Part shown: positions 1 to 64,000 of the stretch, one piece after another
How the letters are laid out: each line of letters begins with the position of its first letter
Numbering within the stretch: the first letter of the stretch is position 1
IMG/VR virus record: IMGVR_UViG_3300027816_000057
Direction: 5' to 3' (one strand)
DNA length: 64,000 nucleotides
Source of the DNA: a virus
The notes under the pieces: model-generated
Seen by the model: only the letters and a program-made list of their open reading frames with translations
Databases searched by the model: none
Told to the model about the DNA's origin: nothing
Program-made: the position numbers and the translations under genes

Positions 1-1
1 T

Positions 2-323
2 GAGGTTAAAAGATGTAATTCAAAATAAAAAAATTAAATTTATTTGCGAAGATTATCTATCAGTAATAGACTCAGCTAATTATAGCGTTATATATTGTGA
101 TCCTCCTTATGAAAACACCTTAAAATATAAAACGGGTAGTTTTGATAATAATAAATTTTTAAATGATCTAGAAAAAAATAAAAGAGACAACTATATATTA
201 TTATCAGAATTTTCTAACCCTAGAAATTACAACGTGATATATAAAAGAGAACGTGCTATAAATATGAAATTAACCAAAAATGCTACGCAAGAAAGAAAGA
301 CCGAACTCTTGCTGGAAATATAA
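2..323 (+). CDS. DNA adenine N6-methyltransferase (D12/Dam-like), C-terminal part, truncated by window start
   Basis: Not in the ORF track. Manual translation of frame 2 gives ...FICEDYLSVIDSANYSVIYCDPPYENT...ILLSEF...RKTELLLEI*, with the DPPY catalytic motif; TAA at 321-323. Confidence 0.85.
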   Translation, partial: RLKDVIQNKKIKFICEDYLSVIDSANYSVIYCDPPYENTLKYKTGSFDNNKFLNDLEKNKRDNYILLSEFSNPRNYNVIYKRERAINMKLTKNATQERKTELLLEI

Positions 324-353
324 ACTATTGTAGGTACTCTCTATTAAGAAGCA

Positions 354-362
354 GAGTATAAT
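354..362 (+). promoter_or_regulatory. Putative promoter -10-like element GAGTATAAT upstream of nrdB
   Basis: TATAAT in a short intergenic gap; variant of the GTGTATAA motif seen in other gaps. Confidence 0.4.
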
Positions 363-385
363 ACTTACTACTATTGAGAAAAAAC

Positions 386-1360
386 ATGAGCATTTTTGAC
401 AAAAGAATTGCGTTTAAACCTTTTGAGTATACCGAATTAACTAAATTTAAAGATGCAATTAATCATAGTTATTGGTTAGTTAGCGAATGGAATTTTATAA
501 GCGATATACAAGATTTTAATGTTAAATTAAACGACACGGAACGAAGTGCTATAAAAAATACATTATTAGCAATTTCGCAAATTGAAGTATCAGTAAAAAA
601 ATTCTGGACAAAACTAGGTGAAAGATTTCCTAAACCTGAGTTTGAGCAAGTAGGCGTTACTTTTGGAGAATCCGAAGTCCGTCATGCCGACGCTTACTCT
701 CATTTACTTCAAGTGTTAAATTTAAATAATGATTTTGAAATGCTTCTTCAAAACGAAGTTATACAAGGAAGAGTTGATTATCTTACAAAATATTTAAAAG
801 GTGCATCTGATAATAGTAATGAAAATTACACATTAACACTTGCACTGTTTTCTTTGTTTATAGAAAACATTAGTTTGTTTAGTCAATTTGCCATTATTAA
901 ATCATTCAATAAACATAAAAATATTTTAAAAGATATAGATAATGTCATTCAGGCTACTCAAAAAGAAGAACTGATACATGCTATGTTTGGTACTTATGTT
1001 ATCAATCAAATTAAGAAAGAATTTCCTGAATGGTTTAACGAGGAATTTTTTGAAAAAATTTATAGAGCCTGTAAAAAAGCTTATGACGCAGAATCCAAAA
1101 TTATAGACTGGATTTTTGAAAATGGTGATGTTGAATTTATCTCACGAGACAGTTTAAAAGAATTTATTAAAAATAGATTCAATGAGAGTATTAAAGGTAT
1201 TGGCGGAAAAGACGTTTTTGAAATTAATCAAGATTTACTAAAGCCGTTTGACTGGTTTGAACAAGAAATTTACGCTGAAATAAGCACCGACTTTTTTCAT
1301 AAAAAACCTACTACATATAGCAAAAAAACAAAACCAGTCAATGACGATGATCTATTTTAA
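386..1360 (+). CDS. nrdB: Ribonucleotide reductase class Ia beta subunit
   Basis: KPFEY, QIEVSV, ESEVRHADAYS (iron ligands plus radical Tyr), FIENISLFSQF, EELIH, C-terminal DFFHKKPTTYSK; ATG at 386 preferred over TTG at 374. Confidence 0.95.
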   Translation: MSIFDKRIAFKPFEYTELTKFKDAINHSYWLVSEWNFISDIQDFNVKLNDTERSAIKNTLLAISQIEVSVKKFWTKLGERFPKPEFEQVGVTFGESEVRHADAYSHLLQVLNLNNDFEMLLQNEVIQGRVDYLTKYLKGASDNSNENYTLTLALFSLFIENISLFSQFAIIKSFNKHKNILKDIDNVIQATQKEELIHAMFGTYVINQIKKEFPEWFNEEFFEKIYRACKKAYDAESKIIDWIFENGDVEFISRDSLKEFIKNRFNESIKGIGGKDVFEINQDLLKPFDWFEQEIYAEISTDFFHKKPTTYSKKTKPVNDDDLF

Positions 1361-1375
1361 AGAAAGAGATGTATT

Positions 1376-3022
1376 ATGTCTGAATTTATTTGGTATAACG
1401 ATTTATCTAAACAATTTTTAGAAAAAGATTATTTATTAAAAGGCCAAACTCTTGAAGAAAGAGTTGATATTATATGTAAAAAAGCAGAAGACATTCTAAA
1501 GATAAAGGGCTTTGGAGAAAAATTTAAAGACAATCTAAAAAAGGGATGGTATTCTTTATCTACTCCTATATGGACTAATTTTGGAACAAACAGGGGACTT
1601 CCTATTAGTTGCTTTGGTTCATATATTGAAGATACAATGGAATCTATTTTATCTACAAACGCCGAAGTCGGAATGATGACAAAATACGGCGGCGGCACAT
1701 CCGCTTATTTTGGTAATCTTAGACCTAGAGGCTCTGCTATTAATAGCAACGGCGAATCGTCCGGTTCCGTTCATTTTATGCAAATGTTTGATACTACTAT
1801 GACAACGGTTAATCAGGGTAGTACAAGACGAGGTAATTTCGCTGCTTATCTACCGATAGATCATAAAGACATAGAAGAATTTCTAAATATTAGATCTGAA
1901 GGAAACTCCATTCAAGATATTTCTTTTGGAGTTTGTGTTCCTGATTATTGGATAGAAGAAATGATAGCAGGCAATACTGAAAAAAGAAAGATATGGGCCA
2001 AAGTTCTTCAAAGTAGAATTAATACTGGATATCCATATATAATATTTACCGGTAATGCTAATAAAAATAAACCACAAGTTTATAAAGATAAAAATCTAGA
2101 AATTACTCATTCTAATTTGTGTTCTGAGATTTTTCTTCATACTAATAAAGACGAATCATTTGTATGCGATCTTTCCTCAATGAATATTGTTCATTTTGAT
2201 GAATGGAAAAATACCGACGCAGTAGAACTCCTTACTTACTTTTTAGATGCTGTAATGACAGAATTTATAGAGAAAGCAAAAGTTATTCCGTTTATGAATA
2301 GAGCTGTTAAATTTGCTGAAAATCAAAGAGCTTTAGGAATAGGATGGATAGGTTATCATTCTTATCTACAAAGTAAAATGATTCCGTTTGAAAGTATGGA
2401 AGCTAAGTTTACGAACATCGAGATAGCTGAAACCATTAAAAATCAAGCGGAGCAGGCTACTAGAAAATTAGCAAAAGAATACGGCGAGCCTGAGCTTCTT
2501 AAAGGCTACGGAATTAGAAACGCTACCCTTATGGCAGTAGCACCTACTAAATCGTCCGCCTTTATTTTAGGGCAAATCTCGGAAGGTATAGAACCTAACA
2601 AATCCAACTATTATATAAAAGATTTAGCCAAAGGAAAATTTACCGTAAAAAATCCTTATCTTATTAAAATTCTTGATGAAAAAGGATATAATACTGATCA
2701 GATATGGAATTCTATACTTAAGAATAAAGGTAGCGTCCAACATCTAGATATATTATCAGAAAAAGAAAAAGACGTATTTAAAACATTTAGAGAAATATCA
2801 CCTAAAGAAATTATAATTCAAGCCTCTCAGAGACAAAAATATATAGATCAAGGACAATCTTTAAATTTGATGATTCATCCGTCTATACCAACAAAAGATT
2901 TAAATGCTCTGATTATAGAAGCATGGAAACTTGGAGTTAAAGGATTATATTATCAGATTAGTGTAAACGCAGCACAGGAATTTGCCTCAAATATTTTAGA
3001 ATGCAAAAATTGCGAAGCGTAA
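1376..3022 (+). CDS. nrdA: Ribonucleotide reductase class I alpha subunit (compact, no ATP cone)
   Basis: STPIW, PISCF, GGGTS, SNLCSEI (thiyl Cys), APTKSSA, IDQGQSLN, GLYY, C-terminal CKNC. Confidence 0.96.
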   Translation: MSEFIWYNDLSKQFLEKDYLLKGQTLEERVDIICKKAEDILKIKGFGEKFKDNLKKGWYSLSTPIWTNFGTNRGLPISCFGSYIEDTMESILSTNAEVGMMTKYGGGTSAYFGNLRPRGSAINSNGESSGSVHFMQMFDTTMTTVNQGSTRRGNFAAYLPIDHKDIEEFLNIRSEGNSIQDISFGVCVPDYWIEEMIAGNTEKRKIWAKVLQSRINTGYPYIIFTGNANKNKPQVYKDKNLEITHSNLCSEIFLHTNKDESFVCDLSSMNIVHFDEWKNTDAVELLTYFLDAVMTEFIEKAKVIPFMNRAVKFAENQRALGIGWIGYHSYLQSKMIPFESMEAKFTNIEIAETIKNQAEQATRKLAKEYGEPELLKGYGIRNATLMAVAPTKSSAFILGQISEGIEPNKSNYYIKDLAKGKFTVKNPYLIKILDEKGYNTDQIWNSILKNKGSVQHLDILSEKEKDVFKTFREISPKEIIIQASQRQKYIDQGQSLNLMIHPSIPTKDLNALIIEAWKLGVKGLYYQISVNAAQEFASNILECKNCEA

Positions 3023-3029
3023 ATTAATT

Positions 3030-3392
3030 ATGAATAATATTGAAAATCTTGAATTTTTGTATAAAAATAGCAGCCTTAATTTTCCTGTCGCTTGGGAAGG
3101 TAGAAAAGTCGATGATGGATATACTTTTATTCCACAAGGTTCATATTTAGGTCATACTCTTATAGTATTATCTGATGTTTACGAAAATAGCGGAGTAGAC
3201 TGCGATCTTGTTGCAGCAGCTATAAATATAGTACCGTCTTTTTTAGAATTGGTTAAACTAGTTTCTAATCTAGAGAAAAAGGCTAGTGACTACAATGATG
3301 GTTGCGGATGTCGTTCTAGTAATAGTTTATCTAGCGACGAAGATTTTAGAAATCTAGTTAAGATTTGTAAAAGTTTAAAAATAGAGAATTAA
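3030..3392 (+). CDS. Hypothetical phage protein
   Basis: 120-aa ORF tiled in the operon. Confidence 0.7.
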   Translation: MNNIENLEFLYKNSSLNFPVAWEGRKVDDGYTFIPQGSYLGHTLIVLSDVYENSGVDCDLVAAAINIVPSFLELVKLVSNLEKKASDYNDGCGCRSSNSLSSDEDFRNLVKICKSLKIEN

Positions 3393-3393
3393 A

Positions 3394-3591
3394 ATGATAG
3401 AAGTATTATGGACAATATTGGGAATATTAGTATATCTAGCAATTGGTATTTGCGTGTCGAGGTTAGTTTCTCGTCCATATTTTACAAACGAAGATAGAGC
3501 CTGTCATGCGATCTTCTGGCCTTATTGTTTAATTTTATTATGTCTTACAAAGTTTGTAGATTTGATGGGATATCTCTCGGGAGGCAAATAG
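3394..3591 (+). CDS. Small membrane protein (two hydrophobic segments, IFWP motif)
   Basis: Two hydrophobic stretches; tight spacing with neighbours. Confidence 0.7.
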   Translation: MIEVLWTILGILVYLAIGICVSRLVSRPYFTNEDRACHAIFWPYCLILLCLTKFVDLMGYLSGGK

Positions 3592-3593
3592 TT

Positions 3594-3854
3594 ATGTCAC
3601 AATTAAACGAAACAGAGAAAAGAATATTTAGCGATCTTTTAGATTATCTTAGTCAAACTCTTAGTAACGCCGGATGTAATGATTATCCCATCGAAAATAC
3701 AGATGAAGGAAAAGCGTTATGGCTTGAAATTGAAAATTCGGTAAGAGAAGATAATGGTGATCCATTACTAGATAAAGTTCCTGAAAATCAAAAAGATTTT
3801 TGGACTTTTAATTGGCTTTTACTGAATACATTGCGGAAAAAACTGGAGCTATGA
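3594..3854 (+). CDS. Hypothetical phage protein (LSNAGCND motif)
   Basis: ATG at 3594 follows GGAGG; acidic 86-aa protein. Confidence 0.7.
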   Translation: MSQLNETEKRIFSDLLDYLSQTLSNAGCNDYPIENTDEGKALWLEIENSVREDNGDPLLDKVPENQKDFWTFNWLLLNTLRKKLEL

Positions 3855-3857
3855 TCT

Positions 3858-4346
3858 ATGGAAATTAAAACCATTCCCGAAAAAGTTATTCCCGAACAAT
3901 ACGTTGTTAACGGAGGATCGTTTTCTAATTTAGAAGATGCCCAAAAAGAACTTGAAAGAGTTAAAAAAGAAGAAAGAATTAAAAATAAAATTATTTTTAA
4001 AAAAATATTAAATGAAGAATTATATCTGATAGATATACTAGATCAAGAATGTTTAGATTATATTTCTATATATGGAAACAGACTTCTTTTATTAAATAAT
4101 AATATACCTGATAATAGTTATGTTGAAACGGCGGACTTTAGCATAATTAAAAAACCCGGAAAATATTTTGTTTTGTTAGAAAAAATAGGTCATCGTTTTG
4201 AAACTCAATTATATAGTGCCCGCATATTAGAAGATAGGGATTCTATTAATAAACTTCTTAATAAAGAATTAGAAAATCTGACAGAAGAAATTGAAGAACT
4301 GAATTTAAAAAAGCATGAAATTTATAAACTTATGATTAAGAATTAA
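3858..4346 (+). CDS. Hypothetical protein with C-terminal coiled coil
   Basis: 162-aa ORF preceded by GGAG. Confidence 0.7.
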   Translation: MEIKTIPEKVIPEQYVVNGGSFSNLEDAQKELERVKKEERIKNKIIFKKILNEELYLIDILDQECLDYISIYGNRLLLLNNNIPDNSYVETADFSIIKKPGKYFVLLEKIGHRFETQLYSARILEDRDSINKLLNKELENLTEEIEELNLKKHEIYKLMIKN

Positions 4347-4350
4347 ATAT

Positions 4351-4662
4351 ATGCCAACCAAAATTTACGGGCAATCGGATGATTTAGTAGAATTTAAAGG
4401 CGAATATAACGGAGAGGTTTCGTTTTACGGATCAAGTGATGAAGAACAAGGATTAATAATTTGCGATGATGGTACGGTAGCCTCCGTAAAATACGGTAAG
4501 GCTGATATGGCTATTTGGCAAATTACGGTATTAAAAAAAGGAAAACTTTTTGATAAATTGGAAACCTGTGAAGATGAAGACGCTAAGATATATAGCGATA
4601 TTCTTTATCTAAAAAGCGGTATCAAAAATATTTATTTCGCGTCGAATTGGGAAAAGGTTTAA
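4351..4662 (+). CDS. Hypothetical phage protein (IYGxSDDLVE motif)
   Basis: N-terminal KIYGQSDDLVEF motif typical of a small phage protein family. Confidence 0.7.
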   Translation: MPTKIYGQSDDLVEFKGEYNGEVSFYGSSDEEQGLIICDDGTVASVKYGKADMAIWQITVLKKGKLFDKLETCEDEDAKIYSDILYLKSGIKNIYFASNWEKV

Positions 4663-4668
4663 TAGTCA

Positions 4669-4676
4669 GTGTATAA
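4669..4676 (+). promoter_or_regulatory. GTGTATAA promoter-like motif
   Basis: Exact motif in the intergenic gap, upstream of a structured leader and an AAGGAG RBS. Confidence 0.55.
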
Positions 4677-4681
4677 ATTTA

Positions 4682-4724
4682 CGAGACTTTAATTTTAGTC
4701 CTCTAGTCTCGGGACTTTAAGGAG
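4682..4724 (+). promoter_or_regulatory. Structured 5' leader with alternative hairpins and RBS
   Basis: CGAGACT(4682-88)/AGTCTCG(4705-11) stem; AGTCC(4697-4701)/GGACT(4712-16) stem; GACTTTAA direct repeat; AAGGAG at 4719-4724. Confidence 0.45.
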
Positions 4725-4730
4725 CATCGA

Positions 4731-5510
4731 ATGGCTTTTGCAAATAATTTTGTTGCGGTTTTAGTTTCAAATAATCAAATTTTAAGAGAAAATAGAGTAC
4801 AAGAAAGGGATGAAATTTATATTCCTTTCGGTAACGAATATAGTTTTAGATTTAAAAATCTTAACTCTAAAAGAGCCTTAGTGAATATTTGGATTGACGG
4901 AAAATCTGTTTCGGCTGGTGGATTAGTCATTGACCCTAATAAGGAAATAGATTTTCTAGGTGAAATTAATAATAATTTAGCTCACAACTCTTTCAAGTTT
5001 ATTGAAAAGACACAAGAAATTTCCGATTATCGCGGCGATAGAATTGATGATGGTATCATTCGTATAGAGGTTCAATTTGAAAAGGTCCAGAAGCCATTAA
5101 AAGGAAAACCGTACACTCCGTATGATAATGATCAATGGACTAGACCGCCATTTCATCCTAAGTGGCCTGATTTTGATAGACCTCATATTACATTTAATAC
5201 TAATCCAGTTTTAAGAGGATCGTCTTTTTCTTGTCAGTCCGCTTCTTCAGAATCTTCTTTTCAAAACGATTGTGTTGATGGTATAACCGTACCCGGAAGT
5301 GTCGTAGATCAACGATTTACTTCCGTAACAATTGGTCCGTTAGAGAATGATAAAACCGTATTTACCTTTCAATTAGTTGGTAAAAAAAAAGATAATACCA
5401 GTGTAGTGATACCAAAAACAATTCAGCAAAAAACTAAATGCCCCACTTGTGGGAAAATTTCAAAGAGTAATAGTAATTTTTGCAAAAATTGCGGAACTTG
5501 TTTGATATAA
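4731..5510 (+). CDS. Hypothetical beta-rich protein with C-terminal zinc ribbon
   Basis: C-terminal CPTCG...FCKNCG; strong RBS. Confidence 0.75.
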   Translation: MAFANNFVAVLVSNNQILRENRVQERDEIYIPFGNEYSFRFKNLNSKRALVNIWIDGKSVSAGGLVIDPNKEIDFLGEINNNLAHNSFKFIEKTQEISDYRGDRIDDGIIRIEVQFEKVQKPLKGKPYTPYDNDQWTRPPFHPKWPDFDRPHITFNTNPVLRGSSFSCQSASSESSFQNDCVDGITVPGSVVDQRFTSVTIGPLENDKTVFTFQLVGKKKDNTSVVIPKTIQQKTKCPTCGKISKSNSNFCKNCGTCLI

Positions 5511-5516
5511 TAGTCT

Positions 5517-5783
5517 ATGAAAAATGAAAATATCACCGTAAAAGATTTTATTAATATTCTTTCACAATTCGATCCTAATCGTATTTTAATTATGAGTAAA
5601 GACGGCGAAGGAAATAGTTATAGTCCTTTGTGTAGTGCTTGGGAAGCCTCATATCTACCAAATAATGCATGGTGTGGAGATATAGGTTTAGAAAAACTAA
5701 CTCCAAAAGATAAAGAATTAGGATATACTGATGAAGATGTCGTGAATGGAATTCCTTGTATTGTTCTATCTCCAATAAATTGA
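5517..5783 (+). CDS. Hypothetical phage protein (SKDGEGNSYSPL motif)
   Basis: 88-aa ORF; TGATG coupling to the next gene. Confidence 0.7.
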   Translation: MKNENITVKDFINILSQFDPNRILIMSKDGEGNSYSPLCSAWEASYLPNNAWCGDIGLEKLTPKDKELGYTDEDVVNGIPCIVLSPIN

Positions 5784-6223
5784 TGCAAACCTTTTTACCA
5801 TATCCAGATTTCCAAAAATCGGCACAATCTTTAGATTGGCGTAGATTAAATAAACAAGTCATAGAGGCTATGCAAATTGCTAATGTCTCTATTTTACTTC
5901 AATCTAAATTGACTACCGGTTGGAAAAATCACCCAGCACGGCGAATGTGGTTGGGTTACGAATATCAACTTTGTAATTATGCTCTTGCCTGTAGAGACGA
6001 GTGGGTAAAAAGAGGTTATAATTCTAATACTAGAGATAAGATAATCAACATTCAGTCTCATTATAAAGACACCGGACTACCATCATGGATCGGGCGAGAA
6101 GATTTTCATTTATCCCACCGTCAGGCGTTGCTACATAAAGAAATTGAAAGAAATGAACCGATCTGGTATAAAAATCAGTGGCCGGATTTAGAGCCTAAAC
6201 TAGATTATATTTGGCCTGTATAA
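5783..6223 (+). CDS. Pyrimidine-dimer DNA glycosylase-like protein (MSMEG_6728/DenV-related)
   Basis: MQTFLPYPDF, LDWRRLNKQVIEAMQI, GWKNHPARRMW, PSWIG..FHLSHRQALLHK, YIWPV. Confidence 0.85.
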   Translation: MQTFLPYPDFQKSAQSLDWRRLNKQVIEAMQIANVSILLQSKLTTGWKNHPARRMWLGYEYQLCNYALACRDEWVKRGYNSNTRDKIINIQSHYKDTGLPSWIGREDFHLSHRQALLHKEIERNEPIWYKNQWPDLEPKLDYIWPV

Positions 6224-6233
6224 TAATTAAATA

Positions 6234-6584
6234 TCAATATGTAAAAGTTGTGCTATGATCTATTTTTACAGTTCCGTTAGCTACAACTTTTCTGTTTCCT
6301 GATGTGTCAGTGATAGAAGCTTCGTGATAGTACATACCCCAAAGATTTTGTACATCACTAGAATTAATATCAACCATCATTAAACCGCTTTCTGCATATG
6401 GAAATGTTATACCTGATAATGTCGTTTTTGATATTACAGGAGAACTAACGTTATTTCGCGATAAAAGCCATTCAGCAGATGATCCAGTAAGATCAAATAA
6501 ATCGCCGTTACTATCTCGAATAGTAAAAATTATATTTTTATCTTCGCCTTTAAATAAATTAAAATTTTGGTTGCTACTAGACAT
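6234..6584 (-). CDS. Virion protein, BppU N-terminal-like Ig-fold domain
   Basis: FKGEDKNIIFTIRDSNG..FDLTG..., YYHEASITD..G..KVVANGTVKI pattern of baseplate-upper-like domains. Confidence 0.6.
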   Translation of the reverse strand: MSSSNQNFNLFKGEDKNIIFTIRDSNGDLFDLTGSSAEWLLSRNNVSSPVISKTTLSGITFPYAESGLMMVDINSSDVQNLWGMYYHEASITDTSGNRKVVANGTVKIDHSTTFTY

Positions 6585-6838
6585 TATATAATTTCCACTA
6601 TTATATTATATACACCCGATAACTGTTCGGTATTATAAGTGCCGTTTAAATTAATTGATCCAAAAACACCATTTAAATTAACTGAATCTGCAGTTCCTTG
6701 TAAGTTATTATCAGCATAATTTCCGTTTAAATTAATAATATTAATAATTGGCGGTTTTATTACGGAAGTACTAAATAATTGCCAATAATTTATCGGCCAA
6801 TAATTTTTAGGAAAATAATTTTTAGGAAAAGCTATCAT
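6584..6838 (-). CDS. Small repeat-rich putative virion protein
   Basis: FPKNY-FPKNY-WPINY-W and repeated LNG units; coupled to both neighbours. Confidence 0.6.
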   Translation of the reverse strand: MIAFPKNYFPKNYWPINYWQLFSTSVIKPPIINIINLNGNYADNNLQGTADSVNLNGVFGSINLNGTYNTEQLSGVYNIIVEII

Positions 6839-7572
6839 AAAGTTAATGTGGGATTAGAAGTGGAATTACCGTTATTATCAACTTGCATGGTTATTCTAGT
6901 AGTAGAATTGTCCAAACCTTTGAAGGTTATGGTCGATGTCCCGCCGCCCGCACGAGAGCCTCCTAGAGCCGCCCCGATTAATCTGAACACCTGATTGACC
7001 GTAACGCCCGCCTCTACAGGAGAATTTAATAGGCCGCTTATAGCCTCATTTGTAAATCCGGTAGTATAAACATTATACGAGTCAAGAGAAACCGGATTGC
7101 TAATTGTATTTACAAGCGGTATAACAGCATCGGTATGTAAACCGGTTGCTAGTGTAACTTTATGAATACCGGGATTAAAATTAAATCCAGTTGTAGAGGC
7201 ATTTACTCTATTACCGTCAAAAGTAAATCTATTATTTTGACTATTCAATGAGCTGAAATCTATTTCATTATCGCCGTCCCAATATAAATTATCGCATAAT
7301 AATAATAAATCATTAGTTCTATCTATATTTAATCCAATTTTTCTTAAAAAGTCAACAGAATAAACGCCGCTATTTGCTGTAAAATTTATATTATTATAAT
7401 AAATTCCTTGTCTATAAATTCCAGTTAATTCAATAGCGTAATTAGATTGTTCATTTAATAAAAAGTTTTTAAATAATCCAGATTGTGAAACATATACAAA
7501 ACCAGACGTATCATATATATTTACATAATAGTTTCCGGTAGGGCCAGCAAATTGTATTTTTAAATCACTCAT
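6835..7572 (-). CDS. Putative virion structural protein
   Basis: C-terminal VEAGVTVNQVFRLIGAALGG...TRITMQVDNNGN motif resembling phage structural-protein termini; S/T/G/N rich. Confidence 0.55.
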   Translation of the reverse strand: MSDLKIQFAGPTGNYYVNIYDTSGFVYVSQSGLFKNFLLNEQSNYAIELTGIYRQGIYYNNINFTANSGVYSVDFLRKIGLNIDRTNDLLLLCDNLYWDGDNEIDFSSLNSQNNRFTFDGNRVNASTTGFNFNPGIHKVTLATGLHTDAVIPLVNTISNPVSLDSYNVYTTGFTNEAISGLLNSPVEAGVTVNQVFRLIGAALGGSRAGGGTSTITFKGLDNSTTRITMQVDNNGNSTSNPTLTL

Positions 7573-7575
7573 ATT

Positions 7576-8601
7576 TTATCCATTAAAATAATTAAATCTT
7601 TCAAAAGTTGGTGTTAAAATTATTGGTGTAATAGCAAAACAATCTTTTCCGTTTGCAGAATAATTCCAAGTAGGAGGAGATCCAGCCGTATTTCTATTGA
7701 CACCGCTAGCGTTATATATTACAGCTTCTCTTTCATTTTTATCTACAAAATCACGAACAACTCTAGTATAGTTTCCAGTAGTTAACGGTCTTATAGATGA
7801 AATATATCTTTTACCATTTTGTAAAGTAATAGGATTAAAGTTTATTGTAGACATGCCTTGCGAAGATGTTAAATTTTGAAGTCCACCATTAATTATTCCA
7901 GAAGCTAGTAAATTTTGACCAGTTGAACTTATTTTTTCATATAAACATAAAGCGACATCGCTATTATTATTTAATAATCTCAAAGAAGCGTGTATTCCAA
8001 TACATTGACAATTAAATTCTTGTGTCCATTCCATACCGTATTCATTTGGATTTGAAACAGAGTTAGTATTCGCTGTAGTTGATCTTGATACAGGAAAAGT
8101 AAAAGGTAAAATCGAATTATCATTAAATTTTACCGATATAACTGAGGCACCGTTTAATTTTGACCAAGTAGAACCAGCAGAAGATAGGCTGTAAGGTAAT
8201 CTTTGTAATCCATATGTTCCAATAATAGTATTTACTGTAGCTTGTGCCCCTCCGCTAGCACGAGTTATATATAAAGATGCTCCGCTATTTGGAAGCAAAG
8301 TTTGTGGAGCAATTAAAGGTATCCATTGCCAACCAGTAACAGCGGCAAATGTATTAGTCATTGATCCAGTCGATAATATTGATCCGCTATTAGGAGTATA
8401 ATTTGTTGGATTTATATTACATAATGTTGCTCTTAAAAACGGCGTACCAACAACGGAAGAAACGTTAAGTCCAACATGAGTAACAGTTCTTCCTGTTTCT
8501 TCTCTCCATACTAAACCAATATTATTCGCACCTGTTACTGCAGAAGTAGTTAATGCACCGGCACTTTCCCAATCACAATTAAAAAGATTATAAGTTCCCA
8601 T
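7576..8601 (-). CDS. Putative virion protein with two beta-sandwich-like domains
   Basis: S/T/N/G rich; two similar halves (PLIAPQTLLPN / INFNPITLQNGKRY). Confidence 0.5.
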   Translation of the reverse strand: MGTYNLFNCDWESAGALTTSAVTGANNIGLVWREETGRTVTHVGLNVSSVVGTPFLRATLCNINPTNYTPNSGSILSTGSMTNTFAAVTGWQWIPLIAPQTLLPNSGASLYITRASGGAQATVNTIIGTYGLQRLPYSLSSAGSTWSKLNGASVISVKFNDNSILPFTFPVSRSTTANTNSVSNPNEYGMEWTQEFNCQCIGIHASLRLLNNNSDVALCLYEKISSTGQNLLASGIINGGLQNLTSSQGMSTINFNPITLQNGKRYISSIRPLTTGNYTRVVRDFVDKNEREAVIYNASGVNRNTAGSPPTWNYSANGKDCFAITPIILTPTFERFNYFNG

Positions 8602-11567
8602 TAGTTTTGTTCCATTGTTAAATGAATATTTAGATTATTTATTCCGCTTATATTAACGACATTAAATCTTAATAAATCGCCCGCAGCTAATCCGGTAGTC
8701 CAATTTGTTATAGATTGATTAACATAATTTTGATTTGATAATGTAATAAGAGAATTATTTAAAATACTTGTAAAAGTAGGATAATTGATCGAGTTTGATT
8801 TTAATAAATCGATTTGTAGAGTTCCAGTTGTAGAACTAAAAACATCGCATTTATCTATTATTGAAGCTGATGCTATTCTTGAAAAACCTTTAACTCCGGT
8901 TGATATTGGATAGCCTTCAATATTGATACCAAAATTATATTCATTTTTTCTAAAATATGTATTTTGACCATCCGTAAACAAAAATCCGCCAGATGTTTGT
9001 GTAGGTAAAAGATTATTTAAAGCAGCAGTTGGTGTTGATGCGTTTGTACCGCCTCGGTCTATTGTTAATATTCCAGTTGTGTTAACAATATTAATATTTG
9101 ATTCTAAAACAAAACCAGAAATAGCGTTTGAGACATCATTATAATAGAGTTGTAAATTATTACTATTATTTAATATAGTACCTACAGCGTCTTGTGCTTG
9201 TTCATCGGTATATGATCCGCCTCCGCTAGAAGCTGTAAGTCCGGTAACGCTAATAGTCAATGATGTAGTGCCATTATAGTTAAAAACTACATTTGTTCCA
9301 GCAATAAGAAAACCAGTTACTTCATTTCTAGTTCTAGTAGAATTAAAATAGAGATTTGAACCTTCGGTTAAGTTTGAGGTAGTCTTTGTACCTAACCAAG
9401 TATCGGCACGAGTAGTATTAAAATATTGTGTATGAGGATCGCCAACAAGTAAATTATTTAATGAATTATGATCTAAACCTGTTGCCTGTACATTAATTCT
9501 TAATATACCACCGGCACCAGAATCCGTAAAATTAATTCCAGTTCCGGCTGTCAATACTCGTTCGCTAGTTAATCCAGTGGTAGAAGAAAGCGTTAAATAA
9601 GTAGCGTTAAGCTGTGCATATATTGGAGGAACACCATTAGATATTGCGGTAATTCTACCATATGGGTCTGTTGTAACTGTAGCAAACTGATATGTATCAG
9701 GAATTTGAGTATCGATTAATTCTGGTAATACATTTATAGTAGTAGTACCGGTTCCTATAACTGCACCTTGAATACTAATTAATTGATTACTAGATAATTT
9801 AGAGTCAAGTTGTGTCTGTATATTTGATGTAGCTGTAGAAAGATAATTTAATTTTGTATTGTCTACGGTACCAAGACCAATTTTATTAGCATTTATTCCT
9901 GTTGGCATTAAATAATCAGCAAGTCCTGATATATTAATTCTATAATTATTAATATTTCCCGAAAGTTCAATACCATTACCGGCAATTAAAAATCCAGTTA
10001 CTACGCTTCTAACTTTATTAGATGTATAGTACTCATTTGCTCCTTGCGGTAAATCAGACGTTGATCTAGTTCCTAGCCACGTTAATGCTCTACTGTCGTT
10101 ATGATATTGAGAGTGTACATCTCCTACAGAAAGATTATTTAAATTATTATGATCAATTCCGGTTGGCTGTACATGAATTATAAAAGTATTACCAGCACCA
10201 TTATCAACAAAATTAATTCCACTTCCTGCAGTAATTGATCTTTCTGAGGCAAGATTTGAATCATTTCCTATCGTTATATAAGCAGAACCTGTAGGTGCAT
10301 AAACTAAAGGATTATTAGACGAAGCCGATGTTACTTGACCTTTTGAGTTAATGGTAATTGTCGGATATGAAAATGTACCGACATTTGAATTTACATTTGG
10401 TAAAGTAACCGGTATAGTTGTGTTTCCTGTTCCAACTATATCACCAGACAATGTAATTAATTGATCGCCGGTATTTGTTCCGGTTAAATTAATTCCAGAA
10501 ACATGCTGTGTAGCGACAACGGATACAGGTACTATTCTTTGTAAACCTACAGAAAGAGACGGAGTACTGGCGGGATTTGTAATATGGATTACGATTCCGC
10601 TAGCGTTTACATTTGATATGTTGGTTACTGTACCAGATCCTTTAGAATCTAATTGAGACTGGACATCTCCGGTTAGTGTAGATAAATAATCTAATACTGT
10701 ATTATCTACGGTACCCAATCCAAGTTTTTCAACATTAATACCGGTAGGCATTAAATAGTCTGCTAAACCAGAAACATTAATTATAAGATTTGAGTTAGAG
10801 CCTTGATCGACAAAAGAAATGCCTTGTCCTGCGGTTAAAACTCTTTCGTTGGTTAATATAGAATCGGTACTTAAAGTAATATAAGATACGCCGGTTGGGG
10901 CAAATACTGGTCCATTAGATGCCGATGTAATCAAACCTTTTGAATTAATAGTGATAGTTGCGTTTGTAAATATACCGGTACTAGAATTTACATTTGACAA
11001 CACAACGGGGATTGTCGTTTGTCCAGTAGCAGAGACATCTCCAGATAGAGTTATTAACTGATTAGAAGATATTTTTGAATTTAACTGAGTTTGAATATTA
11101 GATGTTACGCCGTCTAAAAATCCGTATTCTGTATTATCTACTGTTCCGTTGCCTATTTGGTTTGCATTAAACCCCGTAGGTAATAAATTGTTTAATCCAG
11201 AAACTGAGAATTGTAAAGTATTACCTAAGTTAGTAATAGATATACCATTACCATTAACAAGTTTTCCGGTAATCCAAGGATTAACTGCATCATAAACGCC
11301 AGTGGTAAAATTTATTATTTGACCAGTGGTATGAGTATGATTTATTAAAGCAAAATCATTACTAGTATATCCATTTAAGAAATTACTGTTTAAGCCAGAT
11401 ATTAAAACACCAAAACCAGTTCCTGAAATAGTAAAAGGAATTAATCCAGAAAATACATGATTGGCAGATATAATTCTAGGATTTGATAAATGAAGATATT
11501 GTAAATGATCGTCATTATTAAGACCAAAAACGGTAGAATGAAATATGTTTTGATATCTAGGATTCAC
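8601..11567 (-). CDS. Long tail-fibre-like protein with shuffled internal repeats
   Basis: Repeated modules TVDNT...TSNIQTQL, TITINSKG.ITSAS, ERVLTAG.GI, DH..L.NL..GD.H.QY, T.NL.EGSNLYF, YTDEQAQDAV; GTG start. Confidence 0.75.
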   Translation of the reverse strand: MNPRYQNIFHSTVFGLNNDDHLQYLHLSNPRIISANHVFSGLIPFTISGTGFGVLISGLNSNFLNGYTSNDFALINHTHTTGQIINFTTGVYDAVNPWITGKLVNGNGISITNLGNTLQFSVSGLNNLLPTGFNANQIGNGTVDNTEYGFLDGVTSNIQTQLNSKISSNQLITLSGDVSATGQTTIPVVLSNVNSSTGIFTNATITINSKGLITSASNGPVFAPTGVSYITLSTDSILTNERVLTAGQGISFVDQGSNSNLIINVSGLADYLMPTGINVEKLGLGTVDNTVLDYLSTLTGDVQSQLDSKGSGTVTNISNVNASGIVIHITNPASTPSLSVGLQRIVPVSVVATQHVSGINLTGTNTGDQLITLSGDIVGTGNTTIPVTLPNVNSNVGTFSYPTITINSKGQVTSASSNNPLVYAPTGSAYITIGNDSNLASERSITAGSGINFVDNGAGNTFIIHVQPTGIDHNNLNNLSVGDVHSQYHNDSRALTWLGTRSTSDLPQGANEYYTSNKVRSVVTGFLIAGNGIELSGNINNYRINISGLADYLMPTGINANKIGLGTVDNTKLNYLSTATSNIQTQLDSKLSSNQLISIQGAVIGTGTTTINVLPELIDTQIPDTYQFATVTTDPYGRITAISNGVPPIYAQLNATYLTLSSTTGLTSERVLTAGTGINFTDSGAGGILRINVQATGLDHNSLNNLLVGDPHTQYFNTTRADTWLGTKTTSNLTEGSNLYFNSTRTRNEVTGFLIAGTNVVFNYNGTTSLTISVTGLTASSGGGSYTDEQAQDAVGTILNNSNNLQLYYNDVSNAISGFVLESNINIVNTTGILTIDRGGTNASTPTAALNNLLPTQTSGGFLFTDGQNTYFRKNEYNFGINIEGYPISTGVKGFSRIASASIIDKCDVFSSTTGTLQIDLLKSNSINYPTFTSILNNSLITLSNQNYVNQSITNWTTGLAAGDLLRFNVVNISGINNLNIHLTMEQN

Positions 11568-11573
11568 ATTATC

Positions 11574-11581
11574 TTATACAC
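11574..11581 (-). promoter_or_regulatory. GTGTATAA motif 6 nt upstream of the GTG start at 11567
   Basis: Minus strand reads GTGTATAA-GATAAT-GTG. Confidence 0.6.
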
Positions 11582-11599
11582 TAGAGGACTTATACTAAT

Positions 11600-11607
11600 G
11601 TGTATAA
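11600..11607 (+). promoter_or_regulatory. GTGTATAA motif 6 nt upstream of the ATG at 11614
   Basis: GTGTATAA-TTTATT-ATG; divergent partner of the 11574-11581 motif. Confidence 0.6.
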
Positions 11608-11613
11608 TTTATT

Positions 11614-12294
11614 ATGAGAATTTTCATTCTATTGATAATAAGTTCTTTATTCATATTCGGTTGCGTATCTGATTATTCAGATGGTGGATCAACTATTTTT
11701 TCTAAAACGACAACAGAAAGTTATGCTGATGGAAAAACTAAAAGCACTACTATATCAGCAGAAGTAAAACAGCCAGATGCACCAAAGAATCCTGCCACTA
11801 TTTCTTTTAAAGACAATCCAGATGGTACTGTAGATGTCAAAACTGATACAGGTGAATCGCAAGATTTAGGTAAAATTAAATCAGCAATGTCAGCTATTGG
11901 TATGCTTCACCCGCTGGTTTTTGCTGGAGCGGCTTTATGCGTACTAGGTATTTTAGCTGCTGTTATTGTTAGACAATACATTTGGGGTGCTGGCCTGTTT
12001 TTTGGTGGATTAGCTATGTCTCTTGGAGCGGTATTAATTGCTCAATATGCTGTATATTTTGGAATTATAGGCGTATTAGCTCTAATTTGGCTTCTTTATA
12101 CTTTATATGAAACAAAAGCAAATAAAAAAGCTAATGCAGAAAATGTTAAAGTTGTAGAAAAATTAAAAAAGGAATTACCTGAAGACAAAAAGCGTCAGTT
12201 ATTTAATGAAAAAAACGGTGATATCTCTTTAATACAAAGTTCAAGTACCAAAAAATTAGTTAAAAATATTAAAAAGAAACTATTTAATACATAA
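11614..12294 (+). CDS. Lipoprotein with about three C-terminal transmembrane helices
   Basis: Signal peptide with lipobox-like FIFG-C; polar beta-rich segment; hydrophobic helices about aa 98-165; basic tail. Confidence 0.65.
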   Translation: MRIFILLIISSLFIFGCVSDYSDGGSTIFSKTTTESYADGKTKSTTISAEVKQPDAPKNPATISFKDNPDGTVDVKTDTGESQDLGKIKSAMSAIGMLHPLVFAGAALCVLGILAAVIVRQYIWGAGLFFGGLAMSLGAVLIAQYAVYFGIIGVLALIWLLYTLYETKANKKANAENVKVVEKLKKELPEDKKRQLFNEKNGDISLIQSSSTKKLVKNIKKKLFNT

Positions 12295-12626
12295 TGATCT
12301 ATGAATTTAAAAATAAAGACGGTGTAATTGTAGAGAAAAACTACCGAATAGGAAAGTGTCCATCAAAAATAAAGATTAAAGGAGTTGTTTATGAAAGAAT
12401 AATTTCTTTACCTTATGTTATAATGGATGCTGATAAACCAAAAACCATTGGTGGATTAATAGATAAACAAAAAAGAAAAGACGAAAAAGACGGTAAGATT
12501 AATAAAGTCAAAGAAGCACCAGAACCTTGGTGGAGAAAAGGAAAGAAGAAAGTAGATAGAGATTTAGCTAAAATGAGTCCTAAACAAAAGGAACATTATA
12601 TTATGACCGGGGAGAAGAAAATATGA
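12294..12626 (+). CDS. Basic hypothetical protein (FmdB-like N-terminus, no Cys)
   Basis: MIYEFKN start; Lys-rich; PWWR. Confidence 0.5.
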   Translation: MIYEFKNKDGVIVEKNYRIGKCPSKIKIKGVVYERIISLPYVIMDADKPKTIGGLIDKQKRKDEKDGKINKVKEAPEPWWRKGKKKVDRDLAKMSPKQKEHYIMTGEKKI

Positions 12627-12901
12627 GTGAAAAGGAATTTGATAAATCAAAAGTGATTAAATTAAAATGTACTCTTTGTAATAGAGAATTAATGAATTTA
12701 CTACCAGTTAAAGACGGTCCAACTAAACAAAAATTTCAAGCTTCCTGTTATTTCTGCAAAGGATTTTCCCAAATAGAGACTATTCATGGTGTTTGTGCAA
12801 CAGGACCAATTGGTGAAGACGAATTAAAACGTGAAACAATTATCGAGGACGTTCGGTTAGATGACGATGATAAATACTTGTTTATAGTGAAAGCAAAATA
12901 A
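12623..12901 (+). CDS. Zinc-ribbon protein
   Basis: CTLC...CYFC. Confidence 0.6.
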   Translation: MSEKEFDKSKVIKLKCTLCNRELMNLLPVKDGPTKQKFQASCYFCKGFSQIETIHGVCATGPIGEDELKRETIIEDVRLDDDDKYLFIVKAK

Positions 12902-13419
12902 TGAATAAAAACTTTAAGTATAATAACTGTATTCAGCCAATAAGTAACTCAAGTAATATTAAAGAAAACAACAGTATTACTCTTTATGATATTTCTGGTT
13001 CTAAAAACACCAATCTTTCAAAAGACGGAGATATATTCGCTAAACGATCAGTTAAAGACGGAAACATAAAATTCTTTGCCAAAGCAAACAATAATCTTCA
13101 ATTGTTAAATCCGTTTAACGAAAGCTTTACGGTATATAATATAAATAATACTCCGGGATCAGACGTATACAATTTTGTAGAAATCACTCAAAAAAGCTTT
13201 GATCATTATATCTCATTTTTACAATCTCAAAATTCCGTTCAATATCGTTTAGCACAAAAGGAATTATCGGAAACATCTTTTGTAAAAAGAGAATATATTT
13301 CATCTACTGACGACTCTGTAAATTTCCCAGAATTTAAAATGTATAATTCAATGGACAAAGAAACAAATGAAAATAAAAATAGTAACAAACGAAAAAACAA
13401 TAGAAATAAACGAAAATGA
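12901..13419 (+). CDS. Hypothetical protein
   Basis: 172-aa ORF tiled in the operon. Confidence 0.65.
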   Translation: MNKNFKYNNCIQPISNSSNIKENNSITLYDISGSKNTNLSKDGDIFAKRSVKDGNIKFFAKANNNLQLLNPFNESFTVYNINNTPGSDVYNFVEITQKSFDHYISFLQSQNSVQYRLAQKELSETSFVKREYISSTDDSVNFPEFKMYNSMDKETNENKNSNKRKNNRNKRK

Positions 13420-13702
13420 TTTTACATGGTGGCAACAAAATAAAAATCTGACTAAAATTCAAGAAATTGTCGTATATAATAATGAGCAGTTACTAGTTGG
13501 GTGTCATAATTACGATGTGTATTTTCTAGGTCTAAAGAAAATATCTATCAATTTTAACGAACCTCATACACTAGTTGGTATTGGAGCTGAAGAAAACGGA
13601 AAAATAGAAGTTCTTTGGTTCTTTGCTAAAGACGGTTCATTGCATGAAAAAGAAATCAGAACAAGAGAAGACGCCGGATTTTTCTTGCACAAAAATATAT
13701 AA
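13367..13702 (+). CDS. Hypothetical protein
   Basis: 111-aa ORF. Confidence 0.6.
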   Translation: MKIKIVTNEKTIEINENDFTWWQQNKNLTKIQEIVVYNNEQLLVGCHNYDVYFLGLKKISINFNEPHTLVGIGAEENGKIEVLWFFAKDGSLHEKEIRTREDAGFFLHKNI

Positions 13703-14129
13703 ATCATTATTTGTACTTGATTTAGATATAGACGTATCTAATTATATTACAGAAATTATAATATCTAGATATTGGGAATTTAAAAATAAAATTCCGCCAG
13801 TTCCTTTTTGGCAAAAAGAATATAAAGATAATTATAAAAAACTAACTGATTCATATGTATATGAGCTTACCCAAGTCAAAAAACTTTTAAAGGTTTTTAG
13901 TCCTGCTGTGGTTTTATACTATATTAAAAATAACAATATTACTACTCTAAGATACGCTAAACTAGAAGATACTAAAGAAATTATATTTGGTTTATTCAAA
14001 AATCAATTAATTTTTATTAATCAGATTAAAGAAATTTCAAAAAACGAACTAGAAAAAGAAAACGATAAGATAGAATATATAGAGAACAAGACTCGTAAAA
14101 AAGATAATTTATTCTCGAAAGGCGTTTAA
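13623..14129 (+). CDS. Hypothetical protein (start uncertain)
   Basis: ORF coupled to recA by TAATG. Confidence 0.6.
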   Translation: MLKTVHCMKKKSEQEKTPDFSCTKIYKSLFVLDLDIDVSNYITEIIISRYWEFKNKIPPVPFWQKEYKDNYKKLTDSYVYELTQVKKLLKVFSPAVVLYYIKNNNITTLRYAKLEDTKEIIFGLFKNQLIFINQIKEISKNELEKENDKIEYIENKTRKKDNLFSKGV

Positions 14130-15139
14130 TGGCAAAAGCGGTCAATACATTACTAAAAACAATTCAAGATAAATATGATTTTGAACCAATGATAGCTACA
14201 TATTTAAAAGACGATGTAGGTGAGTTTATTCCTACAACTCTTAGTATGGATATAGCACTTAATGGTGGGATAAGAGAAGGAACAATTACAACTCTATCAT
14301 CTAAAGCCGGTGGCGGTAAAACATCTTTTTGTATACAAATTGCTGTAAATGCACAAAAGATGGGTAAAAATGTATATTTTTCTGATGTAGAAGGTCGATT
14401 GCAGCCAGAATTATTAAATTGTTTTCCTGAATTAGATCAAGACAAATTAATTGTTTTTAAATCAACTACAGATAAATTTTTAACTGCCGAAGATCATGTA
14501 AACATTATTGAAACAGTTCTTAAAGATGATCCGGGATGCGTAGTTATTTTAGATTCAATTGCGGCTTTATGCCCTGAAACAGAACACGGCGAAGATGTTA
14601 AAAGTAATAGCCGATCTTCCGTTCCGAAATTAATGTATTCTTTCTATCGAAAAATAGCACAAATTATTACCGCTAATAAATCAACTTTTATAGCAATTAC
14701 ACATCAACAAGCTAATACATCTGGATACGGTTCATCAATTGTTGAAGTCGGTGGTAACGCTAATACTTATTTCGCGTCTAATCATTTAATTGCTACCAAG
14801 GTAGAAGATTTAGTTGATGATAAAACTAAAAAATCTTATGGTAAAAATACAACGTTTAAAGTTAAAAAAGTAGCCGCAGGTGCCCCTGACGGTCTTCCTA
14901 CAATTTATGTAAGATATGGAAAAGGTTTAGATCATGTTGTTGATTTAATTGCGGTTGCTACTGAATTTGGTTTTGTTGAACGAAAAGGTGCTTGGTATAA
15001 TTTCTCTAATATTGCTGAATTAGAAAAAGAAAAATTTCAAGGTCAAGACGCATTGCATGAATTTTTAACTGTCAATAAAGATAAAGCTAGTTTAATTGAA
15101 AAAGAAATTAGATCAATAGTTTTTGGAAGTAAAAAATGA
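14129..15139 (+). CDS. recA: RecA/UvsX-like recombinase
   Basis: MDIALNGGIREG, Walker A SKAGGGKT, DVEGRL, ILDSIAAL, GGNA..YFAS, ERKGAWY, FQG. Confidence 0.92.
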   Translation: MAKAVNTLLKTIQDKYDFEPMIATYLKDDVGEFIPTTLSMDIALNGGIREGTITTLSSKAGGGKTSFCIQIAVNAQKMGKNVYFSDVEGRLQPELLNCFPELDQDKLIVFKSTTDKFLTAEDHVNIIETVLKDDPGCVVILDSIAALCPETEHGEDVKSNSRSSVPKLMYSFYRKIAQIITANKSTFIAITHQQANTSGYGSSIVEVGGNANTYFASNHLIATKVEDLVDDKTKKSYGKNTTFKVKKVAAGAPDGLPTIYVRYGKGLDHVVDLIAVATEFGFVERKGAWYNFSNIAELEKEKFQGQDALHEFLTVNKDKASLIEKEIRSIVFGSKK

Positions 15140-15393
15140 TATACGGACTAGATACAGCATTAGATGATTTTAGAAATAAAATTAAAAATTTAGTAGATAA
15201 TCATATTGATGATATACTAGACTCCGAAGAAGAAAAATTACAAGAAAAACAAGATCATACAAAAGAATTACTAAATAGATATTTAACGTTTTTAGAAAGT
15301 GCTGTATTAGACAATAAATATAAGCTTCCTAAAAAAGTAATTCAAGAATTAGAAGATGATTATAATATAATCAAAAATGAAATTAATAAATAG
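15136..15393 (+). CDS. Hypothetical helical protein
   Basis: ATGA overlap; acidic, coiled-coil-like. Confidence 0.6.
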   Translation: MIYGLDTALDDFRNKIKNLVDNHIDDILDSEEEKLQEKQDHTKELLNRYLTFLESAVLDNKYKLPKKVIQELEDDYNIIKNEINK

Positions 15394-15772
15394 CAACAAT
15401 AAAACCGTTAAAATAAGTGTCAAAGAATCAGACTATCCTCTTAAAACTGAGACTTCAGCTAAATCAAAAATACAATTTAACTGTGGTAAATTAATTAAAG
15501 ATCATTTTCCGTCTGATCCTATATTAGAAGATGTACCTGTAGATGGTGCGTCTTTTTATTTTGATTTCTGGCTTCCGAGAAGAAAAATAGTATTTGAAAT
15601 ACAAGGTCGCCAGCACGATCAATACGTTAAATTTTATCATAAAGATAAAAATTCATATTTTAAAAGCATTGACCGAGATTTAAAAAAAGAAGAATTTTGT
15701 CGCATTAACGATATTAAATTATTCTATGCTAGAACTATAGAAGAATTGGAGAAACTGCTTGCAACGGTATGA
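15377..15772 (+). CDS. Vsr/DUF559-like PD-(D/E)XK endonuclease
   Basis: FYFDFWLP..KIVFEIQGRQHD...RDLKKEEFC..NDIKL. Confidence 0.8.
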   Translation: MKLINSNNKTVKISVKESDYPLKTETSAKSKIQFNCGKLIKDHFPSDPILEDVPVDGASFYFDFWLPRRKIVFEIQGRQHDQYVKFYHKDKNSYFKSIDRDLKKEEFCRINDIKLFYARTIEELEKLLATV

Positions 15773-16241
15773 CAAAAAAGACATAGCTACTGAAATAGAA
15801 ACCACGAGGGCTTCTTTTAATTTTCCTAACTTATCTTCTCCTAATGATATTAATAAAATAATTGGTATAATTACTAAAGAAGATTTAACAAAAGTGCCGG
15901 TTGAAGAGCTGCTTGATTATAGTACTAAAATAGTTGTTTATAGTCTATATTTGACGCATGAGACAAATAGAATAAAAGCAAAAGCCGACTGGATTGAATC
16001 TCAAATTCGACATATTGTAGGAAAAGAATTAGCGAATTCACGAGGATTTACTTTTGAAGAAAAAAATATAGACATACGAGCAAATCACGATCATGCTAGT
16101 GAATTCGAGCAAGAAAAAGTTTTAGAACTTACAAAATATGAGGTTTTTAAAAACATAGCCTATAAAATGCAGAATCTAGCCGAACAACTAAATATGGTTA
16201 TAAGAGAAAGAAACAACTTTAATAGAAAGAATAATATATGA
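15759..16241 (+). CDS. Helical protein, possible UvsY-like recombination mediator
   Basis: All-helical, 160 aa, between recA and dnaB; function inferred from context only. Confidence 0.35.
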   Translation: MQRYDKKDIATEIETTRASFNFPNLSSPNDINKIIGIITKEDLTKVPVEELLDYSTKIVVYSLYLTHETNRIKAKADWIESQIRHIVGKELANSRGFTFEEKNIDIRANHDHASEFEQEKVLELTKYEVFKNIAYKMQNLAEQLNMVIRERNNFNRKNNI

Positions 16242-16681
16242 ATTTTAAAAATTTAAAAACAGCTATTTTAAATAAGTCTTGGGATGACGTTATCATATTT
16301 TATGAAAATATAACAGGGGAAAGTCTAGAGAATAATAATAGCACAAATGCTAAAAAAACAATTGCTAAAAAGGGACGACCTAAAAAAACAAGTAAAAAAG
16401 TAAAAACTAAAGCGGAGTCTAGAACTAATGATGACGATATGGTTTTTTACGGCGGGGAAGACGCAGAAGAAAACGAAGAATCAAAGATAGCTAAAAAAAT
16501 AGCTAAGGGTCTAAAAAAAAGAAAAGTAAAACAATCTCGTGATTTATATCAACCAAATATGGTAAATTGCACTAACTGTAATAGAGCGTTTGACAAAAAT
16601 AAAGATAACAGCTTTACAGTAATTGGTGAATCTTCAGGTATAAATAAAAATCTATGTAATAAATGCGTTCTTTCAAGATAA
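16238..16681 (+). CDS. Basic protein with AT-hook-like motif and C-terminal Zn finger
   Basis: KKGRPKK; CTNC...CNKC. Confidence 0.55.
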   Translation: MNFKNLKTAILNKSWDDVIIFYENITGESLENNNSTNAKKTIAKKGRPKKTSKKVKTKAESRTNDDDMVFYGGEDAEENEESKIAKKIAKGLKKRKVKQSRDLYQPNMVNCTNCNRAFDKNKDNSFTVIGESSGINKNLCNKCVLSR

Positions 16682-16682
16682 T

Positions 16683-18146
16683 ATGAAAAACAATATATCA
16701 AACCTAGAATTAGAAAAATCTATAATTGGAACTATAATAAAAAATGGTAGCGATAGTTATTACGAAACAGCAGATTTAATTGATTCTAATTGTTTTTATT
16801 ATCCAGAAACTCAATTAATATATAATGCGGTTACAAATTTAATAAAAAATGGTGTAGAGAAATTTGATAATTCTACCGTTATACATCAAATAAAAGAAAT
16901 AGATAAAAACGCAGTAGAAAAATATGAAATAAATGATGTAATATCCGATTCAATTAATCTGTCTGTTTTACCTGAAAATATATCAAATATATCTAAATCT
17001 TTATTACGTCTAACTCTTTTGAGAGGATTAGATCAGGGAATAGTAGCCGCTAGAGAAAAATTAAAAAACGTTGACGCTTCTGCTACTTTATTAGATATAA
17101 CCAGCACAGTAGAGAAGGTTTTATTTGATTTTACGTCTAAAATTATTAATGGTCAAAATCAAATAGTAGATGTTTCCAAGAATATTCATTCATTTGTAGA
17201 ATATCTAGCTACAAATCCACAGTCTATTAGAGGTATTCCAACCGGCTTTCCTTTATTTGACAAAGCTATAGGAGGCGGTTTACGTCGCGGTGGTTTTCAT
17301 GTTATCGGCGGGCGTGCTAAATCTTTAAAATCTACTACAGGTTTTAATATGGCTAATAACGTAGCACAAAATGGAATACCTGTACTGTTCCTAGATACTG
17401 AAATGAATGAGTCTACCTGTATGTCAAAATTACTAGCTATGAATTCAAACATCTCAATACGAGATATTGAAAGTGGTAATTTTGCTAAAAGTGAATCTAC
17501 TTTAAAACAAGTAGCTGAAGCAGAAAGAAAGATAGACGGATATAATTTTTCATATGTTCCAGTTGCTGGATTGAGTCACCATAAAATAATTTCTATTGCT
17601 AAAAAATGGTTACTTAAAAATGTAGGATTAGACGAAAATGGTAGATTTAAAGATTGTCTTGTTATTCTAGATTATCTTAAAACAATGGATTTAAAAGAAA
17701 AAGGGAACGATCAAGAATATCAGTATTTAGGACAAATAGCTACCGATCTACATAATTTTGCAACACAATACGATGTTCCAGTTCTTACCTTTGTTCAATT
17801 AAATAGAGACGGTATAGATCGAGAAGATTCCGGCGTTGTATCAGGATCAGATAGAATTTTATGGCTTTGTACGTCATTGTCTATAATTAAAAAGAAGAGT
17901 GACGAAGATAGAATGATTGATCCAGACACTAACGGCGATAGAAAATTAATAGTTGTTGCCGCTAGATACGGGTCTGGATTAAGAGAAAAAGAATATATAA
18001 ATATCTTTTCTGAACCAGAAAAAGGTATAGTAAAAGAAGGAAAATCGAATTTAGATAATATTGTTTCTAATGGCGGATCATCGAATAATGGCTATAAGCG
18101 TAAAAATTCAAACATAAAAGACGATGATAGTTTCTCATCTTTATAA
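16683..18146 (+). CDS. dnaB: Replicative DnaB-family helicase
   Basis: LELEKSIIG N-domain, GIPTGFPLFDKAIGGGL, LFLDTEM, VILDYL, VQLNR, ARYG. Confidence 0.92.
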   Translation: MKNNISNLELEKSIIGTIIKNGSDSYYETADLIDSNCFYYPETQLIYNAVTNLIKNGVEKFDNSTVIHQIKEIDKNAVEKYEINDVISDSINLSVLPENISNISKSLLRLTLLRGLDQGIVAAREKLKNVDASATLLDITSTVEKVLFDFTSKIINGQNQIVDVSKNIHSFVEYLATNPQSIRGIPTGFPLFDKAIGGGLRRGGFHVIGGRAKSLKSTTGFNMANNVAQNGIPVLFLDTEMNESTCMSKLLAMNSNISIRDIESGNFAKSESTLKQVAEAERKIDGYNFSYVPVAGLSHHKIISIAKKWLLKNVGLDENGRFKDCLVILDYLKTMDLKEKGNDQEYQYLGQIATDLHNFATQYDVPVLTFVQLNRDGIDREDSGVVSGSDRILWLCTSLSIIKKKSDEDRMIDPDTNGDRKLIVVAARYGSGLREKEYINIFSEPEKGIVKEGKSNLDNIVSNGGSSNNGYKRKNSNIKDDDSFSSL

Positions 18147-19077
18147 GCAGTCAGTTTATCGCTTATTTGAGGACTTAGGCTTTCCTTTGTTTAGTGAAAG
18201 TTTAAGATGCCAGTGCCCTATTCACGGCGGCGACAACGCTAGTGCCTTTAGTTTTAATTTTGAGAACGGATGGCGTTGTTGGACTCATAATTGCCACGAA
18301 GATTATCCAAAGGGTTTAATCGGCCTTATTATGGCTGTTGATAAATGCGAGCTAGATGAAGCCAAACAAAAATTAGCAAAATATTTAGAAAATCAATCAG
18401 TAGAAGATATAGGGAAGATTGAATTCAAAAGAACGGTTAAGACAAATAAAATTTTTGATTCTTCTGTTTTGCCTAAAGATAACTACTCAAAATATTTTGA
18501 AAAAAGAGGATTTAGTAAAAACACTATGGAAAAATTCCAGTGTTTTGAATGCCTTAATAAAAACAAAACTTTATATAATCGTGCAGTAGTTCCAATTTTT
18601 GATGATGAAAATAATTTAGTCGCATTTACCGGACGATCTATTGAAACTAGTTTTATTAAATGGTTACATCAACCAAAAAGTTTTTACAAGTCTAATATAC
18701 TGTACAATTTAAATAATTCTAAAAGATATCTTCTTCGGTTAAAAACTGTAATTATCGTAGAAGGACCGATGGACGTATGGCGATTACACGAAGCAGGTAT
18801 CTATAATGTAGTTGCTCTATTAGGAACATCTATAAGTTACGAACAAATAAAGCTTATAAAAAAATATAATGTCAAAAAAGTAGTCATATTATTTGATCCA
18901 GATCACGCTGGTTTAAAAAGTATGTTAAAAGAAAACGGAATTGTTGATCAATTGTCTAAAGATTTTGAAATTTTTAGTTTACGACATCTTTTAGAAAAAG
19001 ATATAGGTGAAACTGATATTGATTATATAAACTATATAATTAAGCCAGAATTAAGAAAAATTATTTATGGAAAATAA
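18124..19077 (+). CDS. dnaG: DnaG-type primase (CHC2 Zn finger plus TOPRIM)
   Basis: CPIHGGDN...WRCWTHNC, AFTGRSI, VEGPMDV, FDPDHAG. Confidence 0.9.
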   Translation: MIVSHLYKQSVYRLFEDLGFPLFSESLRCQCPIHGGDNASAFSFNFENGWRCWTHNCHEDYPKGLIGLIMAVDKCELDEAKQKLAKYLENQSVEDIGKIEFKRTVKTNKIFDSSVLPKDNYSKYFEKRGFSKNTMEKFQCFECLNKNKTLYNRAVVPIFDDENNLVAFTGRSIETSFIKWLHQPKSFYKSNILYNLNNSKRYLLRLKTVIIVEGPMDVWRLHEAGIYNVVALLGTSISYEQIKLIKKYNVKKVVILFDPDHAGLKSMLKENGIVDQLSKDFEIFSLRHLLEKDIGETDIDYINYIIKPELRKIIYGK

Positions 19078-19783
19078 GATTATAATAATAAGCGGTAAAA
19101 AACAATCAGGGAAAAGCTCAGCAAGAGCCTTTTTAACATCAGAAATTTCAAAAGGATATGGTATAGACGGTACTTATACTGAATGGTACAATCCCGTAGT
19201 TAATCATTATTCTTTTGCTGACGAACTTAAAAGATTAGCAATCGAATTATTTAATTTATCGGAAAAAAATGTATACGGAACAAATGAAGAAAAAGACTCT
19301 CCTACTCATATTAAGTGGTCTGATCTTCCAATGCAAGGATATCAATTACACGATTTGCGTCAAGAACTGTGGACGATTAACGGGGTATATAAAAACTTTC
19401 AAAGACAGTATGTAACTGGTCGTGAATTTTTAAAAATATTTGGAACCTATATATGTAGGCGGATATATCCAGATTGTTGGGTTTTAGCGACAATCAATAA
19501 AATCAGAAAAACTAAACAAGATTATGCTATAATAGATGACGCAAGATTTCCAAATGAAATCAAATTACTTTATAACGAATTTAAAGATAATTGTAAAATT
19601 ATAAGATTAGAAAGAAATATTTTTAACGATTCGGATATAACAGAGACTGCACTGGATGATTTTGATTTTAAATCACTTAATTCTGTTATAATTGATAATA
19701 GTAATATGTCGATAGAAGAAAAAAATCAAACTATATTAAATAAACTAAAGGAAAACAATTTCTATGCTAGAAATACTAGATAA
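19067..19783 (+). CDS. Deoxynucleoside monophosphate kinase
   Basis: ISGKKQSGKS, SFADELKR, REFLKIFGT, IIDDARFPNE, IDN. Confidence 0.85.
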   Translation: MENKIIIISGKKQSGKSSARAFLTSEISKGYGIDGTYTEWYNPVVNHYSFADELKRLAIELFNLSEKNVYGTNEEKDSPTHIKWSDLPMQGYQLHDLRQELWTINGVYKNFQRQYVTGREFLKIFGTYICRRIYPDCWVLATINKIRKTKQDYAIIDDARFPNEIKLLYNEFKDNCKIIRLERNIFNDSDITETALDDFDFKSLNSVIIDNSNMSIEEKNQTILNKLKENNFYARNTR

Positions 19784-20825
19784 AACGTATTCTTTTGATG
19801 ATGTATTGTTGATACCCAATCATTCTAAAATTAGATCAAGACTTGATTCTACTATAGATATTTCAACAAAAATAGGAAATACTAAATTAGATATACCTAT
19901 TATTTCAGCTAACATGGATACCGTAACTGAATTAGATATGGCTAAATCTATAAGATCATGCGGTGGGCTAGGTATTTTTCATAGATTTTATAAATCAAAA
20001 GAGAAATATCACGCTCAAATAAAAGATTATCAAATTAGCACAAAAGAAGTTCCATATGTAAGCATAGGATTAAAAACTTCTTTTGAAGAAATAAAAGAAT
20101 TAATGGATTTATTTCATACCGACAAATTAAATCTTTGTTTAGATATAGCAAATGCGGATAATGAGAATGTATTAAATTACATATCCAATCTTCTTATTAA
20201 TTTAGATAATAAAGTCAACTTAATTGTTGGTAATATATGCACTAAACAGGCAGCAGTAAGATTAATAAATATAGGCGTTAAGACATTCAAAGTAGGAATA
20301 GGTCCGGGTTCTGCCTGTACTACACGAATACAAACCGGTCATGGAATTCCTCAATTATCTGCTATTCATTATGTAAAAGAAGCTATAGAAGATTTACGAA
20401 ATCCTAAAGATTATCATATCATAGCTGACGGCGGAATTAAAAATTCCGGAGATATTGTAAAAGCTTTAGCGGCTGGTGCTAGTAGCGTTATGATTGGTAA
20501 AGTATTAGCATCTTGTAATGAATCGCCCGCTCCTTTGATTTATCACGACGGACATTCATATAAAGAATACAGAGGTCAGTCCTCTTATAAGTTTCAAAAA
20601 GACAACAATATACATCGTCCAGATATTACACCTGAAGGCGAATGCTTTTTTATTGATTCTACCGGTCCAGTAAAAGACACTATAGATTTACTTGTCGGCG
20701 GAATTCGTTCCGGTATGTCTTACGCTGGTGCTTTAAATTTACGCGAGCTTTATCTTAACTCTAGATTTGTAGAAATATCTAACGCGGGCTTAAAAGAGTC
20801 TTATCCTCATGGTAAAAATAAATAA
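19764..20825 (+). CDS. IMP dehydrogenase / GMP reductase (CBS-less)
   Basis: [30 protein letters not shown] (catalytic Cys), IADGGIK, YRGQSS, PEGE. Confidence 0.92.
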
Positions 20826-21294
20826 AATAGTTAATATAGGTATAGTTGGACCTAAAGGATATGCTTTAGGGGGTTATGATTTTAACGATAGAAGAAGAAA
20901 AATTCTTAATGAATATCTATCGCATATCTTTCAGATAGAATCTATCAATAAAACCGTTGTTGGATATTGCGGCTTAAATAGTGGTAGCGATTATGAATTT
21001 GCAAAAACATGCAATGAAAACAGAATTCCTTACTATATTTATCTTTCTAATGAAAACGAACAAGACTCATGGATATCAAATATAAAAGAAAGAAATTTGA
21101 TTTTAAATTCCGCAAACGAGGTTCAGTATTTATATAAAGGCGAGTATTCTCCTAAAAAAAATATGAATAGAACAAAAATGATTATAGAAAATTCAGATAT
21201 AGTAATTTATGTTAAAAATAAACTTAAAAATAAATGTAGTATTCTAAATTATATTCTTAATACAAAAAAAACTATTTACTACATCAATATATGA
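20809..21294 (+). CDS. YspA-like SLOG-superfamily protein
   Basis: IGIVGPK..LGGYD, GLNSGSDYEFA, PYYIYL, MIENSDIVI. Confidence 0.6.
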   Translation: MVKINKIVNIGIVGPKGYALGGYDFNDRRRKILNEYLSHIFQIESINKTVVGYCGLNSGSDYEFAKTCNENRIPYYIYLSNENEQDSWISNIKERNLILNSANEVQYLYKGEYSPKKNMNRTKMIIENSDIVIYVKNKLKNKCSILNYILNTKKTIYYINI

Positions 21295-21695
21295 AATTAA
21301 TATGTTATTTTGACGGCTCTTATCGTTGTAATAAAAACAAAATGTATTGGGCTTTTGTAATTAATGACCAAAATGGAAACATTATACAGCAAAAAAATTC
21401 CAGCTTAACTCAAAAGGTATGTACGTCTAATTTAGCGGAATTTATAGCTTTAAAAGAATTACTACTATTCTTAAACGAATACAGTCAATCAAATACTATA
21501 TCTAATGTAGAAATATATGGTGATTGTAAAAATATAATAAATGGCATCAATGGTGAATCAAAAATTAGACCCAAGCATTTAAAAGAAATAAAAGATATTT
21601 GTCTAGAATATATAGATCAAATTAAATGCGAAGATATAGAAATATCTTGGATATCTAGAAAAAACAATACAACTTGTGATCGGTTAATGAGATGA
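21291..21695 (+). CDS. Ribonuclease HI
   Basis: YFDGS, TSNLAEFIAL, IYGD, WISRKNN..CDRL. Confidence 0.85.
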   Translation: MKLICYFDGSYRCNKNKMYWAFVINDQNGNIIQQKNSSLTQKVCTSNLAEFIALKELLLFLNEYSQSNTISNVEIYGDCKNIINGINGESKIRPKHLKEIKDICLEYIDQIKCEDIEISWISRKNNTTCDRLMR

Positions 21696-21895
21696 AAAAA
21701 GATAAAAAACCAACAATTGAATTTGTAGCTAACTATATTTTAGATATTCTTAAATATAGACAGGTTCCGACCGATGTAAAAACACCTATGGGTTTTTTAC
21801 CAGATAACCAGATTAAATTTTTAGAAAAATTTGGTTATAAAGTAAAATTATTAGATCAAAATGAAAAAGGCACGGTATATAATATATGCAAATAG
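21692..21895 (+). CDS. Hypothetical protein
   Basis: 67-aa ORF with ATGA overlap. Confidence 0.55.
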   Translation: MKKDKKPTIEFVANYILDILKYRQVPTDVKTPMGFLPDNQIKFLEKFGYKVKLLDQNEKGTVYNICK

Positions 21896-22875
21896 AATCC
21901 GCTTCAAAAAGTTCTTTAGACACCTATCTTGATTGCCCGTTTAAATGGTATTTAACTTACTACTGCAAACAACGAGAACCTTCGGGTAAAGCTGCGGTAA
22001 TCGGTACAATAGTACATAAAGTATTGGAAGTTTTAGCTAAGGCTAAAAAAACCAAACATCATTTACTAAACGATAAATATACTGATTATAATTATTTATC
22101 TAAAATTTGTTATAATCGAGAAGTAAGAAATAATCCTCATTTATCTTTTTCTGACTCAGATTTAAAAACAGTAATTAAACTATGTGATAGTATAATGAAG
22201 ACCATGTATAATCCATTAAAAATGGAAACACTGGCAACTGAAATGGGTTTTGAAATTGAGATACAGAAAAAGGGATTCTCTTATAAATTTGTAGATTATA
22301 GGTCTAATGAGACTAAAACCGGATTTTTTAAACTTACAGGTTTTATAGATTTAATATGTACCTCTAGCGATTCTGTTATAGAAATAGTTGATTATAAAAC
22401 CGGTCAAAGAAAAGATTGGGTCACGGGAAAAATTAAAGATGTACATAATATGCACGATGATCTACAGCTTCAAATCTATAATCTTGCTGCACACTATATA
22501 TATCCAGATAAAAAACGTTTGTTAACACTATATTTTCTAAAAGACGGTGGACCTTATACTATATCACTGGATGAATCTAATGAAGAAGAAATCCTTGACA
22601 AAATTAGAAAAATATTTCGTGTTATTTCTATAGATAGCGATCCTAAAAGATTAAAAGATGACGACGATAAGAAAAAATTTCATTACAAATGTAGAAAATT
22701 TTGTCACTTTGGAAAAACAGAAAATGAAAACGGAGTCAGTCTTTGTGATGAATATTATAATATGTATAAAAAATTAGGATTAAACGAAGCAGCCTTACAG
22801 ATTCAATCATTAACTATTAATGGTAAAAAAAGCAATCGAGTGTTTAAAAACAACAAAAAGGGAATTATCAAATAA
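21886..22875 (+). CDS. PD-(D/E)XK exonuclease, AddB/Cas4-like with predicted Fe-S cluster
   Basis: YLDCPFKW, GTIVHKVLE, GFIDL, IVDYKTG, QLQIY, CRKFC...LC. Confidence 0.85.
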   Translation: MQIESASKSSLDTYLDCPFKWYLTYYCKQREPSGKAAVIGTIVHKVLEVLAKAKKTKHHLLNDKYTDYNYLSKICYNREVRNNPHLSFSDSDLKTVIKLCDSIMKTMYNPLKMETLATEMGFEIEIQKKGFSYKFVDYRSNETKTGFFKLTGFIDLICTSSDSVIEIVDYKTGQRKDWVTGKIKDVHNMHDDLQLQIYNLAAHYIYPDKKRLLTLYFLKDGGPYTISLDESNEEEILDKIRKIFRVISIDSDPKRLKDDDDKKKFHYKCRKFCHFGKTENENGVSLCDEYYNMYKKLGLNEAALQIQSLTINGKKSNRVFKNNKKGIIK

Positions 22876-24530
22876 TGATCCATATTACTTATAGTCATTA
22901 TTCTTTACAAGAAGCTTTTAGTCATATTGATGAAATTGTAGATCGTGCTTGTAAATTTAAGCTTCCGTATGTTATTTTAGCTGATTATAATTCTGTAGCT
23001 GGTTGTCCGGAATTTATACAATTGGTGCTTAAAAATAATAAAAAGAATAAAGACAATATAATAAAACCGATAATTGGATTTACCTCGTTTTATAACAATA
23101 AAAAAATTCATATACTTTCTCTAAAAAGAGATGGATGGTTTTCTTTAGTAAAGATTATATCTAGACTTAATTCTAAAGATCATTTTTTAAAATATAAAAA
23201 CAGTCATATACAAGACGAAGATTTATCAATTATAAAATCTGATAATAATTTATATCTTCTGTATAGCGACGACAATATATCAGAATCATATTATGTTGAT
23301 AAAGACGACCTGCCTTTTCAACAAATATTAATATGCAATAAACTAAAGACGGACATTGACAATAAAGATTCCGTATTGAAAAATTATCCAGAATATCAAA
23401 TATTTTTTAATAATAATGACTTTAGCTTAAAAGAATACTCATCTGAGCAATGGGTAGATTTTGATAAATTTGAAATATATGATATTTCTAGTCCGTCCAG
23501 ACTTCCAGTATTTAAGAATGAAAAAAACGAAGAGGTTGATCCTGATAAATATCTGACTGATTTATGTCGTATAGGTTGGTCTGAAAGAAAGATGAATGAT
23601 CGTTTTATTAAATATCCAGAATTAAAGACGATATATGTTGAAAGAGTTAAAGAAGAACTAGACACATTAAAAAAATATAATATCTCTAACTATATGTTGC
23701 TGGTTCGAGATTTTACAAATTTTACGAAAAGCAATAACGCATGTGTTGGACTAAGAGGATCTGCGGTAGGAAGTTTAGTATTCTATTTGACTGGCGTAAC
23801 AAATATCGACCCTGTATGGCCGGATACAAATATTCCTTACGATTCTGATAAATCTCTATTATTTTCTCGATTTATTAACAAAGGTCGATTAGCTGAAGGC
23901 AAAAACGCTTTACCGGACGTAGATATAGACATTCCTATCTCTTTTAGAGATAAATTAAAAGATTATATATATAAAAAATACGGTCATGATAAAGCAGCCC
24001 ATATTGCTGCGTTTGGTAAAATTAAAGCAAAAATGGCTATTAAAGATGTGTTTAGAATTCGAGGAAAATCATTTGATGTAGCGAATGAAATTACATCTAA
24101 AATGATCGACGAATCTAAAGTCCAAGATGAACTAGAAGATTTAAAGCAGGTAGACTCTAAATATAATATTATTAACTATAATATAGAATACATTGAAGAT
24201 TTATCAAATTATTATAAAGAATATAAAAATGAATTTGATATAGCTATTCGGTTAAATAACACCAACCGTAGTTTTAGTCAACACGCAGCCGGACTTGTTT
24301 TAGCCGACATTCCTTTAAAAGATTTTTTGCCAATCTATTACGATTCCGAAAAGGATTTAGACGTTGTTGGACTAAAAATGCAGGACGTTGAATATTGCGG
24401 TGCTGTAAAATATGATCTATTGTCATTAGCTGCGTATTCTAAAATTGATGAGATAATAAAAATGGTCAATAAGAATACCAATGAACCAGAGATGACAACT
24501 TACGAACTAGAGGAAAATTATGATATATAA
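22875..24530 (+). CDS. dnaE: DNA polymerase III alpha, N-terminal half (degenerate PHP, palm, thumb)
   Basis: SHYSL, YVERVKEEL, YMLLVRDF, GLRGSAVGSLV, LLFSRFI, LPDVDID, QHAAG, VKYDLLSL. Confidence 0.92.
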   Translation: MIHITYSHYSLQEAFSHIDEIVDRACKFKLPYVILADYNSVAGCPEFIQLVLKNNKKNKDNIIKPIIGFTSFYNNKKIHILSLKRDGWFSLVKIISRLNSKDHFLKYKNSHIQDEDLSIIKSDNNLYLLYSDDNISESYYVDKDDLPFQQILICNKLKTDIDNKDSVLKNYPEYQIFFNNNDFSLKEYSSEQWVDFDKFEIYDISSPSRLPVFKNEKNEEVDPDKYLTDLCRIGWSERKMNDRFIKYPELKTIYVERVKEELDTLKKYNISNYMLLVRDFTNFTKSNNACVGLRGSAVGSLVFYLTGVTNIDPVWPDTNIPYDSDKSLLFSRFINKGRLAEGKNALPDVDIDIPISFRDKLKDYIYKKYGHDKAAHIAAFGKIKAKMAIKDVFRIRGKSFDVANEITSKMIDESKVQDELEDLKQVDSKYNIINYNIEYIEDLSNYYKEYKNEFDIAIRLNNTNRSFSQHAAGLVLADIPLKDFLPIYYDSEKDLDVVGLKMQDVEYCGAVKYDLLSLAAYSKIDEIIKMVNKNTNEPEMTTYELEENYDI

Positions 24531-24828
24531 AGTAGAACAATTTTTATCTGACGAAGGTAAAGAAATAAAAGTGCTAACGAATACAGAAAATGAAAAAGAC
24601 GTTAAATATACAACTCCTGTTCCCGTATTGCATCCTGAAATGGGAATTATGGAGGCGTCCGCTGTAATTAAGGTCAGCTCTTTAAAAGAAGCCTTTGATA
24701 GAATAGACTCATTACGAGAAGAATATATTAAAATGATGGAAATGCAAGCTGATAAAATGAAAAATCAGCTAGTAATAGCTAATGACGTTCCAAATATTTC
24801 AAATAAGGCTGGTAAATTAATAATATGA
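24520..24828 (+). CDS. Hypothetical protein (between dnaE halves)
   Basis: 102-aa ORF with GAGG RBS. Confidence 0.65.
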   Translation: MIYKVEQFLSDEGKEIKVLTNTENEKDVKYTTPVPVLHPEMGIMEASAVIKVSSLKEAFDRIDSLREEYIKMMEMQADKMKNQLVIANDVPNISNKAGKLII

Positions 24829-25322
24829 GTAAATCAACAATATGTTTTATAGGAAAACGACCTAAAGATTTAGTTATTGATTATGGGGATAATGCACTAG
24901 GATTAATAGAAGAATATATTGAAGATTTTGTTAAATCTAATCCAAATGTACAGCTTGCTACATCTTTATCTTATGGAATAGAATATATAGCTGGTAAAAT
25001 TTTTCAAAAGCATCAACTTCCTTATCATGTATTTTTAACTTTTAACAATCAAGAAAAAATATGGCCTAAAAAAACACAGGAAGAATACAAGCAATTATTA
25101 TTAAATGCAAAATCAGTTAATCAAGTAGAAACTGGCGAATGGAGTTTAGATCGATTAAAACTAAAAGATAAAACACTTATTGAACAAAGTAACACAGTTT
25201 ACTATTTATTAGATAAAAAACCTTATGGGAATTTTACTAATAAGGAATTAATTAAAATAAATCTAAATAAAGAGGAAAAATCGGAATCTGACGAAAATTT
25301 AGAAGAAGGGTTTTCATTTTGA
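24825..25322 (+). CDS. YspA-like SLOG-superfamily protein
   Basis: ICFIGKRPKDL, TSLSYGIE, NQEKIWP..TQEEYKQLL..AK.V. Confidence 0.7.
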   Translation: MSKSTICFIGKRPKDLVIDYGDNALGLIEEYIEDFVKSNPNVQLATSLSYGIEYIAGKIFQKHQLPYHVFLTFNNQEKIWPKKTQEEYKQLLLNAKSVNQVETGEWSLDRLKLKDKTLIEQSNTVYYLLDKKPYGNFTNKELIKINLNKEEKSESDENLEEGFSF

Positions 25323-25960
25323 ACAAACAAGTATTTATATATTTTGATACAGAAACAACAGGCGTCGATCCTAGAGCTGGGCACGAGATTATACAAATAG
25401 CTGCTAAAGCTATTAACCCCGCTACTTTAGAATTTTATGAAAACGGCGAATTTGAAATAGTGTTAAAACCTCAAAGACCAGAAAAAGCTAGTCCAGAAGC
25501 GGTAGAGATACTTGGACCAGAACTTTGGAGCAGATGTCAAAAAGAAGGTTTTGAGCCTAAAGTTGGTTTACAAAAATTTATGGATTGGATTAATTCATAT
25601 AACAATACTCCCGGAAAAAAGTATTGGGGTCAGCCCATTATGGTTGCTCACAATGTAGCGTATGATTTAATGATGATGCACCACGCATTATTAGATGAAC
25701 ACAAACTATATAAAAACCGAGACAGTCTACCTTTCTGTTCTAGATCATTAGATACTTGGGCTTGCTTTTTTACTTTATACGAATCTGATCCAGAAGTTTC
25801 TAAATATAGTCTAGACTCATTAATGGGTATATTAGGTATGAAGAGAACAGCTTCTACTCACGATGCACTAGAAGATGTAAGATTGGGTGCTAACGCTTTT
25901 ATAAGATTTATGAAACTTTATCGACAATTCAAAAAGAAAATAAAAATTAATAACGAATAA
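25319..25960 (+). CDS. DEDDh 3'-5' exonuclease (DnaQ/epsilon-like)
   Basis: YFDTETTG, EIIQIAA, VAHNVAYD, SLDT, HDALED. Confidence 0.88.
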   Translation: MNKQVFIYFDTETTGVDPRAGHEIIQIAAKAINPATLEFYENGEFEIVLKPQRPEKASPEAVEILGPELWSRCQKEGFEPKVGLQKFMDWINSYNNTPGKKYWGQPIMVAHNVAYDLMMMHHALLDEHKLYKNRDSLPFCSRSLDTWACFFTLYESDPEVSKYSLDSLMGILGMKRTASTHDALEDVRLGANAFIRFMKLYRQFKKKIKINNE

Positions 25961-25984
25961 AATAATCGTGCATGTTGGATATGA

Positions 25985-26518
25985 TTGAAAAGTTATATCC
26001 TGCTTTTGAACTACAGAAAAGATAATCGTACTAAAAATCAATTTGCCGACGATATAATAGAATGTACGAAAATTGAACGCGAGTTGATGAATATATATGT
26101 AGACGACCTAAACAAAAGAAAAGGTGCGTATATCTATACTTTTGTCGATAACGGTATAGATAATAGTGGAAAATTAATTGAAAACGATAAAGAAATAACA
26201 ACAAGTGCCGACTTTAAATTAAAAAAAATTAAAGGTAGAGATAGATTAATCGAAATCAAGTTTTGCCGAAAAGATTTAAACGTTTTTCATTTAAAAACTT
26301 CGCAATTAAAATCATATATAAGGCAAGATTGTTGCGTTGTAATGTTTATGGGTATTGATACCGAAAATATACGATATACTATATTAAAACCTTCAGATAT
26401 GGAGGCGGTATTATTAGGATATAAAGATGTATTTTTTTGGGGCAAAAAACAAAAGAGATTGCCCATAAAAGACTTTAACTGGTATTATGTTAACATCAAT
26501 AGAAAATCTACCAATTAA
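25985..26518 (+). CDS. Putative PD-(D/E)XK-fold endonuclease
   Basis: ERE...ADFKL...LIEIK pattern; basic. Confidence 0.5.
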   Translation: MKSYILLLNYRKDNRTKNQFADDIIECTKIERELMNIYVDDLNKRKGAYIYTFVDNGIDNSGKLIENDKEITTSADFKLKKIKGRDRLIEIKFCRKDLNVFHLKTSQLKSYIRQDCCVVMFMGIDTENIRYTILKPSDMEAVLLGYKDVFFWGKKQKRLPIKDFNWYYVNINRKSTN

Positions 26519-28031
26519 CGATTCAAAAACATGGGAATTGATAGCAAGCGGAAAGACTAATGGAGTTTTTCAATGTGAAAGTTTGCTAGTTCAAAATTGG
26601 TTATCTAAAATTCAACCCAAAAATATTTGGGAGTTATCAATTGTTATCGCTGGTGTACGACCAGCTAGTTTACAATCTGGTGCTATGGATAGGTACTTAA
26701 AGTACAAAAATGATCCATCATCGATTAAAAAAACCGGAAACGAAACAATTGATTCAATTTTAAAAAGCACTAATTTTAATATCTTTTTTCAAGAACAATT
26801 AATCTTATTAGCACAAAGATTAGCGTGGAAGCATTTACCTGAATTAGAAAGACTGGCTAAGTCTGACGATTTAAGAAAAGCGGTAGGTAAAAAAGATAGT
26901 GCTAAAATTTTAGCAATTGGTAAAGAATTTACCGATGGATGTATAGCGAATGGAGTTAATCAAGAATTAGCAGATAAATTATTCAATGTACTAAAAAATG
27001 CCGGTAGATACGCATTTAATTTGTCTCACTCTATAAGCTATGCTTTTGTTGCTTATTACACCGCTTATTTAAAAACTCACTATCCAAAACAGTTTTTTGC
27101 TACCTATCTTAGTTATAGCAAAGAAAAAATAAAACCATTTTATGAATTAAATAAAATGGCACAAGACGCTAAACGTTTTGGTATTAAAATACTTCCGCCT
27201 AATATCAATAAGAAAAATCTTGAATTTAGTATAGAAAACGATAATATCAGATACGGTCTGTCTCATATAAAATTTATAGATAATAAATTCAGAGATAATA
27301 TCAAAAATTTAAAAGAGATTAAGTCTATTGCGGATTTTCTAAATTTTATCATCAAAGGATATTTTGTCGATAATGAATACATCAAACCTAACTGTAGATG
27401 TGTTCAATCTTTAATAATTACTGGATGTTTTAGTGATATTGGATGTTCACGCAACGATCTTCTTAATATCGCTAATCTTATCGACAGTTTAACTAAAAAA
27501 GAGCAAGAGGGCGTAATTACAATATTAGATGAATGTAAAGATATTAATAGTGTTCCCTCTATTATAAGTAAAGTAGCACAGCATGTTTCTGTTAAAAAAC
27601 GTAGACCTATTATAGATAGCGAGTCTAAATTTTTAGAAAAATCTTTAAATAAAGATGATACTGAGTATTTTATAGAAAAATCAGAAAAAGAATACTGTGG
27701 CACTATTATTACTGGAAATTTACTTGGAGACAAAGAGAAGTTTTCTACAAGAAAATGCCTAGAATTAAATGATTACTCGGGAGATGATAATCAGTTCTTA
27801 ATTTGCGTAATAGATAAAGTGGAAATCAAGGTTATTAAAAGCGGTGCTAATAAAGGCAAAAAAATGTGTACTTTATCAGTACATGATTCTACCGGAACTT
27901 TAGATAATATATGTATATTTTCAGATATATTTGCTAATAGCAGTGATATAATAAGAGAAGACTCGATTATCCAGCTTACTCTAAATAATAAAAACGGAAG
28001 ATGGATTACCCGAGGTATATGCACAATATGA
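26487..28031 (+). CDS. dnaE: DNA polymerase III alpha, C-terminal half (fingers, HhH, OB)
   Basis: PINDSKTWELI..GKTNGVFQCES, RPASLQSG, FFQEQL, DDLRKAVGKK, YAFNLSHS..YA, AYLKTHYP, PPNINK, IRYGLSHIK, OB-fold end. Confidence 0.92.
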   Translation: MLTSIENLPINDSKTWELIASGKTNGVFQCESLLVQNWLSKIQPKNIWELSIVIAGVRPASLQSGAMDRYLKYKNDPSSIKKTGNETIDSILKSTNFNIFFQEQLILLAQRLAWKHLPELERLAKSDDLRKAVGKKDSAKILAIGKEFTDGCIANGVNQELADKLFNVLKNAGRYAFNLSHSISYAFVAYYTAYLKTHYPKQFFATYLSYSKEKIKPFYELNKMAQDAKRFGIKILPPNINKKNLEFSIENDNIRYGLSHIKFIDNKFRDNIKNLKEIKSIADFLNFIIKGYFVDNEYIKPNCRCVQSLIITGCFSDIGCSRNDLLNIANLIDSLTKKEQEGVITILDECKDINSVPSIISKVAQHVSVKKRRPIIDSESKFLEKSLNKDDTEYFIEKSEKEYCGTIITGNLLGDKEKFSTRKCLELNDYSGDDNQFLICVIDKVEIKVIKSGANKGKKMCTLSVHDSTGTLDNICIFSDIFANSSDIIREDSIIQLTLNNKNGRWITRGICTI

Positions 28032-28498
28032 ATTTACAACGACAAATACTTAAAGACTTTAATTTACTTCCAGAATATCAATATATTGATGACGATAACA
28101 TATCATATAAAATATTAGAACACATATATAGATTTAGTATAAAAGAAAATATTATTAATTTTTACTATAAAGACAAAAAGTTTATTATCAATTGCGATAA
28201 ATACACTATTAAATCCATCATTGAGATGCAGATAAGAAATATAAATAAATTATATAATATACCATTTGAATTTATCGTATTTAAAAATGACGACGTTATT
28301 TGTTCAAATGTTTTTGTAAACATTAAAGAATGTAATAAATCTAAGTCTATTTATAAGATGTATCATGATATGTTAAAATTTGGGATCACTGACGAATTAA
28401 TTAAAACAGTAGAAAAAGAAGGTATGTTAGACAGCTTTAATTTAATTATTAAAGCATATATAGGATATGAATTATGCGTACCGAAAAAGAAAATTTAA
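28028..28498 (+). CDS. Hypothetical protein
   Basis: ATGA overlap with dnaE-C; very AT-rich. Confidence 0.55.
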   Translation: MNLQRQILKDFNLLPEYQYIDDDNISYKILEHIYRFSIKENIINFYYKDKKFIINCDKYTIKSIIEMQIRNINKLYNIPFEFIVFKNDDVICSNVFVNIKECNKSKSIYKMYHDMLKFGITDELIKTVEKEGMLDSFNLIIKAYIGYELCVPKKKI

Positions 28499-29103
28499 TA
28501 AAAGAATACGATGATATGGCGGTAAAATTAGGACATAAATTTGCAAGAAATTTTGGACGAAGACACACTAAAGATTTTATTCAAGAAGCAAGAGTCTTAT
28601 TGATAAATGCGGTAGAAAAATATTTACTATCAAATAAAAGTAATAAAGAAAAAAGTATAAAAGGATATATCAATCACATAATAAGAAACGGATTAAGTAA
28701 AGTCGCGTTAAAATTAAACTCTGATGTATCGGTATCGGTATCTACAAGAGAATTAATTAATAGAATTAAAAATAGTTTAAAAAATGATGAAGATTTTAAT
28801 ACTATAAGTAAAAAATACAATATATCTAAAAAAAGAATATCCAAATTATTAGACTATACATTTAATTTTTATTCTTTTAATAATCTTCCAAAAGAACAAA
28901 AAGAAAAACAATTAGATTTTAAGAATAACCATAGACAGTTTGAAATATTAGACGGACTAATGGGAATCGATCGTGTTATTTTTGAAAAGATATGCGAAAA
29001 CAAAACTATAACAGATATCGTGCAAGAAACTGGAATCAATCATAGTTTAGTAAAAGAACGCTTAATAAATATTAACAATAGAATACAGCAAGAAATTTTA
29101 TGA
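28474..29103 (+). CDS. RNA polymerase sigma-70-family factor
   Basis: ENLIKEY..MAVKL, DFIQEA.V.LINAVEKY, YINHIIRN (region 2); C-terminal HTH TITDIVQETGIN. Confidence 0.75.
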   Translation: MRTEKENLIKEYDDMAVKLGHKFARNFGRRHTKDFIQEARVLLINAVEKYLLSNKSNKEKSIKGYINHIIRNGLSKVALKLNSDVSVSVSTRELINRIKNSLKNDEDFNTISKKYNISKKRISKLLDYTFNFYSFNNLPKEQKEKQLDFKNNHRQFEILDGLMGIDRVIFEKICENKTITDIVQETGINHSLVKERLININNRIQQEIL

Positions 29104-30767
29104 GAAAATTAAGAGTATTATTTGATTGCGAATTTTCACAGCTAAATACGGGTTTTTCTAATATCTCAAATGAAATACTAAAGAGATTAGAAAAAACAGG
29201 AAAATACGAACTGGCAGAACTAGCCAGCTATTGTAGTCCGTCTGATCCTAGAATTAATGATGTAGACTGGAAAGTTTATCCAGTTATGCCTCATCCGCAA
29301 GATAATGAATATCAAAATCAATACAACTCCACTAGAGACGCCCAATTCGGATCATTAAAATTAACTGAGGTAATGCTAGATTTTAAACCTGATATTGTAT
29401 GGGGATGCCGCGATCCTTGGATGACACAGCATCATTTTAGCAATCCTTATCGTCAATATTATAAATTATGGTGGATGGCCTGCGTTGACAGCGAGCCGCA
29501 GCAGAAGATTTGGGTCGATTGGTTTAAAAAATGCGATTACATAACAACATATACCGAATGGGCGAAATCAGTATTAGAAAATGATAACGTTAACGTCTTT
29601 TCAGTAACACCTCCCGGAACAGATACTAAAATTTTTAAACCCGCAGACAATAAAAAAGAGCTAAGAGAAAAACTAGGATTAAATCCGGATTGGTTTATAA
29701 TTCAAACTGTAATGAGAAATCAGGGTAGAAAATTATATCCCGATTTATTTAAAGCTTTTGCTAAATTCTTAGAAATATGTAAAGAACAGGGAAATGAAAA
29801 ACTTGCTCAAAAAACATTTTTACATATACATACATCTTTTGTTGACGTTGGTTTTGATTTGAAGCACGAAATCCAAAAACATAGTCTTGGACATAAAGTA
29901 TTAATAACATATCTTGATCATAAAACAAAAAATTACGAAATATCCTTTTATAAAGGAATTAACGCTTTTACTAATATAACTAGAGAAAGAACAGCTCAAA
30001 CAACAAACACAGCCGTTGGAGTTACTAGAGAACAAATGGCTGAAATTATGTCTGTCGCCGATTTATATGTACAATACAGTGTAGCTGGTGCTGCTGAAAT
30101 GCCTATTATGGACGCTAAAGCTTGCGGTGTTCCTATAATGGCTACTGCATATGCGGGTATGGCTGAACAAACTATTAACGGTGGCGGAATACCATTAAAA
30201 GTACTGTATTATGTACAAGAATCTAGCATACAAGAAACCGGTCAGTTAAGAGCAAGACCTGATCATGAATACGCCGCTAAAAAACTATATGAATTTTTCA
30301 ACGCAAAACCTGACTATAGAGAAAAACTATCAAAAGAAGCTAGAGAATGTTCATTAAGATACGATTGGGATGAAATAGCTAAAAAATTTGAAAATCTACT
30401 TGATCAAGTAACAATCCCTTCAGATGATTCAAATATCTGGACATCTAAACCATTTATTCATACATCATTAACCGAAATACCTTATATAGAAAGCAATAAA
30501 GTATTTATAGATTGGTGCTACTCTAACATAGTTGGAAGACCTTGGTTTAATACTTTAGAACTATCTAACAAGATTCTAACTTGTTTAGAAAGCGGATTTG
30601 AAACAGTTATTGAAAACGGACAGCAAAAAAATATTCCTTTTGGTCGTAAGGAATTAGCTGAAAAATTATTAAAATATTGCCACTTTTTAAATCAGCAAGA
30701 AGAAATACGTTATAATTTATTAGTGAATAACCAAACTAATAAAAACATTGGATACATTAAACTATGA
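29100..30767 (+). CDS. GT-B (GT4-like) glycosyltransferase
   Basis: TGFS, DIVWGCRDPW, PGTDTKIFKP, MRNQGRKLYP, ADLYVQ...EMPIMDAKACGVP, YDWD. Confidence 0.85.
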   Translation: MRKLRVLFDCEFSQLNTGFSNISNEILKRLEKTGKYELAELASYCSPSDPRINDVDWKVYPVMPHPQDNEYQNQYNSTRDAQFGSLKLTEVMLDFKPDIVWGCRDPWMTQHHFSNPYRQYYKLWWMACVDSEPQQKIWVDWFKKCDYITTYTEWAKSVLENDNVNVFSVTPPGTDTKIFKPADNKKELREKLGLNPDWFIIQTVMRNQGRKLYPDLFKAFAKFLEICKEQGNEKLAQKTFLHIHTSFVDVGFDLKHEIQKHSLGHKVLITYLDHKTKNYEISFYKGINAFTNITRERTAQTTNTAVGVTREQMAEIMSVADLYVQYSVAGAAEMPIMDAKACGVPIMATAYAGMAEQTINGGGIPLKVLYYVQESSIQETGQLRARPDHEYAAKKLYEFFNAKPDYREKLSKEARECSLRYDWDEIAKKFENLLDQVTIPSDDSNIWTSKPFIHTSLTEIPYIESNKVFIDWCYSNIVGRPWFNTLELSNKILTCLESGFETVIENGQQKNIPFGRKELAEKLLKYCHFLNQQEEIRYNLLVNNQTNKNIGYIKL

Positions 30768-31888
30768 AAATAGAATATATAGGTGTTTATAGAGATGGTA
30801 CGGGATATGCTAAAGCGGCTGAAGATCATATTTTAGCAATAGATTCAGCTAATATAGAAGTCGTACCAAGAAATGTAAAATTAAATAATATCAACAGTAC
30901 ACCTCCTCAAAAAATTCTAGATTTAGAAAAAAACAATCTTAAGGACGTTACTCATATTGTACAACACTATCTTCCAAATATGTTTGTAAGAAAAGAAGGT
31001 GTTGAAAATATAGGTGTTTTTGCTTATGAAACCAATAATATTCAACCGTCAAATTGGCATTTGTATTGTAATTTAATGGATAAGATTGTTGTATTTTGCG
31101 ATCAAAATAAAAAAATGTGTTTAGAAAGTGGTGTAACTAAACCAGTATATGTTGTTCCACAAGCGGTAGATGTAGAAAAATTCAAAAAACCAAGAAAAAT
31201 ATTAGACCATTTGGATATAAAAAACAAGTTCGTTTTTTATGCTATAGGTGATTTCTCTGCTAGAAAAAACTACATCACTCTTATCAAAACATACTTAGCT
31301 AATTTTGATCGATCAGAGAATACCGTCTTATTATTAAAGACATTTATTTCTGGTCAAAATTCCAAAAATTCACTACAAGAAATTATAAATGTAATAGAAA
31401 CGATTAAAAAGAAACTTCGTAAAGGCACTACTTATCCTGAAATTATTGTGGTGCCAGAATATCTATCAGAAGACGATGTTCTAGACTTGCACTACAATAG
31501 CCATTGTTTTGTTTCCGTAGAAAAAGGAGCTGCGACTTGTCTTCCAGCGTTAGACGCTATAGGTTTTAGTAACTCGGTTATTGCACCAAATTGGGGAGGA
31601 ACAGCCGATTTTGTTCCATCTAATAATTTACTATCTGGTAATTTAGAAATGGTATTTGGTATGGACTCTTGTCCACAACAAGATTTATATACTTGTTACG
31701 AAGATTGGTTTTTAATTGATGAAAATGATTTACGAGATAAAATGAGAAAAGAATATAATTTCTGGAAAGATGGTCCTAGTTCTTACAAAAATAATATTTC
31801 TAAATGGTTTTATGATAATGGAAATTATATACAAAAATTTTCATATAAAAACATAGGTAAAATATGGAAGGAAATTTTTTCAAAATGA
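30764..31888 (+). CDS. GT-B (GT4-like) glycosyltransferase
   Basis: GTGYAKA, AYETN, PQAVD, RKNY, HCFVS..KG...LPALDA, PNWGG. Confidence 0.85.
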   Translation: MKIEYIGVYRDGTGYAKAAEDHILAIDSANIEVVPRNVKLNNINSTPPQKILDLEKNNLKDVTHIVQHYLPNMFVRKEGVENIGVFAYETNNIQPSNWHLYCNLMDKIVVFCDQNKKMCLESGVTKPVYVVPQAVDVEKFKKPRKILDHLDIKNKFVFYAIGDFSARKNYITLIKTYLANFDRSENTVLLLKTFISGQNSKNSLQEIINVIETIKKKLRKGTTYPEIIVVPEYLSEDDVLDLHYNSHCFVSVEKGAATCLPALDAIGFSNSVIAPNWGGTADFVPSNNLLSGNLEMVFGMDSCPQQDLYTCYEDWFLIDENDLRDKMRKEYNFWKDGPSSYKNNISKWFYDNGNYIQKFSYKNIGKIWKEIFSK

Positions 31889-32301
31889 ATATTAAATTTA
31901 AAATAAAAAAAATAATATTTAATTTTATTCATCGTTTTATTATGAAAGATGTATATTTTTGTGAAATGACAAAACGATATTACGCAGACTTGCTTGGTGT
32001 AAAAATAATGTTTCCTGATTGTTCTTATGAACCTAATAATAAAAAAAATTCTACATATAAATGCGGATCAATATATCTTATATTTGAAGCTTTGAATCAC
32101 AATAAAAAATTAATAGACCAAGGGCCACCTTTTAAAGAATCTTTTGGTATAATGGTAACTTTAAAACCTAGCGAAATTATAAAAGAAAGTCACGATTGGG
32201 CTAAGAAAATATACTATGATACTTTATCTGGAATAAATAGTACTCCAGAAAAAAAGTATTCTGTTATGACAGCTGATGGCCCTAGAACGATCAATTATTA
32301 A
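31885..32301 (+). CDS. Hypothetical protein
   Basis: ORF with ATGA overlap. Confidence 0.55.
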   Translation: MNIKFKIKKIIFNFIHRFIMKDVYFCEMTKRYYADLLGVKIMFPDCSYEPNNKKNSTYKCGSIYLIFEALNHNKKLIDQGPPFKESFGIMVTLKPSEIIKESHDWAKKIYYDTLSGINSTPEKKYSVMTADGPRTINY

Positions 32302-32303
32302 TT

Positions 32304-33296
32304 ATGCTTACCAAAACGCGACACTTGCTTAATCAGACCAATCGAGACTCTAACAAAATTAGAATTTTAACTTGGCCTACACACGAAGCTTATCAAACCT
32401 TACTGTCTAATATACCAAATGTGGAATGGCATATTTTCCATAACGGAGCCAAAACTTGGGATTATCATACAAAACCATTACCTAAAAACACATATTTGTA
32501 TTTTACCGATCCTCGTCAAATCAGAGGCGAGTTATGTTTTGATATGATTTTATCACAAGAGAGAGCTACCCAATTGCCTATGTCTATTAATTTAGGACAA
32601 CAGTTGGGGATACCTGTAATACATATAGATCATACCGAACCTTATCCTAATTTAAGCAAAAAAAATCTAGACAATTTAAAGTCTTTAAAAGCGGATTATC
32701 ACGTTTCTATTTCAGAACACAATAAAAATACTTGGAATTCATCTGCTCTTGTGATACCTCATGGTATAGATACCAACATATTTAAACCTATTAATGGCGT
32801 TAAAAACTATGACGGTTTAAATATATCTAACCATTTTGCAGGACGAGACGTTTTTCTTGGACATACAATATTTCAAGAAGTATCAAAAAAGCACAAAATT
32901 AATGTAGTTGGATTTAATCCTCAAACGCCAGAGTATCATCGGCCAATTTCGAATTCCGAGGATTTAAATAAAATAATGAACCAGCATTTATACTATATAA
33001 ATACTACTCAGTTAAGTCCACTACCTATGTCTCTATTAGAGGCGGCGAGTGCAGGAATGTCTATTGTAACTACAAATAAACAGGAAATCGACAAATACTT
33101 TAAAGATGGAGAAAACTGCCTTATCGCCAACACTTCGCAAGATTTTATTGATAAAATAGAACTAATCAAAAAAGATAAGATTCTAGCTACACGAATAGGT
33201 CTAAATGCTAGATTAACTATACTGTCAGAATTTTCTTTACAAAAATTTATAGAAAGATGGTCGAGTTTAATAAATAACATAGGATGTTTTAAATGA
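32304..33296 (+). CDS. GT-B (GT4-like) glycosyltransferase
   Basis: VIPHGIDTNIFKP, SPLPMSLLEAASAG, DGENCL, IGLNAR. Confidence 0.85.
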   Translation: MLTKTRHLLNQTNRDSNKIRILTWPTHEAYQTLLSNIPNVEWHIFHNGAKTWDYHTKPLPKNTYLYFTDPRQIRGELCFDMILSQERATQLPMSINLGQQLGIPVIHIDHTEPYPNLSKKNLDNLKSLKADYHVSISEHNKNTWNSSALVIPHGIDTNIFKPINGVKNYDGLNISNHFAGRDVFLGHTIFQEVSKKHKINVVGFNPQTPEYHRPISNSEDLNKIMNQHLYYINTTQLSPLPMSLLEAASAGMSIVTTNKQEIDKYFKDGENCLIANTSQDFIDKIELIKKDKILATRIGLNARLTILSEFSLQKFIERWSSLINNIGCFK

Positions 33297-33760
33297 AGTT
33301 AAATTTAGGATGCGGCGAAGATATAAGAGACGGATACATAAATGTTGATTATTTTATTAAGAATAATCCATTGGTTGTACAACAAGATTTTCGTGATTTA
33401 TCTTGGCTAGAAAGTCAACACGCTTTTGAAGAAATTTTAGCAATTGATATTATTCAATATATCAGATATACTGACATATCTAATGTTCTATCGGTTTGGA
33501 TTTCCAAGCTTGAACGAGGTGGAACAATATTTATTTCATCGTCCGATTATGATTTAATATCTAATATGATAAAATACAATCGATTACAAATTAATGAAAT
33601 TAATGATGCTATTTTTGGAAAAACAAATCAGAATCATGTCTATAATTTTGCTATTTATAATTTAAACAATATTGTTGAACTTCTAAAAAATTTGGGATGT
33701 TCTGTTCAAGAATCTGGATACAACGGAGTAAACTTCTTTGTCACAGCAAAAAGAAATTGA
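33293..33760 (+). CDS. Class I SAM-dependent methyltransferase
   Basis: KLNLGCG..IRDGYINVD, LERGG. Confidence 0.75.
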   Translation: MKLNLGCGEDIRDGYINVDYFIKNNPLVVQQDFRDLSWLESQHAFEEILAIDIIQYIRYTDISNVLSVWISKLERGGTIFISSSDYDLISNMIKYNRLQINEINDAIFGKTNQNHVYNFAIYNLNNIVELLKNLGCSVQESGYNGVNFFVTAKRN

Positions 33761-34487
33761 TGTTACAACTTTGCCGATTAAAGTAAGCGTTGTAATCACT
33801 AATTATAATCAGGGTCAATACTGTGAGTTCGCTATTAATAGTATTTTAAGTCAAACGTACAAGAATATCGATATCACTATTGTAGACGATTGCTCTACTG
33901 ACAATTCGGTAGAACAAATTACAAAATACGTCGAATCATTACAAGATAGTCAAAAAAGTAGAATCTGCCTCTTAGTTCATGATAAAAACAGAGGAACCGC
34001 TTCCGCTAGAAATACCGGAATTAAAAATAGTAACGGTGAACTGATATCTTTTCTAGATATAGATGACTTTTATTATCCAGATAAAATATCTGCGTCGGTA
34101 TTAAAAATGATAGAGACTCCCGGTGTTGGTGTTGTATATAGCGATTATAATGTATTAAATCAAAAAACAGGAATCGTATACAGAGAATTTAAAGCACCAT
34201 TTAATTTTAATAAACTTGTAAATTATTGCATGGTGTCTACAAACAGTCTTGTCAAAAGAGAAGTCTTTAATACTATAGGATTATTTGACGAGACGATTAA
34301 AGGTATGGAAGATTATAATCTTTGGTTACGAACTGCTACTAGATTTATGCTGGTTCATTTGCCGTTTGCTTTATTTTGCTATCGATCACACGGACAAAAT
34401 AAGACCGAAACAACTAATATGCAAGATTGGATGAACGAAGAAAATAAAATGAAGCAATCATTTCTTAAATCTATAGGAAGAATATGA
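33738..34487 (+). CDS. GT2 glycosyltransferase
   Basis: VSVVITNYN, VDDCSTD, ARNTG, FLDIDD, EDYNLWLR. Confidence 0.92.
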   Translation: MSQQKEIDVTTLPIKVSVVITNYNQGQYCEFAINSILSQTYKNIDITIVDDCSTDNSVEQITKYVESLQDSQKSRICLLVHDKNRGTASARNTGIKNSNGELISFLDIDDFYYPDKISASVLKMIETPGVGVVYSDYNVLNQKTGIVYREFKAPFNFNKLVNYCMVSTNSLVKREVFNTIGLFDETIKGMEDYNLWLRTATRFMLVHLPFALFCYRSHGQNKTETTNMQDWMNEENKMKQSFLKSIGRI

Positions 34488-35029
34488 GACATTCGCAACA
34501 ACCATCATTTATAGAAAAAACAAAATCTGGTGTTAAGACAGGTTTTATCAAAAAAGATATTTATACTAAAATCAATAATATAAATCTTGTTTTAGACACA
34601 TTAAGTCCTGATCAAGCCTCATATTACGCTATTTTTAATTCGAGTAAATTTTTAAATTTTCACGGATTTACAGGAATTAGTTTGTATGTGGATGAAATAA
34701 ATAATCCTGTTTTTTATCCTATGACCGCGATATTTTCCAGTAATGATTTGCAAAATATTGAAGAGCCGGTTGTAGTAACATCTTTAAAAACACTAGAGCT
34801 AGCCGTATCTTATGATGTAAAAGAAATTTACTATTATGTATACAATATACATGAATTAATTAATTCAAATAAAGAAAAAACAGAAATCTTAAAACGTCCA
34901 AATATCAAATATTTTACTCGAAATAAAGACTACTATGATGTGCTTGAAAAACATTTTCATTTAAAAGTTTCTAAAGTTTTTGTACCAGATTTTAATATGA
35001 ATCAAATGGAAAAAGCATTAAGCGAATAA
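34484..35029 (+). CDS. Hypothetical protein, possibly a single GT-B-like domain
   Basis: Alpha/beta pattern; in the glycan island. Confidence 0.35.
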   Translation: MRHSQQPSFIEKTKSGVKTGFIKKDIYTKINNINLVLDTLSPDQASYYAIFNSSKFLNFHGFTGISLYVDEINNPVFYPMTAIFSSNDLQNIEEPVVVTSLKTLELAVSYDVKEIYYYVYNIHELINSNKEKTEILKRPNIKYFTRNKDYYDVLEKHFHLKVSKVFVPDFNMNQMEKALSE

Positions 35030-35042
35030 TAAAAGGATATAA

Positions 35043-35930
35043 ATGAAACTAAAAATAAAAGAGTTACGAGATTGGGCGAATAACGCGGTTCAAAATAATT
35101 TAATAAGTCTTCAAGTAGACGCAGCTAATATGTCTAAAAAAGACTTACAGAAATTATATGAAACATATAATCCTCCAACAGCGGTAGAGCAATCAGTAGG
35201 TCAGGCATCAAATATTGTACCAACTGATAGTAATACTCAGACCTTACCTGAACCGACAGACCCAATTGTTATACCATCTATTGATTCAGAAGAATGGACC
35301 CCTTTTATTCTGTCTAGACTACGAGAAAAAGAACAATTTACTGATGAAAATGGTACCGTTTTTCCTACAAGCGATGGTTTACGAAGATTATTTGAACTAT
35401 ATATTGGCCCTATAATTAATCTAGATGTAGATGTTAAACAAACTCCAGAACCATCCAACGAAAGACGAGCAACTGTTGTAGTTAAAATTTTATATCGAAA
35501 AAATAATACATTACACTCTATATCTGACGCATCTGATTGTTACGCGGGTAATAATACCTATCCTTATTCTAACTATCCGGTTGCTACATCGGTAACGATG
35601 GCTGAGTCCCGATGCCTCCGTAAAGGGCTACGATTGACTAAGATAATTTCTGCCGACGAAGCCCGACTTCCAGATAAAGAAGTCTCGGAAGCTTTTATGG
35701 CGAGCAATGAAAAGATTACAGGCAATCAGAAAAACGCCATTAATAATTTATGCCACAAGCTAAATATAAATACAGAAAAATTCCTATTATCTGTTGAAGA
35801 ATTAAAAAGTAATACACTAGACAATATGAGTTACGAGCAGGGTTCTTTAGCGTTAAAAGAAATCATGGCTTATAATAAAGGTAAAATAATACCGGAGAAT
35901 TTATTAAATGACGACAATGCAACGAATTGA
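35043..35930 (+). CDS. Single-strand annealing protein-like (Rad52/Erf/RecT-type core) with N-terminal HeH
   Basis: GLRRL, ATVVV, PVATSVTMAESRCLRKGL; C-terminal ITGNQKNAI helical domain; next to an SSB-like gene. Confidence 0.6.
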   Translation: MKLKIKELRDWANNAVQNNLISLQVDAANMSKKDLQKLYETYNPPTAVEQSVGQASNIVPTDSNTQTLPEPTDPIVIPSIDSEEWTPFILSRLREKEQFTDENGTVFPTSDGLRRLFELYIGPIINLDVDVKQTPEPSNERRATVVVKILYRKNNTLHSISDASDCYAGNNTYPYSNYPVATSVTMAESRCLRKGLRLTKIISADEARLPDKEVSEAFMASNEKITGNQKNAINNLCHKLNINTEKFLLSVEELKSNTLDNMSYEQGSLALKEIMAYNKGKIIPENLLNDDNATN

Positions 35931-36504
35931 ATATAGTATCTATAAACCATATCAAGGCAAAGGCGGTATGGCTAAAATCTCTTTTTCTCAAAAAAATAAT
36001 TGTTTCTTTTTAGAGATGGCACCGGAAAAACCGGATGAAGAAAAAAGATTTGACTACGATAAAAAAGTCAATTTTAAATTAGAATTAAATGATCTCGGAG
36101 ATATCCTTCTTGTTTTAAATAGACAAAAGGCGGGTCTAGGAGCATTAAAAGAAGGAAAATGGGGCGGTTTATACCATAAAGGTAAAGATAGTTCATCTTT
36201 TATGAATTTTTCCGTTTTATATGAAAAAGATACCGATACACCTAGAGGTCTTGCTTTAGGTTTAGGTAGAACACAAAATAATGAAACCAACAAAGTTTCT
36301 ATCGGTGTCTCTTTTGCTGAAGCGGCGATTTTATTAGAATTTATTCGATCATATCTTCCAAATATGTTCGTTACAGAATCTGACGTAACAGCAAAACCTG
36401 ATACATCTAGTAAAGAAAAACCTAAGACGGTTAAAAAAGCCACAGAAAAAGAAGGATCGACTTCATCTGTAAAAGCTGGACAAGACGACGACATACCTTT
36501 TTAA
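35908..36504 (+). CDS. Non-canonical ssDNA-binding protein with DDDIPF tail
   Basis: Beta-rich core, disordered linker, C-terminus GQDDDIPF matching the bacterial SSB acidic tip. Confidence 0.65.
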   Translation: MTTMQRIEYSIYKPYQGKGGMAKISFSQKNNCFFLEMAPEKPDEEKRFDYDKKVNFKLELNDLGDILLVLNRQKAGLGALKEGKWGGLYHKGKDSSSFMNFSVLYEKDTDTPRGLALGLGRTQNNETNKVSIGVSFAEAAILLEFIRSYLPNMFVTESDVTAKPDTSSKEKPKTVKKATEKEGSTSSVKAGQDDDIPF

Positions 36505-36507
36505 AAA

Positions 36508-37326
36508 ATGGAAAATAAATTTTTAGACTCACATAATCACCTGTACTATGAAAACAGGTGGTTATCATTTTCAGATATTGAGTTAGTCCCTCAATTTACT
36601 CAAATTACAAATACTGCTGATATAAATACATCATCTTATTTTAAAAATCAAGGATATAGATATCCTTATTACAAGATTTGTAATGACCATAATGAATATC
36701 TAGAAAATGTTAAAAAAGGATATATGTCGTTTTTATCTCCATATGGATATTCCGGTCAATCAAATTTTATTGATTCATTAGTAAAAATTAAAAAAGATAC
36801 AAAGACTTGCAATTTTATAATAGGTTTAAATAAAAACGACGCTAATGTAATTGACCATATATCTAATCTGATTGAAAAAGATAGTATTAATCCAACGGTT
36901 TTTATTAGCTCAGATGACTTTGGCGATAGCGACGAAATGATAAGCCAAATTAGGCATCTTCGACTAAAATACAAACAAAACATTGATATAATAGCCGGAT
37001 ATATTTCAGCACCATTTACCGTTATGAAAGCTATAGATTTAGGTGTTGACGGAATAGTTTTTTCAAATGATCATACTAAATGTGATTTAACGGGGCAATT
37101 AAAAATATTTAATTCTATTTACAGTAAACAGGCAAATACAAAACTATTTGTCTCTTACTTAGATCAATATAAAGATATTGATATATTAGCTGCTGGTGCT
37201 GATTTTATTTCTCAGGAATCAGTATACGATTCTAATATTGAAAGACTTAAAGCTGATATGAAAAAATATAATTGTAAAACTGTCGGAGAAATTTATAATA
37301 AAACCAAATTCAGGGTCATAAAATGA
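36508..37326 (+). CDS. Degenerate IMPDH/GMPR-like TIM-barrel paralogue
   Basis: LSFSDIELVP, DIIAGYI, LGVDGI, LAAGAD; lacks GPGSxC. Confidence 0.6.
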   Translation: MENKFLDSHNHLYYENRWLSFSDIELVPQFTQITNTADINTSSYFKNQGYRYPYYKICNDHNEYLENVKKGYMSFLSPYGYSGQSNFIDSLVKIKKDTKTCNFIIGLNKNDANVIDHISNLIEKDSINPTVFISSDDFGDSDEMISQIRHLRLKYKQNIDIIAGYISAPFTVMKAIDLGVDGIVFSNDHTKCDLTGQLKIFNSIYSKQANTKLFVSYLDQYKDIDILAAGADFISQESVYDSNIERLKADMKKYNCKTVGEIYNKTKFRVIK

Positions 37327-37658
37327 AACATTTATCATATAATAAAGTTGAATTAAAAGAAAACATGATAGTCTATCAAATGATGATAGAAGCAAACGGC
37401 AATCCAGTATTATTAGAATACAAAGTAACAGAATTATTATTAAATAACAAAATTAAAATTAAATTCGAAAAAGATATCGATGGTTCAAAAATAACAGAAG
37501 AAAAAGAAGTTGACACAGGAAATGTTCACACAAACGGCGGCGAGTTAATCAATATATGGATCGAATCTACACGAAAAAAACTACAGCTTACACAAGATTT
37601 AATAACCAAACTGGAAAACATGCTTATAAACTCTTCTCAAAAAGAAGTAGAAATATAA
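37323..37658 (+). CDS. Hypothetical protein
   Basis: 111-aa coupled ORF. Confidence 0.6.
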   Translation: MKHLSYNKVELKENMIVYQMMIEANGNPVLLEYKVTELLLNNKIKIKFEKDIDGSKITEEKEVDTGNVHTNGGELINIWIESTRKKLQLTQDLITKLENMLINSSQKEVEI

Positions 37659-38500
37659 TGTTGACTAATATAATCTTTAGTAAAGATCGACCTTGGCAGT
37701 TATCTGAGTATCTAAGAACTAGAAAAAAATATATCACTGGAATAGATTCTACATTTATAATATATAAAGCATCTACACAAGAAACTAAAAATAGATATAC
37801 CAAGCTTTTTAAGAGGCATCCCGAAATTCACGCACTAGAAGAAAATGATTTATACTCATTTGCTGATCTACTCGAAACCTCGATTAAAAACAGCTATGAG
37901 TTTATTCTATTTGGTGTAGACGATGTTCTATTTTATAAACCGGTTGATCTTGGATTTTTAGTTAAAACCGCTTTGAAGTCTCAATATAATAAAGCATTTT
38001 CATTAAGTTTGAGATTAGGTCTTAATATTAACTGGTGTCAACCAGCCAATTCACCATCAAAATTACTTGAATCTAACTATAAAATAGATCATAATTTAAT
38101 CTGTTATTCAAATGTTTATAATCAAGGAGACTGGAATTATCCTTTTGAGGTTTCCGCCTCTGTCTATCGGAAAGGCGATATAGTAGATTTGCTAAGATTA
38201 ATCTCTGACAAAGAAGGAAAAATCGGTTACTCACATCCAAATAGATTTGAAGCTGCTGGTGCTTTAATATGTCAAAATTTAAATTTTCTTAATTTAGCAA
38301 CCGTTCAAAGTTGTTGCTCTACAATTACTATTAATAGAGTCCAAGATATATATCAAAACTCTTTAGCGGGACAAGAAGTAGATTTAAATACAACTAATGA
38401 ATTATTTGATTCTCTACAACAATTTGACGACGAATGGTACGGTAGTCAAAAATTTAATCAAATCCATATAGGAGATTTTCGACTTGTGCAAAGTTGTTAA
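37658..38500 (+). CDS. Putative GT-A-fold glycosyltransferase
   Basis: IIFSKDRPWQL, LFGVDDVLF, SLRLG, DWNYP, PNRFE. Confidence 0.65.
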   Translation: MLTNIIFSKDRPWQLSEYLRTRKKYITGIDSTFIIYKASTQETKNRYTKLFKRHPEIHALEENDLYSFADLLETSIKNSYEFILFGVDDVLFYKPVDLGFLVKTALKSQYNKAFSLSLRLGLNINWCQPANSPSKLLESNYKIDHNLICYSNVYNQGDWNYPFEVSASVYRKGDIVDLLRLISDKEGKIGYSHPNRFEAAGALICQNLNFLNLATVQSCCSTITINRVQDIYQNSLAGQEVDLNTTNELFDSLQQFDDEWYGSQKFNQIHIGDFRLVQSC

Positions 38501-38804
38501 TTTAAGAAAAGAAAAATATACAGTATATTGTGGTAGACCCGGTAAAGGAATAACGTATGCACCATTTGGAAATCAATTTATTGTAGGTAAAGACGGAGAA
38601 CGAGGTGAATGTCGAGAAAAGTTTCGACAATATCTGTTGTCTAACGATAATAAATCTAATAACTTATTAGATATAATAAAAAAAATTATCAAAAAAGATG
38701 ATATCTTGGGATGTTTCTGTGGTGCCGGTAAATGTCATGCTGATTTTATCGCTGCATACGTTAATTCAGATTTTGATATTGAATCAATAAGAAAAGAACC
38801 ATGA
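38484..38804 (+). CDS. DUF4326-family protein
   Basis: VYCGRP..FGNQF...LGCFC...CHADFI. Confidence 0.8.
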   Translation: MCKVVNLRKEKYTVYCGRPGKGITYAPFGNQFIVGKDGERGECREKFRQYLLSNDNKSNNLLDIIKKIIKKDDILGCFCGAGKCHADFIAAYVNSDFDIESIRKEP

Positions 38805-39691
38805 AACAAGTTATAACCTCTACGGACTTAAATAAAGATTATTCTTTTTTTATTCCTATTATTTATTTTGCTTGGAAAAATTTAGGATACGATTTAAATC
38901 TATTTATTAATTGCAGTGTCAGTAATTTAATGGCAAAAAATAATGAAATTCTATTTAAAGTTTTGAATGAATTAAAAATTAAAAGTATATTCTTACATAA
39001 TAAAGATTACAATATTCCGCAAGAATACAGTTGGTCGCTATCGCCATTTTCTAGATTATTTGGCTGCTATTTTGATTTACCGGACAATGATTATCTATTG
39101 ACTACCGATATCGACATGATACCATTAGACAGCAAATGGTTCAACAGTATCGACGAAAATAAAATAAATATTTATGGTGAGGACGGATCAACCGGCGGAT
39201 ATGGGCATTCGAGATATCCGATTTGTTATATAGGAATGACGGTGGGTAAATGGAAAAATCTTATAGGATATGATGTAAAAAAAACACTAAACGAGACAAT
39301 TAATTATAAATTATCCAACATTCCAAAAACTCTTACTGAAGGACAGTGGCGAAGTTTAGATGAAACCTATTTTCATTATTTATTTAGAGATTTAGCATCA
39401 GATGAAATGAGAAAATCAGCTATTTTCTATTTTAGATACATGATTCCTAATCCAGCATTTAAGGGGCATGATAATAAAACCCCATTTATTTTACCAGCAG
39501 GAAGAATAGACAGATCAAATTGGGATTTGTCTATGTTACCAACTGCTATTGACGCTCATTGCCCTAGACCCGGATATAATGATGAAAACTGGTCAAAAAT
39601 ATTACCGATATTAGAAAAATGTTTAACAGATGATCAGTTAAAATATACTAAAAACTATAGAGAGGAATTTATAAAATGGACTTCCGTCTAG
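38801..39691 (+). CDS. Putative GT-A glycosyltransferase
   Basis: YSFFIP, SRLF, LTTDIDMIPL (DxD), YPICY, DE, RIDRS.W, DAH. Confidence 0.65.
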   Translation: MKQVITSTDLNKDYSFFIPIIYFAWKNLGYDLNLFINCSVSNLMAKNNEILFKVLNELKIKSIFLHNKDYNIPQEYSWSLSPFSRLFGCYFDLPDNDYLLTTDIDMIPLDSKWFNSIDENKINIYGEDGSTGGYGHSRYPICYIGMTVGKWKNLIGYDVKKTLNETINYKLSNIPKTLTEGQWRSLDETYFHYLFRDLASDEMRKSAIFYFRYMIPNPAFKGHDNKTPFILPAGRIDRSNWDLSMLPTAIDAHCPRPGYNDENWSKILPILEKCLTDDQLKYTKNYREEFIKWTSV

Positions 39692-39951
39692 AATCAGCTT
39701 TACAAAAAGAAAATATTAAACAGATAAAGTCTTACAGAAAAATGATAGATCAGTGTAAAAATGGTACTTTAAAAAATGAATATACTTTTATATCTGATAT
39801 ATCAAGCTTTTTTCAAATTTTTAACTTAATCGAGAAAAAGGAATATAAAAAAGCTCTTTCAAATTTACAAAATTTAGATAGTGAACCGAGAGATGAATTC
39901 CCAAGCAGAATATGGGATTTGCTACATAAAATTAATGGCGAAGAATATTAA
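39676..39951 (+). CDS. Hypothetical protein
   Basis: 91-aa ORF with GAGG RBS. Confidence 0.55.
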   Translation: MDFRLESALQKENIKQIKSYRKMIDQCKNGTLKNEYTFISDISSFFQIFNLIEKKEYKKALSNLQNLDSEPRDEFPSRIWDLLHKINGEEY

Positions 39952-39952
39952 T

Positions 39953-40558
39953 ATGAATTTTGATATAGTTGTAGTTTCTAATACGCATCGTAAATCTTTA
40001 ATTAGTCCATATTTAGATAAATTAAATGTAAAATATCATACGGTTTTTACCCCTGATTATAATTTAGAACCCGATTTTCAGGTTAAAAATGAATATAAAA
40101 AACTGGTAGCCAATCATTTAGGTGCTTATCGTTGTCTACGGGGGCATCAGCTAGCATTACAACATAGTACAAAAGAATTAACTTTAGTATTTGAAGATGA
40201 TGCGGTACCTAACAGAGAAGACTGGCTAAAATATATTCAAACTTTTATTCATCATTTTAATGATGAAAACTGGCTTGAATGTATAAGTTTACATGGGCGT
40301 ATGTTTGATAGAAAACATTTTACATCAACCAGTAATAATAAAGAAATACTATATCCTATAGGTACTCCGTTTATTGTGGCGGGTTTAGCTTATTTTATTA
40401 ATAAATCCGGAAAAGAAAAAGTTTTAAATCACAAATACGACGGTCTACCATTAGACTTACTTTTATATTGGAAACTAAACTATATATTAGTCGATCCAAG
40501 TCCGTTTGATCACGATCGCTCGGAAGGTTCTTTAATAGATGTTGGAATTTATGGATAA
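39953..40558 (+). CDS. GT25-like glycosyltransferase
   Basis: GAYRCLRGH, LVFEDDA, AYFINKSG..K, PLD. Confidence 0.75.
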   Translation: MNFDIVVVSNTHRKSLISPYLDKLNVKYHTVFTPDYNLEPDFQVKNEYKKLVANHLGAYRCLRGHQLALQHSTKELTLVFEDDAVPNREDWLKYIQTFIHHFNDENWLECISLHGRMFDRKHFTSTSNNKEILYPIGTPFIVAGLAYFINKSGKEKVLNHKYDGLPLDLLLYWKLNYILVDPSPFDHDRSEGSLIDVGIYG

Positions 40559-40766
40559 TGATAATGTTAAAATTTATTCAGATAAAGAAAGAATTGAATA
40601 TCTTAGAAAATATTTAATAAACGCTAATAAAGCATATTATCAAGATGGCGAACCTGTAATGACAGATCAAATGTATGATAGACTATTAAAAGAATTAGAA
40701 AAACTAGAACTAAAGAATCCTGAATTATACGATCCTAATTCCCCGACTAAAAAAGTAGGACACTAA
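40539..40766 (+). CDS. Stand-alone NAD-dependent DNA ligase domain Ia (Nlig-Ia)
   Basis: RIEYLR..L..ANKAYY.DGEPVMTD..YDRLLKELEKLE..NPEL..PNSPTKKVG then stop; alternative start 40551. Confidence 0.85.
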   Translation: MLEFMDNDNVKIYSDKERIEYLRKYLINANKAYYQDGEPVMTDQMYDRLLKELEKLELKNPELYDPNSPTKKVGH

Positions 40767-41590
40767 TGATACATCCAAAAATAAGAGATAAAAACTTCGC
40801 TCATATAAAAAACGCCGGTTATTATGACAATAAAATTGTGTCAAAATATATTGATTGGTATAGAGGAGACGAATATCGAGATACCTGCTTTTTTACAGAT
40901 ATATGTCTAACTGAAGTAGATTCCATTCAAGCTAAAACAAAAGTAGCATGGCTTTTAGAGCCTCCTGCTATTATTGGCGGAAGTTATCAATATATTTTAC
41001 AAAATCATCATAAATTTGATTATATATTAAGCTTTGTACGAGACTTAGATAAGTATATTCCAAAAGAAAAACTACTCTTTTATCCGATGGGCGGCTGTTG
41101 GATAGAGCCAGAAATCCGACAAATATATTCAAAGACCGCCAAACTCTCTATGATCGCCAGTAATAAAACTTGGACGGTCGGACATCGTTTGAGACACGAA
41201 ATAGCGGCAAGATATCCGGGTCAAATAGATTTATTTGGGCGTGGTTACAAAGAAATACTGTCTAAAAGTGAAGCTCTAAAAAATCATATGTATTCTATTT
41301 GCGTTATGAATTCACAAATAGATGATTATTTTACCGATGTTGTAATAGACGCTTTTGCTTGCGGCACTATCCCTATTTTTTGGGGCACTAATAATCTTGG
41401 AAAATATTTTAACTCAAAAGGATTTTATAAGTTTAATACACTAGAAGAATTAGACGTAATTTTAGATTCTATTTCCGAAGCGGATTATTATTCTAAAATG
41501 GAATATATTATGGATAATTTTCAAAGAGTGCAAAACTTTAACACTCCAGAAGATTATATGTACGAGAACTATCAACATTTATTTTTATGA
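40766..41590 (+). CDS. GT10 (fucosyltransferase-like) glycosyltransferase
   Basis: WLLEP, SMIASNK..T.GH.LR, DLFGRG, YSICVMNS..DDYFT, GTIPIFWG. Confidence 0.75.
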   Translation: MIHPKIRDKNFAHIKNAGYYDNKIVSKYIDWYRGDEYRDTCFFTDICLTEVDSIQAKTKVAWLLEPPAIIGGSYQYILQNHHKFDYILSFVRDLDKYIPKEKLLFYPMGGCWIEPEIRQIYSKTAKLSMIASNKTWTVGHRLRHEIAARYPGQIDLFGRGYKEILSKSEALKNHMYSICVMNSQIDDYFTDVVIDAFACGTIPIFWGTNNLGKYFNSKGFYKFNTLEELDVILDSISEADYYSKMEYIMDNFQRVQNFNTPEDYMYENYQHLFL

Positions 41591-42129
41591 AATATGAAAT
41601 TGATACAATAGACGAGTATTTTAAAAATATATTAGACGGAATATGTTTTGGAATAAAACCTAGAAAAATTCTAGAAACTGGTATTAGATCAGGATTAAGT
41701 ACATCCGTATTTTTAAAATACATTAATGATAATGGAACTTTAATATCTGTTGATCGAGATTCTAAAAGTCCTTTTTTGTTTAATTATCAACCAGTAAAAA
41801 ACCATCAAATTATAATAAAAGATTCTTTAGACTTTTTATCAACTAGCGAAGATACTTTTGATCTTATCTTTCTTGACGATTGGCATTCAAAAGATCATGT
41901 TTTAAAAGAAATAGAATTATGCGAAAACTTGATACATGAAAGATCGTTAATATTAATTCATGATGCTATGTGGGGATGCATTGATCCAAAGTATAATTTT
42001 AGTAATCATAATCCTGAATTTGCTGATGGCGGCGTAGCTGCAGCTTTATTAGATTTAGACAGAAAAAAATGGGAATTCTGCACTATACCTTTTAGTCATG
42101 GAATAACAATATTAAGGAAAATACAATGA
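41587..42129 (+). CDS. Class I SAM methyltransferase (Methyltransf_24-like)
   Basis: ILETGIRSGLST, ISVD, DLIFLDDWH, LIHD. Confidence 0.85.
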   Translation: MKYEIDTIDEYFKNILDGICFGIKPRKILETGIRSGLSTSVFLKYINDNGTLISVDRDSKSPFLFNYQPVKNHQIIIKDSLDFLSTSEDTFDLIFLDDWHSKDHVLKEIELCENLIHERSLILIHDAMWGCIDPKYNFSNHNPEFADGGVAAALLDLDRKKWEFCTIPFSHGITILRKIQ

Positions 42130-43106
42130 ATTGTTTAGTAGCTGGCGGCGGTGGATTTATCGGAGGACATTTAGTAAAATCTTTAAAAGAAAGAGGCGAT
42201 AGCGTTACTGTTGTAGATATTAAATCTATGAGTAATTGGTATCAACCGTTCTATGGTAATTCTAACATAAGAAATATAGACAACTGCGACTTAAAAAATC
42301 AAAATGTTTACGATAATATTTTTCGCGGAACTCGTTATGATATTATTTACAATTTAGCAGCGGATATGGGAGGAATGGGTTTTATCGAAAATAATAAAAC
42401 CGCCTGTATGCTGTCGGTATTAATTAATACTAATTTATTAATGGCGGCAAAAACCTTTCAGGTTAAAAAGTTTCTCTTTTCATCTTCTGCTTGCGTTTAC
42501 GCTCATAATAAACAAACCGATTCAACAAATCCCGGTCTAAAAGAAGAAGACGCTTATCCAGCAATGGCCGAAGATGGATACGGTTGGGAAAAATTGTTTA
42601 GCGAAAGAATGTGTAATCATTTTTATCAGGATCACGGATTAGAAATCACTGTTCCTCGTTATCACAACGTTTTCGGAATTGACGGAACATATACAGGGGG
42701 AAGAGAAAAAGCTCCTGCAGCTATTTGTAGAAAAGTAGCTAACGCGGTATTAACCGGAAAGCACGAAATTGAGATTTGGGGCGACGGTGAACAAACCCGT
42801 TCTTTTATGTATGTAGACGATTGCATCCAAGGTATCCATAAATTAGTTGAATCAAACTATAGACAACCTATTAATCTCGGATCATCCGAAATGGTAAGTA
42901 TTAATCAAATGGTTACTATGGTAGAAGAAATAGCTGGAGTCAAACTAAATCGTGTCTATAAACTAGACGCACCCAAGGGTGTTCGCGGTAGAAACAGTGA
43001 TAACACTTTGATTAAATCAGTATTAAACGGTTGGGAGCCATCTATTAAATTAAGAGACGGTTTAGAAAAAACCTACAAATGGATTTACGATCAATTAAAA
43101 GTATAA
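42126..43106 (+). CDS. GDP-mannose 3,5-epimerase-like extended SDR
   Basis: GGGGFIG, NLAADMGGMGFI, SSSACVY, YGWEK, GGREKAPAAICRK, IWGDGEQTRSF, PKGVRGRNSDN. Confidence 0.88.
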   Translation: MNCLVAGGGGFIGGHLVKSLKERGDSVTVVDIKSMSNWYQPFYGNSNIRNIDNCDLKNQNVYDNIFRGTRYDIIYNLAADMGGMGFIENNKTACMLSVLINTNLLMAAKTFQVKKFLFSSSACVYAHNKQTDSTNPGLKEEDAYPAMAEDGYGWEKLFSERMCNHFYQDHGLEITVPRYHNVFGIDGTYTGGREKAPAAICRKVANAVLTGKHEIEIWGDGEQTRSFMYVDDCIQGIHKLVESNYRQPINLGSSEMVSINQMVTMVEEIAGVKLNRVYKLDAPKGVRGRNSDNTLIKSVLNGWEPSIKLRDGLEKTYKWIYDQLKV

Positions 43107-43118
43107 TAAGGATATAAA

Positions 43119-43964
43119 ATGAAGTATTTAATTTTAGGATCAGAAGGACAGATAGGAAGTTCTCTATCTAAATATTTAACAGAATCTGGACATACGGTAA
43201 AAACTATTGATTATGTTAATAGTATTCATGAGGATTTAAGACTAAAAGATTCTACACTTCTTCATTCATATATGAACGAATGTGATTTTGTTTATTTTCT
43301 AGCTTTTGATGTTGGCGGAAGTAGATATCTTAAAAACTATCAATTTACTAAAGATTTTATTGATAATAATTTAGATATAATGCGTAATACATTTCAAATG
43401 CTAGATGAGCATAGTAAACCTTTTATTTTTACATCTAGCCAGATGTCTAATATGAATCATTCACCATACGGTGTTCTTAAAAGACTAGGAGAATTTTATA
43501 CTGACGCCATAGGTGGAGTCAATGTAAAATTTTGGAATGTATTTGGAATAGAAAAAGATCGTGAAAAATCCCACGTTATTACCGATTTAATACTTAAGGG
43601 AATTAAAAATCAACGCATTGATCTTTTAACTGACGGAAAAGAAAAACGCCAAATGCTATACGTTAAAGATTGTTGTCGTGCATTGTTTACATTAAGTCAA
43701 AAATACAATACCATAAAAGATAGAATTAATAAACCGGTATTGGATATAACTAATTTTAAATGGAATACAATCGGAGAAATAGCTTATTTAATTTCTAAGC
43801 ATATGAACAATATACCAGTTAATTTTAGTCATACATCAGACGATGTTCAAAAAGAAATATATAATGAACCAAGTGCGGATATTTTAGAATATTGGCAACC
43901 GTTATTTAGTGTTGAAGATGGTATAAAAGAAATGGTAGATTATTATGTTAAGAGTCATTGGTAA
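43119..43964 (+). CDS. NAD-dependent epimerase/dehydratase (SDR)
   Basis: LILGSEGQIG, TSS, YGVLK (YxxxK), NVFG, DGKEKRQMLYVKD. Confidence 0.85.
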   Translation: MKYLILGSEGQIGSSLSKYLTESGHTVKTIDYVNSIHEDLRLKDSTLLHSYMNECDFVYFLAFDVGGSRYLKNYQFTKDFIDNNLDIMRNTFQMLDEHSKPFIFTSSQMSNMNHSPYGVLKRLGEFYTDAIGGVNVKFWNVFGIEKDREKSHVITDLILKGIKNQRIDLLTDGKEKRQMLYVKDCCRALFTLSQKYNTIKDRINKPVLDITNFKWNTIGEIAYLISKHMNNIPVNFSHTSDDVQKEIYNEPSADILEYWQPLFSVEDGIKEMVDYYVKSHW

Positions 43965-44592
43965 TAGTCACGCTGGAATTTTTTCTGGAAAACAGCAAAA
44001 TTGGGCCACTTGGCCCGGTAAATGCATAGATACTATTGTAAATGTTAAATCATTTCAGCTAGGGCCAATTATAGCTTATAATTTTTACGAACATCATCTT
44101 CCGAAAGTATACGAAATTATCAACGCTGACCCCCCTTTAAAACATGATTGGTATTTATTTACAGTAGGCGAAGTTGATTGTCGCTGGCACATACCTTTTC
44201 AGTCTGATAAGAAAAAAGTAAGATTTGAATCTGTTGTAGAGGAATGTTGTGACAGATATTTTAAAGCACTATTAGATTTAAAAAATAAAAAAATAAATGT
44301 TGCTGTATGGGGTGTACACCCGTCAACATCTTCCGGTCATAATGAAGATCCGGATAATCCTGTTTTTGGAGATTTCTTATTAAGAAACAGTATATCTGAA
44401 TATTGGAATTCATATAGTGATTATTTATGTCGTTTGTACAAAATTCCGTTTATCTCAATATATTATGATTTATTAAATAATGATTTTACTAGAAAAGACG
44501 AGTATTTTCTAGATTATTGTCATTTATCTGAAAAAGCTTTACCTATTATTAAAGGAAAAATTAATTCATGGATTCCAGAATTGCATCTATAA
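43945..44592 (+). CDS. SGNH/GDSL-like protein (possible O-acyl esterase or transferase)
   Basis: VIGNSH, GEVDCR, DYCH (DxxH). Confidence 0.6.
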   Translation: MLRVIGNSHAGIFSGKQQNWATWPGKCIDTIVNVKSFQLGPIIAYNFYEHHLPKVYEIINADPPLKHDWYLFTVGEVDCRWHIPFQSDKKKVRFESVVEECCDRYFKALLDLKNKKINVAVWGVHPSTSSGHNEDPDNPVFGDFLLRNSISEYWNSYSDYLCRLYKIPFISIYYDLLNNDFTRKDEYFLDYCHLSEKALPIIKGKINSWIPELHL

Positions 44593-45296
44593 AAGAACAT
44601 TTTTTAAACTGTTTTGAAGAACTTAATTACGAGTGGCTACACAAAGAACAAAAAATACAGCATCCAATACATAACGGAAAACAAATAGTAACATATGCAG
44701 TATTACACAATTTAGTTAAGTTTCTTAAACCGAAAAAAATCCTAGAAATAGGCACTTGGGAATATCATTCAGCGAATGTTATGGCTCTAGCCTCCGATTC
44801 GGTACAAAGAATAGATACTTTTGATATAAGAAGCGGTGGTTATAACGGAAATACAAATGCGGTTAAAAGATCAAATAAGATCGATAATTACGTTTGGCGA
44901 CCATTTCACACTTCTTATGATTGTTGGAAATACGAAAACTCGGATTTAAAAGATTTCATTTATATGAGTAATGGTCAAATTTTTGAATTTAATTTAGCTC
45001 AATTAAAATCGGTCTGTGGTTTTTACTCTGATCCTCCAGAGGACAAATATGATTTTATTTTTATTGACGGAGATCATTCATATAAAGGTTTAGAATTCGA
45101 TTTATCTTTAGTTCATCATGTAGCATCAAAAAATGCAATTATAGTAATTGATAATATTCTTGATGAAAGACTGTCAGATGTTAATAAAATGTGGCAAAAT
45201 ATAGTAGAGACTAACAAATATCTAACATATGATTTTTCTGATTGGAATCAAAAAGAAAAAGACAGAATCATAGAAATGGGTATTATTATTATATGA
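44568..45296 (+). CDS. Class I SAM methyltransferase
   Basis: ILEIGT, TFDI, DFIFIDGDHSY, IVIDN. Confidence 0.85.
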   Translation: MDSRIASIKEHFLNCFEELNYEWLHKEQKIQHPIHNGKQIVTYAVLHNLVKFLKPKKILEIGTWEYHSANVMALASDSVQRIDTFDIRSGGYNGNTNAVKRSNKIDNYVWRPFHTSYDCWKYENSDLKDFIYMSNGQIFEFNLAQLKSVCGFYSDPPEDKYDFIFIDGDHSYKGLEFDLSLVHHVASKNAIIVIDNILDERLSDVNKMWQNIVETNKYLTYDFSDWNQKEKDRIIEMGIIII

Positions 45297-45979
45297 TAAC
45301 AAGAAGCGAAATTGTAGATAAATGTCCTAATCTAGTTTGCGTAGATCACGGAGAGGGTAATGCTCATAAAGCATTAAAAATGAATAATCACGATCTTCCT
45401 ATTTCTATAAGTGAAAAAGAAATACAGTATTTAATAAATTATATTCAAGATAATAAATTAAAATACGGTTTTGATTTAGCAACAGCTTTTGGTATTTCCG
45501 CACTAGCTTTAAGTCTAGGGGTGTTAAAAAATAATGGATATGTAATAAGCATGGACTGTTATGCAGAAGAGAAAAACCAAAAAATGCCATACGGAGAATC
45601 GGAATTAAATTCTGATTGGCAAAACAGCGATGGTTATAAAACCGCGTCATATATAAAAAATAAATTTGAATTAAATAATCTTTTTTTAGAAGCAGGGGTT
45701 AACCCAAAAGATACAGACAGTAAACTAAAAGTATTTACAGAAAATTATTCTAAAATAGATATTGCGATTTTAGATTGTCCAAAAAATGACGAAGATTTTA
45801 TAAACACTTGGAAAGTATTAATACAATATCTAGATGATAGATTTGCTGTTTTTGTACATGATACGCACGCCTTTCGTGGATCAGCTAAAGAATTTTTGGA
45901 AAAAGAATACGGTTTAACGTGGCGTAATGTCATGCCTGAAGAAAGATATCCGTTTGTTGTTATAGAAAAAAATATATGA
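45293..45979 (+). CDS. Class I SAM methyltransferase (divergent)
   Basis: FDLATAFGISAL, ISMD, IDIAILD, FVHDT. Confidence 0.7.
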   Translation: MITRSEIVDKCPNLVCVDHGEGNAHKALKMNNHDLPISISEKEIQYLINYIQDNKLKYGFDLATAFGISALALSLGVLKNNGYVISMDCYAEEKNQKMPYGESELNSDWQNSDGYKTASYIKNKFELNNLFLEAGVNPKDTDSKLKVFTENYSKIDIAILDCPKNDEDFINTWKVLIQYLDDRFAVFVHDTHAFRGSAKEFLEKEYGLTWRNVMPEERYPFVVIEKNI

Positions 45980-46593
45980 AATGGACAATAGGAATTGTTT
46001 TTGGACCAAACTATCCTCTTTATAGAAATACTATCATAGAAAGTATCAAGCAAAATTTTGACGGAGACAATTGCCAGATTATCGAAATAGGAAAAGTCAA
46101 CTCAATAATACCTCCAACTTTTATTGATGATCTTTTAATTAATTTTGACGACGATGATAAACCGGCGTGGATAACTAAAAAAAAGAATTTAGTAGCTCAA
46201 AACGCCAAATATGAAAACTTATGTATAATGCACGATTATATCATACTTAATGATAATTGGCTAAATGGATTTAAAGATTTTTACGATTGGGATGTTTGTA
46301 TGAATCCAATCTACACAATCGATAATTTAAGATTTAGAGATTGGGTAACTTGGGAACCCGTCACTTTTGTAGACTATAAAGACCAGTCTAAGACGCAAGA
46401 TATGTATGTTAGCGGCTCCTATTTTTGCGTTAAAAAACAATTTTTACTAGACAATCCTTTAGACGAGACTAAAAGATGGGGTGAAAGCGAAGATGTAGAA
46501 TGGTCATTAAGATGTAGAAAAAAGTGGAATTATAAATGTAATTCAAATTCTAGTGTTAGATTACTAAAATGGAAGGACCGCTATCCAATATGA
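45976..46593 (+). CDS. GT-A/GT2-like glycosyltransferase
   Basis: WITKKKN...AKYENLCIMHDY, PLDE..RWGESEDVEWS. Confidence 0.7.
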   Translation: MKWTIGIVFGPNYPLYRNTIIESIKQNFDGDNCQIIEIGKVNSIIPPTFIDDLLINFDDDDKPAWITKKKNLVAQNAKYENLCIMHDYIILNDNWLNGFKDFYDWDVCMNPIYTIDNLRFRDWVTWEPVTFVDYKDQSKTQDMYVSGSYFCVKKQFLLDNPLDETKRWGESEDVEWSLRCRKKWNYKCNSNSSVRLLKWKDRYPI

Positions 46594-47276
46594 GATTATA
46601 TCACGCTCTTTTTCTTACGGTAGTATTATCTGTTTTATTTTGTTTTAGCCTTTTTTCTTTAGGTGTGTATGGTCCACACAATCAAAAAGAGAATAGTATA
46701 GAATATGTTGGTTTTTTGGAAAATACTAAAACTGGTTTTATAGGAACAGCTACTGCAGTAGGACCAAATACTATTATAAGTTGCCACCATCTTAATATAA
46801 ATTTAGATGAAAATTTAAGATATTTTTATAACAATAGTGGATCAAAAATTATAGGAATAAGAAGATATCCTGAATTAGATTTAATTGTAATAACAACCGA
46901 AAAAAATATACCTTATCGAAAAATCGATAAAAACATTGTTTTAGAAAAAGATTTAAATTTTGTCGGTTACGGTGCTGGTGTAACCGGAACAATGAAAGAA
47001 AAGGGAGAGATTTCAATCTTATGGCGTACTGGAAAAATAAATTATTTTAATTCTAATATTTACAATATAGAAAATGATACTATATCTTTTAAATTAAACA
47101 AACCAGAAGATGGCATGATACTATACGGAGATTCTGGCGGATGTATTGTTGTTAACGGTAGTCCGGTTGGTATGTTTCAATCATTTGCTAAATCTCAAGA
47201 TTCGGACGGCAATCATAAATATACTGGATACGCTTTAGACTTAAGAAAATATTACGATTTAATATATGGAAAATAA
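46590..47276 (+). CDS. Trypsin-like serine protease with N-terminal membrane anchor or signal
   Basis: Hydrophobic N-terminus; GTATAVGPNTIISCHH (His), ELDL (Asp), VGYG, GDSGG (Ser). Confidence 0.8.
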   Translation: MRLYHALFLTVVLSVLFCFSLFSLGVYGPHNQKENSIEYVGFLENTKTGFIGTATAVGPNTIISCHHLNINLDENLRYFYNNSGSKIIGIRRYPELDLIVITTEKNIPYRKIDKNIVLEKDLNFVGYGAGVTGTMKEKGEISILWRTGKINYFNSNIYNIENDTISFKLNKPEDGMILYGDSGGCIVVNGSPVGMFQSFAKSQDSDGNHKYTGYALDLRKYYDLIYGK

Positions 47277-47934
47277 TAAAATAACTTTCGTTATTAGAGG
47301 AAGATATGAAGAACAATTTAAATTATGCTATAATCACATTAAACAATTTTATCCAGAAAGTAAAATTATTCTTTCTAGCTGGATTGATCAAATACAATCA
47401 TATTTATCTTGCGGTCTTGAATTTGACCAAATTGTTTTAGATACCGATCCAAAAAATATTAACAGACAATCTCTAGCATCTTTTAATGGTATAAAAAACG
47501 CAAAGACCGAATACGTTTGCGTTTTAAGACCAGATATTTTGCTATTAAATCAACTACCTATACCCAAGAGCGACAGCATACTTGTTTCTGATTGTTACAC
47601 TATTAATCCTTTTACAAATCATGAAAAACTCATGTTTCATGTATCGGATTGGTTGTATTTTGGTAAAAAATATCAACTAGCTTCTTTATTTAGTCACGCC
47701 CTTAATCCAACGGAATATAAATGTAGACCAGAACAATTTCCAATTTTAAATTGGCTAAATATCACTGATTGGAAAGACGACCATGAATTTTCTATTGAGA
47801 TACAAAGAAAATATAATAATATGTTATTCAATTATTTTGAAATAATAAACGCGAACGAACCTAATACATTTATAATGGCTAAATATCCATATGTTAAAGC
47901 GGATGGACAGCACTTTTTAAGAGAAATAAAATGA
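47266..47934 (+). CDS. WavE-like polysaccharide synthesis protein
   Basis: ITFVIRG, KIILSSW, NINRQ..SFNGI, LRPD, FHVSDWLYFG, PEQ. Confidence 0.75.
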   Translation: MENNKITFVIRGRYEEQFKLCYNHIKQFYPESKIILSSWIDQIQSYLSCGLEFDQIVLDTDPKNINRQSLASFNGIKNAKTEYVCVLRPDILLLNQLPIPKSDSILVSDCYTINPFTNHEKLMFHVSDWLYFGKKYQLASLFSHALNPTEYKCRPEQFPILNWLNITDWKDDHEFSIEIQRKYNNMLFNYFEIINANEPNTFIMAKYPYVKADGQHFLREIK

Positions 47935-48539
47935 TAAAAGCGGTATTTTTTGATTTAGATGGCGTTTTAGTGGATATGTGTGAGCTTCATAAAAACGCTC
48001 TTAATAGAGCATTACAAGAAATAGAAGGTTTCGTTATTAGCGAAGCTGATCATTATTCTATTTATAACGGTCTTCCAACTCTACAAAAATTAAAAAAGAT
48101 GGTTCACAACAATATAATTCAAGAAGATAATGTTAAAAAAATTAATCAATTGAAACAATTGTATACCGAACATTATATTAATGAATATATTAAACCTGAT
48201 TTTAATAAAACCGAACTGTTGAGAAAATTAAAACTTGAAGACAAAGTTATAGCGTGTGTAACAAATAGTACTCGATCAACGGCTATTATGATGTTAAAAC
48301 ATGCTAAATTATGGAATGATATTGATTTTCTAATAGCTAACGATGATACCACTAATCCTAAGCCGTCGCCTGATCCTTATATCTTAGCTTGGAATAAAAG
48401 TAAATTAGAAAAGAAAGAAATTGTAGTATTTGAGGATAATGCTTATGGTATACAATCCGCCGAATCAGCAGGATTAAACTGTGTTCCCGTGTCTGATTAT
48501 TCGGCAGTCAACTACGATTTTGTAAGAAAATACCTATGA
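47931..48539 (+). CDS. HAD-family phosphatase
   Basis: FDLDGVL, VTNS, KPSPDPY, VFEDNAYG. Confidence 0.9.
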   Translation: MIKAVFFDLDGVLVDMCELHKNALNRALQEIEGFVISEADHYSIYNGLPTLQKLKKMVHNNIIQEDNVKKINQLKQLYTEHYINEYIKPDFNKTELLRKLKLEDKVIACVTNSTRSTAIMMLKHAKLWNDIDFLIANDDTTNPKPSPDPYILAWNKSKLEKKEIVVFEDNAYGIQSAESAGLNCVPVSDYSAVNYDFVRKYL

Positions 48540-49318
48540 ATATAATCATACCAGCAGCCGGAAAAGGTCAAAGATTTATAGACGCAGGCTTTAAGACGCC
48601 TAAGCCTTTTATAGAACCACTAGGTAATCCATTCCATAGTAATTTAAACTTATTGGAAATGGCAATTATTTCTTGCTGCGATCTTTCAAGCATTAAATTC
48701 CATATTATAGTAAATAAAGATCATAAAAGCTATATAGAAAATTTAAATACTGCGGAAAAATTCTCTAATTATCATAATATAGATAATTTAGATATTAATT
48801 ATATTTACGTTGACCAATTAACAAGCGGTGCAGCAGAAACCTGTTTAAAAGCAAAAAACTTTATCAATAACGACGATCCTCTACTTATAATCAATTCTGA
48901 TCAATTTATAGACGATGGATTTTGGTTAAACAGACTAATTATTAATAGCAATTTTAAAAAAGCTGACGGTTCTATTGCCTGTTTTCCAAACAATCATCCT
49001 AAATGGTCTTATGTTAAAATCCAAGACGGATTAATAACTCAGGTAAAAGAAAAAGAACTTATTTCCGAATTTGCTACTGTTGGTGCATACTATTGGAAAA
49101 ACGGTAGTGATTTTGTGTGGTCTGCTGAAGAAATGATTAATAAAAATATCAGAGTAAATAATGAATTTTATGTAGCACCATCTTATAATGAATTGATAAT
49201 AAAAGGTAAAAAAATAATACCATTCTTTATTAATAATTTTTGGCCTCTAGGAACCCCGGAAGATTTGAGAAAATTTGAGGAAGTGCATGACGAACGTAAA
49301 AATTTTCAATTTGAGTGA
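48536..49318 (+). CDS. Sugar-phosphate nucleotidyltransferase-like protein (BcbE-like)
   Basis: IIPAAGKGQRF...PKP, TSGAAET, NSDQ, KWSY, VKEK, NNEFYVAPSYN, LGTPEDL. Confidence 0.85.
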   Translation: MNIIIPAAGKGQRFIDAGFKTPKPFIEPLGNPFHSNLNLLEMAIISCCDLSSIKFHIIVNKDHKSYIENLNTAEKFSNYHNIDNLDINYIYVDQLTSGAAETCLKAKNFINNDDPLLIINSDQFIDDGFWLNRLIINSNFKKADGSIACFPNNHPKWSYVKIQDGLITQVKEKELISEFATVGAYYWKNGSDFVWSAEEMINKNIRVNNEFYVAPSYNELIIKGKKIIPFFINNFWPLGTPEDLRKFEEVHDERKNFQFE

Positions 49319-49661
49319 TTTTAAAAACGGCTGGTTAACAGGAAAATTTAAACCGTCTTTATTTAATTCAAATATTGAAGTAGGTTATCGTAAATATACT
49401 ACTTTAGAAAAATCCAACGATAAACCTCATTATCACGCGAAAACAAACGAGTACAATCTAGTTATTTCGGGTACAGTTTCTTTTCAGGTTAAAAAGAATA
49501 AAAGATACGCTCATTGGAAAACATATAAAGTTTTACCGGGTCAAATAATAAAAATTCCTAAAAATACTATTACTAGATTTTGGAATTTTGACGAAACCGA
49601 AATTTTATGTATTAAAGATAAATCTTATAAAAAAGTCGATAAAATCGAATTACTTAGCTAA
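49287..49661 (+). CDS. Cupin-domain protein
   Basis: GWLTGKFKPSL, HYHAKTNEYNLVISG, PGQIIKIP. Confidence 0.75.
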   Translation: MTNVKIFNLSDFKNGWLTGKFKPSLFNSNIEVGYRKYTTLEKSNDKPHYHAKTNEYNLVISGTVSFQVKKNKRYAHWKTYKVLPGQIIKIPKNTITRFWNFDETEILCIKDKSYKKVDKIELLS

Positions 49662-49985
49662 AGCTTGTTTATCTTCTAGGTTTTTAATTCTTAATTCTAT
49701 AAGAGCTAGTTGTTTATCTAAAAGATTTAATTTTGTGTCATTAATTTTTTGATCAGATTCAAGTTTTGCACCAAATTTGTCAATAACTATTTCTATAGAT
49801 GTAAATTTTTTATTCGTCTCTTCGAATTTAGAAGCCATATTTAAAATAGCGTTTGTTACATCTTTATTTTGAAGTTGATTATTATAAAAAGTGCTACCTG
49901 TCCAAGTCAATATAGCGACAATTAAGGCAACAAGAACGTTTAAACTTATTTTATTTAATAATTCTTTATTCATCGGAAAACTCAC
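49650..49985 (-). CDS. Single-pass membrane protein with coiled coil (possible lysis protein)
   Basis: Hydrophobic VLVALIVAILTW followed by heptad repeats. Confidence 0.5.
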   Translation of the reverse strand: MSFPMNKELLNKISLNVLVALIVAILTWTGSTFYNNQLQNKDVTNAILNMASKFEETNKKFTSIEIVIDKFGAKLESDQKINDTKLNLLDKQLALIELRIKNLEDKQALAK

Positions 49986-49988
49986 GAA

Positions 49989-50594
49989 TTAAATATATTC
50001 TAATTCAAACCATAAACCAAAATTAGTTTTTGATCCTACGCTGGATGGACTAGCAGAAAGAGCTACATAATAATCGTGTCTAGTGGAGGCACCGGGTATT
50101 TGACCGTTGGTGCCGGGACTATTAGATAAAGTTAAAACTGATCCAGAGCCAGATAATTGAGTCCAAGATGTACTTCCAGATCCTGTTGGTGTAACAGCAA
50201 GCCAAGGATGTATTAATTCAGCCGCTTGAAAAGTTAAACCAGAAGGCGGATTGTTTTTATTAGAGCGATCGTATCCGTATAATTTAGCGTTTTGTGTTTG
50301 TATAGATGTATCTGAGTTGATTCGTATATTTAAACTAGCTAAATAATTTGGAATTCCTCTTAAATGTAATCCTGAAACTGAATTAACATTTCCACTATTA
50401 GCGGAAATATACTTTACGTTATCTCCAATTGGACCCTGAGTAGTTCCGTTTGAATTGGTGACGTAAGTAGTATCCTGATAAGAACCTATTTGTACTGCAT
50501 TTCCAAATGAAGAACCGTAAAACCCTAAACCTGATCCGTTTAGAGTAGTAAAATTAGCATTTTGCCCAACCCAAAATTCTATAGAAGTCGCCAT
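49989..50594 (-). CDS. Putative virion structural protein
   Basis: S/G/N-rich beta protein ending LEYI; has its own GTGTATAA motif. Confidence 0.6.
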   Translation of the reverse strand: MATSIEFWVGQNANFTTLNGSGLGFYGSSFGNAVQIGSYQDTTYVTNSNGTTQGPIGDNVKYISANSGNVNSVSGLHLRGIPNYLASLNIRINSDTSIQTQNAKLYGYDRSNKNNPPSGLTFQAAELIHPWLAVTPTGSGSTSWTQLSGSGSVLTLSNSPGTNGQIPGASTRHDYYVALSASPSSVGSKTNFGLWFELEYI

Positions 50595-50600
50595 AATTAA

Positions 50601-50608
50601 TTATACAC
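50601..50608 (-). promoter_or_regulatory. GTGTATAA motif 6 nt upstream of the ATG at 50594
   Basis: Minus strand reads GTGTATAA-TTAATT-ATG. Confidence 0.6.
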
Positions 50609-50609
50609 T

Positions 50610-51065
50610 TTATATACCTACCTCTTTATCGCCAGAATGATAAAGATTATCCTTAGTTTTTTGTAAATCTTTATTAATTGTTAAATGAGTCCATTTAGAA
50701 AGAGGACATTTATCTGTTTGAGTTTTACATATAATAAAACATCCGCATGGTGCGTTTTCTTTTGCGGGATCGGGAGCCATACACTGTGATTTACTAGTTA
50801 ATTCACCTTTTTCATTTTTTGTTGAATGCTCGCATAAACGACAAACGTCTCTATTTTTAACAATTTCTTCATCAGTATATAAAGTCTGTCCGGTAAGACA
50901 TTTAACAATACCCGTTAGTCCGTCTCTAAACCAATTAAAAGGATTAGGATTTTGAGACGCGGCTTCTTTTAAATTTTTAACTACACCGCCAATATTATGC
51001 TGGTGAACAACCTGACTTGGAAAAATAGGTTTTGTGCCTTTATTACCGCAACTAGAACATGCCAT
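50610..51065 (-). CDS. Cys-cluster protein (DUF6171-like)
   Basis: MACSSCG; R.VCRLC...C...CGCFI..K....CPLSKW; GGAG RBS. Confidence 0.65.
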   Translation of the reverse strand: MACSSCGNKGTKPIFPSQVVHQHNIGGVVKNLKEAASQNPNPFNWFRDGLTGIVKCLTGQTLYTDEEIVKNRDVCRLCEHSTKNEKGELTSKSQCMAPDPAKENAPCGCFIICKTQTDKCPLSKWTHLTINKDLQKTKDNLYHSGDKEVGI

Positions 51066-51075
51066 ATATTACTCC

Positions 51076-54000
51076 TTAACAAACAGGTGAACCGTATTCT
51101 GCACTACTATAAGCATAACTATAGTTTGAATAGCCGCAAATCCAAGATGAGTTTTCTCTCCAAGATAAAATATAGTTTAAAGTTTTTGAATTTTGACTAC
51201 CGACAGGACATGCGTTACAAGTAACAGAACCTTGTTCATAAGAACCGTTTTCTTCATAATTTCCAGTAGTATGAAATTCATCTAATCCTCCACCGTAAAT
51301 ACCTAAAGTTCCTCCGCATCCGGGTCCGTCTCTAGTTGTAATTACAGTAGATGACCAGCTAGCACTAATACTGCCGCACGGTATATTATTAACGGTAGCA
51401 TTAAAATCAGAAACCGTTTTAACTAATTGCGATAAATTACATTGAAAATTAGGACCAGCATCAGGAGGATATCTACAACTTTCTGACTCTGAATGAGATG
51501 ATCCCGCCGCAGGATAACCTCCACCACCTCCGCAACCTTCAACAGTAAAAGTACTACTAGAACAAACGGTACACGGCGATACATAAGTAGCACCATCCCA
51601 ATCTGGTGCCGTTGGTCCGCTACAAGTATAATTTAAAGTATTAGTAGTTTGTATTGTGCCGCGAGCGTCTCCTTCTCTACATCCACAGCAGGCATCGATA
51701 GACGCATTAAAAACGTGATTAAATGAATAATCGCCAGAATTATTTACTTTTGGTCTAGCATATACTCTACCTACCGGTAAAATATAGCTTTCGCATTCTC
51801 CGGTGTAAACATCTAAAAATGGATTGGTGTCTGTAACCAAGCACATACCTGCCCATTGCCCGGTATCACTAATAGTTTTGCTATAACTAATAGTATATGT
51901 GCAAGGACAAACATACGGCCCATTTCTTAACTCTTCGTCATTTGGGGCACATTTAAAGAAACACCCACAACATTTACTGGCACAATTGATATCTATTCGC
52001 TCTGATTCCGCTGTTCCTCGTAAATCACCAATAGTCAAAGGATTAACTATTGGTCTAAAAATAGCTCTTAGTTCTTGGCCTAATCTTGGTCCAAGAATAT
52101 TACACCTGACTTTATCTGCTGGTAAAGCAGGAAAAACTCCATATATCGTATCCCAAGCGGTACATTGAGGATATACAGGTGAGTCTAATCCGGCTGCTAC
52201 ATCGTTAGAAACATCGTATAAATTAACTGAACAAAAAGCAGGATTTCCTCTTTTTAAAACATAAGAAACCGGAGGCCATTCTCTAGGAATATCTTCTTTT
52301 TTAACTCTTAAAGCAGAAACAGGATCAATATATTGGCACCATCCAACACATTCTGCACAAAAGGCAGTTGTTCTATAACTACTAAAAGGAATAGAATTAA
52401 TAGGATCGTAATATGATGTATAATTTTTTTGTTCGGTAAAAAATGATCTACCGCATGTCCATTTTAAAGCCGCAGTTGAAGGCGTAATAAACCCTTCAGG
52501 ATCAAATGGTAAATCAGCTAATCCATCAGAATATTGTACTGCGTATGTACTATCACCGCAATATTGAGCTAAATATATATTTCCGTCAGTATTTTGCACA
52601 ATCTGCATAGGAACTTTAACCAACATAGGAATATCGCATTCTGGATGGAATGTGTATTCACAAATATATAAATCGGGCTGAGTTATCCAATACGATCCAT
52701 AAGTTGATTTATTAGCTTGACTGTTTCCCGGTTGATTGTATAAATGAGGTCCATTATCACAACCCGCTTCGTTTGAACAATCGCATCTGGTTGTTTTTAA
52801 ATACCATTCCGTTTTACAAATTTCGCTATCGCATCCGTAGTTAGCGAATGTGCCACCTATAATAAATTCATCGCCATTACAGTTAATTGTTTCATTTTCT
52901 TCAATTACCCTTGAATTAAGAGGACGACAGCCAGACATTGGCAATTCTAAAATTCTAGCACCAAAAGAATCTTCTATGTATTCTGTTCTCTGTCTGGACC
53001 AATTTTTTAAATATCCTATAGGACTATTGAAAAGATTATGATTTTCACTATTAATTAGAGGTTCTTTATAAGACCAATTTTCAGGAGTTTCTACCGCATT
53101 TACAGCACCTGATACTGATGGTTCAAAATTAGTTGAATCCCAAAATGTACTATCGTCTAACCAAATATCATAAGGAGTTAAAGTCTCCGAATAAACAGGC
53201 CAATAAGGAGAATCCGATGGATTATCTTTAAATGATAAATTATTTATATCCTCAGCTAAATTAGACGTTTTATATTCTGCACCAAATTTATTTGTATTAA
53301 TTCCAGTAGATTGAATTATAGTTGTTCCACTGGTTATTGTTATATTAACTACAGAATCTTGACAATTAAATTCTATTTTATTAATATAGTCAGGTATACC
53401 GCTACCAAAAGTAACCAAGTTTACATTTGTAAGTTTACCCGGTATATTAGTAAACCAAGGGGTAAATTTACGTTCTTCATTCGGATTACCGAATCCGTTA
53501 TCATTTTGTCTAAACGTTATATAATCAAGAGATTTAGGTAGTCCGTACATTCTATGACGACCAAAAGGCGGTAATTGAGTTTTTTCTGTATTTAAAGATG
53601 TAACCGGCTGCGTTACAAATCTCAAAGGGTTTTCATATCTATCTTGCGGATAAAAACTACTGTCAGCTAATGATCTTTGAGTTTTTGTAGGCCACATACT
53701 AGAATATTTATGAGGACCAACAAAAATATCAGCTTTGCTTACAGTTACATCTGTTAAAGGATTAGCACCTCCAAAAGACGATGTATAAGTTAACGAAGCA
53801 TTATAATTTTTTACCGATCTAGCTTGATCAAAAAGTTCGTTGCTTATATTAATGATTTTAGAGGCGGGTACGTTACCAGCTTCAGTACTACCTAAACAAA
53901 AAGCGAAAATATTACACGAAGGATAATCGTCATACGCTAAAGTTTTAACATTATTAATAGCGTCAACAAAATTTCTTACAGTTTTTCCGCTACATGCAAA

Positions 54001-55671
54001 TCTTAAAAATACTGGACCGCCGCAGTCTTCGTTATTTATTATAGTTAATCCGCTACCTACAGTTGCGGGATCAACAACTCCTAGTTGATTTTTATCTAAG
54101 AAAGGATCACTTCCTAAATAAAACGACATAGCTCTTTTAAAAGTAAATATAATATCTATAGTATCAGTATTTAACCAAGTTCCTCTCGTAATTATTGATC
54201 CATTAGGAGCATATTGATAACCAGCGAAAAGTTCTGGGCTTCCTGCAAAACCATCATAAATATAACCCGTCTCTAAAACTAATGAAGCGTGATTTCTATT
54301 TTCAATGTCGGGATAATATGATCCAAATGGACCCCAAGGTATGTCTTTATGGAATTGAGCTAAAAACAACTCTACAGTACAATTTTCCGGTACATCATAT
54401 GTGCATCCACCATTAACATCGCAGTCGGGCGTAATATACGGTTGCTGAGCGTTAAGAGGATCGTTTTTAAAACGTCCCGTTCTATCGAATAGAAAATAAA
54501 AAGGACTTGTGGCGTAACATTGACCATTAATAAGTATAGTTGTTTCAAGATTACTAAATATATTTTCTGTAGAATCAAATAAATATGTATTATAATCATT
54601 CGATAAATTTTGTAATTTTCCTAAAACGGCACCTTTTTGCGGACAACATTGTAAATCCGATTGATATAGTCTTATATCTCCATCGGAATCTTGCTCATAA
54701 GCACAAAAATTATCAAAATCAGAAAAAGAAGAGCCAGAACCTCTTATATTATAACTATCTCCAAACACATAATTAGAATTATACCAATACTCCGGCTGAT
54801 TTCCGTATCCTAATCTATATTCACCGTATTGACCACTTACTGATTCTCGTATAGAATTAAAAGTATTGTTAGAAATTATTTTATATTTGTCTATAAAAAT
54901 ACCAGAATGAGATACTCCGCAAAGACCGCCGCCGAAATAAATTTCAAAATATTTATTTACGTCTCCGTTGGTCAAATTTTCGTTATAATTAACCTCAACT
55001 CCAAATAAATCTAAATCATTTTCTAATGATGTTTGTATATTTGACGCTAAAGTAGTGGGATTAAGATCAAAATCTATAGGATCGGTTGAAACACCATTAT
55101 AAGAAAGAGTAAACGAAGAATTACTAGCGGCAAAATTTTTGAAAGAAAAGCTGTTTATGTTCTGTATACCGCTATTTAATATATAAATAGGTATTCCCGG
55201 CCCTATTTGATTAGTAGCCTCCCAATTGGATAAACTGTCAATAAAAAATGATAAATTTTGTAAAGTTCCGTTAATACCGGTGGAATATACAGGCCCAGCA
55301 CCATTGTTTTCGGTTAAAATAACACTATTGCTATTGATTTCAACCTTACCCATATTGGGACCGGTATAAGATATAGTAAAAGCGTTATTTTTTGGACCTT
55401 CCTCCATTGTGTCATAATCTTTAAAATAAAGACGCTGACATTCACAAACAAATAGTCTGTCGTCTTGACATAAAGATTTATGCGAAATAAAATATCTATT
55501 AATGTATTGACACTGATCTACTTCGTCACAAGTTGTTCTAAAGTTTAAATCTACGCCGCAAGGTATAGCAGCCCAATAAATATCTTGTACTGTATTGCCG
55601 CAACAGCTTAAAGCGAGTTTATCGTTACATAATAATAATTTATCAGTTCTAGTTCTTAAATAATCCGCCAT
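51076..55671 (-). CDS. Giant cysteine-rich putative tail/receptor-binding protein
   Basis: 1531 aa, about 60 Cys by hand count; FTLSYNG.ST.PI...IQTSLE module seen in tail proteins; distal position in the tail operon. Confidence 0.55.
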   Translation of the reverse strand: MADYLRTRTDKLLLCNDKLALSCCGNTVQDIYWAAIPCGVDLNFRTTCDEVDQCQYINRYFISHKSLCQDDRLFVCECQRLYFKDYDTMEEGPKNNAFTISYTGPNMGKVEINSNSVILTENNGAGPVYSTGINGTLQNLSFFIDSLSNWEATNQIGPGIPIYILNSGIQNINSFSFKNFAASNSSFTLSYNGVSTDPIDFDLNPTTLASNIQTSLENDLDLFGVEVNYNENLTNGDVNKYFEIYFGGGLCGVSHSGIFIDKYKIISNNTFNSIRESVSGQYGEYRLGYGNQPEYWYNSNYVFGDSYNIRGSGSSFSDFDNFCAYEQDSDGDIRLYQSDLQCCPQKGAVLGKLQNLSNDYNTYLFDSTENIFSNLETTILINGQCYATSPFYFLFDRTGRFKNDPLNAQQPYITPDCDVNGGCTYDVPENCTVELFLAQFHKDIPWGPFGSYYPDIENRNHASLVLETGYIYDGFAGSPELFAGYQYAPNGSIITRGTWLNTDTIDIIFTFKRAMSFYLGSDPFLDKNQLGVVDPATVGSGLTIINNEDCGGPVFLRFACSGKTVRNFVDAINNVKTLAYDDYPSCNIFAFCLGSTEAGNVPASKIINISNELFDQARSVKNYNASLTYTSSFGGANPLTDVTVSKADIFVGPHKYSSMWPTKTQRSLADSSFYPQDRYENPLRFVTQPVTSLNTEKTQLPPFGRHRMYGLPKSLDYITFRQNDNGFGNPNEERKFTPWFTNIPGKLTNVNLVTFGSGIPDYINKIEFNCQDSVVNITITSGTTIIQSTGINTNKFGAEYKTSNLAEDINNLSFKDNPSDSPYWPVYSETLTPYDIWLDDSTFWDSTNFEPSVSGAVNAVETPENWSYKEPLINSENHNLFNSPIGYLKNWSRQRTEYIEDSFGARILELPMSGCRPLNSRVIEENETINCNGDEFIIGGTFANYGCDSEICKTEWYLKTTRCDCSNEAGCDNGPHLYNQPGNSQANKSTYGSYWITQPDLYICEYTFHPECDIPMLVKVPMQIVQNTDGNIYLAQYCGDSTYAVQYSDGLADLPFDPEGFITPSTAALKWTCGRSFFTEQKNYTSYYDPINSIPFSSYRTTAFCAECVGWCQYIDPVSALRVKKEDIPREWPPVSYVLKRGNPAFCSVNLYDVSNDVAAGLDSPVYPQCTAWDTIYGVFPALPADKVRCNILGPRLGQELRAIFRPIVNPLTIGDLRGTAESERIDINCASKCCGCFFKCAPNDEELRNGPYVCPCTYTISYSKTISDTGQWAGMCLVTDTNPFLDVYTGECESYILPVGRVYARPKVNNSGDYSFNHVFNASIDACCGCREGDARGTIQTTNTLNYTCSGPTAPDWDGATYVSPCTVCSSSTFTVEGCGGGGGYPAAGSSHSESESCRYPPDAGPNFQCNLSQLVKTVSDFNATVNNIPCGSISASWSSTVITTRDGPGCGGTLGIYGGGLDEFHTTGNYEENGSYEQGSVTCNACPVGSQNSKTLNYILSWRENSSWICGYSNYSYAYSSAEYGSPVC

Positions 55672-55685
55672 AAATCCTCATATGA

Positions 55686-55693
55686 TTATACCC
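55686..55693 (-). promoter_or_regulatory. GGGTATAA variant motif with GAGGA RBS downstream
   Basis: Minus strand reads GGGTATAATCATATGAGGATTTATG. Confidence 0.35.
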
Positions 55694-57591
55694 TAAACGA
55701 TAAACCAGTTATAGCCGTCACAAATTAATCTTAAAGATTGATAATTTGAGTTTAACGTATAATTTAAATTACCGTCAATTTTTTGACCCGAGTATCCAGA
55801 AACAATAATATTATTAATCGAAGCCATCCCTAAATGATCTTTTATTATTAATTCTCTTCCTGAATTAAGTATAGCGTTTCTTAGAACTACATATTGATTG
55901 GAAGCAACGCCGCTTGTTCTTTGAAGTATTGCGTAATCGTCAATAGAAACGTTATATATATTTCCCGTTGGCTTGATTAAATTAACAAAAACGCCTTTAG
56001 ATACTATGTTACCGTTATAATCTATTTCCGCCAATCCGCTGCCGTTATAAGACAACCAACGCTGTATAGCTAGTTTTTCACCAGTAGTTCCTGTAAAAAC
56101 ATTTTTAGCATAAACATTTAAAGGTGCATCATCAGTAGCACGGGATAGATAAATATGATTTGGAAAACTTGATCTAATTCCGCTGGTTAAACTATAAGAT
56201 TGAGCCTGAATACCACTAACTACTAGACTAAAATGATTATTTACAGGATAAGCTAGCCCATAATTGGTTTCATGAGCAAAGCAAAGACCGGGATTAGATA
56301 AACTTCCGGAGGGTATTCTTATTCCAGAAACAAACTGTTTTAAACCATCAATAATTTGAGTAGATGTAAGATCAACCCAAACTTTCCCGGTAGCACTTGT
56401 ACCTCCCTGAGAAATACTTAAAGGTGTTGTCAAACCGCTAATTGCAGTTATAGTATTATTAACGCCGCTATTAAAAGTAAACGAAACATCATTACTTATA
56501 GATAAACTAATAGTGCCTGTTGGATTGTGTACATCGTAATCAATAGATATACCGGTGGATGCTTGTAATAAATATCTACCAAATCCACTTTCATGATGAC
56601 GAGCTACTAATATTTGACCCGTTTTGTATCCATTTATTCCGCTACCACCAAAGCCTGTTCCTCCATAATAATGACTTAATGGATTTTCAAATAAATAATC
56701 TAAATATAAAGCATCAGTTCCTAAACCCGGATCACCTAAACCTCCATCAGCTACAGTAGAGCATTCTACCGTGTCTTCTTTTTCTTTAGCCATCATAGCT
56801 AATTTAGGACGCGATCCATCAAAATAAGTAAATAAGAAACACGGAGAACCTGTAGATAATGGAAAAACCTTATAGTCTGTTGGTCTAGGAGGAAATTCTG
56901 GCTTTATTCCTGTAACTATTAAACCAGTGCTGGAACCTTCAGTTAAAGCAACATCGTATGTAAACTTTGTTCCAAAATCAGACTCGGTTGGATCACCGTT
57001 ATTTTCTATTGTAGTTTTTACTACTTTAGCAGCAAAAACATTAGCATTAGAAGTCCATACTTTGCGTATATTATCCCATCTTAAATCTAACGGTCCTGCT
57101 AAAAATGTTTGTTCTTTTACTTTAGAACCATATATAGACGGATCATCATTAACACCGCTACCTGTTCTAAATTTATTAGTTGGTATTCCAGTAGATAATA
57201 CCCCGCTTATACTCCAAGAAACCGATTCGTTCGGAGCGGGAAAACCAAAAACATCATATCCCCATCCAACATGAGTAAAAGGTGTTTTAAAACCTAAACT
57301 TCGTACATTAAAGCGGTCTTTATTAAAAACTTCTGGATCATTTAGATTATTAGGGATAGTATCGCCTATACTATGTCCCTCGTAAACAGTATTTGATCCA
57401 AAAGGTATTAAACTATTAACGTCTACAATACCAGAAATAGCCGGATCAACATAATGAGGTACGTTTAATTTATCTTTAGCGGTAGTAAATATTTTAAACC
57501 AGCCGCCATAATCAATAGTATAAAGACCGGCATAATTTTTTGATGCTCGATATCTAAAACCATTATAATTTACATTTTTTATATCAGACAT
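55693..57591 (-). CDS. Tail/baseplate-associated protein with fibre-like C-terminus
   Basis: GWGYD, AGPLDLRWD, LTTPLSISQGGT, C-terminal IIKD..G....NNI...KIDG...LNSNYQSLRLICDG.NWF tail-fibre tip module. Confidence 0.65.
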   Translation of the reverse strand: MSDIKNVNYNGFRYRASKNYAGLYTIDYGGWFKIFTTAKDKLNVPHYVDPAISGIVDVNSLIPFGSNTVYEGHSIGDTIPNNLNDPEVFNKDRFNVRSLGFKTPFTHVGWGYDVFGFPAPNESVSWSISGVLSTGIPTNKFRTGSGVNDDPSIYGSKVKEQTFLAGPLDLRWDNIRKVWTSNANVFAAKVVKTTIENNGDPTESDFGTKFTYDVALTEGSSTGLIVTGIKPEFPPRPTDYKVFPLSTGSPCFLFTYFDGSRPKLAMMAKEKEDTVECSTVADGGLGDPGLGTDALYLDYLFENPLSHYYGGTGFGGSGINGYKTGQILVARHHESGFGRYLLQASTGISIDYDVHNPTGTISLSISNDVSFTFNSGVNNTITAISGLTTPLSISQGGTSATGKVWVDLTSTQIIDGLKQFVSGIRIPSGSLSNPGLCFAHETNYGLAYPVNNHFSLVVSGIQAQSYSLTSGIRSSFPNHIYLSRATDDAPLNVYAKNVFTGTTGEKLAIQRWLSYNGSGLAEIDYNGNIVSKGVFVNLIKPTGNIYNVSIDDYAILQRTSGVASNQYVVLRNAILNSGRELIIKDHLGMASINNIIVSGYSGQKIDGNLNYTLNSNYQSLRLICDGYNWFIV

Positions 57592-60242
57592 TATCTTTCA
57601 TATCCTTCTGATAGTAGTTTATCTTTTTCCGGCTGTCTACCAGAATTAGGCCAAATAGGATTATCAGAATTAGACTGATTTTGTTTTATCCAATAATAAC
57701 CGTCTTTTTCTTGTTTAGATTTAATTATTTCTTTAGCTTTTTTATCAATATCTATTATATCTTGTTTAACTTTATTTAGTTCTACTGAATATTTTATTAT
57801 TTTATCATTTAATATACGGCTGAGTCTATAAGGAGGTAAAGCAAAGGTTTGTAGAGAATAAGACGTGGTTAATCCATCAACACCAACATTCATATTAACG
57901 CTTGTTATATTAGAGTTTACCCCTAGTTTATCGCCAATATTAAGTATAGGTGTTCCCGACAAAACAAGATTACCAAAATCCATGATATTTGTTAAAGTCA
58001 ATGCGTTAGCCGCTATTTGATTTCCAGCTTGATTCATAACTGAAAAACTATTAAAAGTTTCTGGAGATATTGATTCATCTCTTATAATAGAGACACCTCC
58101 AATTCTATTAGATTGTTTTATATAAGGACCGTAGCGTTTAAAGTTATCAATTATAGGAATCTTAAAGAAATTAAAAGATGTTACTCGTTTTGGTGCTAAA
58201 CCCAATTCTGGATAAAAATCAGCAAAATTAACTAAAGGAGTAATATTTTCTTGTGCGGTTAAAGCGTTTGGACCTTCAGGATTCCACGAAGTATTATCAA
58301 GCAATTCTCCTTTTCTGAAACCTTGAAATATCGCCTTTTCGGTAAAACCCATAGCTCTTAAAAATTCGACAAACGCAGACGGATAGTTTTCATCAATAAA
58401 ATTTTTATACATTATAGGTGTTTTTAACTGTACGATAGCTCTTGTAGTATTATTTTTATCTTGCTCTACTTCACATGCAATGTATAAATCTTTATTATCT
58501 AGTATATAATCAGATGTTGGTATTAATCCTAAATCTACTTTAGCGGTATCGCTAGTTTTATTAGTTGAATCATAATAAATAACATTACCATTAGCGTCTA
58601 CAATATTATATATTAATTTAGAAAAATTGCCTTGATTGTCGCGAACATTTGATAAAACAACGTGTGCTTTTACTCTACCTAAATTATCCATAAAAGCTGA
58701 ATTAGCAGCTTTAAAAATAGCAAAAGATATACCATCAGAATAAACCGAGTCTATAACTTCATATCCATATCTAGTATCTAAAGTAGAAGCATCTTGGCTT
58801 GTATTAACAACTTTACCGGCGTAAAAGGGTAACTCTACTAAAAAAGTTTTACCGTAATGTAATTCAGCAGCTTCCTTTGTAAGTTGATAAACAGATTCTA
58901 GTAAAGCGACCTGTTCTGCGGTTCTTTGTAAATTATTTGAATCCAGAGAATAAAAGTCAAATTTATTACCATAAGTTGAATAAGCATTAATAATTTCAGG
59001 ATCAGTAAAATTATGTATAATCCAAGATTGAATACCTAATGCTTCAGCGACATTAGGCATTTCTTTATATAACACAGCTTCCCAAGCATTTTTACTAGTT
59101 AAAGCAGCTCTAAGAACATTTTCGGTTGGACGATAGCCTTTGATATTACTGGTTATATCGCCAATAAAATTGGTAGGAGGATAGGTTTCTCCTAATCGAT
59201 ATTTTTGTCTACCGTCAAATTGTAGTTCTGGTAAATTATTTGTTATTCTAGCATCATCAGAAACAATACTATCTAATAAAACAAAACCAAATTCTGCTTT
59301 ATCGTTTGGATGAATGTAATTATTTAAAGACGTATAATTATTACCGGCAGCACAAACTATTAAACCGTCACCGGTCTTTCCCCAAGATTGTACGCCCTGA
59401 GTAGCGACATATAATTGAGATTGATAATCGCCTTCTACAACCACAGAACTAGCACCGCGACGTAATTCTTGACCGCGTTGATATGATATTAGTGTACCCG
59501 CATTTTTTTGTGCGGCAATAAAATTATCAATTTGAACGCCTTCGGTAGACTCTTGCGTTTTTCTAGATACGCTTTTTATATTAATTATATTAAAAAGATT
59601 AGACGGGTTATATGATTCGTCAATATCTACATAAAAATCAACACCTATTTTATTCGCCACTTCATTCAACACCTCTTCTAAAGAAGCGATATTTTGATTT
59701 ATTCTTAAATAATCTGGTGCTTCAAATCCTGAATCAAAATTAAATTTAAATATTTTACCAAATAAATTAAATTCTTGATTTAAATTTATTACATTTTTAA
59801 TCTTGTTCCATGACATGCCATTACGATTGTAATCAGCGTCACCGTCATTACCATAATAATCATAAACATTTACTAGATTATATATACCGGAACCTAAAGC
59901 TAAATTAGTAGCATTAGGTATATTTGGACCAGTACCATCTAGTATAAGTTGTATATCTGAAAATAGTATTCTAGGATCAGAAATTTTAGTATTATAAGTA
60001 AATCCATTTTGACTATTGTTATACGTCCAAGATTCTATAATGCCATAAAATTTTACTGCACCAACGTTAACCCCGCTAATATTACCGGGTACAATATTTG
60101 AGGAATCAAACAGTTGACCGCGTTCGGTATCTATTACATATTCTAAATCAAGCGTAGAAGCCTGACTGTTAAATCCTAGCTGCAATCCTAATCTTTTAAG
60201 ATATCCGCCGCCAAAAAAAATTGGTTCCGTAATATTTTGCAT
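57591..60242 (-). CDS. Putative baseplate hub / tail protein
   Basis: 883 aa; two genes downstream of the tape-measure-like gene; ITSVNMNVGVDGLTTSYSL followed by a coiled coil. Confidence 0.5.
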   Translation of the reverse strand: MQNITEPIFFGGGYLKRLGLQLGFNSQASTLDLEYVIDTERGQLFDSSNIVPGNISGVNVGAVKFYGIIESWTYNNSQNGFTYNTKISDPRILFSDIQLILDGTGPNIPNATNLALGSGIYNLVNVYDYYGNDGDADYNRNGMSWNKIKNVINLNQEFNLFGKIFKFNFDSGFEAPDYLRINQNIASLEEVLNEVANKIGVDFYVDIDESYNPSNLFNIINIKSVSRKTQESTEGVQIDNFIAAQKNAGTLISYQRGQELRRGASSVVVEGDYQSQLYVATQGVQSWGKTGDGLIVCAAGNNYTSLNNYIHPNDKAEFGFVLLDSIVSDDARITNNLPELQFDGRQKYRLGETYPPTNFIGDITSNIKGYRPTENVLRAALTSKNAWEAVLYKEMPNVAEALGIQSWIIHNFTDPEIINAYSTYGNKFDFYSLDSNNLQRTAEQVALLESVYQLTKEAAELHYGKTFLVELPFYAGKVVNTSQDASTLDTRYGYEVIDSVYSDGISFAIFKAANSAFMDNLGRVKAHVVLSNVRDNQGNFSKLIYNIVDANGNVIYYDSTNKTSDTAKVDLGLIPTSDYILDNKDLYIACEVEQDKNNTTRAIVQLKTPIMYKNFIDENYPSAFVEFLRAMGFTEKAIFQGFRKGELLDNTSWNPEGPNALTAQENITPLVNFADFYPELGLAPKRVTSFNFFKIPIIDNFKRYGPYIKQSNRIGGVSIIRDESISPETFNSFSVMNQAGNQIAANALTLTNIMDFGNLVLSGTPILNIGDKLGVNSNITSVNMNVGVDGLTTSYSLQTFALPPYRLSRILNDKIIKYSVELNKVKQDIIDIDKKAKEIIKSKQEKDGYYWIKQNQSNSDNPIWPNSGRQPEKDKLLSEGYER

Positions 60243-62248
60243 TATGTTCTATATATCCATGTTATTGTTCTGTTATAAGCCCCGGTATCAACTGAATAGC
60301 TAACATTATTATTATTAATGTAGTATGGAGTATACGCTGGTTTGTATAGTTCAACTAAAGTATTAAAATACGTCTCTCCGTCATTTTCGTTAGCATCTAC
60401 ATCTAAAACTAATTGAACATTGAGAGTTTTTGTTTCTTCGTTTTTGGTTCCAATATCTTGAATTATTGGGCCTGTTTCTAAACCCGGTATTATTTGTACT
60501 GCTGTAATTCTTCTTGGTTTGGCAATATCAATAGTAATTTGTCGCGAAATAATCTTGTCATCATCAATATTATTGTTAATACTAAATTGATAATTATAAT
60601 TGACTGTTCCGTTGTTTTTATTAAAGGATTCTGTTCTACTGATAATTCTATCAGAAACACTTATACCTAAAACTGATTCTATTCTATTTTTTAATTGAGT
60701 TTTAATTGAATCGTATCTGTTTTTAGCATTATTATATTTTGTGGTACTAACACCGTCATTGCTAAAGCCTATTATATTACCAACTATATTAGCAGTACTA
60801 TTTTTAATATTTCTTTTATCCGCAGTAGTTATTCCTCCGTCAGTTATAGATACTTCGTAAGTATCAAAATAAGCACCACCTACAGGATTATCATCGTCGG
60901 TATAATTATACGCAGCACTATAAGAAATCTGTAAAGACGATTTATTATATCCTATAGCTAACGATAAAGGAACCGTATTTACCGTTATTCCTGCATAGGT
61001 TGAAATAAGACTGTTTAAATTATTTTTAATACTATTCCAATAATTTATAACATTTGTATAGGCGTCATTAATTGAACCATCAATAGTAAATCCGGTTATT
61101 GTGCCTTGTATAGACACATTTGAAAAACTTCCGGAGTTTTTATTGTCTGTTATAGAATAAATATGGCTATAATTTTGAGTAGGATAATTTGTATAAGTTA
61201 TATTATAACTAAATATACCATTTATTCTATTTTTAGATATATTTTTTGTTATATATAAATGATCTGAGTTAAGGCCAAGTATAGAAGGTATTGTAGGTTC
61301 AAAAATATTAAAAGCGTTTTCTGCAGCCACTATTCTAGCGTCTTGATCTATTGTAGTATCAAATCCTTGTATACTACCATTAATAGTATAAGTGACTTGT
61401 ATATTTTGTCCGGTATCTAAATCATCATTTTGTGATCTAGCGTATTGAATAGAAATATCATAGTTATTAACGCTAGCATCATTACTTTCATTATATAAAT
61501 AAACCGTTGTTATTGAATAAGAACCAGATAATTTATCTATTGTTTCTGTTCTTCGTTTATTATATTGTTGTAAAGTAGCGTCAACGATATATGACGTAAA
61601 GCCGCTATCTAATTTAGACACAACCCATTCTTTTGCGTTTTCCCAAGGTTCTTTAGAATTGGAAAAAGATGATGGATTGTCATATGAGGCGGTACCAACC
61701 GCAGAAATAGTTCTCGTTACGGTAAAAGCACCGGAACCGTCTTCAGATTCAACAATTTGTATATTATCACTAGCTTGTGTAATATACTTATTATCAAAAT
61801 CTCCAAAGCTATCTTCGGAACCTGTATTTTGTTTATTAACTTCGGTAGTATCTAAAGTGATGGTATAATCGCAACGATCAACCCACGGACCTTCAACAAA
61901 ATTAAAATTAGCGGTTTTAACATAAGCTAAAACTGCTGGTGTTCCATCGCTAGGACCGTATTCTAAAAGTTTACCGGGTTGAGAAAATACCTCTCTCAAA
62001 GCCTCTTGTTTGCTTAATATTGACCCAAATCTACCATTATCGGTAGTTATATTTTCATTATTTGGATAACCGGATGTAGTATGCCAAGTTCCGCTACTTG
62101 TAGGCGAGCCTTTATCTGGTAATAACGTGCCTTTTAGTACAACTTGAAAATTAGAAGAAAGAGGCCGACCATCAGCACTATTAACTATATTTTTTGTTAA
62201 TGTAACAAAAGGTGCAGGTATAATTTTTTTACTGTCAATAATAAGCAT
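60242..62248 (-). CDS. Putative tail protein with about five tandem alpha/beta repeats
   Basis: Repeats TINGSIQGF / SIQGTITGF / NIVGNIIGF and G..SY..TY. Confidence 0.55.
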   Translation of the reverse strand: MLIIDSKKIIPAPFVTLTKNIVNSADGRPLSSNFQVVLKGTLLPDKGSPTSSGTWHTTSGYPNNENITTDNGRFGSILSKQEALREVFSQPGKLLEYGPSDGTPAVLAYVKTANFNFVEGPWVDRCDYTITLDTTEVNKQNTGSEDSFGDFDNKYITQASDNIQIVESEDGSGAFTVTRTISAVGTASYDNPSSFSNSKEPWENAKEWVVSKLDSGFTSYIVDATLQQYNKRRTETIDKLSGSYSITTVYLYNESNDASVNNYDISIQYARSQNDDLDTGQNIQVTYTINGSIQGFDTTIDQDARIVAAENAFNIFEPTIPSILGLNSDHLYITKNISKNRINGIFSYNITYTNYPTQNYSHIYSITDNKNSGSFSNVSIQGTITGFTIDGSINDAYTNVINYWNSIKNNLNSLISTYAGITVNTVPLSLAIGYNKSSLQISYSAAYNYTDDDNPVGGAYFDTYEVSITDGGITTADKRNIKNSTANIVGNIIGFSNDGVSTTKYNNAKNRYDSIKTQLKNRIESVLGISVSDRIISRTESFNKNNGTVNYNYQFSINNNIDDDKIISRQITIDIAKPRRITAVQIIPGLETGPIIQDIGTKNEETKTLNVQLVLDVDANENDGETYFNTLVELYKPAYTPYYINNNNVSYSVDTGAYNRTITWIYRT

Positions 62249-62865
62249 TAATATCCTCTAATAAATAGATTAATTCCACTGGTATTATACACATAGGCTT
62301 TAATATACATATCAAAACTACTCTCAACAGCACCACTGACGCCCTTTATAAAAGCGTTAACATAATCGTATTCTCCACCGGCACCTTTAACGAATAAATT
62401 AAACGATCCGTTACTTGATGGCGTTAGACCATTAATATAAAAATTAACTTTACCACTATTTTCTATAATTGTATTTGAAGTAGCTCCGGTCGGTTCTATT
62501 CCTGTACCAATTATATTTAATGGTAAATAACCGTATAACCCACTGCCTCCAATTAAAGGAAATTCGGTATTTGTGAAAAAACCTTTGACAAAACAATTAA
62601 CAGAAGAATTATCTCCAAAACCATTAATAAAACAGTTTATATTATTATTTTGACTTGGATAATATCCACTTAAATAACAAGGAATGTATGCTATTCCGGT
62701 TGGATCAATTTTACCGCTAACATAAAAATGTATATAATCGCTATTTGTGTAGTAATCTGAAGAAGATAAAAAAAGATTTACGCCGTTAAAATAATAACCA
62801 GCAGTAGAAGCACCTTCTAAAAACGATAAGATGTTGGAATTTTTATTTGTAGGAATACTAGACAT
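62248..62865 (-). CDS. Putative virion protein with [L/F](Y/F)(I/V)xG repeats
   Basis: FYVSG, CYLSG, CFING, CFVKG, FYING, LFVKG, AFIKG, LFIRG. Confidence 0.55.
   Translation of the reverse strand: MSSIPTNKNSNILSFLEGASTAGYYFNGVNLFLSSSDYYTNSDYIHFYVSGKIDPTGIAYIPCYLSGYYPSQNNNINCFINGFGDNSSVNCFVKGFFTNTEFPLIGGSGLYGYLPLNIIGTGIEPTGATSNTIIENSGKVNFYINGLTPSSNGSFNLFVKGAGGEYDYVNAFIKGVSGAVESSFDMYIKAYVYNTSGINLFIRGY
62285..62292 (-). promoter_or_regulatory. GTGTATAA motif inside the 3' end of the upstream gene, ~36 nt before the 62248 start
   Basis: Exact motif followed by an AGAGG RBS; intragenic, so chance occurrence is possible. Confidence 0.35.
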
Positions 62866-64000
62866 TATTCAGTTCCCGGAACCGGTATAGATTCTGTATT
62901 GGGTCTTGTACCTGTAGCTTTTTCAATTGCTGTAGCGATAGCATCTGCGATATTATTATTATTATTTCTGATCAATTCTTTAAAAATAGACCCGTTGATT
63001 ATATTTAAATCAACTTGAATTGGAGATACTTTAATTTCAGTAACTATACCGCCATTACCGCCGGTAAATCCTTTAACAAAATTAGATAGTTGTTCGGCGG
63101 CTACTTTTACGCTTTCTAAAGCGGTAGAACCGTCTTTACTAAAATTTAAAATAGACGTTAACATAGCGGTACTGTTTTCTATTGCTAATTTAGCGTCTTT
63201 TCCTTGCTGCTCCGACTCTTTTAATTGAAGAGTAACTAATTTAAGCTGTTTGTCTCTTAATTCTTTTTCTTGCTCGTTACGATTTAATATTTCTTTACGC
63301 TGTGCTTCTAAGGCTTGCTTAAATGTGCTAAAAAATTGATCCGCATTTCCGCCGGTAAAAGCTGCTGCTTGTCTAGATAAATCTCTAGCTCCGCGATTTA
63401 AAAACGCATCTTCTACTGTTCGTCTAGCTCCTTCAAAAGGACTACCTTTAATATCAGGTATTCTTTGCAGAGTTTCAAGCAGCTTTTGTTCTTGTTCTGG
63501 ATTAAAGCGATTTAAAACTTGTCTAAATCTTTCTTGACCTCCGGCGTTACGATTAATATTACCAAAGGATGATCTACCACCACCTAAAGCTGATCCTAGT
63601 TGTTGTAGTAAATCTAAATTAAGACTATCCTTACCTCCGCTTTGATTGCTAGCGGATAGGTTTTCTCTACCAAAATTGATTAATTCACTTCTTTGCTGCT
63701 GATAAGATTGTATAAGTAGACCAGTGCCCTGAGTTAACAAATCTAATTGCGTATTATACGCTTGCAACGCTTGATTAATTTCATTATATGTTAATGCGTT
63801 ATCACGAATGGCACTATTAATTTTTTCTTGATCTAATAAACTTGTATTTTGGACTGAGAGATTTGAACCTGTTCTGCCGATGATAGCATTATTGGCATTA
63901 ATTCTGTTTTCAAAGCCTATTGAGGATGTTCCTACTCTATTAGCGTTAAAAGCATCACTTAAAACTTTAAGAGTAGCTGTAAGCGATTGTTGATCGCTTA
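62865..64000 (-). CDS. Tape-measure-like protein, C-terminal part (runs off the window)
   Basis: Frame checked by hand and open from 63767 to the window end; helical, Q/A/L/R/E-rich; heads the tail operon. Confidence 0.65.
   Translation of the reverse strand, partial: SDQQSLTATLKVLSDAFNANRVGTSSIGFENRINANNAIIGRTGSNLSVQNTSLLDQEKINSAIRDNALTYNEINQALQAYNTQLDLLTQGTGLLIQSYQQQRSELINFGRENLSASNQSGGKDSLNLDLLQQLGSALGGGRSSFGNINRNAGGQERFRQVLNRFNPEQEQKLLETLQRIPDIKGSPFEGARRTVEDAFLNRGARDLSRQAAAFTGGNADQFFSTFKQALEAQRKEILNRNEQEKELRDKQLKLVTLQLKESEQQGKDAKLAIENSTAMLTSILNFSKDGSTALESVKVAAEQLSNFVKGFTGGNGGIVTEIKVSPIQVDLNIINGSIFKELIRNNNNNIADAIATAIEKATGTRPNTESIPVPGTE

Follow-up and report, generated by a model that had tools for sequence, protein, structure and literature searches.

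DNA polymerase III alpha (DnaE) is the textbook single-chain replicase of bacteria and, to our knowledge, its only well-described natural split is the cyanobacterial one, which is repaired by protein splicing; the intein site lies in the FNKSH motif of the fingers. Intein-free, two-subunit polymerases occur in family B, as in gp43A/B of the T4-like phage Aeh1, with extra genes between the halves, and in PolB of Methanothermobacter; family B is, nevertheless, a non-homologous polymerase family, and its break position differs from that of the phage DnaE described here. Fractured DnaE, IMPDH, gp41 and Nrd genes contain split inteins, with Vsr-like endonucleases encoded between the halves (Dassa et al. 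2009, PMC2677866). Additionally, a minimal split Pol III alpha consisting of two stand-alone, intein-free proteins was predicted in the group 2.2 jumbo phages (Iyer et al. 2021, PMC7824862). This form contains only the core catalytic module, without the PHP and other domains, is cut between the NTP-binding and the Mg/DNA-binding subdomains, has its halves at distant loci and accompanies a family B replicase (PMC7824862). We found no description of an intein-free DnaE break at the palm/fingers boundary in the literature searched, the scope of which excluded most subscription journals. Split polymerases are already known, and the break reported here seems to be a further form of them.

The locus belongs to an uncultured phage with a genome of ca. 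163 kb, of which we analysed a stretch of 64 kb (the window). The catalytic core of DnaE is here not on one polypeptide: two open reading frames, dnaE-N and dnaE-C (Table 1), are 1956 nt apart and have separate start and stop codons, as is also the case in relatives. The frames lie exactly at the coordinates given by a previous sequence-only reading of this DNA, and the motifs that it had listed, VKYDLLSL and PDVDID in dnaE-N and LPINDSKTWELI..GVFQCES in dnaE-C, are all present as described. In Pfam searches, dnaE-N matches the PHP domain (PF02811, 1.5e-10) and PF07733 (5.7e-58), and dnaE-C matches the fingers (PF17657, 9.6e-28, profile positions 21-166 of 166) and the HhH module (HHH_6, PF14579, 4.2e-12). 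There was no match of dnaE-C to the OB fold (PF01336) at E <= 0.01, and its homologue in the related locus L009 shows a weak PF01336 match.

Table 1. Features of the split dnaE locus, with positions in the 64-kb window.
Feature	Position	Strand	Details
Upstream replication module	14129..22875	+	RecA, DnaB, DnaG-type primase, dNMP kinase, IMPDH/GMP-reductase family protein, RNase H, PDDEXK_1 nuclease (Pfam)
dnaE-N	22875..24530	+	551 aa; PHP, palm, thumb and first fingers helix; acidic 16-aa tail
102-aa protein, unknown function	24520..24828	+	11-nt overlap with the dnaE-N stop
YpsA-type SLOG protein, 165 aa	24825..25322	+	PF06908, 1.5e-09; 4-nt ATGA overlap with the preceding gene
DEDDh 3'-5' exonuclease, 213 aa	25319..25960	+	PF00929 (RNase_T), 1.1e-16; TTG start; 4-nt overlap
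PD-(D/E)XK-fold nuclease, 177 aa	25985..26518	+	Model and motif; 32-nt overlap with the dnaE-C start
dnaE-C	26487..28031	+	514 aa; remaining fingers, HhH and C-terminal region

The two halves are colinear with no obvious loss, as had been claimed. Indeed, dnaE-N stops at position 622 of the PHROG profile phrog_405, and dnaE-C resumes at position 623 and continues to 1063, with the match extending to its residue 509. For the alignment of the breakpoint, N and C sequences were joined in silico, with the junction marked, and compared with full-length proteins. Residue 535 of dnaE-N corresponds to E. coli alpha 576 and residue 5 of dnaE-C to E. coli alpha 586; D348, D350 and D514 of dnaE-N align with the catalytic D401, D403 and D555 of E. 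coli, and dnaE-C spans residues 586-912 of E. coli alpha and 614-936 of the M. tuberculosis protein. The break is located within the stretch that corresponds to E. coli alpha 577-585, a linker past the first fingers helix. This places it where the sequence-only reading had put it, around the palm/fingers boundary, although one helix into the fingers rather than at the boundary itself. Only 16 residues at the end of dnaE-N and four (MLTS) at the start of dnaE-C are unaligned, these four being all that precedes the conserved IxxIPxxD block. Errors of assembly do not explain the split: an identical C-half protein is found on at least 24 contigs of ca. 162.7 kb from different samples. An exact 39-mer of the window had no match in IMG/VR. 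No further dnaE-like segment was found in the 64-kb window.

On its own, dnaE-N is confidently predicted to fold autonomously (AF2 pLDDT 91.4), with a last helix at 519-532 followed by a low-confidence tail, whose final five residues have a pLDDT below 50. In Foldseek comparisons, the model matches Taq and E. coli alpha over the whole N-half (E 1e-30, TMq ca. 0.7). The order of domains, PHP-palm-thumb-fingers-HhH, is identical to that of single-chain DnaE (E. coli 2HNH/5FKU, T. aquaticus 2HPI/3E0D); in contrast to these, the phage enzyme consists of two polypeptides, has extended tails and belongs to a clade that has lost the PHP HxH motif. Unlike the group 2.2 form, it is full-size, with PHP and HhH present, is cut between palm and fingers, and has its halves 2 kb apart in one operon.

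We found no splicing element able to join the two halves, in agreement with the intein-free junction postulated from the sequence. Neither dnaE-N (P0001) nor dnaE-C (P0002) shows a HINT/intein match in Pfam at E <= 0.01, and the same library does detect inteins in the N-half P0053 of a relative. An IntN fragment (a HINT domain of ca. 90-120 aa starting with Cys/Ser) is absent, with only 16 Cys-free residues after the last residue aligned to DnaE; likewise absent is an IntC fragment (ca. 35-50 aa, with HN and then C/S/T), with MLTS alone before the aligned sequence. Introns were sought with Rfam over positions 22000-29000, with no match at E <= 1. A repeat scan retrieved short, AT-rich chance matches, none of them at the borders, and the dnaE-N tail and the dnaE-C head have no sequence in common, as a duplicated segment would. 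A promoter scan of the region gave no enrichment over shuffled sequences, and of five terminator-like sites (2.4 expected), four are on the opposite strand, with no convincing one on the same strand. The cyanobacterial split-intein DnaE (Ssp/Npu) and fractured DnaE are likewise encoded in two pieces; they differ in containing IntN and IntC, in being spliced to one chain and in being broken at other sites, whereas intein sequence is absent from the phage proteins.

The gap between the halves is fully coding and contains four co-oriented genes, overlapping or closely spaced, and overlaps of 11, 4, 4 and 32 nt connect the six genes from dnaE-N to dnaE-C. The products anticipated by the sequence-only reading, a hypothetical protein, a SLOG protein, a DEDDh exonuclease and a nuclease-like protein, are all borne out, the last as a PD-(D/E)XK fold. 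The 102-aa protein has no Pfam or PHROG match, and retrieves only phage hypotheticals from the Atlas; it is kept in the related loci L001 (65% identity) and L003 (33%), with a dN/dS of 0.10. The SLOG protein scores 38.5 bits against PF06908 (cutoff 27.7), and its gene is also found in the gaps of L001, L003, L005 and L006. The DEDDh exonuclease matches phrog_192, 'DNA polymerase exonuclease subunit' (3.4e-22), and its nearest solved structure is the exonuclease domain of PolC (2P1J), with which its intact motifs FDTETTG (DxE), HNVAYD (D) and HDALED (HxxxxD) align; in each of the eight lineages examined, its gene comes after dnaE-N. The model of the 177-aa nuclease (AF2 pLDDT 83.8) has only PD-(D/E)XK proteins as top Foldseek matches (Hjc, the SPARDA nuclease, RecU/PrfA and PvuII), none with E <= 0.001, so that the fold class, and not the family, can be assigned. 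D76 and K92 are invariant in an alignment of 12 sequences, and E90 is replaced by D in two of them. Of the seven other lineages, five (L001, L003, L004, L005 and L008; 39-82% identity) encode this nuclease in the gap, four of them directly upstream of dnaE-C, and L009 lacks it; the nuclease has no match to Vsr or other homing-endonuclease families in Pfam. The upstream replication module is co-oriented with the dnaE genes and its gene order is kept in relatives. No recombinase was found at the locus with Pfam, and PHROG searches gave no match for the structural proteins of the window.

The split is not a peculiarity of one genome, but is old and family-wide in a large clade of uncultured phages. 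The breakpoint is retained in relatives: seven distinct loci, with 32-77% identity and gaps of 3 to 13 genes, are interrupted in the linker described above, as are 27 N-half clusters, down to ca. 32% identity. Proteins with the C-half only, beginning at the same point, make up 131 of the best 150 clusters at 50% identity. The halves are always together in one replication operon in the relatives examined. PDxDxD and K(Y/F)D are kept in every full-length N-half, the three catalytic aspartates are invariant across 23 N-halves and the fingers motifs are conserved; the canonical metal-binding HxH motif of PHP is not conserved across the clade. Selection on both halves is strongly purifying; the dN/dS values between the window and L001 are 0.07-0.11 (pN 0.16-0.19, pS ca. 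0.7) and are rough, because dS is saturated. In a FastTree phylogeny, the C-only clusters are within a clade of 144 rows (support 100), apart from bacterial DnaE, and the window is in an all-split subclade of 22 rows. Fused forms are nested within the clade, requiring at least six changes of state in this FastTree analysis; the history may be that of one old split with re-fusions or of repeated splits.

Other features vary among relatives. Inteins are present in the IMPDH-family gene of L005 and in the N-half P0053 (L007), whose C-half partner was not found within 9 kb downstream, and insertions in the C-halves of relatives, seen as multi-stretch matches of 640-990 aa, are inferred to be inteins. 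Some relatives have Macro or NADAR (ADP-ribose-removing) domains fused to the C-subunit; in others, the C-subunit has a Cys-rich CGC...C head that might be a zinc clasp.

Our preferred explanation, to which we give a probability of about 0.75, is an old and conserved C-family replicase of two polypeptides that associate non-covalently. That the halves form an active heterodimer is suggested by the conservation of the breakpoint, their co-location and the purifying selection acting on them; their physical association and polymerase activity are deduced from these features. The N-subunit would contribute PHP, thumb, the palm with the three catalytic aspartates and the first fingers helix, and the C-subunit the other parts of the fingers, the HhH DNA-binding module and the C-terminal region. 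With the palm in one subunit and most of the fingers in the other, the active site would be composite. Docking could take place through the terminal helix of the N-half and its acidic, low-confidence tail. The DEDDh exonuclease, encoded between the halves and probably co-translated with them, is likely the proofreading subunit, because the canonical PHP HxH is lost in the clade. A further proposal, which we regard as improbable, is that the split is adaptive and not an accident that is tolerated: the N-subunit, the exonuclease and the C-subunit, perhaps together with the SLOG protein or the PD-(D/E)XK nuclease, would form a modular replicase regulated by assembly, with a C-subunit that could be re-equipped, as by the Macro, NADAR or Cys-rich additions of relatives, coupling replication to counter-defence against DNA ADP-ribosylation.

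How the two-subunit replicase arose is a separate matter, and a possible, if doubtful, origin compatible with it is a fractured gene, with a split intein and a free-standing homing endonuclease inserted at this site, whose intein halves were later lost and whose endonuclease was domesticated as the PD-(D/E)XK nuclease. Fractured DnaE genes with split inteins and endonucleases are a precedent (PMC2677866), in which the pieces are adjacent and separated by an endonuclease gene; the frequent presence of the PD-(D/E)XK nuclease in the gaps of relatives, mostly adjoining dnaE-C, and the inteins active in the lineage (the IMPDH-family gene, P0053 and the inferred C-half insertions) also agree with this origin. 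However, the window retains no intein remnant, its tails being limited to 16 and four residues without common sequence, and the nuclease, unlike a selfish endonuclease, matches the polymerase in its degree of conservation (82% identity) and is under strong purifying selection (dN/dS 0.10); its absence from L009 and its lack of a homing-endonuclease family match also argue against this origin.

Two other explanations would do away with the two-subunit replicase itself. The halves might no longer be a polymerase, having acquired separate roles or being in decay, with another phage or host polymerase replicating the genome; we consider this very unlikely. Only 64 of ca. 163 kb were inspected, PHP HxH is degenerate and the C-half has no Pfam OB-fold match, all of which would fit; nevertheless, the invariant aspartates, the conserved fingers motifs, the constant location of both halves in one replication operon under strong purifying selection, and the same architecture in more than 130 clusters argue against it. 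Less credible still is a covalent link between the halves, made by a protein or RNA splicing element that escaped recognition, by ribosomal bypass or by DNA excision of the 2-kb insert. Nothing speaks for it beyond the known cases of split-intein DnaE and of phage polymerase genes split by introns, and there is neither a HINT match, nor space for intein halves, nor an Rfam intron. Besides, what would have to be removed are four conserved genes under selection, or 3 to 13 genes in relatives, and the locus has neither a recombinase nor border repeats.

Annotation pipelines that expect one DnaE of ca. 1100 aa would label these halves as 'partial' or 'pseudogene'. If our interpretation as a two-subunit replicase is true, the phages of this clade would offer a natural system for the study of palm-fingers communication and of proofreader recruitment, as well as parts for split-polymerase engineering, and the active site of a C-family polymerase can be built from two chains.

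ORF calling placed both halves and the four ORFs between them exactly where the sequence-only reading had put them (see table), in a phage-like, AT-rich window (about 30% GC) with co-oriented, tightly packed genes, derived from an uncultured phage of ~163 kb. The dnaE gene of this phage is split, and an assembly artefact is ruled out, because at least 24 contigs of 162,729-162,761 bp, each assembled independently, carry an identical copy of the C-half protein. The halves had been described as colinear, and on the full-length phage DnaE profile phrog_405 the N-half match runs to position 622 and that of the C-half begins at 623; likewise, residues 576 and 586 of E. coli alpha, the reference of solved structure, pair with N-half residue 535 and C-half residue 5, respectively. 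The break therefore lies in a short linker past the first fingers helix, the E. coli fingers domain reportedly beginning at residue 561 (Lamers et al. 2006). Alignment also bore out the catalytic assignment, with PDVDID supplying D348 and D350 (E. coli D401 and D403) and VKYDLLSL supplying D514 (E. coli D555). All three catalytic Asp are thus in the N-half, and the rest of the fingers, the HhH module and the C-terminal region are in the C-half.

Features of the window discussed in the text
Feature	Position	Strand	Size	Assignment
Presumed virion proteins	8601-11567; 49989-63767	-	1531, 883, 668 and 632 aa	no PHROG match at 1e-05
IMPDH/GMP-reductase-family gene	19764-20825			PF00478, 300 bits; without intein
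PDDEXK_1 gene	21886-22875			Cas4/RecB-like nuclease; stop shares base 22875 with the dnaE-N start; syntenic in all relatives
dnaE-N	22875-24530	+	551 aa	PHP (PF02811) and Pol III alpha catalytic domain PF07733, profile positions 2-259 of 260 (Pfam)
Gap gene 1			102 aa	no family assignment in Pfam, PHROG or Atlas
Gap gene 2				YpsA-type SLOG protein, PF06908, score above curated cutoff
Gap gene 3				DEDDh exonuclease, PF00929 and phrog_192 'DNA polymerase exonuclease subunit'
Gap gene 4			177 aa	PD-(D/E)XK-like; D76 and K92 invariant, position 90 acidic (E, D in two rows)
dnaE-C	26487-28031	+	514 aa	fingers PF17657, profile positions 21-166 of 166, and HHH_6 (Pfam)

The claimed lack of an intein held in every search. 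Neither half matches an intein family (Pfam, E <= 0.01), with a library that does detect Intein_splicing and LAGLIDADG_3 in the related N-half P0053 and PT-HINT in a relative's neighbouring gene, and Rfam (E <= 1) retrieves no intron or structured RNA in 22000-29000. Past the aligned parts there remain a 16-residue N-half tail (NEPEMTTYELEENYDI; six acidic residues, none basic, no Cys) and a four-residue C-half head, MLTS; these twenty residues are too few to form a HINT fold. The gap edges show no border repeats, and Pfam detects no recombinase among the gap genes. The six genes from dnaE-N to dnaE-C overlap by 11, 4, 4 and 32 nt, with a single 24-nt spacer, and a scan of the region found neither promoter enrichment nor a convincing same-strand terminator.

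Neutral decay of the halves is at odds with their comparison with the related locus L001, in which pN is 0.16-0.19 in both and dN/dS is about 0.07-0.11, albeit with pS saturated at about 0.7; across the four gap genes, dN/dS is 0.10-0.20. The N-half alone is confidently folded by AF2 (pLDDT 91.4, pTM 0.87), ending in a helix (519-532) and a low-confidence tail (last 5 residues with pLDDT below 50), and its model matches Taq, E. coli and M. tuberculosis alpha (Foldseek, E 1e-30, TMq about 0.7). Pfam, PHROG and modelling upheld the predicted gap content of a hypothetical, a SLOG, an exonuclease and a nuclease-like protein. The exonuclease has the PolC exonuclease domain 2P1J as nearest solved relative, with all catalytic motifs aligned. 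The top structural neighbours of the 177-aa protein (pLDDT 83.8) are all PD-(D/E)XK nucleases (Hjc, SPARDA nuclease, RecU/PrfA, PvuII), no single match being significant; with the syntenic PDDEXK_1 gene, the replication module therefore holds two different nucleases of this fold.

Relatives share both the breakpoint and the gene order. A phage in IMG/VR with 68-77% identity has the same six genes, and in distant contigs (32-44% identity) the N-half, gap and C-half are still in one replication operon, in the order RecA, DnaB, primase, dNMP kinase, IMPDH-family gene, RNase H, PDDEXK_1, dnaE-N ... dnaE-C. The gap holds three genes in locus L009, four in L008, five in L003 and L005, and 13 (5.5 kb) in L004; the C-half of L008 (an ENA scaffold) only appears truncated, because the N runs at 13019-13120 and 14400-14500, which break it and the adjacent gene, are scaffold gaps. 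All eight lineages examined have an exonuclease gene downstream of dnaE-N; in six of them (window counted) the gap holds the PD-(D/E)XK nuclease, and in four the SLOG protein. When seven loci were aligned, N plus C, with full-length DnaEs, every break fell in the same linker, which is short in single-chain enzymes. Among 27 related N-half clusters, two of them partial proteins, all full-length members end no more than about 25 residues past the first fingers helix and keep PDxDxD and K(Y/F)D; the PHP HxH motif, canonical in bacterial DnaE, is gone from almost all.

This picture was extended by searching 1.84 billion representatives in full with the C-half (phmmer). Among the best 150 clusters at 50% identity, 131 are C-only proteins with the same start point, seven are fused and three have an added N-terminal domain, the remainder including a few partial proteins. 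Another four (P0209, P0236, P0247 and P0253) start about 70 aa ahead of PDxDxD and continue uninterrupted through the fingers; they mark a second breakpoint in the same clade, so PHP and N-palm must be separately encoded. FastTree grouped 144 of the census rows in one clade (support 100*), on a long branch apart from bacterial DnaE; the window is inside an all-split subclade of 22 rows, and fused forms are nested at several points, requiring at least six state changes. This quick, in effect unrooted tree shows the split to be old and dominant and does not give the number of origins. Protein searches found no full-length protein close to the N-half: N-only relatives score 300-750 bits, and the best long match that includes fingers reaches 149 bits. 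Cultured phages in INPHARED come no nearer than about 33% identity, and the matches inspected there (MT837784.1, Streptomyces phage Lannister) are in frame and contiguous, consistent with fused genes. The structural module of the window's phage is also, by sequence, unlike those of cultured phages.

Several relatives carry additional domains. The extra N-terminal domain of the C-only halves P0197, P0293 and P0282 is Macro (6e-18 and 5.5e-05) or NADAR (1.6e-36), both ADP-ribose-removing families, which suggests a coupling of replication to reversal of DNA ADP-ribosylation; the window has instead its YpsA SLOG gene in the gap. In distant C-halves (L009:7167-7290 and many census homologues, e.g. 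P0244, P0241 and P0284), a head of 25-45 aa carries the conserved motif xFxCGCxF, which the window's subclade lacks; the IPLDD block of these proteins is often IPLDC, the L009 N-half ends ...GFCS, and these residues may form a Cys-rich, putatively zinc, junction clasp. P0053 (L007:9001-12000) bears a full intein within PF07733 (about residues 393-756) and has no C-half partner within 9 kb downstream, its gap including UDG, DEDDh exonuclease and methyltransferase genes. PT-HINT inteins also occur in the IMPDH/GMP-reductase-family gene of a relative (L005:4005-5390 and L006:2558-3943), and L008:1361-2191 is a 276-aa gene containing Hint. C-half homologues that match in 2-3 separate stretches (e.g. 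P0203, P0213 and P0188) contain inserted segments of about 125-415 aa at two sites, one near query position 100 and one at about 172-180, directly ahead of GRYAFNLSH; these segments look like candidate inteins.

The best reading, supported with a probability of roughly three in four, is a split DnaE working as a predicted complex without joining. From homology, conservation and gene order, we infer that the halves probably dock through an extensive palm/fingers interface, in which the C-half fingers would be completed by the last helix of the N-half, with the acidic tail becoming folded upon binding, and a composite active site would result. Epsilon binds the PHP domain; the DEDDh protein expressed from between the halves would supply proofreading, like epsilon for the PHP-inactive E. 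coli alpha.

Cyanobacterial DnaE and 'fractured' DnaE loci (Dassa et al., PMC2677866) are also split, but at other sites and with intein halves, of which the window has none. An intein-free split Pol III alpha was predicted in group 2.2 jumbo phages (Iyer et al., PMC7824862); unlike here, it lacks PHP, being reduced to a minimal catalytic core, and the cut lies inside the catalytic module, with the halves at distant loci and a family B polymerase alongside. Neither a survey of bacterial Pol III alpha (PMC3919608) nor one of phage polymerases (PMC11348598) mentions an intein-free palm/fingers split, and we found no description of one in the literature searched, whose coverage is incomplete. The interest of the split DnaE is mainly that it is widespread and apparently undescribed: it is ancient, runs family-wide through a large clade of uncultured phages, and adds an intein-free, two-piece DnaE to the known split replicative polymerases.
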